From Paraspadella gotoi (taxonomy: Eukaryota; Animalia; Chaetognatha): a stretch of DNA of 64,000 bases. The notes beneath the pieces are model-generated. The model was not told the origin of the DNA. It ran no database searches and was given only the letters and a program-made list of their open reading frames with translations. Below, one piece after another: positions 1-64,000 of this stretch. Within the stretch, counting starts at the first letter, position 1, and the number at the start of each line of letters is the position of its first letter. The stretch lies in assembly GCA_051294375.1 (NCBI GenBank), contig CM119267.1:12843081-12907080 (forward strand), in the 5' to 3' direction. The position numbers and the translations under genes are program-made.

Positions 1-494
1 AATTGTAATTTATCATCTGATTAGCTGATTACCTACTATCAGGGATGTGGAGCCGACCTAATTTTGTCTCGCTCCGGCTCCGGCTCCAGCTCCAGGCCAA
101 ATTTTTTTCCGGCTCCAGCTCCGGCTCCCAAGCAAAATTTTTTTTCGGCTCCGGCTCCGGCTCCGGCTCCATCAAAATTTCAACTCGGCTCCGGCTCCGG
201 CTCCAACTCCGGCTCCATTACTATATATATAATTAAAATTTAAGAAATTAAATATTCATAATATATTCTTTAAATTATATAATTTATATTTTTATTATAA
301 TTAATATTTATTATATTTATAATATATAATATATTTTAAATTAAAAAATATATTTATAATTAAAATTATATTAAAAATATTAAAATAAGCAAAATATTTT
401 TTTATTTTTTGGTGACATCCTCACTTTTTGGTAATTTAATTGTAAATTATATTTAGCATTCTCATTATGGTGATTTTACTTAAAACTCAGATTA

Positions 495-1220
495 TGGTTA
501 AGGTTAGGGTTGAATAGTTTAAGGTTAGATTAGGGTTGAGTTGGTTTGGTTTAGGGTTAAGGTTGAGTTTGTAATAATTAGGGTTAGGGTTGAGTAATTT
601 AGGGTTAGGCTTAAAGTTAAGTAGTTTAAGGTTATGGTTAGGTTAATGTCAATTTTAAGGTAAAATTTAAACAAAAAGCCGGCATTAGGTTAAGGAAGGT
701 ACGGCAATGGATATTAGGGAATAAAGTTGAGGTACGAATATATAAGGGAAGCCCGGTCCTGGGTTAAGGTTAGGGTTAGGAGAGAGGCATGAAGTTGAAT
801 GGGAGGCCTGGGTTAGGGTAGGGGAGAGGCTTACTGTTGATGCATCAAAGGCGGATAGGGTTAGGGTTAAGGCACAGAGATATATGGAAGCCCAGGTCCG
901 AGTTAGGGTTAGATTTGGGAGAAAAGCATGGAGTTGAACGAGAGGCTCGGGTTAGGGAAAAGCCCATGGTTGATGCATCAAAGGCAGTTAGGTTTGGGTT
1001 TAGGCACAGAGATGTACTGGAGGCCAGGGTCTGGTTAGGATTAGGGGAAGGAATGGAGTTAAACAAAGGCCCGGGTAAGGGTTAGGGTTAGGAAAGACAC
1101 AGTTAGCGAGTCGAAGGTGGTTAGGGTTGAGGCATGGAAATGTATGGGAGGCCTAGACCTGGGTTAGGGTAGGGGAAAAGCATGGAGATGTACGGGAAAC
1201 TTTGGTTAGGGTTTAGTTTT
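495..1220 (+). repeat. Degenerate GGTTAG/TTAGGG-rich array inside the hAT element
   Basis: Many gggttagggttag variants interspersed with quasi-periodic G-rich units. Similar tracts occur at ~2450-2570, ~6940-7110 and ~47130-47200. Confidence 0.7.
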
Positions 1221-1269
1221 TGAGGGAAGAGCCCGCAGGTGATGTATTTATCCCCATGTCTCAACTTCA

Positions 1270-2436
1270 AATTGTCATTTGCAAACTTGTGAAGATATTT
1301 TTTAATCTGAAAGATTTTTTCTATAGTAAAAACCTAAAACATTTATATATCCAAATTTTATATTTATTGGTTATGATTTGACTTGATAATGACCAGGAAA
1401 AAGTTGCTTTAAAAATTGTCTTTCATTTTAAAACAAATCTTTTTTTTCAATTTTATCGTTTAACTTTATAAACATTTTTTAAAAAACTTTTACATTGTAT
1501 TAATCCTTTCTTTTTTGTTTTTTTGAATTATTTAAGAGAAAACGAAAATTCATATTTGACAAAAATAATTTTGTTTTTATTTAAATCGGACATGTTTCGA
1601 TTCTATAACTTTCGAGTCTTCATCAGCATTTAAATTTACAAACTCAATATTTAATAAAAACTATGAAGTCCTAGAGTCAAAAAATGTCCGATTTAAATAA
1701 CAACAAAACCATTGTTATCAAATAACAAATTTTGTTTTCTCTCCAAATAAAAACTTTTATATAAAAAGGTATCAATATTAATATCTTCTGAAAGCTCTTG
1801 AAAATTTGAAGAAAATGATATATTTAAGAATATTCTAACGTGAAAATAAGCCTAACCAGCTTTAGTTTAATTAAGATAATCCAAATTGTAATAATAAAAT
1901 ACTAAAATAATTTTTTTTAAATATCTGACCTATTCTTACTATAATGATCTTACCAATTATTGTTTATATAAGTATCATAAAAAAGCTTAAGAAAAACTAA
2001 ATTAAAAATAGCTAACAATAATTTAATAATTATTCAAAAACTGCTCTTTAAGAATTTTTAATTTAATAATTATCTTAAAGCTAGATGGGCTATTTTTAAT
2101 ATTACAGTATTTTTAATTATGCCAATCTCTTTATATTTTTAAAAGCTTTCAGAATATATTAATATTGATACCTTTTTATATAAAGTTTTGTAAAAAAATA
2201 GTTAAAAAGTTAGAAAAACAGATTGATAAAAAAATAAAGTTTTAAAATGAAACACAATTTTGAAGGCAACTTTTCTCTGCTCAGTGCCAAGTCAAATCAA
2301 AACCAATCAATATAAAATTTGGTTATATAAATGATTTAGGTTTTTATTACAGAAAAACTTTTTCAGATTAAAAAAAAATTTACAAATTTGTAAATGACGA
2401 TTTTTTTTAGCGGCGGGCTGTTGTGTAACACCTTGT
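1270..2436. mobile_element. Degenerate foldback MITE, related to 5201-6090
   Basis: ~1270-1490 and ~1750-1830 are inverted copies of ~2100-2400. Shares the gtcatttgcaaac motif and a caccttgta/caccatgta-type end with the 5201-6090 element. Confidence 0.6.
1589..1626 (-). ncRNA. Minimal type I hammerhead ribozyme motif (Penelope-like element pLTR type)
   Basis: Minus strand reads CTGATGA-A-GACTC-loop-GAATC-GAAAC-ATGTC, flanked by atttaaatg/cgatttaaat (stem I). A degenerate inverted copy lies at ~1660-1750. Confidence 0.7.
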
Positions 2437-2764
2437 AGAGTTAAAATACTAGGGTTAAGGTTTTAGCTTGGCATGAGATAAAAGGTTAGGGGTTAGGGCT
2501 AAAAAAATGGCCTGCTGTAAATGATGCAAGATTGCAAATAAGATAAATTAATTAGGGTTAGGGTTTTTATTGGGTTCATTCAGGGTGAATATGAAGGCTT
2601 ATTATATCCCCATTATTCCTGGCCAGTCCCTTTTCAAACCCTGAACTTGACCAATGCTTTTTGTCTATCACTTAGTCCGACCTTAATAAAAAAAGATTGA
2701 CAGGATACCCGAGTATGGTTATTCCTTTCAGGCATATAATATATCCTCTATTTGCCCGGCTGGG

Positions 2765-3245
2765 GGGAGCCAGCTCATTTTGAGCTCTTTCTTACACTTA
2801 CTTTCACTATCACTTTACTTAACTATCCTTCACCACTTATTCTCCATTTCAAATTTCACTTTAATTTACTTTATTTATTTATTTAGTTAGAACTAATTTA
2901 ATATATTTTATTTTTGTTAAATATTAGTTTATCTTTAAGTTTGTTAATTTAATTTATTCCACTATATCTCTCTCTCTCCTTCTCTCTCTTGACTTTTTCA
3001 CAAAATTTGCTTCTTCTTCCCTGTCCTCACCTTTAGCTGTCCTCACATCGGGCCACTGACTCTTACCCTATTCTTTGTTGGAAAATCTCTCTCTCTCTCT
3101 CCAAAACTTAATATTAACAGAGAAAATATTGTTGATTTAAAAACTGCTGATGAAGGCTCTAACCCTTGTGAGCCGAAACATATCCTGACTTAAAATTTTG
3201 TCAATAAAAATCGTTGTTCAAATTCAAAAACTTATCTCCTTAATA
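2765..3245 (+). mobile_element. Penelope-like non-coding pLTR fragment with hammerhead motif at 3147-3184
   Basis: CTGATGA-A-GGCTC-loop-GAGCC-GAAAC-ATATC. The body is homologous to 48105-48610 (shared cagctcattttgagctct, gtcctcacctt, ttggaaaat). Confidence 0.65.
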
Positions 3246-4240
3246 CTATGAAAGAAGTAAACTAATATGATAAGTTTTATGGTATATTTTTGGATTCATT
3301 AATTAAAAAGTTAAAAATAAAAAGTATTATATTAAAGTAATTTAATTTTTTATCTTTTAAATAGATATGTTTCAACCATATGTAACAAAAATTGCAAGTA
3401 TATAATAGGAAAAAAATTAGTAAGCAAAATAACTTTTATTATTATTATTATTATTTAAAATATATTATTGAAAAGCTTTGCCTTTAATCAGACTGCTGTA
3501 TTAAGTAAGGCAAAGCATATTCAGGGATAAATTTTACTTCACAAAAAATTGAAAGTATTTTATAATAAATTTAATAGATTAAAAATAAAGAATTATTATT
3601 ATTTACTTAATCTTATATATAATAAATATATGATATTATATAAATTATAAAAATAGAAAAATAGAAAATAGTAAAACAAGTAAGTTGAAAATTTTCATTA
3701 ATTATAAAATTAATATTATATTTTTTTAAATATTTTTTTAATTTGATAATTATAATCTTATTTTATTTTTATGGAGCTGGAGCCGGGCATTTTTATTTCG
3801 GCTCCGGCTCCAGCTCCGGCTCCGGTCAAAAATTTTTTTCGGCTCCGGCTCCAGCTCCGGCTCCGGCCAGATAAAAATTCTGGCTCCGGCTCCGGCTCCG
3901 GCTCCGGCAAAAAAAGCTCGGCTCCGGCGGCTCCAGCTCCGGCTCCGGCTCCGGCTCCACATCCCTGCCTACTATCTTCGTCTTCTACAACCGCTTAATT
4001 ATTGAAGGCAGATCCGACATTGTTTGCTCAAACTTTTTTTATGTCATAATGCAATCATAAAATAATTTTAATGCATCATGTGAGGTATCATATGAAAGCT
4101 AACGATGTCTGCTACATGACAGCACGTGAAAAAAAATTTTTCTTAATAAAAATAAAAAATCACCAGACTACCCTACCTATAGAAGAAAAGCTGATATTTA
4201 TAATAAATTTCCTTGTCTCAATCAAAAACAAAATTCTTAC

Positions 4241-7200
4241 CCCAAACTGGTAATGGTAAAGCCAAGAATCCATCTCCGCGATCCCCTCCAATCCAACCAA
4301 ATACAGACACCTCTTTGTCTGCTTTTGTATAAACCACTTTGTTATATGGGCCGTCTTTAGAATCTAATATGAGGCTTTTGTCTAGAGTTATAACCTGAAA
4401 TTTATGATAAAAGAATAAAAGAAAGAGCATTCTAAAATCATTTGTCTCGTATATATACAAATATATATTAAAAGAATTGTTTACCTTTCTTTCTGACTCC
4501 CTTACGATAATTTGTTCAGTCTTACTCTCTGAATTTAAAATATATTGGTAAGAAATTCCTGATGCTCCTTCAACAGATGTTATAAAAATATTAGGCGTTG
4601 CTCCGATCGTATTGCTGAAGGCTATGAAGAACTCTGTTCCTCCGTTTGAGCCTTAAGTATGCATTTTTTTTTATAGTTTTTGTTCAAAATGTATGGAGTA
4701 TATATTTTAAACTTACTTAATTTATATACTAATTCCGAAATTGGAATAGCTTTTTCACCATTAGGACAAACCATTTCTGTACAGTTGCACACAAAGTTCA
4801 AATTTGATAAGATTATTTCCATATTGTACTTTAGTGATGATAATTCTACCGAAAGTTGCTCAATTACAAATTCATCAATGCAAGTATTATTTCCAGTTCC
4901 TGAAGAGATTATTCAAATAAATTTTTCTCAGAGGATTACTCATAAAATTAATTTTGATTTACTTACCCATTGTTTTTATTATTGCTGAAAGAAAACCTGT
5001 TGTGTTACTACAGGAGTTAGCAGTCGTATGAATTGTTGCCTCTTGAAGCTCCAAGGCAACACAAGAGTTGCTTTCATTTGTATTTGGAAATGCTTCTAAA
5101 ACCTTATCTTGCAAAATTCTCGTTATGTGCGAAAAATTGAAAAATATTGCACTCATTTTATCAAGATTTTCTTCACTCTAAAAAGAAATAACAAAGTATA
5201 CATGGTGACAATTTTACAAGCGCCGGTAAAAAAAGGCTGTCATTTGCAAACCATTGGTTATTTCATTGATTTTAAAGTAATTTATATGTTCAAATTTTAT
5301 ATTGATAAGATATTCCCTGACAGTGAATGGAGAAAGTTGGCTTGTAAAATCGGGTTTCATTTTCCAACTCACTTTTTTTAGATTCAATTTTTTTCTCTTA
5401 CTTTCACTAAGTTTTCTGAAGAAATTTGAAATAAAATAATATTAATATTATTATCTTCTGAAACCCTTTCAAATCTAAATAGAATTATATACTTATAAAT
5501 ACTGTAATATATATATATATATAATATATATACTTTAATTTAATTAGGAATAGGATACTCAAAAATTAAACATCTTTCAAAAAATTAATAACTGGAGGGT
5601 AAATTTAAGATTTGTATCAAATTGTGATCCTTTCTTTTTCGTTGTTAGTAGTGATTAGAGAATTGACAAAGTTTTTGTTTGCAACAAAAGATTTAAAATT
5701 TTACATAATTCACTTTTGACTCTCTTAATTGAAGTAAGGCTGGGTAGCTTAATTTTTATGTTAGAGCATTCGTAAGTATATCATTCTCTTCATTTTTTAA
5801 GAGCTTTCTGAGGATAGTAATATTGTTAATATTTTAATAAATACTTTGTTTAAAAAAGTATTAAAAGTTGAAAAAAAAAATAAAAACAGTGAGTTGGAAA
5901 ATGAAACCCGATTTTGCAAGCCAACTTTCTCCACTCATTGTCCCGGCTCATCTTAACTGATCAATATAAAATTTGAACACATAAATTACTTTAATATTTT
6001 TCACTCAACTAATCTTTAAAATAAATAAAATAACCACTGGTTTGCAAATGACAGCGTTTTTTTACCGGCGCTTGTAAAATTGTCACCATGTAGAAGGTTA
6101 TGACAGTTATGACAGCTAAAAATTCGATAATGTAAGATTTAATTTCTTATTTCAAACTTATCATATTTATATTTTTAACAGGATTTACAACTCAAAAGCA
6201 AAATTATAATCATATGATTATTGCAAGTTATGATTTTAATTTTTACCTTGCCCTTTTGGCCTTTTTATAATTAAGTTAGTTTTGAAGAGACAGTAATTAT
6301 TGTTATGTGTTAGTGACAGAACCGTTCAATATAAGCAGTCCCGGAGCTTCGGATCAGGCAGTAACACCATGTTACAGGCGGGTTAAGCGCCCCGTCCCTC
6401 TTAACTGCTAGGCGACCACCGGGCAAGATTCCCGGACCTTTGGGTTGGGAGGCAAATGACTTGCCTCCTGCATCAATGGCTGCTGATGATCGATTGGGGG
6501 ATTTTAGTCCACCATACATCCTCCCTCCCCTAGGGAGAAGTCTGTTGCGTCTCTTCAAGTTGAGGCTTGTCACCTGATATGTTGTTGGCGGAAAGTGGGT
6601 CGCCAGGTTAAGGCATGTCGCCTTAAAGTGTTGTTGTTGCTGTTGTGTTCGGAAGTCGGGCTCACCAATGAAGAGACAGTAATTATAGTTATGTGTTAGT
6701 GACAGAACCGTTCAATATAAGCGGTCCCTGAGCTTAGGATCAGGATGTAACACCGTTCTACAGGCGGGTTAAGCACCCCGTCCCTCTTAACTGCTAGGCG
6801 ACCACCAGGCTAAAACTTTGGACCTTTGGGTTGGGAGGCGAATGATGGCCGCTGATGAACGGTTGGTGGATTTTAGTCCACCATAGTTTGAAGGTTAAAA
6901 ATCATGTTACAGGGAAGGATTAAAGATTCAGTTATTGATTATGGTTAGGGGTTATGGTTAGGGGATAAAGTTTGGGATTAGGGTTAAATATACGGGTGAG
7001 GTAAGGGTTAGGAGAAGGGTTAAGTAATAGGGTTAGGGAATAGATTAGAGATTAGAGTATGATATTAGGGTTAGGGTTTGGTTAGAGATTGGGTAACAGT
7101 TTTGGGTTAAATATTAATATTAAAACTATTTTCAGGAATTGGAGAACTTTTTGAAAATAGTGCCCCGTATTGAATAAAAAGAATGCTTCACTTACTTTTA

Positions 7201-10200
7201 TTAACGAAGAACCACAGTCCATGTTGCCAATATCAACAAGCTTTTCATTTAGTACGTTCAAAGTAACATTTTGTTGATTTAACTGTTTCGTATTTCCTTG
7301 CAAATAGTCTTTTATAGTGACAATAGCTTCAAATTTTTCTCCAGATAATTCTTCTAAAATGTTCATCAAAGTTTCATTCTGAAAGATAAATTGACATTTA
7401 ATTTTTATCAAAATTAAACCTTTTGTTACATCTTTGCTTACCTGAGCATAAAATACAAAACTTATGTCCTTAGACAATTTTTCAAATGATTCCCTTGCTG
7501 AGGCATTAAAAAAATTTAAAAAAGATGAAAAAGATTCTTTATAAAATGTTTTTATTTCATTAAACCCAAAGTTAATTTCCTTTAATTCGGATGAAATGTT
7601 ATATGACAATACATAATCGGAATTAATGCCATCTAGATCCATAGAAATGTTACGAGTTGCAAGTTCCAAATTTTTAATTAAAGTAAAAGTTGAAGACATG
7701 ATATTTTCTGTTTTATTAGAAAGGTCAAAGATATAATTCAAAATTTTTTTAACATCATCAAGTTGGTTGGTCAAATTGTTCATACGCTGCACGACTGCAA
7801 AATCATGATTTTTAGAAAATTCAAGAATTTCCTCTGTAAATAAACTTATATTCTTATTGCCAGAAAGTATTGAATAAAGATTTTCTGTTTGGTTCCAATG
7901 CAATGTTTGTATAAAATTAAAATGCATTTCACTGAAGTTCTTCAAATGGTCAAGGACCAAATCGCCATTATTTCTAACCAATGAACTCGAATTGCGTATC
8001 TCACTTAATATGCTTTCAAGAAATTTACTATTAAGATTTCTGTAAGCACTATTATTTAATTCTAAAAAATCAATGTGGCTGAGAATTACTTCTGTAGTTT
8101 TGTTAAAGTACTGATAATGTTCAAGGGTAATCTCTAGAATTTCTCTTAAAACTTTAGATGAATTGCTTAAGCTAATTTGTAGGCTTGAATCAAATAGGTT
8201 GATTAAATATTCAATGCTTTGATTTAAGCTAAGATGATTATCTAGTATTAAATCTCTATTCTGTTTTAAAAGGTCTGTAGTGTTTTGAGCATTAAAATAA
8301 ATCTTTTCTAAGAAATTAAGAAGTTGTAAGATTGCCCCTGTAATTTTCTTGGTTGAGGTAATTTGCCCATCATTAAACCGTTCAATTTGAAGGTCCTGAG
8401 ATTTTTCTATAAAATTAATAAATGAAAAATTGAAATAGGTAATTAGCTGATAAATACTATCATATTTATTTTTAAAATTCTCAAATTCATTAGAGCAATT
8501 GAAATAAAGTTCTTGAATCTTGGAATGAATTAATAACGATGAATTAGCAGCAAGTTCAGTTATATGCCCAAAAACTGATTCATTTCCTAGTATTGAAATA
8601 ATTTTATTGGATTGATGATTAATATTTGACAATATTAATTTAAAGTTATCTGTCATATTCCAAGAATTTTTAATGATAGAAGCTTGAAGATTTTTTGAAG
8701 CAAAATTAAATTGAGTAGAAAAATTTGAAAATGAATTCTGCATGTCTTTTATTTCAAATAAACTGTTTTTTTGTTCAAGCTCTAAATTTCTGGTTTTCTC
8801 AATAATTTTTTTCTGATCATATACCAGGGAATCCAATAAAGAGATAATATTTGATTGGAATTCCGAGCTACTATTTATAAATATTGACACGTGTTCAAAT
8901 TTAGTATCAGTTAAATCATACATCTCATTAAAAAAGATAGTGAAATTAGAAGTTGCAGATTGAAAGAAAATGTTAAAATCATTTATAATATTTTTAATTG
9001 ATGTATCATTAATCCATATTTCTTTTTGAATTTGTACCAACATATCGCGTTGATACATTACTTCCTTCAATACTTCATTTATTTGAAAATTTTTCAATTC
9101 TTGTACTTTATGTAAAATGTCATTAAATTTTGAATTGCTTGAATTGATCAAGTGGGAAAAGCTATCAGAAATAGCATTTGTGAACTCTTTTGAATGAGTT
9201 GAATTATATATTTCACTTTTGATTAATAAAAGCTCATTATGCACATCCTTTTCAATAACCTCTTTGAGTAATTTAAAAATTAATTTGTTTTGCTCCATGA
9301 TTGCATTAGTTTTCTCAAACTCACTGTTAGATATATTATGGAATAGTTCTTCTATAAGATAAGAAATTCTAATGTCTATTTCAGCAGAGACGTTTATTGA
9401 TTGTGAAATGAATTCCCGTTTGAATGTTAGTAATTCATTGAAAAATTCTGTCATCAACCACTCAGTTTGAGTTCCAACATGTTCTGGAATAAAATCTTTA
9501 TAATTTAAAAACAATTCCGATAGGTTTGCAAATAATTCAAAGTTCTTTGTATATATTAATTGTCGTAAGGTTACATTCAAAGAAAGTATAATCTGTTGAA
9601 TCTGTTCGCTTTCAGTATTTACTTCATTTAATCCTTTTAGAATTAAAGATGTATCATTAAGCAACAATGTTTGTGAATCAGCTATATTTTTTTCTTTTTG
9701 TTCAAAGCTCGATAATAATATTGAAAGGTCCGTTCTAAAACTGAGGTTTAAAGCTTGAATTGTGTTCACAATATTCTCATGGATTGTGTAAATTTCATCT
9801 TTCAAAGTTTTCAAAGTTATTTTAATCTCTGTAGAATTATAAAATGTGGAATTTGATTCAACATACTGCTTTAATAAGCTTATTGTATCTAAATTAAACA
9901 AGTAGCGATCACTAAAAATCTCAAAGGAATTATTGAAGTTAATACTCATTTTTTTAATTTCTTTAATTTCACGTAATAATTCTTGAAGAGGTAATTTTAG
10001 TAACTCTGAATGTTCCGATGCATATAAGAGTATTTTCGAAGAAGTTAAGGAAGTATTTATAGCTATATCATTAGCCAGTAAAATAACCTCATACATTTTT
10101 AAAGTTTTATTGGTCATTATTTGAAGTTGCAACTGTATATCTTCTAACGTATTCTGTTTTAAAAGTATGTCATCATTTGGGTAATTCCAACCACTTACAT

Positions 10201-11379
10201 TTTTTAAGGTTATTTCTTGGTAATATTTAAAATCCGATACAACATTTGACAGATTAGTCACAATAGATAGAACATGTGTTAGTTTATGAATCATTTCAAA
10301 CATTAATCCTTGAAACTGTTGTTCTCTAATAACGGATACATTAGCATGCATGACAAACAAAGACAGAGAATCTTGAATATTGTCTTTAAAACTCAGTAGA
10401 AGGTTCTCACCATCGATTCTGTATCGTTTCAGGATATATTCTGTCTTATTATTTAAAAAAATTTGATTATTTTTGAGGGTATCATTCAAATAATAAAAAT
10501 TATTTAAGATGTTTAGATTAGTATCATTGTTATAAAACAAAAACTCATTCAATCGATTTTCAAATAAGGAAAAGAAACTTGAGAGTAGAACAAAATCATT
10601 ATGTAAATTTTTAATTTCAGCGCTAGAATTTTGTGATATAACTAGCAAAAGATTTGTGATTTCACTTTTAAAATTTTGTATGGACTCTTTATGTGATGAA
10701 GACACGTTTTCTAATTGTGTCATTGATTGATTATAGATCCAGATCCTTTCATTTCTTTGTTTTGTATCATCTTCAATTATTCTATCAGTAAAATCAAGCA
10801 GATCATTTCTTAAAGTTCTTGTCGTATTTTCCATAAGAGCTAATTGATCATTTTGAAACTGCACAATCTGTTTTAAAATAAAAAATCTTAAATTATTGGT
10901 TTCGTTAGAAACATGATCTTGTGTTTCTTTGTCAAGTGATTCAAATTTTTTTTCCATCCAATTGCTTGCATTGACTATGTGTTTTTTAATTTCAGTGATC
11001 ATTTCCAACTTGATCATATGCATACGAGTAAGTGCATCCTCTATTTTTGAGGAAGAATTTGTTTGAATGTTTGAAATCAAATCAAAACCTGTAAAAAAAA
11101 TCTTAAAAGCATAAGGATCGAGCCACCTTTAGATGTAACCAAATATTGATACGATGATAACCAAATATTGATGCGATGATGACCAAATATTGACGCGATG
11201 ATAACCAATAATTGATGCGATGATAACAAAATGACTGATGTGATGATAATCAAATGATTGATGCGATGATAGTCATTCATTGATAAGATGATAATCATTC
11301 ATTGATACGATGATAGTCATTCATTGATGCGTTCATTCATTCATCGTAAATAAAACAAACAAATGCGTATATGAGTGAA

Positions 11380-11433
<54 letters not shown>

Positions 11434-11581
11434 GCTGGACAGTTTTCCCGCCAACGAAACGCATTATTATGTCTCTCTCATTTATATAAAGAATAATCAG
11501 AATTTTTAGGAAAAAAATCCACGAAAATCTCGGAATAAATGGCGATAATAAAAGTTTTTAGAAGGAAAAAAAGAGAGAAAA

Positions 11582-11616
<35 letters not shown>

Positions 11617-14600
11617 TTGTTCTTTTTTTAAAAAGAAACCAGACCGAGGTCAAATTTAATATTTGCATATTTAATTAATTTATAAATAGTTATCACAACT
11701 CAAATAATTATTATTTAAAAAAGTTAAAAATGATTAAATATATACACTAAAAATATTTATAAATTTAATAATAGTACAAATTATCAGAATAACAAAAACA
11801 GTAATGTTTAATTTGACTATATCTCTCTTATCAACTCCTATTTTAGATATAATTTGCCAATAGTGGGCCAACCGGTCCAAGTTGCAATAATAAATAAAAA
11901 CAAAATTTTTTTTTAATAATGTGATGCATGCAATTATATTATTTGGCAAAAGTGCTGCATATATAATAGGTCACATTAGCTGATTTATATGTGACAATGC
12001 ATATCATTATAAGTTATTCTTCATTTTTTTAAAAATGTATCCACGAAAATCTCGGATGTAAATTTGGGATTTTGTATTGAGAAAAAAGCCCCGAATAAAT
12101 GGCGATAATAAAAGTTTTTAGAAGGAAAAACATAATCATAATTTTTCAAAAAAAGAACGATCACGCAAGAGAGAGAGAGAGCCGGAACTCGTTTACTCGT
12201 TTACTCGTCGCCTAGTGACGGTGGTGAAAAAAAAAGTGAATACAATTTTTTTTTTTTAAAGAAATATAGAGAGAGGGAGAGAGAGAAAGAGAAAGAGAGA
12301 GAGAGAGAGAACACAAAACGCGTTATTAGGTCATGTTCCTTGACATTGTTTACTCGTTTAACGGCCACGAAATCCAGGAAAAAGAGAAAAAGCGCGGAAT
12401 AAATGGTGATAATAAAAGTTTTTAGAAGGAAAAAAATAATCAGAGAGAAAGAGAGAGAGAGAGAGAGAGAGGAGAAAAAGAAAAAGAAAAACCGAATTTC
12501 GAAAAAGCAGCAACTGACAAAAATAGGAAAAAAAATCTATACATAATTTAAAGAAATAAAAGAAAGGCAAAAATATGTTACAATTGTTTACAATTGGAAA
12601 TTTTTCCAATTTTTTCCAATCGCAGCTTGTAAAAGATTTTATTTTTATTTGTATTAAAATTAAGATATAGCTTCTCATTAAAAAGTTATTTTGAGTTCCC
12701 ATTTTTATTATAGATTTAAATTTTTTTTTTGAATTTCATCTTTAATATTATATACTGCAATATGTAAATTAGATTAAAGCATTTCTATATACTAATTTGG
12801 ATATTATAATGAGTACTATAATCTCATTTGCATATTGCAGTAAATCATAATGAAGTGGAAATTCAAACAAAAAATACTTGAATCCAAATGTAATACGAAA
12901 ATATCAAAGCTATTTCAAGATGAGAAGCCATATTTAAATTTTTAACTTACTATGATCGCACACTTTTGTAAAACTTTATCATAATTCATAATAATTTTAT
13001 TTAAAAAAAACGGTAAGTCCCAACCAAACCTATAAAAGCGTAGTAGTTTTTATATAAAAATAGCGTGACGCCGACGAGACGACGCCGACGACGACGACGT
13101 CACAAAGAAGCAAATCTAAAACATTATAGAGCCTGAACCGGCTTCGCTGGTCATGGCTCGATAAAAATACAATAATATATTAATAAAATTTGAAATGATC
13201 ATTGTATAATAACATCATTTGGATCTTACCTCTTTTCATTTTGTCAGAAAATGTAATTTCCATAGTACTAATTTTACTTTTAGTTTGATTCATAATATTT
13301 TCATTCAAATTCTTCAAGTTATTTAGGGAATTTTTGTTTTGTTCCTGTCCACTGTTTAAATTTTTAATATCTTTAGCTAAGATGGTGATAGTCTTATTGA
13401 TTTCATCCAGTGTTTTGAAAATTATTTGGTTTTCAATCATTTCTGCCCTTGTTGTTTTAGAGATGTTCATGTTCTTTAAAAATAAATTTTCAATCTTTTT
13501 GTAATTATCATGTATTTGAAATATTAGTCCTTGAGTTGTTTTATTCATGTTTACATTGCAATCATTATGCTCAACAGAATCATTTTCTGTATTATTATTA
13601 TTTTTCATCTGTAATTTTTCATCTGTAATTATAATTTTTAAATCTTCAGTTATATTCTCTATTTTTAAATGGAATATAGAGTAGTGTTCATTAAGAATTC
13701 CTTCCATTTTTTTTGCTTCTTGTGATAACGCATCATTTATGTGGTCAAATCCTAAAATAAAAAAAGTATCTATTTAATGAAATGTGTTAATCCCTAAACA
13801 CGCAAACAACGTAATGAAAGCTAAGTATGGGTAAAATGAGTTTGAGCAAACAATGTTGGATCTTTCCACGATCCTTAGCGGTATCTAATTAATTAATTCA
13901 AGTTAATTAATTAATTATGCAATTAATTATTTAATTAATTTGATCCGAAATGTTTGTTTTTAGGTCTTTTCGTCACTGACCACGACAAAAGCAACGATGA
14001 CAATGATGGCGACGATGACAATAATGCCAATAACGATTGACTTACTTGATTGATTGAGAAATAAATTGATTGATTGAAAAATTAACTAATAAATAAGTAA
14101 ATTTATTTATAGAATAATAAATTGATTGATTAATTGACAGATTAATTAATTATTAATTAAATAATTGATTAATTAACTGATTAATTATTTGATTAATTTA
14201 CATTTAATATAAAAAGACAAAGAAGCATAATCAATTAGTGAAACAGGTTTTTTGTTTTTTTCCATTTAAACTCATTTCCACTCAAATGATTCCATCGACA
14301 CTAAATTTCCAGCTTAATCACACACTTTCCTACCCGCATAAAATAATTCAAGTCAATTGCCCCATCCACATCCAATTGGCATTCAAATAGTGAAATAAAT
14401 TTTTTTTCCATTTAAACTCATTTTCACTAGCACGATTCCATCGAAACTTCCTATCCAACTTCAAACACACATTTCCCTACCCACACACAAAATTTCATTC
14501 CAATCCATCCACCCAATCACAAGTAATTGGAGTTTTTTGATAAGGGTTACAGACGGACGGACGGACTTAATTTTTTTGCATAATTTATTATAATTCGATG

Positions 14601-17600
14601 TTCTGACATGATATAAGTGAATGCCCGACAAGATTGAGTGGGCGGACTGACGAAGTGGATTATAGATTCGACTAAAAAGAATATAACACTAGTAAAGTTA
14701 CAGTTATTGATAAATTTGAGTTATATAATTTAAATATATGATGTTTGTAAAATATTTGTAAAAAATTAGAATTTTTTTAATCCTTAATTATTGTTCTAAA
14801 TAACAAAGCATTATCTGCATTACGAAACTTGGGTCTGTTGAAATATTTAAGTTCCTATTGCTGCAAAAAATAACATTATGTGGCGGTATATTCACACCGC
14901 CTCACGTCCACCATCCTTCAGCCAAATCTATTGGCTCAGAGGGGGAACACACCATTCCAGGCGTAGTGTTCCATCCACAGTCCTAACGACTTCCCTCTGC
15001 GTTGGCAAAGCGAGACCGTCCTAGGCTAAACGCGCCTCTGAGGCGTCACTGAAGGTCGGAAGCCCCCAAAGCCAACAGTGAGATGCTCCATCCCAAGGGG
15101 CATCACAGGCAACCCGGCTGTTGCCATAATTAGCAGTGAAGAATTTTTGGGACACTCAGCTCAAGCCAAAGCAATGACAAAGTTTTTATATTTTTTGTAG
15201 TTCATTACTTTCCAGTAAAATAACAATGAACAATTTTAAATAAGCTTTTCCATGCATATATTGACCACTAAGTGCTCATAAAAACTGATATTATATAGTT
15301 TAGACTTTATGTGAAGTTTGATAGATTCAAAGGATGTAGATCACAAACCTGCTATGAGTTTCTCTTCTTTATTATGAGAGCTATAATTCCAAGAGTTCCA
15401 AAGTGAAATTATATTTTCTAGCATTAATTCATGTTTACCAAAAAATTCATCTGATTTATTATTCCAAATACCCTTAACACTTTGGGATAAATCTGAAACA
15501 GAATTTTTTAAGATTTTTTGTTCAAACGAAATTACACTAAAAACTTGACTAAAGCTTTTATTTATTTCTAAAAGTGATTCCTGTAAAGTTATGATAGAAT
15601 CACTCACATTTAAAATATTATCAATCGTTTTAGGACTTTGATGCTCCGAAAGATCGGTTGAGTTCAAATCCATTAAAATTTTGTGGAGGGAAGTTAATGT
15701 TAAAAGGATATGACAGTTTTCCTTATTTAAAATTGAAGTTGAATTTATGTTTTTATTTTTTTTCTCATCTGAAGTATGTGTTATATTGCTAATAAAAAAT
15801 TCAATAATGTCTTTAACATTATGTAAGTATTCTTTGGACCCAACCAACATCATTTCTTTTAACTGAAAACTCATGTTTCTCGCCTGTTGGACTCGAGCTA
15901 ATAATTCAGTTTCAATTATTGATGAATTAATGGTTTGAAAATCATTGTAAAAATTTGCTACGTTTTTGAAGCTCGGAATAATATTTTGTAAAAATTCTTG
16001 AGCTATCTCAGAAACGTTTGTACATGCTAGGATATTATCAGTAAAATGGTATTGTGATTTTGACGTTTGATTAAAAGTCATGACCTCCTGTTTAAGGGCA
16101 AAAAATGACTCAGATTGTAGTTTTATAGAGTCAAGTATTTGAGTAATTGCTTTTCTGTCAACAACTGAATTTAAAACATCTAATGTATAGTTTAAAACTT
16201 CATTTTGTTTTTTATCAAATTCACTCAATTTATTTAAAATAAACCCAATTGAGCTACTTAATTCATTGGTTTCATTATTTATTGATTTATTAAAATAAGA
16301 ATCATGATTATCTTTCGATAAATTATAAAGATTTGATAAATAGTAATAGATCATTGAAGAATTCTGTATTATTGCTTTTTGATTATGAAGTAATAATTTA
16401 TTTTGATAAAAGAGATTGGACATAATTTTTTCCATCATATCACTTGAATTTTGATAATCAGAAATATTTTGAAATTCATTGCATTGAGAAGGTAGCCATG
16501 GATTGTAATTTAAATAAGAATTAAACATAATGTTTGTCATTTTTTCTGCAAGGTTAGTATAATTTATTCTATTAGAATCAAACAAATCTGTAATAAAGTA
16601 CTCACTTAAATCACTTAGATATTCCGGTGTCTGACTGGATATATTCATTAGGAAATCGAGAATAGCTGAATTTTCAACCGCAGAATTACTTTCACTTAGT
16701 ATGGACTGAATAGAATTCAAACTCGAATTGTAATTTTTAAGAATATTTTGTAACTTGATCTTGAAATGAGTTACATTCGGGCTGGAAGATTCGGAAAGCG
16801 AATTGAGTTCTTGCATTTTCTTTCCGATACTTAATATTTCTTCTTCGGTTTTATTCAACAGTGCCAAAGTTTGCTTGTCATTAGATGAGTGCATTGATTT
16901 TTTCATTAAAGGTATAATGTGGTGGAGAGGATCGCATGGTTTTAATTTTAAGTCTCTCTCAATTCGCATTACGGAAGAATTTAGGGTCAGAAGTAAATCC
17001 AAGTGAGCAGATTCTTGATAAATGTATTCCTTCTCGTTTAGTTTATAAATCGAATTATTTAAATCCGACAAAATTGTATTTGTGTAGAAAGTAGTTTTAA
17101 TGGAATTTATACTCGTATTGTAAATTCCCAAAATTTCATTTAGCCTTATTTTAAAATCAGTAACATTTGGATCAGATGTGTCCACAAGTCCATTCAATTG
17201 GAGTATTTTTTCAGCTAGATCCAATATTTCATTTTCAGTCTTATTCCAAAGCTCTACAGCTTGTTTTACGAAAGACTTGTGCGTCGATTTTTTAACGGTT
17301 AATACGCGACTCTGAGCCGATCGGAGTTGATAGAGTTCTTCCTCAATTCTGGTTACTGAGTGATTGAGAGTTAACAGCAAATCTATCGATGGAAACTCAT
17401 CTCGAATGTATTCGCGTCGATTCATTTTATAAATGGTCTTGTTGAGTTGCAGCAAAATATCGAAAATGTTTTCGTTGGATTCGGCCGATCGAGCCAGCGG
17501 TTGCGGCGCTTCTAGCGTCGACGATAATGTGGGGACATTAAAAGACGTTTCGCTCGAAGGCGCCGGAAACTTTATGACAACAAGCGCGATGAGTATTAGG

Positions 17601-18703
17601 AGAAGTATCACGACGATGATCAAAAGAAAGAGCGCTATTCTCAACATTCTCTTGATCGAGTGCTTCTGCGACTGGCCGCTTCCCACGCTGGCGCTGGAAG
17701 CTCGGGAATTGTTGGTGGATTCCAAAAGCCTGGCTGAGCTGCCGCCAGGGATCGTGTTGCAACCAATGCCGAAGGAGAGGGGCTCGTTGGATTCCGCCGG
17801 CGATTCTGAGATCACTGTGCCGATCTTTGAAGAGGCCGGCCGGGATTCGACCGATAGTCTCGTGCCGAATTTGGAAGCGGAACCGAGCAGACGCCTCGCC
17901 GTACTAGGTTGACTCTCCTCCGCGGGTGTCAGGACGGTAACGCCGGTGGTTCCGGAGCCCACCGCGCTGACCTTCGAAGAAGTCGGCCGTGATGACGGCG
18001 GTCGTTTCGATGTATTCAACTGAAGCGAGGGTGCCGACCACGCCTCAACGGATCTCACTGACGCCGCAGTGGGCGGCCGCATCGGGAAATGTTTTAAGGA
18101 AGGTTGTGAGGATTTTCGTTCGCCCGAAGCCGCGTGCGGCGCCACGTTCGGATCGCCCATGCCATTCGAGACGGAGTCGAATTTATTGGCTTCAATTTTC
18201 GGAAACGTGCCAGTTTCAAAACGTGGAGACGGCGTGGAACTGATATTGACGCCGACTTTCGGAACGGGTCCCTGACTCTCGCGAACCTGTGCCTTGGTAG
18301 GAGGCGGATTCAGTTTTCCTTGTTTCGAATTTTTCTTTTTCTTTTTTCCTTTCGTCGTTTCTTCCAGAGGCGCAAGGATTGTCGCTAAACGAGCGTCACC
18401 GTTTGGAGCATTCAGCGGCGGAAGCGATGGCAGCGCTGAAGGTAGAGCCGGTGCCTTCAGCGGGGCTCGCGATCCGCCGCCGCCGCTTTTTAATCTGTCG
18501 ATGGTGCGACCGGATGCGCTCAACGGCGGGTGGGTAGAAGCAGAGGACGCGCCGATGACGACGCCGGGAGCCTCGACGCCGACCATGGAATCCCCGGAGA
18601 AGGAGGGACGGAGTTGAGGAAGTTTGCTGTCGTCAAGCTCGCTGTCAAACTCGTCCTCGTAGTCGATTATTTCGTCGAGACTGCTATTTTTTGGGACCGA
18701 CAT
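4241..18703 (-). CDS. Giant type II single-pass membrane glycoprotein with long helical/coiled-coil stalk and distal IgGFc-binding (FCGBP N-terminal-like) domain; spliced, 3' end not resolved
   Basis: Phase-consistent GT-AG exons: 18703-15349, 13751-13230, 11088-7442, 7378-7196, 5177-4967, 4899-4717, 4651-4485, 4394-4241 (8422 nt, ~2807 codons). TM segment RIALFLLIIVVILLLILIALVVI at ~17570-17640. Dense NxS/T sites. Distal exons encode GGTEFFIAFSNT..PNIFITS and KVVYTKADKEVSVFG..DGFLALPLPVWG. Confidence 0.82.
5201..6090. mobile_element. Tc1/mariner-like MITE (long TIRs, TA TSD) in an intron
   Basis: CATGGTGACAATTTTACAAGCGCCGGTAAAAAAA at 5201 is inverted at 6057-6090. TA on both sides. Inverted arms extend ~300 bp. 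Confidence 0.82.
6283..6885 (-). mobile_element. TRIM (two-LTR miniature retrotransposon), family A
   Basis: LTRs at 6283-6516 and 6669-6885. 4-bp TSD gttt. On the minus strand the PBS TGGTGAGCCCGAC follows the 5' LTR and a purine tract precedes the 3' LTR. Confidence 0.88.
11135..11345. repeat. ~21-bp minisatellite (GATGATAACCAAATATTGATGC-like) followed by (GA)n
   Basis: Tandem copies visible. A second array of the same family lies at ~20060-20360. Confidence 0.8.
13839..14672 (-). mobile_element. Helentron/HINE (DINE-1-like) non-autonomous element, family H1
   Basis: Reverse complement of the 22790 and 50093 elements: degenerate gtcggatctgc subTIRs, (GACG)n microsatellite, internal repeats of ~90 bp. 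Confidence 0.65.
14879..15128. mobile_element. Solo LTR-like element, family B (TG...TA ends, 4-bp TSD)
   Basis: TGTGGCGG...GTTGCCATA flanked by atta/atta. GC-rich with terminal hairpins. A second copy lies at 45490-45727. Confidence 0.7.
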
Positions 18704-19595
18704 TTTGATTTTTTTTTGTTTTTTTTTTTGAAATTTGTAATTTAAGGATCAGATATATTGGACAACAACTGTTATCCTTAATGAAGTTTTGTACGTAAAT
18801 TCGTTTTTATTTTTGTTTTGCCAGCAGAGCTTTTAATACTAGTCTTGGGGCATACAGTACTATTTTTTTCTCATTTTTGAAACTTGTGTTTCAGTTTAAA
18901 CACATAAATTACAACAATCGCAGGACATTAAATCTCAGAAGCGAATTCAATGTCGTTATTTCTCCACAACAAATGACCGAACAGGAAGTCGATGACCGAA
19001 TCGTCTGGTTTTCCCCGACGATCGCACGAATGCGAAGGAAAAGTTGACCCTTCCGATGAAAGGTAGGTGTTAAGGTAAGTAGATTTCGAAAACGAAAATT
19101 GGACACGCAATAAAATATTTCCGCGGTTCTTTGAACGAGGTTATTATTTTATTTTACATGATGGTCAAATTTAGTTACATAGTCTAATGTATACTCTTAA
19201 ATTTGATCAATGGAACCGAAGAAAGAAAAACTGAATAAAAATAAGCCACGGGTTCGTCTCCTACGGATTCTCTGATATTCTCGTACTCATGATTTGGGCG
19301 GAGTCAGAGACAGAGAGGGAAGATTCGCATTCCCTCATGCGACGACGACGGAAAAGACGACGACGACGACGAAGGCAGCATAGACCTCAAGAGGGGAGAC
19401 GGAAAGGACGAAAACCGCGAAATACGAATTGAAAGAAGTTGGGACATATGTCAAAGTCAACATTTGTTGTTGTTGTTGTTGTCACAGTGGTCATGGAACC
19501 GCCGAGTAAAAGTGGGTGATTGCTACTACCAGATAAAGTATTTAATTTATTTCGACATTGTGGTATAATCCTTTCTTTTCGTTGTGTAATAATTA

Positions 19596-19655
19596 TTAGA
19601 AAAGTTTGAAATGAATTTTCAACAACGATTTTATTTTTAATAAAAAACGGACATG

Positions 19656-19691
<36 letters not shown>

Positions 19692-19830
19692 TTCTTTATG
19701 CACATAATTTGTTTCAAATTCACTAACTTTTTAATGCTGATGAAGGCTTGTAGTTAAGCCGAAACATGTCCGTTTTTTATTAAAAATAAAATCGTTGTTG
19801 AAAATTCATTTCAAACTTTTCTAATTATTA
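19596..19830 (+). mobile_element. Penelope-like pLTR fragment with hammerhead (19737-19770) and ~60-bp inverted terminal duplication
   Basis: CTGATGA-A-GGCTT-gtagtt-AAGCC-GAAAC-ATGTC. 19596-19655 is the reverse complement of 19765-19824. Confidence 0.78.
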
Positions 19831-20059
19831 ATTTATTTCTAAAATTAAGACGAAAAAATAAATTTTAAAAGACTCATGGTCTCGCCAGAAAATTAATGAA
19901 AAAACCGGAAAAAAAACGAATGAATGATGCGATAACGAATTATTGATGGAATAGTGATTGATTGATGTAATAGTACTTGAATAATGTAATAGTAATTTAT
20001 TGATGTAATAGTACTTGAATAATGTAATAGTAATTTATTGATGTAATAGGAATTGATTA

Positions 20060-20360
20060 TTGATGCGATGATAACCAAATATTGATGCGATGATAACCAA
20101 AGGATTGATGCGATGATAACCAAAGGATTTATGCGATGATAACCAAATGATTGATGCGATGATAACCAAATATTGATGCGATGATAACCAAATGATGGAT
20201 TCGATGATAGTCTTTCATTGATGCGATGATAATCATTCATTGAAGCGATGACAGTCCTTCATTGATCGGATGGTAATCATTCATTGATGAGATGATAGTC
20301 ATTCATTAATGCGATGATAGTCATTCATTGTTGCGATGATAGTCATTCAATGACGCGATG
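20060..20360. repeat. ~21-bp minisatellite (same family as 11135-11345)
   Basis: Tandem gatgcgatgataaccaaa units grading into gatgatagtcattcatt units. Confidence 0.8.
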
Positions 20361-20889
20361 ACTCAATTAGAGAGAGAGAGAGAGATAAAGAGAGAGAGAG
20401 AGAGAAAAAAAAAGAGAAACAGAGAGAGAAAGAGAGACAGAGAGAGAAATCGTGAATCTAATTTGACGCCGTCGATCAAATAAGAGAGAGAGAGAGAGAG
20501 ACAGAAAGTGTACGAACACTTGCGGGTTTGTGCGACTACGAAATCGGGAATCTAATTTGACACCGTCGATCAAATAACTTTGTTTCCAAACATATTCTGA
20601 CTAAATCTCGGAGCGGTAAAATAAATCCATGAAAATCTCGGATGTAAATTTTGGATTTTGTATTGAGAAAAAAGCGCAAAATAAATGGCGATAATAAAAG
20701 TTTTTAGAAGGAGAAAAATAATCAGAATTTTTAGAAAAACGCACGATCACGCAAGAGATCGTACAGAGAGAGACAGAGACAGAAGAGAGAGAGAGAGAGA
20801 AGCTGGACAGCCGATTCAGAGCTGATCTCGTTTTTAGAGTTTTTTTAGGGTCGAACTCCTTTCCTTTCTATAAATAAATATTAAAAATC

Positions 20890-21912
20890 TTAAAAGCATA
20901 AGGATCGTCGCAATCGCATAAGAAATATCTGGATTGACGACAAATTTTGATACTAAAAAAATCAAATTTGAGAAAAATAAAGAAAAAAATATAAAAAAAA
21001 TAAATAAAATAAAGAATAATAAATATAAAACAGTAAAATAACTTATTTTCGAGTTTAATTTTTAGCAAGTGCTAAGTCTGGAGAGACATTATTGAAAGTA
21101 CTTTTGTTTTACTTTTAGCCCATATAAGCGAGCAGTTTGATCGAATGCGACCTCTCTAAACACTGTCAGCATTCCCAGACAAAAGACAAAGTAAAACTTG
21201 AATCAGACTAACGAAGTGAAGTAAAGACTAAAGTGAAGTAAAATGAAGTAAAGTAAAATAAAATAATAAAGTAAATATATATTAAAAAAAATATTATTCT
21301 GATTGATATTTAGAATATTTAGGAAAAAAAATTTACGAAAATCTTGGATGTAAATTTGGGAATAAATGGCAATAATAAAAGTTTTCAGAGGAAAAAAAAT
21401 AATCAGAGAGAGAGAGAGAGAGAAAAAAAATCGTTTTCAGACGAATCAGCAGCGGCAGCAGCAGAGGCACCCAGAAAAAAAGAAAGAAATCAAAAGGCAG
21501 CAGCAGAAGCAGCAGGAGAAAAGAGAGAAAAAGAAAGAGCCCCTGCAGAGCCAGCTGCAGACTCATTTTTTTTCCCTATGATTATGAATCAGTGACTAGG
21601 GAAAAGAGAGAGGGAGAGAGACATGTAATTAAAAGAGAAAAGAGAGAGAGAAAGAAATATGAAAATAAAAGAGAGAAAATTTGTTTGTTTTTTGATAAAA
21701 TGTAAACAAAACATATTTACTAACTGTCCAGACTCAATTTTAAGCATATCGATGATGAGAAGCTGTATATAAATTTTCAGCTTCATACACCCAAATTTAA
21801 TCATAAAAAAGGCGATCTATAATTTGGAACGCCGACGACAACAACGACGACGCCACTTATGGGCAAAAGCGTTACAATATCGTCGCAAACGCTAAGCGAT
21901 TGCGACGATAAA
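20890..21912 (-). mobile_element. Helentron/HINE-like element, family H2 (atcgtcgcaa subTIR)
   Basis: Hairpin atcgtcgcaaacgctaagcgattgcgacgat at 21879-21909 and subTIR atcgtcgcaatcgc at ~20904. A homologous start lies at 50960-51070 (+); end fragments at ~24740, ~24795 and ~27245. Confidence 0.55.
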
Positions 21913-22105
21913 AAAGAAATATTTGGGAATAGAGCCATTGTGGACGCAACAAGTTTCAGAGTAAGAAGGAATTTATTCTTCAATTCTATAACTATGGTAT
22001 TTACAAGGTCAAAGTTTGACCACAACGAGAAAGAGTAAACGATCGAGGGTGTAGTCGGGCATTGCCTAGGTTCACCCCGCCTATAAGCATGACACCTTCA
22101 GTCCT

Positions 22106-22392
22106 GACCCGGTGGCTCATTGAGTAAAGCCATCAGCTCATGACCACTAGGTACCGGGTTCAATCCCAACCCGGTACCTACCCTGCGGGAAGCGTGAGGA
22201 CGGCTGTAAGCCGCCTTGGGGGTGTGGCGAACCCTCAAGCCTGGTTCCAAGCCCAGGACCCGTTCCATAGCTACTAAAGGGGGTTATAGAAGTTATGGAT
22301 AGTCATCTTCTGCCCACTTTGCGTCTTATCCACAAGGGTAAGGTTGAAGGTAAGGTCACTGGTTTGACCGAGGTTGCGTGTTGTAGTTGTTC
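22106..22392 (+). mobile_element. tRNA-derived SINE
   Basis: A-box-like TGGCTCATTGAG and B-box GGTTCAATCCC in a tRNA-sized head (~22106-22180), then a GC-rich body and a (TGT)-like tail. No intact cloverleaf. Confidence 0.6.
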
Positions 22393-22789
22393 GTCCACAC
22401 CATATAAAAATTTTTTTGTACATTCAATGTATATTTCAAAATGTATAAATTTTCGTTTGAGCATTATCTCATTCAAAATTTTTGACTCCTCTATTCAGAA
22501 AAAAAAGAAATAGAGAGAGCGACATATAATTAAAAGAGAGCCGCTGGACAGCCGCTGCAGAGCTTTTTTGATGAATCAGAAGAAGCAGCGATGGAGTAAA
22601 AGAGAGAGAGAGAGAGCGATATACAATAGGGCGTTTAAAAATAACAATATATAACAAATCGAATCGTATAATAGTGTAAAAATTTTAAAACCGGATTTGA
22701 ATTCCTTACAAAAGTTGATATAAGAAAGTATAATCCATTTTAAGAAATTCTTCCATTAAGTTGGTTAAAAATGTTAAAAACTATTTTTA

Positions 22790-25700
22790 GTCGGATCTGC
22801 TTATCAGCAGATCCCGACTCCTATAACTCACTTTGTCGGTCCGTCGGTCCGCCCCCTCAATATTGTCGGGCACACACTTATATCATGTCAGAACATCGAA
22901 TTATTGATAAATTATGCAAAAAAAACGATGTCCGTCCGTCCGTCTGTCGGTCCGTCCGTTCCACCTTAGCAAAAAACTCCAATTACTCGTGATTGTATGG
23001 ATGGATTGGTATGAAATTTTGTGTGTGGGTAGGAAACTGTGTGATTGAGATGGATATGAAGTTTCGAGGGAATCGTGCGAGTGGAAATTGGTTTAAATGG
23101 AAAAACAAAAAAAATATATTTCACTATTTTGAACGCCAATTGCTTATGAGTGGATAGGGCAATTGACTTGAAATTTTGTATGATGGTAGGGAAGTGTGTG
23201 ATTGAGCTGTATATAAAGTTTCGATGGAATCGTGCGAGTGGAAATGAGTTAAAATGGAAAAAACAAAAGTCATATTTACTTGAAGTATTTTTACTTAAAT
23301 TTACTCATAATTATTATGTTTATTAAAAATTGGATAGATAAATCGAAATGGAATTTTGTGTGTGGGTAGGAAAGTATGTGATAAAGCTGGATATAAATTT
23401 TTTGATGGAATCGTAGGAGTGGAAAAGAGTTCAAATTAGAAAACCAAAAGACACATTTATTTGAATTTTTAAAGTTTCTCTCTCTCTATCTCTCTCTGAT
23501 TGATTGATTGATTGATTGATTGATTTGATTGATTGATTGATTGATTGATGATTGATTGACCAAATTATGCCAATTGACAAAAATATGCCAGTTGACCAAA
23601 TTCTTAAAATTGACCAAATTCTGCAAGTTGATCAAGTTCTGCAAGTTGACCAAATTATGCCTGTTGACCAAATTATGCCTGTTGACCAAATCATGCCAGT
23701 TGACCAAATTATGCCAGTTGACCAAATTATGCCAGTTGACCAAATTAGGCCAGTTGATAAAATTATGCCAGTTGACCAAATTATGCCGGTTGACCAAATT
23801 ATCTTAATTGATCAAATTATGTCAGTTGACCAAATTATGTCAGTTGACCAAATTATGTCAGTAGACCAAATTATGTCAGTTAACCAATTTATGTCAGTTG
23901 ACCAAATTATGCAAGTTGATTAAATTTTGCAAGTTGAACAAGTTAGCTTATTACCACTTAATTATCGATTGACCTGGAATTTTGTATGTGAGTAGGAAAG
24001 TGTGTGATTGAACAGGAAACCAAGTTTCGATGGAATCTTTTGAGTGGAAATGAGTTTAAATGGAAAAAAACAAAAAACCTGTTTCACTAATTGATTATGA
24101 TTCTTTTTCCTTTCATATTAAATGTATATGCAGGATGTATTAATAAATCAAATAATTAATCAGTTAATTAATCAATTAGTTAATTAATTAATCAGTCAAA
24201 TAATCTGTCCATCCGTCCCACCTTAGCAAAAAGTTCCAATAACTCGTGATTGGCTGGTTGGATTGGAAAGAAATTTTGTGTGTGGGTAGGAAAGTGTGTG
24301 ATAAAGCTGGATATAAAGTTTCGACGGAATCGTGTGAGTTTAAGAGGAAAAAACATAAGTCGCATTTACTAAAATATTTTTAATTATTTTAACCAATAAG
24401 TACTCTAATTAATCATAATTGGATGGATAGATTGAGTTCAAATTTTTTGTGTGGGTAGAAAAATGTGTAACAATGCTTGATGTAAAGTTTCGGTGGAAAC
24501 ATACGAGTGGAAATGAGTTTTAAATGAAAAAAATATGAGTCACATTTACTTGAATCTTTTTACTTATTTTAACCCATAATAGATTGAGATGAAATTTTGT
24601 GAGCGGGTAGGAAAGTGTGTGTAGAAGCTAGATATAAAGTTTTGACGGAATTGTGCCAGTGAAATGAGTTTAAATGGAAAAAACATAAGTTACATTTACT
24701 TGAGAAAGAGAGAGAAAGAGAGCAGAAAAATGAGCATAGGATCGTCGCAATTGCAAAGAGAGAGAGAAAGAGAGAGAGCAGAAAAATGAGCATAAGGATC
24801 GTTGCAATTGCAAAGAGAGAGAGAGAGAGAGAGAGAGAAAGAAAGAAAGAGAGAGTCCGAAATAAAAACTAGCGAATATAAAAGTTATTTTACTCACTGA
24901 ATAAAAAAAATTAAAATATTTACAAAATACATAAAATTGATAAAATTATTATTCCGATAACATTGTTTAATCACATGCAATATATCTAGTAAGGCGGGCC
25001 AAAATTTTTTAACTTCTAGTTCTCTCAAAAAAATTTCTTTTTTCCTTCTACTACTAAATCGATTTTCAATGTAACTTTTTGAATTAGTTCATTGGGTTGT
25101 TGCACTGAAGCTTTTAAATATTTATTAATAATATAACAAATGACAAAAAAAATTTTAAAAATTTGATTTTTTTAAGATCGGGTTCTTGGAGAGCTTAAAA
25201 AGTGAAATGAAAGTTAGTACTATAATTTTTTCAAATTTTGACAATAAATTGGTTAAAAATAGAAAAACCTTAAAAAATTATCATCATCTTCATTATTGGC
25301 TGAATTTTATTTTTTTAAATTTTTCATTAATAAAACCAAAAAAAAAGTTTTATTAATAACCTTTATCTAACTTTTAAAGCTCTATCAGAATCTATAAAAA
25401 AATTGATAAGTAAAATTTTAAAAATTATTTTCATTTTCATATTATTTAATAATCGCTTAACCATTAACCATTTGAGAGAACTTTTAGTTTTCAACCTGTT
25501 CCGGCCTAATATCTAGTGGGGATGAGCATCGTTTCTAAACAACTCATTGTTTTATATCAAATTTGGTAGCGTTGGATAGACAATTACAAACATTATATAC
25601 ATGCATAATTTCATCATAATCCGACAATCCGTTCAAAAGTAATCGCCAAAAAGCAATCGCAAAAATCGCTCTTCAAACCGATCAACTTTCCTTTAAAATC

Positions 25701-27264
25701 AAGCTCGTTTTGATCCAACAAAGATTAGTACTATGCGTAGTACTAAGCTTTAGAACCGGCGCACAGTGAGATCCTGGGCCTGAATTTTTCAGAAAAATTC
25801 CGTTCAGTTAAAAATAATTTTTTATTATATATTAATTATAAAATTTTTTTTTAAATTTATTTGAATATTAAAATAATTAAAACATAATTTTTTATAATTT
25901 TAAATAAATAAAATAAAATTATTTTATAATAAAATATATATTATTATCAGATTATATAATAATAATAAAATAATAATAAAATAATAATAATAATATAAAA
26001 TAAATAATTATAATTAAAAAATAAAATTAAAAAATAAAATATTTATATTTTATTTATTATTATTATTATTATTATTAAAATAAAAAAAATAAAATTTTTT
26101 TTGATTTATTATATTTATATAATTATTATATTTTATTAAAATTAAAATTTTATTTTAATCTTATATTTTTTAATCATATCATAATAAAAAAAACTTTTTA
26201 ATATATATTATTATCTTTCTCAGATTGAATAAAAAAATTATTTTTAACACTATAATTATATTTATATAAATATTTTTATATATTATATAATAATATAAAA
26301 AATTTAAAAATTTATTTTTCTAGCATTTGGGACTCACAAGCAACACTGTGCGACGATTTTTGTTTTTAATAAGTTTTTATTGGACTTTTTTTAAATTTTG
26401 CATTATATTGAGAAAACGCCTTTGAATTAAGCCCGCGCTCTACCTGATTTGAATAGTAAAATCAATACAGTTTCTGTCAATTGTGATCAAAATTGAAAAA
26501 AATGAAGGCTTGACTATGCAGTTTTCACCTAAAAAAACCAGTTCATTTGATTGCTTTATCAAGCAATTAAGATTGCAAGAATTTTAATTTTGCTTTTTTT
26601 CATCATGTAGAGAAGACAATAAGGTTTCAGAAACTGTACTAATAGGTATGATTTGGTCTTTTTACTCAAGAGCCAGGAGGTTTTCTTGGAATAGGGAAAA
26701 AACAGCCTGACCAGTCCATTTAAATACCATTTTTGGGCATGATAAAATGGGAATTTCGATCGCGCTCTACCTCCATTGGCTTCCCAAGACGCCAAGCTTT
26801 CAAAATCTGCCCATATTGACATAATTTGTTTTGGCCTTGACTATGCAGTTTTGAATAGAAGTGAAATATAAAGGAATCTTGATCGGAGCTTCGATTCGAA
26901 CGATGCTCATCTCTATATCTAGTAAGGCGGGCCAAAATTGAACACTTTTTATAACTCCTAGTTCTCTTTACCTTTTACTACTAAATCGATTTTCAATGTA
27001 ACTTTTTGATTTAGTTCATTGGGTTGTTGCACTGAAGCTTTTAAATATTTATTAATATATAATAATTATATAAAGTTTTGACGGAATTGTGCCAGTGGAA
27101 ATGAGTTTAGATGGAAAAAACATAAGTCACATTTACTTGAATCTTTAATATTAATGATTACTAATAAATGTTTTAATTAATTAATTAGTTAATTAATTAA
27201 TTAATGTGAAAAAATGATGCAAGTTAAAAAAATCTTAAAAGCATAAAGATCGTCGCAATTGCAT

Positions 27265-27310
<46 letters not shown>

Positions 27311-27535
27311 AGAGACAAGGAGACATAAAATAAAATAAAGGATATTTGTTTGTTTTGATAAAATGTAAACAAAACATATTTAATAACTGTCCTAACCCAA
27401 TTTTAAGAGCATCGATGATGATAAGTTGAATATAAATTTAAAATTAATTATTACATATTAAAATTAATTAATTAATTAATTGATTAATTAATTAATTAAT
27501 TATCGTAGGCAGATCCGACATTGTTTGCTCAAACT
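22790..27535 (+). mobile_element. Large composite Helentron/HINE-like element, family H1, with nested repeats
   Basis: 5' hairpin ggatctgc-ttatca-gcagatcc, (GTCC)n, repeated gaaattttgtgtgtgggtaggaaag...gtggaaatgagtttaaatgg units, and 3' subTIR gcagatccgac + attgtttgctcaaac at 27509-27534. Confidence 0.6.
23555..23940. repeat. 18-bp tandem minisatellite (GTTGACCAAATTATGCCA), ~20 copies
   Basis: Direct tandem array with no spacers. It explains the VDQIMP / LTKLCQ / NWHNLV ORFs. Confidence 0.92.
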
Positions 27536-28419
27536 TGTTTTATATAATTTTTTAATTTTTGGCTTAAAATTATAATTTTTTTAAATTTTGACAAACTTAA
27601 AAAACTTAATTAACTTAATAACATAATTTTGGAATAAAAATTATATTTTCTTATATCAACTTTTTGCAAGGAATACAAATCCATGAATAAAATTTTGAAA
27701 TTATTATTTTTTAACTTTAACCTAATTTTTATTTATAATTATTAATAAATATAGTTAACTAACTTTTTTATAAAATGTAAAATTTAGAAATAAACTTACC
27801 ATAATATTTTTATAAATCTTTATTTTTATATTTTAAAAGCACATGTAAATTTTATAAAATTTTAATAATTTGATTTATTATAACTTATAATTGATTTTCT
27901 TTTTATGACAATTTTATATACATGAAAAATCGTCATTTTCGACAAGAAAGATAAAATTATAAAAAAAAATGGTCATCGCCATCAAATTCTACAGACTTGT
28001 TTACACTAAAATAGCTATGTACCTTATTCGATTTGTAATATTTTGTTATTTTTAAACGCCCTAATATACAATTAAAAGAGAGAGAGAGAAGCTGAACAGC
28101 CCCGTTACTTATCCAAGAAGCAGCAGTACCTATGGCGCCGGAGGTAGCACGAGCTCCTCCCAACCCAAGGGATTCGCGCCCTGCTGATTCACACAAAAAA
28201 AGCAAAAATAAAAACAAAAAAAAATCGTTTTTTACATTGGAAAGCCTACAATATATATAAAAATTGTTTTGTAAAAAAGAGAGAAAGAGAGAGAGAGAGA
28301 AAGAAGCTGGAAAGCCGCTGCAGAGCTTTTTAGACGAATCAGAAGAAGCAGTGACGGAGAAAAAGATAGAGAGAGAGAGCGACATAGAATTAAAAGGGAG
28401 AGAGAGAGAGCAACATATA

Positions 28420-28727
28420 TTGTATTTTGATGCTAGTGCGGAGTACAATAAGTATTCCCCGATCTAATACTTAAGGGAGTGTCTTTTCATACAATTGAAA
28501 CATTCTTTGAAATATTTTCCACTTCATTGATAGGGAAGCCAGGTACTCTGGGAGTGAATAAACGAGATTGTGAGAGAGTCTTGATTGAAAGCTTGCAGGG
28601 ACCTGCTATGTCATTATCTTGTAAGAGTGATGGAGGCCTTAAACCACCAAAGCCTGTCCAAAGTCAGGGGCAAGATAGCTTATTTATTAAATGAATGGAT
28701 AATTTTATATTGGTTGTACCAATTTCA
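28420..28727 (-). repeat. ~300-bp interspersed repeat (SINE-like or other non-autonomous TE)
   Basis: Homologous plus-strand copies at 44985-45241, 46140-46290, 46293-46607 and 52648-52804. Confidence 0.8.
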
Positions 28728-29305
28728 TCATTAATTAAAACGTTTTTGTTTTGTAAATAAAACAAACAAATATGAATATTGATATAAAACATGACAATTT
28801 CAAAGATCTCGATGATTAGAAGCCATATCTGAAGAGACAGTAATTATTGTTATGTGAAAGTGACAGAACCGTTCAATATAAGCAGTCCCTGAGCTTCGGA
28901 TCAGGCTGTAACACCATGTTACAGGTGGGTTAAGCGCCCCGTCCCTCTTAACTGCTAGGCGGCCACCGGGCTAGAACCCCTGACCTTTGGGTTGGGAGGC
29001 GAATGACTTGCCTCCGGCACCAATGGCCGCTGATGAACAGTTGGTGGATTTTAGTCCACCATACATCCCCCCCTCCCATAGGGAGAAGTCTGCTGCGTCT
29101 CTTCAGTGAATTGTTATTGTTGGTGGAAAGTTCGTCACCAAGTTGAGGCATGTCGCCTGATGTGTTGATGGCGGAAAGTGCATCGCCAGGTTGAGGCATG
29201 TTGCCTGAAAGTGTTGTTGTTGCTGTTGTGTTCGGAAGTCGGGCTCACCAATGAAGAGACAGTAATTATTGTTATGTGAAAGTGACAGAACCGTTCAATA
29301 TAAGC

Positions 29306-31073
29306 AAGATAGAGGCTCACCCTATCACCAGAACTACTCTCTCCCCCGGGCCTTCTCTTCCCCCTCTCAACGCCTCCTCCTCCCTTCGTCTTCCCCTCCT
29401 CTTCATCCCCGGAGTCACGGATAGAGTCTTGGAGATCGGACTCACTCTCTCAACTTCTCCTCTCGGTCTCGGGGTCTGCAAACCTTCCCTCTCCCTTCTC
29501 CCCCTTTTATGTACCCTTGATACCCTTTGTTATATCTGTTTTCCTATTACCATTACATACTTACCCTACTTACCTCTTTTTCCTGATGAGAGACTAGTTA
29601 GTACCTACCTTTAGCTAGATACCCATCTTCCCAGTGGCGCCCAATGTGGGGCTCGAACCCACGACACCGGGATTAAGAGTCCCGTGCTCCCGTCTTCTCG
29701 CCAAACTCCTGCTCTCTGCCCTTTTGTTACTCCACTCCCTACACCCCTCCTCTCTCCTGTTATTGCATAAATGGCACTCATCCATTTTCCCTATGAACTT
29801 CTCGAAAAGCCGAATTTTAGATTTCTGGATTTAAATTTTTAATTTTGAATTTCAAAATTCTTCTATAAAATTTTTTTTCTCAAACGTAAATTGTTACTAG
29901 TTTTAAATTTTGATTGTGTGTTTTATCATTTGTGGAGAATTTTAATTGCTAGTTTCAGAGTATAATTCATTGCAACATTTATTCTTCCTTGTCATCTTTT
30001 CCCACTAAATTTCGAATTCTGAAACTTTTAAAACAATTATTAATTTTCCTTAAAACGCTTCCTGTTTAAAAATTTCATTGCATTTTATTAATTCGTAGTG
30101 TGTTTTATTTGTTAATCTCACAGTATGATTCAATCCAAGTTGCATATGTTTTTTCTTTTCCGTCATGTTTTCACGCTAAACTTTCTGCAGAAATTTGGCT
30201 GATTTTCCCCCCCCTTTTATATATATTTTTTTAGTACATTTTCGCGATTTCATTTGTAAAACCCAATTATAGTTTAGTTTTCCTAAAAACAACAAAAAAA
30301 CAAAACAAAACAAAAATTGAATTTTGATCATTGTAAGTATCGTGCCATCTCCCTCCCCGGGCAATTGTAAACCCCTCGTACCCTCCTCAAAGTCAACCCC
30401 GCACAAGACTCAAGGTGAAAAATTAATCTCTTCCACCTTCCACCCTCTGACCGTCAATCCACGAGACTCAAGGCGACTTCCGGTTCCGCCCTCTCCAACC
30501 AGCGCCACTCTACCAACCTACCAATGAAGGCGTCGACACTAGAGGAGCCTAAGACGACATCCCCCCCTGCCCCCCCCCTAACAACGCGTCTAACCCACCA
30601 ATCCGCCTGACCCGGCTGGCGTCCGCCTCTGCCCCTACCTCTCCATGAACTCCACGCCCACACTAGGCCCACACCAAGATGATGGCGACGCCCACCTGTG
30701 ACATTCAAGACCCAAGTGGGCGTCTCCGACCAAGAGAGGGGCACAAGATAGAGGCTCACCCTATCACCAGAACCACTCTCTCCCCCGCGCCTTCTCTTCC
30801 CCCTCTCAACGCCTCCTCCTCCCCTCGTCTTCCCCTCCTCTTCATCCCCGGAGCCACGGATAGAGTCTTGGAGATCGGACTCACTCTCTCAACTTCTCCT
30901 CTCGGTCTCGGGGTCTGCAAACCTTCCCTCTCCCTTCTCCCCATTTTATGTACCCTTGATACCCTTTGTTATATCTGTTTTCCTATTACCATTACATACT
31001 TACCCTACTTACCTCTTTTCCCTGATGAGAGACTAGTTAGTACCTACCTTTAGCTAGATACCCATCTTCCCAG
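29306..31073 (+). mobile_element. Non-autonomous LTR element, family C: 329-bp LTRs, ~1.1-kb non-coding interior
   Basis: LTRs 29306-29634 and 30745-31073 with about 5 differences. TSD ataagc (5-7 bp, boundary ambiguous). tRNA-Lys PBS starts at 29635. PPT aagagagggg at 30732-30741. No gag/pol ORF. Confidence 0.88.
29635..29689 (-). pseudogene. 3' 55-nt copy of mature tRNA-Lys(CTT) including CCA (extended primer-binding site)
   Basis: Minus strand GAGCA-CGGGA-CTCTTAA-TCCCG-GTGTC-GTGGG-TTCGAGC-CCCAC-ATTGGGC-GCCA. Anticodon arm and T arm are intact; the 5' part is absent. Confidence 0.85.
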
Positions 31074-33513
31074 ATAAGCAGTCCTTGAGCTTCGGATCAG
31101 GCTGTAACACAATGTTACAGGTGGGTTAACTGTTAGGCGGCCACTGGGCTAGAACCCCTGACCTTTGGGTTGGGAGGCAAATGACTTGCCTCCGGCACCA
31201 ATGGCCACTGATGAACAGTTGGTGGATTTTAGTCCACCATATATCTAAATTTTCAACTCTTAATGATATCACACTTTTACAAGAATCAATCATAATTCGT
31301 AGTAGTTTTTATATAAAAATAGATAAAATTGATTTGTAAATAAAACAAACTAATCCGAATATTGATATTAAACATGACAATTTCAAAGATCTTGATGATT
31401 AGAAGCCATATCTAAATTTTCAACTCCCTATGATATCATACTTTTAATGATGGTAAAAAAGCGTAACGTCGACGACAACGACTAAGTCACAAAGAAGCCA
31501 TTCTAAATTATTATCTAGTCAGGACGGGCTTCGCCCTGTCTGGCGAGATAATTATAATTTTCTTTAATGAAATTAAGCTTGTCATTGTCGTTCACCAAGA
31601 AGCCATTCTAAATCATTATCTAGCCAGGACGGGCTTCGCCCTGTCTGGCGAGATAATTATAATTTTCTTTAATGAAATTAAGCTTGTCATTGTCGTTAAA
31701 ACAGAGCCAAGCATTAAATGATTTCGTTTTGTCCATTGAATTACAATATTTAAGGTCCACCACCAACAACATCGACTATCCCACAGGCAAAGACAACTAG
31801 ATTTAGAATATATATAGATAATAATTTATTAAAAATTTATTAATAATTTATTAATAAACAATGAAGCAGAATTTCTGAAAATCATGTCGACCCAGTTGTG
31901 GGATGTACGAATTTAAATTATAGACTATAGTAAAAGATTTTCGTAGATTAAAAAATTCCCACTAGTTTTATGTATTAAAGTAATAAAGTAAATAAACTTT
32001 TGTTCCCATCCTACACTAACTGACGAAGAGTAAGATTTCGCGTGCTCTATTATCCCGACACAGTTTTTTTTTCCAACCTCAACATTTTTTCTCCTTAAGG
32101 GATATTTCGTTTCAGTTTGTTTTGTTACTTAGCAACGAAAAATAAACGATCATTTGACATTTATACTTTCGTCATAGTGGTTATTACATAACATTGTCAC
32201 AATAGTCTCTTACCATAATTTATAATAAATGTTTCACCTACGTAGCCCAATGCCATTGGCAATGGTAATGTCCTGGTTATTGACAAGATATTCGATATTA
32301 CAATTTTATCGAGTAACAAGAAGAAAATCGAGTCAGTTGACCCACGATGATAATAATGAAGTCTCATTTCGTTATTCCGTCGTCTTCAAGAAACGACGAA
32401 TAAAGTTAAAACATTTAAGCTCCTGCAACAGTGATTTTCGAACTCTTGCTACTTAGCTTCAGTTCTTAGCTTTTTGATGATTAATAGACAACAATATTAT
32501 ACTTAGTGTAAAACGGAAACATTTATTGCAAACCCGAGGATAATGAAAATCGTATGCAACGATCAGGAAAGGAATACCGAAGTTTAAAAAATGGTCTCGA
32601 ACGTCAACCGAAAAAAATCGGGCGACTCTACAGGCAGTGTAAGAATTACAAATAATTTTTCTAAAACGTTATGTGCTTAATGAAATAATTAAATAAATGT
32701 AAAGAGTAATTGAGTACTTTGCAAGCATAAAACATTCTGAGAGCTAGTTGTAAACCGTCGAGTGTTCTGAGATGTCTTTTAAATGAATTCTGCGACTATT
32801 TACAGTGTGTCCCAATGGTGCAAATATTAAAAAAAAATAATTGTTTTTAAAAATATGCTAATTATTTTGATATTTAAATTCTTTTATTTCAAGTTTTGAG
32901 CGATTGAATCATTAAGCCAGAACAAAATGGTTGCTATTTATTCAATAAATTGTTATTAAATCAATTTAAAAAGTAATATGTATAAAGTTAGTAGATAATT
33001 TTAAAAAGAATGAATATTTCATTATAAAAGCTCTCTAGCTTAAAATATGAGGTTGTTTCTCACTGTCCTGCATCTAAGAAAACGATTTAAAAGATTATCT
33101 AATAAATATTATAAAAATGTTAATTAGATATTAAAAATTATTATTTAATAATTTTTTTAAATCATTAAAAACAATTTTGATCAATTACTTTATGTAATAA
33201 ATACAGGAGTTTGCTTTGTTCAATTTTTAAAATTTAATTATCCTATGAAATGGTCCATACCTGTGCGCTTATTCATGATAATAAATTAAAGTTTTTCGAT
33301 CTGGTATAGCCATAGCCATAGACAATAAAATTTAAATGCTAATATATACAGCATTAAAAAAAATCTATCATGAGCATAGATAAGTATTAAAATGTTTTTT
33401 GTCAAAAATGTTTTCTTCTGAGGGTACTAGCCTAATTAAAATTATTATATTATTATATTATATTTATATTATATATAAAATTATTATATTATTATATTAT
33501 TATATTATATTAT

Positions 33514-33706
33514 TGAAAAGACAGTGATAAATGTTATTTATTAATGACAGAACAGTTCAATATAAGCAGTCCGGATCAGGCTATAACACCGTGTTAAAAG
33601 CGCCCCATCCTGGCTAAAAACCTGGACCTTTGGGTTGGGAGGCGAATGACTTGCCTCCGGCACCAATGGCCGCTGATGAACGGTTGGTGGATTTTAGTCC
33701 ACCATA
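33514..33706 (-). mobile_element. TRIM family A solo LTR (internally deleted)
   Basis: TGAAAAGAC...CCACCATA with TSD ttat. Confidence 0.82.
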
Positions 33707-34027
33707 TTATATTATACTATATAAAAAACTATTTTTTTGAAATCTAAAAATTTTTTGAAGGATTCTGATAAAGCATATAAAGTTAATCAAGAAATATAAT
33801 TACAGCTTTTAAAAATTCTTACGTTTTCTTAGTAAAAATCTTAAAAAACTGATAAAATTATCGAAAGATGATGATGACGATTTTTAACAGTTTTTCTTAT
33901 TTTTAATCTACTTATCATAAAAATATTATTGGAAGACGTTTGAATGTTTATACAACAAATTTTAAATTGTTATATAAATATTCAAACATCTTCTACAGCA
34001 ACGAAACGAAAGGATAATCACAATGTC

Positions 34028-34268
34028 TGAAGAGACAATAATTATTGTTATGTGTTAGTGACAGAACCGTTCAATATAAGCACTAAGCAGTCCCTGAGCT
34101 TCGGATCAGGCTGTAACACCGTGTTACAGGCTGGTTAAGCGCCCCGTCCCTCTTAACTGCTAGGCGACCACCGGGCTAGAACTCCGTACCTTTGGGTAGG
34201 GAGGCGAATGACATGCCTCCGGCACAAATGACCGATGATGAACGGTTGGTGGATTTTAGTCCACCATA
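34028..34268 (-). mobile_element. TRIM family A solo LTR
   Basis: TGAAGAGAC...CCACCATA with TSD tgtc. Confidence 0.9.
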
Positions 34269-35077
34269 TGTCTAAAAATAACAAAAATATTTAAAAATGA
34301 ATTTTACTTTTGTAGACTACTTTTTATGAGCTATCTGAATCTGGTCTTAAAATTAAAATTGTTTAAAAAAAATTTGTTTGCCTTTCCTATCTATTCCTTT
34401 CCTAATCATTAAAAATTTAATTACTAGGGTATAGAGCCGAATAAGAAATTTTTTGTCCAATGAAAGTATACTTAAAAATATAAAAATTTTCGTTTGAGCA
34501 TGTACTCACTCACTGCCATTGAGTGCGGCTACTATACTTTTGAGGATTTTACCGTAACGCCGTGAGCGAGCTAGTGTTTTCTGACTTGCTATTTATTTAT
34601 AGAGATTCGAAGAATGTAAATTTAGTAATATTTATTGTAGTAGACATAACATGAGCGTGAGACGTGAAGCAAGTAAAAGGGAGACAAAGCAAGTCGAAGG
34701 GAGACTATTTCTAAAGATACAAAAAAAAGAACTTATTAAAAATAGTCAACTTTAAGCTTAACCATAAAATTACAAAATATCATTTTAAATGCTTACCGAC
34801 TGTCACGAATCATTGGTAACTTATCCTCTTAGTTTTAGGTAAGCACATCTCTTTTATATCTTTGGTTAAGGTACAATCATAAGGACTTACCAATCAGAGA
34901 GCGACTTTTAAAATACTTGATCAATCAGATACTTCGTAAGCAACAAAAATACGAATTCAATAATAAAAAGGGCATCAAACAACCGAGAGACTATCTCGTA
35001 ACAAATAAAAATTTAACAATACAAATACCGCAACCAAACTAAGAGATTAATTTTAGAATTTAATTTAATTTTCGTAA

Positions 35078-36075
35078 ATGCAGCAGAAAGGTTCAAGAGG
35101 GTCACGACGATCTGGACAAAGCTGGCGAGAACGTCAACGCTCCGGTACCAACGACACCTTTCGTGATCGACCGGATGACCTATTCCCGCGTCTCTACGCT
35201 CTGTATTATGAAAAGAAAGTTTTATCTTCTGAATTATTAAATAATTTTTATGACCGAGACGAAGATTTGACTACTTACAACTTGTACAAGAACTTCAGCT
35301 ATTGATGACTTTGCAATTAAAATTATCGTAAAGGCGTAAACTGAATCATCGTCATTATTCAGCTCAGACAAAACGAGAAAAACGATCCGTTCGCTGATGA
35401 AGAAGGAGAGCTTTACGGTACAAGAAAAAAATCATTATAATTTTAATTTCCTTAAGTCATATAATTTTTTTTTCGAAGACTTTGATTCGATGGATGTCTC
35501 CTTTCAAACGGGTGAGTAACAATTACGATAACAAAATTACTAGCATCATTCCCAAAACTATTGCTCACTTCCTGTAACAGCGAGCAACGATACATTTGCT
35601 GGTACCGTTGCTGTTAGGCTGGACGACGCTTGTGCCATCTCAAAGGCGACGGAGGGGCATCTGTTTAAAACTGCGGTATAAAATAGCTAATAAAATATAA
35701 AACTATGGTAGACTAAAATCCACCAACCGTTAATCCGCGGCCATTGGTGCAGGAGGCAAGTCATTCGCTTCCCAACCGAAAGGTCAGGGGTTGTTGTCCG
35801 GTGGTCGCAAAGCAGTTAAGAGGGACGGGGAGCTAAAAGTCTAAAACCCGCCTGTATCAAGGTGTTAAAGCCTGATCCGAAGCTCAGGGACTGCATATAT
35901 TGAACGGTTCCATCAATAACAATTATTTATGTCTCTTGAAAACACGATTGAAAAAAAATAATTGTTTGATAATCCCACTTTGTGTTCACTTTATGAAGCT
36001 TATCCCTTTTATTTAGATGGATAAACAAACGCAGCAGGAAGAAGAAAATCGCTTAAAGAAACGCTTCATGTGTGG
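35078..36075 (+). CDS. Possible small multi-exon gene of unknown function
   Basis: ATG-initiated GC-richer ORF followed by short blocks with splice-like borders (ttcgaag|...|gtgagt; aacag|...|gtata; atttag|atg). Reading frame not resolved and no recognisable domain. Confidence 0.3.
35704..35939 (+). mobile_element. TRIM family A solo LTR (diverged)
   Basis: TATGGTAGAC...GTCTCTTGA with TSD aaac. Confidence 0.85.
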
Positions 36076-36738
36076 TATAAAAAAAGAACTTTTTATTGGA
36101 CTTCTCGTTTTTGTCATAGTCTTTGGCCTACTAACCCTAATTATTATGGTAGTTTTATTTTCTTAAAAATATTGAAAACTTCCCGATTTTTTCTTAGTCT
36201 CGAGGTTATGAAAGTCCGGAAGTTCTTTGCGAGTTTGATCTGGAACCTGAGCAGTACGCTCAACCAATTTGATAATTTTTTTTCCCTTTTTTCATCATTA
36301 GTGTTTTAAGTTTAATGCTGCTATTAAATAACGGTTTAAATGTTTGAAAGGAACCCCCTCCTCGACCTAGCGGAGAGGGAGAAGACGTTGGGAGAGAAAC
36401 TGGACTGAAAACCGGGACCGCTGGCGCCGTAAAGTTTATAAGTTTCTTATCCACTTGGAGTCTTGATGTTAATGGGTACCTTAATAATATAATCAAAGCA
36501 TATAGATATACAATCAAATTGAATCAATAATAATAATAAACAATAATACTACTAACAATCAATAAAAATAACAGAACNNNNNNNNNNNNNNNNNNNNNNN
36601 NNACAAGTGATCGCAGAAGAAACACGGAGTAATTATATAAAAGCACAGAAGCTGTCCAAACGTCTATTTAGTCTGAAGAGTCTGACCCAAATGAGCCGAA
36701 AGTCAATATCTCTCTTAATTAATCTCTCTTAAATGGGA

Positions 36739-39700
36739 GACAAAAAGAGCATCTGGGTTACGGTCGTCTGGACTTTACATGTTCAGTTTGGGGTATACTC
36801 ATTAAGAAAAAGGGTCATTCAATTCAACTTCAAAATAAGCCAAAATGGAGTACAAATTCAGAAAGCTGAGCTCCTGGCGATTCCGAAAATGTATTCACTT
36901 TAAACATTTGATGCATTCTACCCCATTTTATATCGGTTTTAATTATAATATAAAATAAAAGAAACCTATCTGAAGAGTTGCAGGTTAAACGAAAAGGCCA
37001 ATCCATGTGATATTTTTTATGAATTTTTTATTACTGAATTAGAAAAATGTAATAGACATTTTTAAATTTCAACTTGTATCCTTGAAAATGAAACATTTTT
37101 AAACTTTAACCCTGAATTCTTTCTAACTGGAACGCATTTATCAAAATGTCTCTCTATTACATTTTTACAAATGTTTTTAAGATTGCTAATCAAATTTTTA
37201 ATTCAATAATATTGCAGTCATCTAGGCTGCAACTCTTCAAATTCAGTGTAGATTCATTGTAGCTCGAATTTCTTTACTATCTATTTAACTGAAGATTTTG
37301 TTCATGACTGGAAAACCAACAGAGTAACGAGATTAATTGTTTAATTCTCCCCTTCTAAACTAACCCATACCGTGTTTTTAACTTCTTACCTAGAATTTTT
37401 TAACAAACAGATTGAAAAAAAAATCTTTAAAAAATGTGCTTACCCATTTAACTTAACAATTTTGTTATTTACCAATTTCAAAAAAAATATTTAAAACACA
37501 ATGTTGACATATAAATAAAAACTTTTTTGGTGATTACTGGTGATTACGATGTATTTCTCGATGTATTAGCTCTAATACATCAATGATTACGTATTGTTAT
37601 GCTGAATGACCTTTCCTCTTAAGGCGGAACAAAGTAAAAACTAAGGGTTTTGTATTATAAATAACGTTAGATTGACGAGATTTAAAAAAATTAAGATTTT
37701 ATATATAGTTAATAACATAGAAGCATTTAAAGTTTATCATATTACTATAAATCAAAATTTTTTTTTTTCAAAATCAGGATTCGGGTAGAAAAAATTAATA
37801 AAAAAATATTATTACAAAATTTTTAAATTTTTTATTTATTGCTTAAATTAACAAAAACTATAAAAATTATAGTACGACGATGATGATGATAATTTTAAAA
37901 CATATCATATCATCGAAATATTGAAATACGCATTATACTTTGCATAAACAACTTTTTATGGGCTATCTGAATCCGTTTTTAAAAATAAATTTTTTACAAA
38001 ATTTATTTTCATTGCCTATGCATTGATAAATATTTAAATGCTTTAATGTTATACTGTGCTTCACTAGTTAAAAAGTGATAGGAAATATTGATTAAATATA
38101 TAATAAACAAATTAATTTTATATTACAGAACTCTTAATGATAAAAAGTGATCAATTTTAGCCCGCCTTAATATTCATACACGTTCTTATATTCAGAGTGA
38201 TACTGTATGAGTGACTACTGAATAATCTAATTTAACGTTAGTCTCTTACGTCCGGTTGACATTTAGGAAATTGGTACAACCAATATAAAAATTATCCATT
38301 CATTTAATCATTCATTCATTTATCATTCATTTATTCTACAGTAGCCATAGCCGATGAAATTTAAATGCTAATGTATACAGCGTTAAAATAATCTATCATG
38401 ACCATAGATTATGGTATTAAAATTTTTTTTTGTCAAAAATGCTTTCTTCTGAGGTACTCGCCTAATTAAATATATAATATTACTATATTGAGCAAAAAAT
38501 ATTTTTTTTAAATCTTAAAATTTTTTGATGGATTCTGATAGAGCATAAAAAGTTAAACAAGAAATATAATTACAGCTTTTAAAAATTCTTACGTTTTCTA
38601 AGTGAAAATATAAAAAAACTGATAAAATCATCGAAAGATGATGATGATGATGATTTTTTATAGTTTTTCTTATTTTTGACACACTTATCGTAAAAATATT
38701 TAAAAAAGAATCATACTTTGTGTAGACACAAAAAGAGCATCTGGGTTACGGTCGTCTGGACTTTACATGTTCAGTTTGGGGTATACTCATTAAGAAAAAG
38801 GGTCATTCAATTCAACTTCAAAATAAGCCNNNNNNNNNNNNNNNNNNNNNNNNNATAAGCCAAAATGGAGTACAAATTCAGAAAGCTGAGCTCCTGGCGA
38901 TTCCGAAAATGTATTCACTTTAAACATTTGATGCATTCTACCCCATTTTATATCGGTTTTAATTATAATATAAAATAAAAGAAACCTATCTGAAGAGTTG
39001 CAGGTTAAACGAAAAGGCCAATCCATGTGATATTTTTTATGAATTTTTTATTACTGAATTAGAAAAATGTAATAGACATTTTTAAATTTCAACTTGTATC
39101 CTTGAAAATGAAACATTTTTAAACTTTAACCCTGAATTCTTTCTAACTGGAACGCATTTATCAAAATGTCTCTCTATTACATTTTTACAAATGTTTTTAA
39201 GATTGCTAATCAAATTTTTAATTCAATAATATTGCAGTCATCTAGGCTGCAACTCTTCAAATTCAGTGTAGATTCATTGTAGCTCGAATTTCTTTACTAT
39301 CTATTTAACTGAAGATTTTGTTCATGACTGGAAAACCAACAGAGTAACGAGATTAATTGTTTAATTCTCCCCTTCTAAACTAACCCATACCGTGTTTTAA
39401 CTTCTTACCTAGAATTTTTTAACAAACAGATTGAAAAAAAAATCTTTAAAAAATGTGCTTACCCATTTAACTTAACAATTTTGTTATTTACCAATTTCAA
39501 AAAAAATTTTAAAACACAATGTTGACATATAAATAAAAACTTTTTTGGTGATTACTGGTGATTACGATGTATTTCTCGATGTATTAGCTCTAATACATCA
39601 ATGATTACGTATTGTTATGCTGAATGACCTTTCCTCTTAAGGCGGAACAAAGTAAAAACTAAGGGTTTTGTATTATAAATAACGTTAGATTACGAGATTT

Positions 39701-42417
39701 AAAAAAATTAAGATTTTATATATAGTTAATAACATAGAAGCATTTAAAGTTTATCATATTACTATAAATCAAAATTTTTTTTTTTCAAAATCAGGATTCG
39801 GGTAGAAAAAATTAATAAAAAATATTATTACAAAATTTTTAAATTTTTTATTTTATTGCTTAAATTAACAAAAACTATAAAAATTATAGTACGACGATGA
39901 TGATGATAATTTTAAAACATATCATATCATCGAAATATTGAAATACGCATTATACTTTGCATAAACAACTTTTTATGGGCTATCTGAATCCGTTTTTTAA
40001 AAATAAATTTTTTACAAAATTTATTTTCATTGCCTATGCATTGATAAATATTTAAATGCTTTAATGTTATACTGTGCTTCACTAGTTAAAAAGTGATAGG
40101 AAATATTGATTAAATATATAATAAACAAATTAATTTTATATTACAGAACTCTTAATGATAAAAAGTGATCAATTTTAGCCCGCCTTAATATTCATACACG
40201 TTCTTATATTCAGAGTGATACTGTATGAGTGACTACTGAATAATCTAATTTAACGTTAGTCTCTTACGTCCGGTTGACATTTAGGAAATTGGTACAACCA
40301 ATATAAAAATTATCCATTCATTTAATCATTCATTCATTTATCATTCATTTATTCTACAGTAGCCATAGCCGATGAAATTTAAATGCTAATGTATACAGCG
40401 TTAAAATAATCTATCATGACCATAGATTATGGTATTAAAATTTTTTTTTGTCAAAAATGCTTTCTTCTGAGGGTACTCGCCTAATTAAATATATAATATT
40501 ACTATATGAGCAAAAAATATTTTTTTTAAATCTTAAATTTTTGATGGATTCTGATAGAGCATAAAAAGTTAAACAAGAAATATAATTACAGCTTTTAAAA
40601 ATTCTTACGTTTTCTAAGTGAAAATATAAAAAAACTGATAAAATCATCGAAAGATGATGATGATGATGATTTTTTATAGTTTTTCTTATTTTTGACACAC
40701 TTATCGTAAAAATATTTAAAAAAGAATCATACTTTGTGTAGACAAAATGTTTTTAAGATTGCTAATCAAATTTTTAATTCAATAATATTGCAGTCATCTA
40801 GGCTGCAACTCTTCAAATTCAGTGTAGATTCATTGTNNNNNNNNNNNNNNNNNNNNNNNNNNNNNNNNNNNNNNNNNNNNNNNNNNNNNNNNNNNNNNNN
40901 NNNNNNNNNNNNNNNNNNNNNNNNNNNNNNNNNNNNNNNNNNNNNNNNNNNNNNNNNNNNNNNNNNNNNNNNNNNACTGAAGATTTTGTTCATGACTGGA
41001 AAACCAACAGAGTAACGAGATTAATTGTTTAATTCTCCCCTTCTAAACTAACCCATACCGTGTTTTAACTTCTTACCTAGAATTTTTTAACAAACAGATT
41101 GAAAAAAAATCTTTAAAAAATGTGCTTACCCATTTAACTTAACAATTTTGTTATTTACCAATTTAAAAAAAAATATTAAAACACAATGTTGACATATAAA
41201 TAAAAACTTTTTTGGTGATTACTGGTGATTACGATGTATTTCTCGATGTATTAGCTCTAATACATCAATGGGATTACGTATTGTTATGCTGAATGACCTT
41301 TCCTCTTAAGGCGGAACAAAGTAAAAACTAAGGGTTTTGTATTATAAATAACGTTAGATGACGAGATTTTAAAAAAATTAAGATTTTATATATAGTTAAT
41401 AACATAGAAGCATTTAAAGTTTATCATATTACTATAAATCAAAATTTTTTTTTTTCAAAATCAGGATTCGGGTAGAAAAAATTAATAAAAAAATATTATT
41501 ACAAAATTTTTAAATTTTTTTATTTTATTGCTTAAAATTAACAAAAACTATAAAAATTATAGTACGACGATGATGATGATAATTTTAAAAACATATCATA
41601 TCATCGAAATATTGAAATACGCATTATACTTTGCATAAACAACTTTTTATGGGCTATCTGAATCCGTTTTTAAAAAATAAATTTTTTACAAAATTTATTT
41701 TCATTGCCTATGCATTGATAAATATTTAAATGCTTTAATGTTATACTGTGCTTCACTAGTTAAAAAAGTGATAGGAAATATTGATTAAATATATAATAAA
41801 CAAATTAATTTTATATTACAGAACTCTTAATGATAAAAAGTGATCAATTTTAGCCCGCCTTAATATTCATACACGTTCTTATATTCAGAGTGATACTGTA
41901 TGAGTGACTACTGAATAATCTAATTTAACGTTAGTCTCTTACGTCCGGTTGACATTTAGGAAATTGGTACAACCAATATAAAAATTATCCATTCATTTAA
42001 TCATTCATTCATTTATCATTCATTTATTCTACAGTAGCCATAGCCGATGAAATTTAAATGCTAATGTATACAGCGTTAAATAATCTATCATGACCATAGA
42101 TTATGGTATTAAAATTTTTTTTGTAAAAATGCTTTCTTCTGAGGGTACTCGCCTAATTAAATATATAATATTACTATATTGAGCAAAAAATATTTTTTTT
42201 AAATCTTAAAATTTTTTGATGGATTCTGATAGAGCATAAAAAGTTAAACAAAAATATAATTACAGCTTTTAAAAATTCTTACGTTTTCTAAGTGAAAATA
42301 TAAAAAAACTGATAAAATCATCGAAAGATGATGATGATGATGATTTTTTATAGTTTTTCTTATTTTTGACACACTTATCGTAAAAATATTTAAAAAAGAA
42401 TCATACTTTGTGTAGAC
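36739..42417. repeat. Near-identical ~2-kb tandem triplication with N gaps
   Basis: Units at ~36739-38727, 38728-40743 and a partial 40744-42417. Differences are mostly homopolymer indels. Confidence 0.85.
37623..38166. mobile_element. Kolobok-like MITE (TTAA TSD), present in each triplication unit
   Basis: ttaa-GGCGG...CCGCC-ttaa with weak internal inverted symmetry. Confidence 0.55.
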
Positions 42418-42979
42418 AACTTTTTATGAGCTATCTGAATCTGGTCTTAAAATTTAAAAATTCAAAAAAAAATTTTTGGCCTTTCCTATCTATAAATAAA
42501 TATTACAAAATTAATTACTAGGGTATAGAGCCATATTAAAAATTTTTGGTCCATTGAAAGTATTCTTAAAAATGTCTAAATATTCGTTTGAGCATGTACT
42601 CACTCAAAATTTTTTGACTCACCCCATTGAGTGCGGCTACCCCTATCTACAGCGCTCTTTTGTTTTATTTGAGGTCTGGAGGATGTTATTGTCTTGAACG
42701 CCTCTAGCGACACAGCAAAGAATCTGTTTTTTCATATCATTGACTCCACGGATAAAAATTTTCATGTTCTCGTTTTTCGTCAAAGAACCTTTCAAACGAC
42801 GTCAAAGACCCCTTTATTGGTAATTGGTAAAAGAGCGTAAGTTTGTGATCGCATACATGTATTGCAACGTGTATTGCGACAGGTATTGTAACTAACAATT
42901 ACAAGATACTTTCTCCCGCGCTACCCTTCATTCGCTCATACCTCCCGTGCCATTTCCTCTTTTGCGTGCAGATGCTCGA

Positions 42980-44527
42980 ATGGAGCCTCTACCGAGCTCG
43001 GCGAACGGGACGGCGTCCGCCGATGCCATCAATAAACTTCTCGCCGTCAAATTTGGCCACGAGCCCATCGCCGGCGCCTTCCCCGTCAAACCCCCTTTCG
43101 CCAGCGCCAAACGAAGAGAATTCCGCTCCTTTCAGTCGCGTTATAACAAACTTTACGACAGCTGTACGAAAAACTCGCCCGCCCAGCAGTCCTTCTCTGG
43201 TTATTGCGGTAAATCTTCATTTTCGAGCTTTTCCACTCGACCACAAACTCAGGCAACTCCTTTCGCTACTCCGAATCAACCGGTGAAACCTTTGTCGAAC
43301 TCTGTCGCCGAAGCGCATCCCAATTCTCCACGAAAATCTTACAAATCCCCTGAAAAGAAATCGGTTCGTCGTAAAAAGGACTCTTCTCCTCGACGCTTTC
43401 CTACGTCGACGCCGGACCGGACCAAGCGATGGCGAATCGGCCCCGACCATTCTGACCCATTCTTGACCGATGATGTCGACAGTCCCGACGTTGAAACGCC
43501 CCTCGTGCCCGTTCGGAAGGCGACCCACAGCAGACCGCCAAAGAACAAACGCCCTTCTGTTATCGACAGTTTGGGACCGTCGTCCTCGTTAAAATTGCTC
43601 AATCGGATTCTCGAGAAAGGTGCCTCTGTTGAACGGCGGACCTCAAAGACGCTGGACAGCGAGAGAGCCATCTCGTCACACAAGTCTACCGCCTTGCCCA
43701 TCTCTCGCGAAGATGAACCGTTGGGTTTTTCCACGGCACTCTCCTCCAAGCCTTCGTCCGTCGTACTTGATCTCCGTATCGAGTCTTCGATTCCTCGGAG
43801 CTACTCGCGCAAGAAAGAAAAAACGCAAGGAGCTTTAATCAAGAAATCGCCTTTAGGCGATCACGAGAAATTGTCCGTCGCCGATTCGCGTCAAGCTGTT
43901 GATGAGGTTCGGTCTTACCGACGCCCCTTTCAAAACCATGTTGGAGACACAAGCTCTGCGTCTAACGACATTGATCTCGCCTTGCAAGATCGCCCGGTTT
44001 CGACGGTTTCGACGAACGTTTCCACGATCACCGTTTCCTCTATCGGAGAAAGAGACTCGTACTCTACGCAGGATCTTACTTCAATTATCGACGTCCCTGT
44101 CGTTACTCTCGACGACGATCTTTTCTCTTCGACAAGCGATGTTCTCATTTCTTCCGAAGTCGCTGGTTCGAGAAGCGATGGCACTACCGTTATCGGCGAC
44201 GCTTCTCCCCCTCTTCCTTTCGCCGTTGAAGCTCTCGATTCGTCCGCGTTCGCGGGTTTCGCGGCCGGCGATAACTCCGTCTCCGAGTGCACGGACAAGC
44301 TTTTCGCAAATTTCGTATTTTCCGATCGAGCTGATTGTCCGATATGTTTGTCTAACGGAATTGTCTCTAAACTTTTTTTTAGTTGCTTGAGTTTCAAAGA
44401 GGGAGTTTGGCTCTGCCGACGCGAGAACTGTTATTTTCCATTGGGATTGCCCCTTCATCGAATCACGGCCAAGACGGACGCACTGCCGACCGCCTCTGCA
44501 GCCGAAAAAAATCTTAATATATTCTAA
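42980..44527 (+). CDS. Intronless Ser/Pro-rich disordered protein with C-terminal USPL1-like (DUF4650-type) Cys4 motif
   Basis: GC-rich ORF, first ATG at 42980 (~515 aa). The C-terminal CPICLSNG..KL..CLSFKEGVWLCRRENCYFPLG resembles the USPL1 N-terminal motif CPACxEKG..L..YRISFQESIFLCEDLQCIYPLG. Confidence 0.75.
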   Translation: MEPLPSSANGTASADAINKLLAVKFGHEPIAGAFPVKPPFASAKRREFRSFQSRYNKLYDSCTKNSPAQQSFSGYCGKSSFSSFSTRPQTQATPFATPNQPVKPLSNSVAEAHPNSPRKSYKSPEKKSVRRKKDSSPRRFPTSTPDRTKRWRIGPDHSDPFLTDDVDSPDVETPLVPVRKATHSRPPKNKRPSVIDSLGPSSSLKLLNRILEKGASVERRTSKTLDSERAISSHKSTALPISREDEPLGFSTALSSKPSSVVLDLRIESSIPRSYSRKKEKTQGALIKKSPLGDHEKLSVADSRQAVDEVRSYRRPFQNHVGDTSSASNDIDLALQDRPVSTVSTNVSTITVSSIGERDSYSTQDLTSIIDVPVVTLDDDLFSSTSDVLISSEVAGSRSDGTTVIGDASPPLPFAVEALDSSAFAGFAAGDNSVSECTDKLFANFVFSDRADCPICLSNGIVSKLFFSCLSFKEGVWLCRRENCYFPLGLPLHRITAKTDALPTASAAEKNLNIF

Positions 44528-44695
44528 ACTTTCATCCGAACTGAGTATAAGATATCTGAATAATTATACGTTATTTTTATTAATTAACATTTTATTAAAA
44601 TTTAACGCTGTTGTTACTTCCTTTTTTTTAAAGTTGTAGTCTGAAAACATGTCGGAAGCTAGTAAACTAAGTCTTACACTGTCTCGCTTGAGATA

Positions 44696-47600
44696 ATGCG
44701 GCGGAAACGGCCGACGAATGTCTTGCAGATCCTGGACTCGCGCGAGCGTAATCTCTTCCCGTGGTCGCGAGTGAAGCATCTTAGTTACGCCAACTACCGT
44801 CTCCTGAAGGAATTGATATTATCGAAAGATGCCAAGTTTCGTGTTGTCAAAACTATTCGGTCACGCGGCGGGGGAATCTTTTATGAGCAAAGGAGGTTGT
44901 TCCAGAACGGCTACACTACTTCCTTACCATGTCACACTAATGATGGAGGTTAGCACAGAGATTCGTGTTGCAAAAATTTATTATCAAATTGATACAACCA
45001 ATATACAAATTGTCCATACATGGACAGGCTTTGGTGGTTTCAGGCCTCCATCACTCTTACAAGATAATGACTTAGCAGGTCCCTGCAAGCTTTCAAGTTT
45101 ATTCACTCCCAGAGTACCTGGCTTTCTTATCAATGAAGTGGTATAATGTTTTAAAGAATGTTTCAATTGTATGAAAAGACCACTCCCTTAAGTATTAGAT
45201 CGGGTAATACTATATTGTACTCCACCCAGCATCAAAATACAAGGAGCTGAATTTTATGAAATTGGTACAACCAATATATAAATTATCCATTTATTTAATA
45301 AATAAGCTATCTTGGGCGATCTCGGAGTTGAATACGCTCTGGAGGCTTATTGGAAAACGAAAAGAAAGATGAAAAATTAAAGTTTGTTTCTTTACGGAAA
45401 AGAAAATTTAAGACCGTAACCACAATGATATTAAAAACGTTGATAAGCTTCACGGGCGAAGGTTTCTTTTTTTTTAAATATTAATATTTTGTGGCGGTAT
45501 ATTCACACCGCCTTACGTCCACCATCCTTCAGCCAAATCCATTGGCTCAGAGGGGGAACACACCATCCCAGGCGTAGTGTTCCATCCACAGTCCTAATGA
45601 CTTCCCTCTGCGTTGGCAAAGCGGGACCGTCCTAGGGTAACCGCGCCAGTGACTGGAGGCGTCACTGAGAGTCGGAAGCCCCCAAAGCCAACAGTGAGAT
45701 GCCCCATCCCAATGGGCATCACAGGCATTAGGACTGTGGATTGAACACTACGCCTGGGATGGTGTGTTCCCCCTCTGAGCCAATGGATTTGGCTGAACGA
45801 TGGTGGACATGAGGCGGTGTGAATATACCGCCACAGGATCCCCAGGCCAAGACATCACTCTGGTTCCTCAAGCCTGAGAGGTGTCTGACAAGACAGTTAC
45901 CATAGTAAGAGAGAGAGAGCACGCAAGTTGTGGGGGCATAGGCGTTTGTCGTAGCGTACCCCAGGGCATAGGCGTTTTGTCATAGCGTACCCGAAGTTGG
46001 CAGGGCATAGGCGTTTGTCGTATCATACCCTGAGAAGGTTGCGTGATCGATAGAAGGGTTCTTCCGTTACTTTTATCTTTTTCCATTAATTCTTTAAAAA
46101 AAACTTTGCTTTTCGTTTTCCATATGCCTCCAGATATGTCTTTGGACAGGCTCTAGTGGTTTAAGGCCTCCATCATCTCAAGATAATGACATAGCAGGTC
46201 CCTTGAAGCTTTCAATCAAAACTCTCTTTCAGTCGAGTTTATTCACTCCCAGAGTACCTGGCTTCCCTATCAATGAAGTGGTATAATATATATGAAATTG
46301 GTACAACCAATATAAAAAATTATCCATTCATTTAATAAATAAGCTATCTTGCCCCTGACTTTGGACAGGCTTTGGTGGTTTATGGCCTCCATCAGCATCA
46401 CTCTTCCAAGATAATGATATAGCAGGTCCCAGCAAGCTTTCAATCAAGATTCTCTCAGTCTCGTTTATTCACTCCCAGAGTACCTGGCTTCCCTATCAAA
46501 GAAGTGGTATAATATTTCAAAGAAAATTTTTCAATTGTATGAAAAGACCACTTCCTGAAGTATTAGATCGGGGAATATTTATTGTATTCTGCACTAGCAT
46601 CAAAATATATATATAATAATAAAAATATATAATATTGATATGTCTAAAGCAGTTATACATTATTAGAATTAGAACTGTTTAAACGTTTCGGTTTTTACTT
46701 ATTTAATTCTAGTTATTTCGGGTTCATGGTACCGTGACAAGAGGACCGCTGTTAAAGATGGCGCGCTTTTCCTAATGTGCCCCGTTAACCAGATCTTAAA
46801 TGACGGCGAGGGTAAAATTCTTGTATCTTGTTTGCTATTTCAATCGAATTTCGTTTTTTTTAATATATGCATTCCAAAATCTTCAGGGAAAGCTCATTTT
46901 CGAAACTCGGTGATAGGGCTGTCCAAGCAACGTGATCGGAATGGCGCTCATAACCTAATCTTTATCGATTTTCATACCGGAAAAGATTGGCATAACGTGG
47001 AGCTTCCAATAGGCTACCTAAATAGTAAGATTTAAATATCATACTTGTTGCTAGGAGAAAAATGAATGTGACTAATTGTTAGAGATAAAATCTTTTGGAG
47101 GATACTGTACTATCTTGAAAAATGAAGTTCCCAAGGGTTAATTTTACTTTCGCCGACCAGAGTTAGGGGGGTTTAGGGTTACGGGTAGTTAAGGTTAAGA
47201 GGGGTTTTTCAAAAAACTCCTAAACCCTGGTCGGCAAAAGTAAAATTTTGACAGGTGTGTGGTTCAAATGAAAAGAATGTAATAATTTTTTTTTAAATAA
47301 TTTTTTAATAAATTATATTGGTAATATTTTACTTTCACCAACCGGGGTTTTGGTGTCTTTTGAAAAACCATTTAAAAATACTTTTTAAAAAAATATTACT
47401 TAATTACCTTAACCTTAACTACCCTTAACTGTAAACCACCCCTAAACAACCATAAACCCCCCCTTCACCTCGGTCGGCGAAAGTAAAATTAAACCATTAT
47501 AGTTATACTTAATATAACGTCTGGGTTTTTTGAACTATGCCTCATTTGATTTCAGTATTAAGGTGTTTTGTATCAATAAATATTTACTCAATACTCATAT

Positions 47601-50600
47601 ACAGAAAAAATCAATTTTAACGTTGAAAAGTTTTATTTTGAAGCAGAATGTTTTTGTATATACCTCTTTTTTCATTCCTCACTTAGGTATTTTATAATCA
47701 TATTACGGCGGAAATAGGCTCATTTGAATCAGAAAAAGCTAATTTTTTTAAGATTTATACTTATAAGTATATTATTTTTTTCTATCTTTAAATAAAAAGC
47801 TACTGAAACTAGAAAAGATTTTGACGACTTAGTGTGGAGTGATGAATAGAATTAGAGATATTATTTTTTTGCTGCCTTTATATATGTAAAAGATCAAATT
47901 TAAGCCCTTTAAAAAAATTTTGAGTGTAACAGTATCAGAAATCGTTTTTTCTTTGTAGTGATATCCTTATAATTAATAAAATTTTAAAACAATTTTTTAA
48001 TTTTTTTTTAAAAGCAGATTCGGATTTGCCAAAAAAAATTAAAAACTTTTGTAAAATATGTTGTATTAGTTGATTCTTTCTTTCGTTGTGATTAGAGATT
48101 GGCGACAGCTCATTTTGAGCTCTATCTTAATCCTTAAACTTTTACTTTAACATTTACTTAACTGTCCCTCACCAAATCTATCTCTTCAAATTTCAAACAT
48201 TTCTCTCTTTTTCACATTTACTTATTTATAAGTAGATTAATTGTTAATATTCAATAATCATTAGTTTAAAAACTTTTATCTTTGTTGTAAATTACAAAAT
48301 GTATTATTTTTCTCTCTCTCGCCCTCTCTCTCTCTCCATTTCACTTCTTTTCACAAACTAACTCTATCGGTCCTCACCTTCAGCCTGTCGTCACCATTAG
48401 ACCACTCTCCTTTCCTCAACTCTGCGTTGGAAAATTTGCCCTCTCTCTATTTCTCTCTCTCTGTCTCTCCTTCTTTTGCACAGAAATTTGTCTCACATTT
48501 CAAATTCAACTTTAACGCTGATGAAGACTTGTAATAAAAGTCGAAACATGTACATTTTCACTGAAAATAATTCGTAGTTACTTATTATTTCATATTTTGT
48601 CTCCAGTAAAATGTTATAAATTTTAATGTGAAGGTCGCGAAAAATGAATAAAACATTTCGTCATATAATTGTTTATTATATAGAAACAAGTTGGAGCAAA
48701 CAATGTCGGTTCTGCCCACGATAATTAAGCGGTAATCAGATAAATAAATAAAATAGTAGAAATAATTTTTTTAACTATTATCATCATTTTTTCAACTTGC
48801 ATCATTTTTTCTACTCGCATCATTTTTTCTACTCGATTATTTTTTTCAACTGGATTCTTTTTTTCAACCGATTCTTTTTTTCAACTCGATTCTTTTTTTC
48901 AACTCGATTCTTTTTTTCAACTCGATTCTTTTTTTCAACTCGATTCTTTTTTTCAACTCGATTCTTTTTTTCAACTCGATTCTTTTTTTCAACTTGCATA
49001 GTTATTTTTTAAATTAATAAAAACATTCATAAGTAAGCATAAATAGTAAAAATTCAAGTCAACTTGATTTTAGTTTTTTCCATGCAAACTCATTTCCACT
49101 CCTCGATTCCAACAAAACTTTATATCCTGCCCACGCACAAAATTTCATCCCATTCTATCCATCCAATTATGAATAAATTAGGAGTCTACGTCGTTTTTAG
49201 TGATCAAGGAAGACTTTCTCAATGGAGATTTTCGTTCAAATCTGACTACCAAACAATATAAACGCTCCTGGTAAAAATTCTAGTAAAATATCAATGTAAA
49301 AACACTTGATTCCGATCCTGTTGTATCTGAAGAGCTCGCATTTTTTTTCTCTTGTCAAATCATCAACGTCTTGATATCAAACAAGCCAGAACAAATAGAC
49401 TGCTTCTGGACAGAAAAATTTTCTATCTCTGATTTTATATAGAAATGAAAGGGATTTTTTCCCTTGAAAACGATATAAACGTGACTGAGGTATGTTCCTG
49501 TTCAACAAATGACATCCAATTTTGGAATCCTTTGGCAAAGTGTCTGAAGGGCTCTCAAAATTTTTCTTTACATTTTATTTGGTTATTTTGATATGATACG
49601 ATCATGGGAAAGTGAATTAGTCCATTTTGGAGCTAACGATCGGAATTCTAAGAGTTTTCAACCGGGAGTCAGATTCGGCAAAAATCTATGGCAAAAATCT
49701 TCCAAAGAAGGGGTGGATTTTCCGAAGATTTTGGTTAATATTTTCTATATTTATGGTCGGATTTTTTTGAAACTTAATATTAACAATATTGCCATCATTC
49801 TACCTTGGCGGATATAAGAATATATTAAAAAAACCTCGGGCTTTGTTCGTCAGAGCTTAGTCCTAAATTAATCGATTAATTATGGATTAAAATTATTAAA
49901 AAGATTCAAGTGACTTGTTTTTTCCATTTAAACTCATTTCCACTCGCACGATTCCATTGAAACTTTATATCCAGCTCAATCATACACTTTCCTAATGACA
50001 TACAAAATTTCATTCCAAACCATCCATCTAATCACAAGTAATTGGAGTTTTTTGCTAAGGGGGGACGGACGGATGGACAGACATCGTTTTTAGTCGGATC
50101 CGCTTATCAGCAGATCCCAACTCTATAATTCACTTTGTCGGACTATTGGTCCGCCCCCTCAATATTGTCGGGCATTCACTTATATCATTTCAGAACATCA
50201 AATTATGATAAATTATGCAAAAAAAAGTGTCCGTCTGTCCATCCGTCCCTCCATAGCAAAAAACTCAAATTGCTCGTGATTGGAAGAATGGATTTGAATA
50301 AAATTTTGTGTGCGAGTACTGAGTAGGTAAAAGTGTGATTGAGCTGGATATGAAGTTTTGATAGAATCAGGCGAGTGGAAATGAGTTTAAATGGAAAAAA
50401 AAAAATCTATTTCACTGTTTGAACGACAATAGTAGATAGGGCGATTGACTTGAAATTTTGTATGTGGGTCGGAAAGTGTGTGATTAAGCAAGCTGGAAAT
50501 CAAGTTTTGATGGAATCGTCTGAGTGGAAATGAGTTTAAATGGAAAAAACAAAAAAATCTGTTTCACTAATTGATTATGCTTCTTTTTCTTTTTATATTA

Positions 50601-53600
50601 TATTTAAATGCAAGATGTAATTATTAATCAAATAATTAATCAGTTAATTAATAAATTAGTCAATTAATTACTAAATAATTAATTTAATGGTCAATTAATC
50701 TATTTATAAATTAATTATTCAATTAATTTATCATTTAAGTCAAGAGTTATCGGCATTATTGTCGTCGTCGCCATCATCGTTGACGTCGTTGCTTTTGTCG
50801 TGGTCAGTGACGAAAAGACCTAAAAACAAATATTTTGGATCAAATTAATTAATTTGTTAATTAAATAATTTTAGTTTATATAGTTTGTATTAATTAATTA
50901 ATAAATTAATTACCGCTAATGATCGTGAGCAGATTCGATATTGTTTGCTCCAACATTTTTTATCGTCGCAATCGCTTAGCGTTTGCGACGATATTGTAAT
51001 GCTTTTGCGCATAAGTGGCGTTGTCGTCGTCGTTGTTGTCGTCGGCGTTCCAAATTATAGATCGCCTTTTTTAGTCGGATCTGCTTATCAGAAAATCCCG
51101 ACTCTATAATTCACTTTGTCGGTCCGTCGGTCCGTCCCCTCAATATTGTTGGGCATTAACTTATATCATGTCAGAACATCGAATTATGATAAATTGTGCA
51201 AAAAAAATTATGTCCGTCCGTCCGTCCCACCTTAGCAAAAAACACCAATTACTCGTGATTGGATGGATGGATTTGAATGAAATTTAGTGTGTGGGTAGGG
51301 AATATAAAGTTTCGTTGGAATCGTCTGAGTGGAAATGAGTTTAAATAGAAAAAACAAAAAAATATAATTCACTATTTGAACACCAATTGCTCATGAGTGG
51401 ATGGGGCGATTGACCTGGAATTTTGTATGTGAGTAGAAAAGTGTGTAATTGAACAGGAAACCAAGTTTCGATGGAATCGTTTGAGTGGAAATGAGTTTAA
51501 ATGGAAACAAACAAAAAACCTGTTTCACTAATTGATTATGATTTTTTTTCCTTTTATATTAAATGTATATGCAGGATGTATTAATAAATCAAATAATTAA
51601 TCAGTTAATTAATCAATTAGTGAATTAATTAATCACTAATTAATTAATCAGTCAATCAATCCGTCCATCCGTCCCACCTTAGCAAAAAGCCCCAAAAGGC
51701 TGGTTGGATCGGAATGAAATTTGTGTATGGGTAGGAACATGTGTGATGAAGCTGGATATAAAATTTCGACGGAATTGTGTGAGTGGATATGAGTTTAAAT
51801 GGAAAAAAAAGGGGCATTTACTAAAATCTTTTTACTTATTTTAACTAATAAATACTGAGTTCAAATTTTGTGTGTGGGTAGGAAAATGTGTGACGAAGCT
51901 TGATATAAAGTTTCGGTACGAGTGGAAATGAGTTTAAATGAAAAAAATATGAGTCACATTTACTTTATTTTAAAGACATCGATGATGATAAGCGGTATAT
52001 AAATTTATAATTAATTATTAAATATTAAAATTAATTAATCGATTAATTAATTAATTTTTGTAGTATGGTGGACTAAAATCCACCAACCGTTCATCAGCGG
52101 CCATTGGTGCCGGAGGCAAGTCATTCGCCTCCCAACCCAAAGGTCCGGGGTTCTAGCCCGGTGGTCGTCTGGCAGTTAAGAGGGACGGGGCGCTTAACCC
52201 ACCTGTAACATGGTGTTACAGCCTGATCCGAAGCTCAGGGACTGCTCATATTGAACGGTTCTGTCATTAACACTTATCAATAATTACTGTCTCTTCACTA
52301 TTTTATTTTTATATTTCTTTCTCTCTCTCTTTTCTCTTTTAATTACATGTCCCTCTACCTTTCTCTTTTCCCAAGTCACTGATTCATAGGGAAAAAAAAC
52401 GAGTCTGCAGCTGGCTCTGCAGGGGCTTATTCGTTTTCTCCTGCTGCTTCTGCTGCTGCCTTTTGAGTCTGCTGCTGGCTCTGCAGGGGCTTATTCGTTT
52501 TCTCTCTTTTTTCCTGCTGCTTCTGCTGCTGCCTTTGTTTTCTTTCTTTTTTTCTGGATGCCTCTGCTACTGCCGCTGCTGATTTCGTCCGAAAACGATT
52601 TGGCTTCTCTCTCTCTCTCTTTAAGACCCTTTTTCTTAATAAATATTAAATAAGCTATCTTGCCCCCCTGACATTGAACAGGCTTTGGTTGTTTAAGGCC
52701 TGGCTTTCCTATTAATGAAGTGGTATAATGTTTCAAAGAATGTTTCAATTGTATGAAAAGACCACTCCCTTAAGTATATTGTACTCCACCCAGCATCAAA
52801 ATACATTATTTTATTTCTATGTCACTGCAGATGGCTCACCCCGTGCACGTTTTTGGCAGGAGTTGGATTGGAACATAGATCAGGAATCACTTTTCTTGCG
52901 GTCCACGCATGGAATGCCTCGATTTAGAACCGCTGTACCGGAGGAAGATATTCCTGATCAACGGCATGACGCAGACTTTGTTGTTGCCTTTTTAGTTCTT
53001 TCTGTTCACCCGGCTGAGGTTCGTTGTAAAATGGATATAAAATGAACGAGTCAATGAATCAACGTGGTTATTTCGTTTTTAGTTAAGTTTAAAGAAAAAA
53101 AAAATTTTCAGTTTTTTATTTCGTTGAAAATAATATATAATTATATACGTATGTCTCGTTATACTTCGAAAAGATGGAAAAATGTTAATTTTTGCTTCAC
53201 TTTTAGGTTATCGCTAGTTTTACAATATCGAAGTCTGTTTTCGGTTCACGTATTGGACTGGCTTCAATTAATAACGACTGCCTTATTACATTGTATTCTC
53301 GTGACGTAATAAAAATTCATAGTCTTTTGGACTTAATGATTGCCAACCCCGAGATGAAATCAGCAAGAAAAAGCTTTAATAAAGATTCTGTGATACCTAA
53401 GGTTTGTAATAACTGCTATTTCTTCCTAGAAATGTTTATGAAAATTTGAAAATTACTTGTTTCACTATTTTATATTTTAATTTTTTATGAAGGAATAACA
53501 AGTAATAATAGTTAATAAATATTTTAGATTATCTCAGTTCCACCGGTGTTATTCAACATAAAGTCCGACGATTTTTACCTGGAGCTAGGAGGATTTCCTT

Positions 53601-54419
53601 GGCACGCTCTCGTCAAGGTGTGGAAAAGCTGTTTGTTTAACCGCTTCACTATTAATATTTAAGCTATTTGTATAGAGTAAGTTTTGTTCTTTTTTGTCAG
53701 CTAAAAAAGTCATCTTTAAATGATTGTAAGTTTGCATTAGTGGATATAGCGTCGGGTCGCACCAGCGGTGTCATCGGCAGCAGTGACCGGTTGTCTCTTG
53801 ACCCGGAAGTCGCTAACTTTCGCGACGATTCCGGAATCGTGGTCTACGTTAGTCAGGACAGACTGCAGGTTCGCGCAATCGTTATTTATTTAGTATTTTT
53901 CTATCCCGCTAAAATAAAAATTGGCTCCCCAAGACGTTCCGGATCGCACGCGACGCACCTCGAAATGACGGAACTCGCTTCGATTGCTCGCCTTTTCTCG
54001 AGGTCAAATATACGCTAACTACGAGCCTTTGCGGCGGGAAAACGTTGTCGCCTCCCTCCGATGACGGGACGACCGTGACTCGAAGCGGCCGTCGCGTTAA
54101 GAAGCGTCAGTCCCTCGATCCAGATAATCTGCGCGGAGAATTTGTTTGCACGGGTTACGAGGATGACCTCGACTTGACTTTTGTCGTTCATCTAGATCAC
54201 AATCTTGTCAACAATGAGGGGAAGGCACAGTTGTGGCTCGTCGAGGACAACGTTGGCAAGGTTCTCAAGAAGATTTCCTTGCGAACCAAATGGGACGATG
54301 AGGAGGACGTTTTGGAAAACAACGTGGAAATGGATTTAGATTTGATAATACATTCCATACTAAAGTACAACGGCGAGACCGAATGCGTTGTCTATGCGTT
54401 GGATAGAACAATATATTGA
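44696..54419 (+). CDS. DCAF17: DDB1- and CUL4-associated factor 17 (multi-exon)
   Basis: Approximate exons: 44696-44948, 46713-47024 (possible 75-nt intron), 52831-53018, 53207-53401, 53528-53617, 53701-53867, 53934-54419. The motifs NVLQILDSRE..ANYRLLKELI..KF, CPV, LDW..QE, PPVLF..LGGFPWH, DSGIVVYV, TVTRSGRRVKK, YEDDLDL, EGKA and GKVLKKISL..W are collinear with DCAF17 as recalled. Confidence 0.88.
44985..46607 (+). repeat. Cluster of ~300-bp interspersed repeats in DCAF17 intron 1
   Basis: Copies at 44985-45241, 45255-45313 + 46140-46290 (split by an insertion), and 46293-46607. Confidence 0.75.
45490..45835. mobile_element. Family B LTR-like copy fused to an inverted partial copy
   Basis: 45490-45727 matches 14879-15110. 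45728-45835 is the reverse complement of its first ~108 nt. Confidence 0.75.
47134..47495. mobile_element. Small MITE-like inverted-repeat element
   Basis: ggttaattttactttcgccgacc at the left end and ggtcggcgaaagtaaaattaaacc at the right, plus internal copies of the same motif. Confidence 0.65.
48105..48610 (+). mobile_element. Penelope-like pLTR fragment with hammerhead motif at 48518-48552
   Basis: CTGATGA-A-GACTT-gtaataa-AAGTC-GAAAC-ATGTA. Homologous to 2765-3245. Confidence 0.7.
48845..48995. repeat. 18-bp tandem repeat (TTCAACTCGATTCTTTTT)
   Basis: About 8 tandem copies. Confidence 0.9.
50093..51960 (+). mobile_element. Adjacent Helentron/HINE-like copies (H1 50093-50955; H2 start 50960-51070; H1 from 51074)
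   Basis: Same subTIRs, hairpins and internal repeats as the 22790-27535 and 20890-21912 elements. Confidence 0.62.
52064..52297 (+). mobile_element. TRIM family A solo LTR containing a tRNA-like unit (52097-52168)
   Basis: TATGGTGGAC...GTCTCTTCA. Flanks gtag/ctat do not form a TSD. A-box-like TGGTGCCGGAGG and B-box-like GGTTCTAGCCC. Confidence 0.85.
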
Positions 54420-54826
54420 TTAATGATTATTGATTAAATGGGTTGATTTTATTTTTTTAAAGTTTTCTTTTATCTGATGCGTAGGATTGCTCTCACATTG
54501 CGATTATTATCGCTAAATTAAATTGCGTTTTCAATTGCTTTTTAAGTTCAAATGAGTTGGTTTATAATGGTTTATAATTAATATGATTACAGAAGGCAAA
54601 ACTACTGGTCAAATTTATTGAAATTTAGTATTAACGATCCCTACGTGAATACAAATAGAACTATCGAGGCGAATTTCAATATTTGACGCCTGAGCCAAGA
54701 TATGGGGCCTCGGAGGGGTCACCCTTAAAGGCAAAAGAAGGTTAAAAATTTTTTTCAAATTTTTTTATTATTTTTGTTTTGAACAGTTGCATAGGCGTTT
54801 ACTTTTCTACAAAAGCATATTTATTA

Positions 54827-56384
54827 CAGGGTTGGCATTAAAAAACCCACCCAAAAAAACCTACTAAAAAGTAGGTTTTTTTGGTTTTTTTTTAAATTAC
54901 TTAAATTTTTTAATGTGAAACTGAAGAGACTGTAATTATTGTTATGTGTTAATGACAGAACCGTTCAATATAAGCAGTCCCTGAGCTTCGGATCAGGCTG
55001 TAACACCGAGTTACAGGCGGGTTAAGCGCCCTGTCCCTCTGCTAGGCGGCCACCGGGCTAGAACCCCGGACCTTGGGAGGCGAATGACTGGCCGCTGATG
55101 AACGGTTGGTGGATTTTAGTCCACCATACATCCCCCCCTCCTATAGGGAGAAGTCTGTTGTTGTTGGTGGAAAGTTCGTCACCAAGTTGATGTGTTGTGT
55201 TGATGGCGGAAAGTGCATCGCCAGGTTGAGGCATGTCGCCTGAAAGTGTTGTTGCTGTTTTGTTCGAACTGCCAGGCGGCCACCGGGCTAGAACCCCAGT
55301 TGGGAGGTGAATGACTTGCCTCCGGCACCATTGGCCGCTGATGAACGGTTTGTAGATTTTAGTCCACCATAAAACATTAAATTGTTGAAGAAAAAATTTA
55401 AATCATATAAGATCTATCATTTTTTAAAGCTTAATATATAATTTAATGATAAAAAATAACCCTAAACCTATGTTTTACTTGTTTACTATCAGTATCACTT
55501 TCGTTGCTGGCTTCTGTACCATTTTCCTTATATTAAGTAATTCTAATCGTGAATCGCAAATTATGTTAAGAGCAACACATTAAAAATGATTGCTATTCTT
55601 TCATTATTATTTAACACAAGGTTAGGGTTCTTTTAAAGCTATTTATCAGAAAAAATTAAACTTCAATATAATTATATATTTTATTATAGAATTCGTTTTT
55701 AATTTGAGATTACAACGATTTTTATTTCAATCTCAAATTAAAAATGTTTTCTATTATCAAATACAACGAATTGAAAGGAAACAAACAATGTTTAATTATA
55801 TATTTGAATATTTGTCACACGTTAAAGAATTCTCTTTAAAGGTATACTTACCAGGAGTAAAGTAACGAGAATGCAGGTAAATAATATATTGACGTCAGGA
55901 AAAAATCTTAGCTTAATCCGAACATCAAAATTTATTTTTAGCCCAAAAGACAAGTTCGGCAAAAACATGTACTAAAGATGTACTTCAATTTTTAATGTAA
56001 TAGTAATTTCTATAAATGTTATATAAATGTTATATAAATGTTTATGATGCATATTTATATCAAATTATTTTGAGTATTTAATTACTTTTTTCTAATAAAA
56101 TTAAGTTTATACACTTTTTTCATAACAGGTTTTATTCAGAAAATATAATATTTATTACATTTCTGTTTACCATAAAAAATATTAATTAATTAATACTATT
56201 ATTAAATATAATCAGTATATTTTTATATATTTTTATCAATAATCACTTAAGAAGTTTAAATATTTTAAATTTGTTTATTAAAAAGAAATAATATGACAGT
56301 CTGCTATCTATAATTTAAAAAAAAACCAAAAAAACCCAATAAAACCAAAAAAAACCTAAAAAACCCAGGTTTTTGCCAACCCAG
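54827..56384. mobile_element. hAT-like MITE
   Basis: TIRs CAGGGTTGGCA / TGCCAACCCAG. 8-bp TSD atttatta at 54819-54826 and 56385-56392. aaaacc subterminal repeats. Confidence 0.85.
54922..55371 (-). mobile_element. TRIM family A two-LTR element with internal deletion
   Basis: Full LTR 54922-55128, PPT complement, internal region, then a truncated second LTR. TSD aaac. Confidence 0.85.
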
Positions 56385-57197
56385 ATTTATTACCACAAAA
56401 ATATTAGTTTACCTTAATTTTAAACTTCATGAAGATCAGCAGTTCAAGTCAGTTTTGGAATAATTTGGGAAAATTGGAAGTAAAATGCTGAACCATGCAT
56501 CTTAAAACTATGCTTAATTATTAAAAAATTATTAATTTTATTTTTTTTTTAATTTTTATTTTTTTTTTAGTTTTTTAATTTTTAGTTTTTTTTATATGTT
56601 TAAAACGTCAATGCACCTGATGCTACTAAAAAATTAAAAAAACAATTTTTAGATTTTTTTGCCCCCCCAGGGGTCCACTCTTGTCAATGTCAGGGGTTGA
56701 ATATTAAAATTCGCCTCGATAGTTCCATTTATATCGTCATTAGGACTCTCAATGTAAAATTTCATGAAATTCGATCAGGTAGTTTGATAGGAAAAGATTC
56801 TGGTCACAAAAAAAGGGGTACCTCATTTTATAATATGAAGCCTTCTGTATATAATTCATTGTACAAAGATCTAAAAAAAAAGTTGTCCAATTATTTGCGC
56901 TGTAACGAAATTTTTAATTGACCATATTATCAAATAAAATAATTTTCTCATATTTTGGTCCATGTGCGTATTTTTTTTCACTTATTGATTCTGAAATTAA
57001 AGTAATCAAAGTAATTTTTTTCTTGTTTACAAATTACAAAGCGTTTACCCTGTTATTTTTTCCTTTTGATTTGATTCTCTTAGTCTTACGCGTAAATTTC
57101 ATTTTAATTAATTTTTAATAATTTTTTTTATAAAATAAAGGTCTTCAGTCTCATACTTTCAGTTTTTTAATTTTTTTTATTTTAAACTCAAATCAAA

Positions 57198-57824
57198 ATG
57201 TCAAAAGAACATCAGCCTGTCAAGATAACCGAGAGCCAGGAGGGGCCCAAAAATTTACGTGAACTCATACAAGGACTGCATGAGCTCTTTGCTCCGGAAA
57301 CGGTGAATGCTGACCGCGTCAAACGTTGGCTAGAACTTTTTCCCGTCAATCTCAAGGAAATGGAGCCATACTCGATCTACGATCCCCATCGCTACACTCG
57401 AAACTTGGTCGACGCCGGCAACGGGAGGTTTAATCTCATCTTGATGGGCTGGGGTGAGGGTCAATCCACGGGCATCCACGACCACTCCGGTTCCCACTGC
57501 TTCATGAAGATCATTGATGGCGAGGTTATTGAGAACCTCTTCGATTGGCCCGACGAAAACAAAAACGAGCAGATGCTTAAATCGCGAAAGACGACGGTGT
57601 TTCGATCGGGTCAGGTGGCATACATCAACGACTCCCTCGGGCTACATAGGATTGGGAATTCTAGCGACGTCAACAAAGCGTCGTCACTTCACGTCTACGT
57701 TCCTGCCTACGATATGTGTCACCGATTTGACGACCGAACCGGCCAGAAAATTGCGATCAATCTCGTTTTTCACTCCAAATACGGCGAGAGATACGGCAAC
57801 ATAAACGTCAACATGGATATGTAG
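57198..57824 (+). CDS. CDO1: Cysteine dioxygenase type 1 (intronless)
   Basis: 208 aa. YTRNLVDAGNGRFNL, W..GQSTGIHDHSGSHCFMK, LGLHRIGN and SLHVY motifs. The three-His iron ligands and the Cys/Tyr cofactor residues are retained. Confidence 0.95.
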   Translation: MSKEHQPVKITESQEGPKNLRELIQGLHELFAPETVNADRVKRWLELFPVNLKEMEPYSIYDPHRYTRNLVDAGNGRFNLILMGWGEGQSTGIHDHSGSHCFMKIIDGEVIENLFDWPDENKNEQMLKSRKTTVFRSGQVAYINDSLGLHRIGNSSDVNKASSLHVYVPAYDMCHRFDDRTGQKIAINLVFHSKYGERYGNINVNMDM

Positions 57825-57837
57825 GCATGTTTATTAA

Positions 57838-60800
57838 GGCGTAGTGAAAGTTACATACGAAAATTCTAAAAAGTCAATTATGAACAACATACCATCAGTG
57901 AACATTAATTTATAAAAAAAAATTATTTTGTTTTTTAATTTTCGCAGTAGGCTATCCACGGTTCCTTTTTACATCGATTTAATCGGCATGGAGTGCACAA
58001 GAATGAGATGTCCCGGGATACGTTTCCGGACCTTTGGGCTACACAAAAAAAGGGTAATCAAATTTTTCCTAATGACAGCTTTTTTATAAATTAATATTAA
58101 AATTAGCTATATAAAATCAATAAAGTAGAATAAAAAAATTAAAAAATGGTTTAAATTTTTTTTAAAATGAAAATATCATGCATCATCCATAATCTATGAA
58201 CAATTTTCTTTCGTTTGAGTCCATAACCATTATTCTATCTTTAATAGTTTATTTGTAATTAATTTTTCTTTATTAAAATATTATTTTAATTTTTTTTCAA
58301 TAATTTAAATTAAAAAAAATTATAACTATGCCAAATGATTGAAGAAAAATTTTATATTATAAGGGACTTACCTACCTAATATAGGCCTTCAAATACATAT
58401 ATAGTAAGTTTATTATGATGATGTTTTGACATAGAAATAAATAATTTATAAAATTAAATATATGAAAAAAATTTTAACTTTGAATTTTTTTTTTAGCATA
58501 ATAAACATAATTATTAATTAATTGTTCATGATGCTTTTAATAGCTACTGGTCAGTTGTATCATTCTCAATTAATAATAATTTTATAACTTCTTTTATTTT
58601 TAATAACACTGACTGCTATATTTACTTACTTTTGACAAAATCCAAAAATTACTGATATTAAAAATTATGTATGAAACAGACAAAAACTTTTTTTTAAAAT
58701 CACATGCTATTTAATTGTTTGAACTGATATAATATTATCCTTGGACAAAATTCAAAAAGTTTTAATCAATCCCAACTAGTCATTTTTAAGGTTGTCAAAT
58801 GTATAAATAATTGATATTCGGACTGCTTTGTAGGTTTTAACTTAATTCAGTAGCCTCTTTTAATATGACAGAAAAGCAGTATATTTAACAGTTTTTTTAT
58901 TTGGAGTGGACATCAAAGTTCTAATACATATTAACGTCAGTATATTTGTTAAGTATAGTAGATTCCTCTATAGATTTTTTAATTTTTTGAAAACATTTTA
59001 CTTTTTTTTCTATAATTTTTTGACACGCAAAACGTTTCTTTGATTACGCTAAAGAGAATGTAAAAAATTAAAAATAAATAGTACCAATAGTTAGAGTTAT
59101 GTCTAGAATAGATGAAAAAAAACCTTGTTTAAAAATTTGATTGGGAAGTGGGGTAACTAAGGCTTACCAACGGTATCCTCCATGCTGTTCGTTCTCTCAA
59201 TTAATTTTTTTAATTTAATACATTTCAAAGGGAAAAAAAGAAAATTCAGAATGCAGGTGGCATAAAGGGTAGAGAAAATCTGTACATAGTGACATGATAA
59301 TAATGACCTTTTATGTCTTGCGTAATGGGGGCAGTAAAGAAACCTTAAAAAATGCAATCATTAAGTCAGTCAATGAACCCTTTTTGCGAATTTTTTTTTC
59401 TTAATTAAAATGGATGATAAATAATAGAATTAAATTCCCTTTATAAAGGTTGTTATATTTAAAAGAAAATTAGCAATACAATTCAACACAATGATGTCTT
59501 GCTTTGTCAAATATGTCAGCAGTTAAGTAATTTTTTAAAATTTTATTACGATAAACAAGCAGTATATCAAGCTTTTGCTTTGCAGTTGAAGATAATGAAA
59601 AATGATTATTTTTTTCACAGACAAGAAGGTAGACGTCCAGACCGTTTATATCAAGCTGAAAAAATTTTATTATTTATCATTTTTCATATTTAAAAAAACA
59701 TTTTATCAAGCTACTACAAATTTTTTGCTTGTTTTTTATTTTAACTAAAAAATACAAGCAAATTTATAAAGTTGAGAAAATTTAATGATAATTAAAATGT
59801 AATTCAGACTTTCCTCTTTCAATGTACAAAAGAAAAACAAAAAAATTTCATATGCCTTCATTGAAATTTGTAATGCAAAAACTGTTATACTTTTAACTCG
59901 TATTTAAATAAAAACTGTGTAAAGATTTATGGATAAAATTTAATAAAACTGTTCTAGAAATGTGTCCCATGATTAGGGCTTTAATTTGATACCACACCCA
60001 CCTTGCTCCCTCTTTTTTTTCAAAAGATATTCAAGACAATAACTTTTTTTATTACTTTTTTGCATCTTGCAGTTTTTTTTAAACAACCTAACTTTTGGCC
60101 TTAAAAATGTCGAGTTGGGATTGTTTAAAACTTTTTAAATTTTGTCCAAGGATAATATAATATCACTCCAAAAAATTAAATAGCATCTGATTTAAAAAAA
60201 AGTTTTCGTCTGTTTCATACATAATTTTTAATATCAGTAATTTTGGATTTTGTCAAAAGTAAGTAAATATAGCAGTCAGTATTACTAAAAATAAAAGAAG
60301 TTATCAAATTATTATAATTGAAAAGGATACAACTGACCAGTAGCTATTAAAAGCATCATGAACAAATAATTAAAAATTATGTTTATTATGCTAAAAAAAA
60401 ATTCAAAGTTATCAATTTTTTCATATATTTAATTATTTAAATTATTTATTTTCTATATCAAAACATCATCATAATAAACTTACTATATATGTATTTGAAA
60501 GCCTATATTAGGTAGGTAAGTCCATTATAATATAAAATTTTTCTTCTATCATTTGGCATAGTTATAATTTTTTTTAATTTAAATTACCTGAAAAAAAATT
60601 AAAATATATTTTAATAAAGAAAAATTAATTACAAATAAACTATTAAAGATAGAATAATGGTTATGGTTTATAAAAAAACTGTCATTAGGAAAAATTTGTT
60701 TACCCTTTTTTTGTGTAGCCCAAAGGTCCGGAAACGTATCCCGGGACATCTCATTCTTGTTGCACTCCATGCCGATTAAATCGATGTAAAAAGGAACCGT

Positions 60801-61271
60801 GTATCCTTATAAAATAAAAAAAAATCAAAATAGGCTTTTCTTAATTTTGATTGCAGATTTGAATTCCTTGTAAAAAGTTGATAAAAGAAAATATAAATCA
60901 TTTTTAAAAATTCTTTCATTGAGTGGGTTAAAAATTAAAAAAACTATATTTAATAGATAAAAAATTAATTTTCAGCTTAAAATATAGCTTTTTCTAAATT
61001 TTGACCCACCTAATGAAGGAATTTTTCAAAAAGAGTTATATTTCTTTATATCAACTTTTTATGACGAATCCAAATCTACAAAAAAATCTTAGAAAAAACT
61101 GTTTTGAAATTTTAACATTTATTGGATTAGTACTACTATAAATATGGCCTACGGCGTAAATTGTAAAATTTATTACAAACTTTTTTATTACATAAATGTT
61201 CATTAGTATAATGTTGTTCGTTCCTCACTTTTAGAATTTTAATTAGTTATATTTAGAAATTTTACTACGCC
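57838..61271. mobile_element. Kolobok-like MITE (TTAA TSD) carrying a nested foldback element
   Basis: ttaa-GGCGTAGT...ACTACGCC-ttaa. Degenerate inverted arms at ~57838-57950 and ~61145-61271. Confidence 0.7.
57957..60801. mobile_element. Foldback-type DNA transposon with ~700-800-bp TIRs
   Basis: Arms 57957-58778 and 60112-60801 are highly similar inverted repeats (right arm has a deletion). CACGGTTCC termini. Flanked by tatc/tatc. Confidence 0.85.
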
Positions 61272-61559
61272 TTAATGTTTATTCAAGAATACTCGATTTT
61301 TCTGATTAGTTTTTTTTATTTATTCATAGACATTCATTTAAGTTAAAGAGTAAGAAATATTGGAAAAATTATACATTCGCCGACTGATTTTCCAGTTTTT
61401 CGCTTTTTATGAGAAAAAAAAAAATATTTTAGAAAAATATTTCGAAATTAAAAAGTTTTCTTCATCATTTTTTTTTTGCGTATAAAATCCCTTTACCCTC
61501 ACTACCCTTAACCAGTAACCAAAACCAACCTTATCCTTAACCACCCTTAAATTTAACTA

Positions 61560-62395
61560 CAGGAGGCTTCATATTAGAAAATGATACGCCGTTTTTTTTA
61601 ACCGAGAATCCGTTCCCCACAAACTACTCGATCAAATTTATTAAAATTTGGCATAATGGTAGGCTTTGGCTATATGCGGAAGGCCAACGATCTGGCCAAT
61701 GTCAATGTCATAAGACGATCAAGTAAATGTAGTAACAAGAACCAAAGAGCAACAGGAAATAAAACTTAAACAAAATGAGGCATAAATCATAAGTAAGTCA
61801 CATGCTATAAAGTAAACGTAAAAGTAAGAGAACCAAATATAAATAACTGTTGTGACTCGCGGATGAACGGAGGCAGGCAATCCTGAAGGGGAGAAAGCAA
61901 AGGGTAAAAAGAATTTATTTGCGGCATCAGTAGTTGCATTGATGTCTTAACGACAAAAAAAAAACTATTTTACATTTAAAATTGATGTATTTTTGTTAAA
62001 TAGACGTTGTTTGAAGATGCATTGTTCATCATTTTACTTCAATTTTTTTTTGTTATTTCAAATCTGGTATGAACCGCTGATGTTTATGGACATAAAAATT
62101 AAGGTTAACTAGTTTTATGTTAGTAATAAATACGTTTTTCACGTTGAATGTCTATACAACTGTTCAATACTAAAATTTGGAAAAAAATTTTGACAACTTT
62201 TGCCGTGTGGGTAACCCCCATAGGGGCTCATATCTCGGCTTCAGGGTCAAATATTGAAATTAGCTTCGATAGTTTTATTTGTATTCTCACAAGGATCATA
62301 TATACAAAATTTCAACATATTTGGTCCAGTAGTTATTCCAGAACCAATTCTAGGCACAAAAAACGGCGTATCATTTTTTAATATGAAGCCTTCTG
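61560..62395. mobile_element. Tc1/mariner-like MITE
   Basis: ta-CAGGAGGCTTCATATTAGAAAATGATACGCCG...CGGCGTATCATTTTTTAATATGAAGCCTTCTG-ta. Confidence 0.8.
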
Positions 62396-64000
62396 TACTC
62401 TTAATCTTAACACTCACTACCTTTAACTCTAATTTCCCCTAATATTTGAAAATAGTGTTGTTTTTTTTTTTTCAACTTAAAAAAATCTAGAAAAAACTAA
62501 GATACTATTGAGATAAGTGAAAATCATTCTTTAAAAAAATTAAACATTTTTCTAATAGAGATTTCCATTCAAAACTGACTGCCCAACTTTACAAACGGGC
62601 CTGCAAGAAATTCCGGTAGAAAAATTGTAAAAACGCACGATTCCAATAGCGTTGCATCTCAAGAGCTCAACTTTTTGTTCTTGTTGCAACAAAGATACAG
62701 GGATGGCAATAGTACCAAAATGAAGCCATAATTATAGGGCATATACAATAGAGTGGAGCACTGGGGAACATAAATTTTATTTGAGTGAACAAATAAGGAT
62801 ATTTAGACGTGAGATAGTATGATTAAGGCATACAAAAAATATTTTGCTTATATTTTTGGGGAACAGTATCATTAATTACAATATTTTTATAGTAATATCC
62901 TTATAAAATAATAAATTTTTAAAATATTTTTTAAAAAATTTTTATCAAAGATTCTGATTCTTCATAAAAAGTTAGATCAAAAATATAAAATATGTTATTA
63001 AAAATTTCAATGTCTTCAGTATTAAAAATGGAAGAAAAGATCAAAATTCTTTACTTTTTCATGCTCTGTAGTAGAAACTATTATATGATGAAACGTTTTA
63101 ATCATTTTTCGCAGCTTTAAACTAAAAATATTATAAATTATATATTACAAAAGTTTTTTTAGTTTTTTCCGGCGAATCCGAAACTGTTCTTAATATTAAA
63201 AAAATATTATTTTGAATTTTTTTTGATTTTATAAGGATATTACTCAAAAGAAAATTAAATTAATGATACTGTTATGCAAAAAATTTTTTATTACATATAC
63301 AAAAGAGGCAAAAAAACGTTGTTCCATCGCTCAATATTTTCATCACTCCACCCTAATATACAAGATACAAATTTAAAATAATTTTTTTAAACATTATGTA
63401 TAGACGAGAGTTCCGATAACCGTTAAGTTAACGGTTATTAACGATTAAAAATAATTTTAACTTAACCGTTAATAGAGCCAAACTTCGTCAATGGGGTGGG
63501 TCAGAAGTTTCATTTGGGAACCTTTCCAAATGAAACTTCATACATTTCTGTGAAAACTTTCAATGGAGCAAAATTTTCTAAAATGGCAAGAAGCATTAGT
63601 AATTATTTTTTTAATATTTATTTATAGATAGGAAATGTCAAAAATTTTTTTTGAATTTTTTATTTTTAAAAGCAGATTCAAATAGCTTATGAAAAGTTAT
63701 CTACACAAAGTATAATTCTTTTTCCAATATTTTGATGATAAGTGGGTTTAAATTGAAAAAAACCTTAAAAAATCATCATCATCATCCGATGATTTTAGCA
63801 GTTTTTACTAATTTTTAGTAATAAAACATCAAAATTTTAAAAAGTTGTAATTATATTTTTTGCTTAACCTTTTAAGCTCTATCAGAATCAATTAAAAAAA
63901 CTTAAAATATCAAAAAAAAATTTTTGACATTATATAGTAATATAATAATATTAATTAGCAAATTACTCATGGTTCGAAACATTTTTGCAAAAAAATATTT

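Follow-up and report, generated by a model that had tools for sequence, protein, structure and literature searches.

Family A, a 234-bp repeat in a 64-kb stretch of Paraspadella gotoi DNA (64,000 nt of contig CM119267.1, hereafter the window), is best explained as the LTR of a Helenus-type TRIM that carries a tRNA remnant, probably acting as a Pol III promoter, and behind it a type-P5 twister fold predicted to self-cleave; such an element is likely to behave as an LTR retrozyme of animals (probability about 0.6). Here, we describe the TRIM anatomy of family A, its tRNA remnant, and its twister layout, which carries compensatory changes across three repeat families. The ends of its RNA would probably be made by self-cleavage rather than by a Cassandra-like start and stop of transcription. 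An earlier note on this DNA had proposed a Cassandra analogue with a tRNA in place of the 5S unit. The observation behind it holds (22/25 invariant tRNA positions), but the idea of a tRNA in a TRIM LTR is already in print as Helenus (Kojima, 2024; PMC10886601), and the note overlooked the twister.

The 11 family A LTR pieces of the window belong to 7 insertions: four solo LTRs, and the two-LTR elements at 6283-6885, 28830-31241 and 54922-55371. The copies and their parts are as follows.

52064..52297, + strand: family A solo LTR (the copy first noted); termini TA...CA; flanks GTAG/CTAT, not duplicated
52066..52085, + strand: predicted 7-bp terminal hairpin of the LTR
52086..52259, + strand: predicted long-range helix of 8 bp (52086-52093 paired to 52252-52259) that encloses both tRNA remnant and twister fold
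6283..6885, - strand: full-length TRIM; 5' LTR 6669-6885, interior 152 nt, 3' LTR 6283-6516; TSD AAAC
6655..6667, - strand: PBS of the 6283 TRIM; by-eye comparison finds 12/13 nt equal to the tRNA-Trp-type PBS of Kojima Fig. S2A (PMC10886601)
28830..31241, - strand: full-length TRIM; interior 188 nt; TSD GATA; a family B LTR element (29305-31073) splits the 5' LTR
29066..29077, - strand: polypurine tract of the 28830 TRIM, 2 nt upstream of the 3' LTR
54922..55371, - strand: TRIM with an internal deletion; TSD GTTT
34028..34268, - strand: solo LTR; TSD GACA; the sole window copy with a twister core (34094-34151) that satisfies the pairing descriptor
35704..35939, + strand: solo LTR; TSD AAAC; P1 linker carries an insertion
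33514..33706, - strand: solo LTR with deletions; TSD ATAA

Family A is a non-coding TRIM with a PBS and a PPT. Elements total 620-656 bp, with an interior of 152 or 188 nt that has the PBS at its start in two elements (it is deleted in the third) and the PPT at its end; both signals are seen only in other family A copies, the 52064 copy being a solo LTR. No RT or integrase was found in the 61 ORFs scanned of the 269 in the window. A cysteine dioxygenase encoded in the window has no more than 52% identity to any of its database matches, the named ones being animals, and a quick tree of 79 sequences (this protein plus 78 of the 120 matches listed) leaves it on a long, unplaced branch; on this evidence the host is likely an animal. 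Exact 4-bp TSDs flank 6 of the 7 insertions, the exception being the 52064 copy, whose two flanks match distinct pieces from other repeats that run in opposite orientations; these matches and the absent TSD suggest a recombinant solo LTR. Public contigs give 10426 records on the repeat in run X1 (depth here is not copy number), the ends of which fall sharply at TA and CA, and TG was rejected as the LTR start on the accumulation of loose contig ends at TA (131 vs 31 contigs, run X1). The earlier note also spoke of a TRIM/SINE hybrid, of which the first half, a TRIM with a tRNA-derived and probably Pol III unit and a Gypsy-type partner, fits this anatomy, and the second, a SINE, is ruled out by the LTR-interior-LTR structure and the 4-bp TSDs.

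The tRNA remnant in the family A LTR is real but decayed, and comprises:

52097..52168, + strand: degenerate tRNA-derived unit; resembles tRNA-Gly(CCC) only through its anticodon position; no cloverleaf; no Rfam match
52105..52116, + strand: A-box-like motif covering tRNA positions 8-19, with C at position 14 as in most copies
52150..52158, + strand: B-box-like motif covering tRNA positions 53-61, with T at position 57

Scored against the textbook set of 25 tRNA invariant positions, the unit matches 22 at canonical spacing and without gaps, a result reached by 0/1500 shuffles, and the 7 family A copies scored range from 19 to 22. The segment inside the 234-bp repeat, its two box-like motifs, its 7-bp acceptor-like stem (two G.U pairs in the 52064 copy) and its CCC anticodon-like loop at 52131-52133 are all present as the earlier note described them. 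A14 is likewise found in the 6283 and 35704 copies, yet in public contigs it accounts for only about 4-6% of summed depth (a minor allele, in the 3/4 runs covering the site). Relaxed ARAGORN, a setting that yields 13 calls across the window, reports exactly 52097-52168 as a tRNA-Gly(CCC) pseudogene at 86% of threshold (36/2000 shuffles reach the same; p about 0.02) and calls the segment in 3/6 family A copies at 85-86%. A functional tRNA was rejected: default ARAGORN makes no call on the segment, the Infernal RF00005 search that the note had proposed finds no match at E<=10, the D and anticodon stems are mostly unpaired, and the predicted fold is another, stable structure instead of a cloverleaf. 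A second tRNA at LTR 108-184, called by relaxed ARAGORN as Tyr or Leu at 72-81% of threshold, was also rejected (173-199/2000 shuffles reach 80%), the twister layout being preferred there. When the boxes are compared with the rest of the LTR in public contigs, variants are few everywhere, and the depletion of T4 runs in family A is not significant (504/5000 shuffles). Motifs kept while their pairing is lost suggest a promoter that acts at the DNA level, and the remnant is likely a Pol III promoter.

Immediately downstream of the remnant lies a twister-type fold that is absent from the earlier note.

52171..52246, + strand: type-P5 twister-ribozyme layout with P5, P2, GA at 52184-52185, T1, UAA, T2, P3 and P4; predicted cut between 52195 and 52196
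52189..52194, + strand: 6-nt self-complementary linker replacing stem P1

It was first suggested by another repeat, family C, which matches Rfam Twister-P5 weakly; the Rfam twister search gives no match for family A. Along LTR 108-183 the order is P5, P2', GA, T1', linker, UAA, P2, T2, P3 and P4 with the loop U-T1-AA-T2', such that all elements of the twister layout in Table 1 of PMC8501958 are present, in the permuted (type-P5) order. P4 is complete and P2 has just 2 pairs and a mismatch. Common variants in public contigs preserve pairing or mostly sit in the P3 loop. Folded by itself, the twister segment is no more stable than its shuffles (z -1.2 and -1.5), and the best predicted fold of the 34028 copy differs from a twister. 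No hammerhead core was found in the family A LTR.

The same layout recurs in two further repeat families of the window.

22050..22334, + strand: family D solo LTR, TG...CA, TSD AGGG; tRNA-like unit at about 22106-22178, then twister layout 22193-22257
28416..28728, + strand: family C repeat; twister layout 28626-28668, Rfam Twister-P5 25.8 bits; no tRNA remnant

Both fall below the Rfam Twister-P5 gathering score of 37.6: the family C match has E 0.32 in the whole window and 5.6e-4 in a post hoc 111-nt search, and the family D match is weak (17 bits, E 0.12). Family D, which is high-copy, has near-canonical boxes in a tRNA-like unit that matches 21/25 invariant positions (9/1500 shuffles). Family C has T4 runs and carries its twister without a tRNA unit, and the two parts are therefore not obligately linked; the twister core is intact in 1/5 viewed copies. 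A pairing descriptor finds three matches in the window (family C, the family A 34028 copy, and family D at 22193), all with identical spacing, of which only family D is prospective, the descriptor having been written after families A and C were seen. Across 300 shuffled windows it gives 143 loose matches, with one window holding three and none holding two of the observed spacing, and among 10000 shuffles of each element it is passed by 0 for family A (34028 LTR), 0 for family D, and 5 for family C. It also picks up a long-P1 type-P5 layout in a viral locus (L016). A degenerate pattern restricted to the 5-bp P4 form found 15 loci in metagenome data, 0/15 of which keep the pairings or resemble the window, and one locus in viral data, which has a long-P1 layout and is not a relative.

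BLAST finds no significant similarity of the family A LTR to family C or D (best E 0.2). In a structure-blind MAFFT alignment of 5 family A copies, 1 family C copy and 1 family D copy, 92.5% of 199 cells pair, vs 29-51% when the partners are slid. Across these three repeat families, which make up the whole of the covariation evidence, the pseudoknots covary (T1 C-G/U-A and G-C/A-U; T2 G-C/A-U), and both-side changes occur in T1, T2, P2, P3, P5 and the closing pair of P4, two more P4 changes being a register shift. The catalytic positions and both pseudoknots are kept across three otherwise dissimilar families.

The proposed cycle of family A likely follows that of the plant retrozymes, as described in the available text of PMC4918200. 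Pol III would start near position 34 of the 5' LTR and read through an element that is nearly without T runs, and the twister of each LTR would cut between U and A at LTR 132/133, which would set free a unit of 422 nt, or of 386 nt with the shorter interior. This unit would have no terminal repeat (R region) for strand transfer and would therefore be expected to become a circle by ligation. Across its junction, such a circle would have the same sequence as a genomic LTR. Host tRNA ligase would join its 5'-OH and cyclic-phosphate ends, a step for which RtcB, reported to circularise animal retrozyme RNA in vitro (PMC7229834), is background. A Gypsy-type partner would then use tRNA-Trp to prime at the PBS, copying through more than one round before integrating the product with a 4-bp duplication. 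The least certain step is that two ribozymes with self-complementary P1 may need to pair, which would limit cleavage to two-LTR transcripts.

The main rival to two-LTR cleavage is cleavage at the 3' LTR only, where the ribozyme would substitute for a terminator and leave a linear RNA that begins at position 34 of the 5' LTR, ends at position 132 of the 3' LTR, has a terminal repeat of ~99 nt, and replicates as an ordinary TRIM. The predicted long-range helix needs LTR 23-30, missing at the 5' end of a transcript from position 34, which would put the two ribozyme copies in different fold contexts; moreover, many of the published Helenus LTRs compared by eye have a T run behind the tRNA unit, where family A has the twister. 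The twister core and P5 are nevertheless complete in both LTR copies of a family A transcript, plant LTR retrozymes are reported to cleave at both LTRs and accumulate circles (PMC4918200), and we regard 3'-LTR-only cleavage as unlikely.

It is still less probable that the twister fold is vestigial or merely structural and the element an ordinary Helenus. Family A lacks an Rfam match, its P1 and P2 are shortened, and the core is broken in 8/9 window copies, the descriptor being passed by 1/9 family A LTRs spanning the region (the 34028 copy). The breaks, on the other hand, differ from copy to copy and are private to single copies except for a mismatch in the 2-bp pseudoknot T2 (52201 in the 52064 copy), common to the 52064 and 28830 copies, and this is a CpG site at which 99% of public-contig depth carries the pairing base. 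Retention of the catalytic positions and both pseudoknots in three dissimilar families also argues against decay, as does a screen, of type-P1 twisters only, in which about 94% of the natural candidates assayed were active (PMC11662667). In that screen, P1 and P2 defects were tolerated and one mismatch in the T2-equivalent pseudoknot cut mean cleavage from 0.76 to 0.53 (PMC11662667). Cleavage of the 52064 copy is predicted to be impaired because its T2 mismatch belongs to the defect class that lowers cleavage most.

A working ribozyme behind a tRNA remnant that is no longer a promoter, the element being released from transcripts made by Pol II or by read-through (the proposal for known retrozymes), would agree with the absence of A14 and R57 from most copies, the lack of an RF00005 match, the family C twister that has T4 runs and no tRNA unit, and the statement in the available text of PMC7761336 that known retrozymes lack promoters, but it is improbable given the near-canonical boxes of family D and the 22/25 invariant positions that persist despite lost cloverleaf pairing, which suggests selection on DNA-level boxes.

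Under the preferred reading, in which both LTRs of a family A transcript would self-cleave, the P1 linker deserves separate attention. P1 is six nt long in families A, C and D, where in a monomer it could form one pair closing a 4-nt loop, and it is self-complementary throughout: the hexamer is a perfect palindrome in family C and the common family D allele and has G.U ends in family A, with a compensatory swap of the central pair between A and C/D. Self-complementary hexamers make up 2082/63995 (about 3%) of those in the window. Predicted energies are -6 to -9 kcal/mol for the self-duplex vs +4 to +6 for the hairpin. By analogy with the weak hammerheads of amphibian retrozymes, which form dimers (PMC7229834), a palindromic P1 suggests a strand-swapped dimer of two LTR ribozymes; the palindrome need not mean a dimer, because P1 is dispensable in other twisters (PMC5408937). 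A more specific model, which we put forward tentatively as a possibility with the odds against it, is that family A is an animal LTR retrozyme with a Pol III tRNA promoter and an obligately dimeric, strand-swapped twister, whose palindromic P1 would restrict self-cutting to two-LTR transcripts, giving a circle of ~420 nt and leaving solo-LTR RNAs uncut.

Among known systems, Helenus is closest. It comprises TRIMs with tRNA-like LTRs, proposed as a TRIMp3 group and twin of Cassandra, and is known from six animal phyla with 4-bp TSDs, Gypsy-type PBSs, and unvalidated Pol III activity (PMC10886601). Box A apart, family A has each Helenus feature that could be checked: it is non-coding, its 620-656 bp lie within the Helenus range of 311-1263 bp (PMC10886601), its LTR has a sense tRNA-like unit that is a non-functional tRNA with GGTTC in box B, it has a PBS and PPT, its TSD is 4 bp as in animal Helenus, and TA-starting LTRs also occur in the Data S1 entries compared (PMC10886601). 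Box A is a partial match only (TRGCY...YGG in Helenus vs TGGTG...AGG in family A). None of six 9-10-mers of family A occurs in the supplement of PMC10886601, and family A therefore differs from the Helenus families listed there. It differs also in the twister that follows the tRNA unit; the text of PMC10886601 does not mention twisters and has the word ribozyme once, in a reference title. Two gall-wasp entries of Data S1 (Helenus-2_SyJa and Helenus-2_SyUm; PMC10886601) resemble family A, by eye, in a tRNA-like unit followed by a ribozyme motif, an LTR without a T4 run, and a tRNA-Trp PBS. Their motif is a type III hammerhead (by eye) instead of a twister, and passes without remark in the text of that paper. 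This precedent for promoter plus ribozyme in deposited wasp sequence, seen by eye, therefore supports the mechanism and caps its novelty.

Plant LTR retrozymes (Cervera et al., 2016; PMC4918200) are likewise non-autonomous, with a ribozyme in each LTR, a PBS and PPT, a 4-bp TSD, a unit RNA without an R region, and a Gypsy partner. According to the available text of that paper, they differ in having a hammerhead, a tRNA-Met PBS, circles of 600-1000 nt, and no tRNA-derived promoter, and their cleavage and circles have been demonstrated, whereas those of family A are predicted. Family A is not an LTR retrozyme as defined in plants, having no hammerhead in each LTR, and would be retrozyme-like if its twister is active. 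The type-P5 twister of Rfam (RF02684) shares with the window families its element order, UAA, GA, both pseudoknots, and the P4 loop; here, P1 is a palindromic hexamer, P2 is one nt shorter with a terminal mismatch, P3 is present in A and D, and matches are sub-gathering or absent. The twister T-variants of Schistosoma Perere-3 (PMC8501958) also place a weak-P1 twister within a retrotransposon, although, as far as that source describes them, they are type-P1 and sit at the 5' end of an autonomous non-LTR element whose target site supplies P1. Cassandra, as summarised in PMC10886601, is similarly a TRIM whose LTR holds a Pol III unit derived from a small RNA, but that unit is 5S-derived, the hosts are plants, and the RNA ends come from Pol III start and stop; the 5S rRNA by which Cassandra is recognised gave no match for family A in Rfam scans.

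What appears to be new is the twister, which would join Helenus and retrozyme features in one LTR element. Searches of CC-licensed PMC and bioRxiv literature returned Helenus, hammerhead retrozymes and twisters in non-LTR elements, but neither an LTR with a twister nor a twister that acts as a dimer. The available portions of two reviews describe animal retrozymes as having no LTR, PBS or PPT and retrozymes as having no promoters of their own (PMC7761336; PMC7229834), and family A, if our reading is true, would be an exception on both counts. The hammerheads seen by eye in the wasp Helenus entries suggest more than one origin for LTRs that combine a promoter with a ribozyme, and that repeat libraries overlook them. 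A twister with a P1 formed only between two copies would parallel the dimeric hammerheads, and the requirement for a P1 dimer, if true, would be a natural counting device that spares solo-LTR RNAs. Few biological roles have been assigned to twisters, and family A would offer a small, high-copy, and directly testable one.

Two LTRs of family A (a non-coding Helenus-type TRIM), at 6669-6885 and 54922-55128 (-), have lost 16-17 nt where the A-box lies; the breakpoints differ slightly between the two, and a repeated CATT is nearby. Family C, another repeat with the twister layout, has TG...CA-like ends and T4 runs, and lies at:

28416-28728, plus strand, family C repeat
45021-45314, minus strand, further copy
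46137-46615, minus strand, further copy
52644-52809, minus strand, further copy

No tRNA remnant was found in this repeat, and no TSD, PBS or interior in its copies in the window. An unplanned positive control for the type-P5 descriptor, the pairing pattern written once families A and C were known, came from a viral contig:

L016:396-452, type-P5 twister layout with long P1

Minimal hammerhead-core-like motifs lie inside a ~2-kb tandem repeat (36737-42419) and are possibly Penelope-type:

36970, plus strand, hammerhead-core-like motif
38990, plus strand, hammerhead-core-like motif

By eye, a hammerhead motif of type III, its loops complementary, directly follows the tRNA-like unit in Helenus-2_SyJa-LTR and Helenus-2_SyUm-LTR (PMC10886601, Data S1), and is unmentioned in that paper's text.

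Nested within a family A LTR is a further element:

29305-31073, plus strand, family B LTR element

Its 330-bp LTRs share 98% identity, its ends are non-TG/CA, and its TSD is 5 bp (ATAAG); the few interior ORFs scanned had no Pfam match. The PBS runs on over ~60-70 nt that copy the 3' part of a tRNA in antisense. Going by the PBS shown in Kojima Fig. S2 (PMC10886601), this tRNA is Lys-type, and the tRNA-like stretch scores 25.1 bits against Rfam tRNA (29645-29704, minus strand).

Other genes and ORFs in the window include:

7082-11128, minus strand, very long single-exon ORF (1348 aa)
15341-18748, minus strand, very long single-exon ORF (1135 aa)
53913-54419, plus strand, DCAF17 exon
57186-57824, plus strand, intronless cysteine dioxygenase, its branch very long in the tree

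Both long ORFs are rich in Asn, Ser, Ile and Leu, and neither matched Pfam. The host, likely an animal, is a fast-evolving eukaryote.
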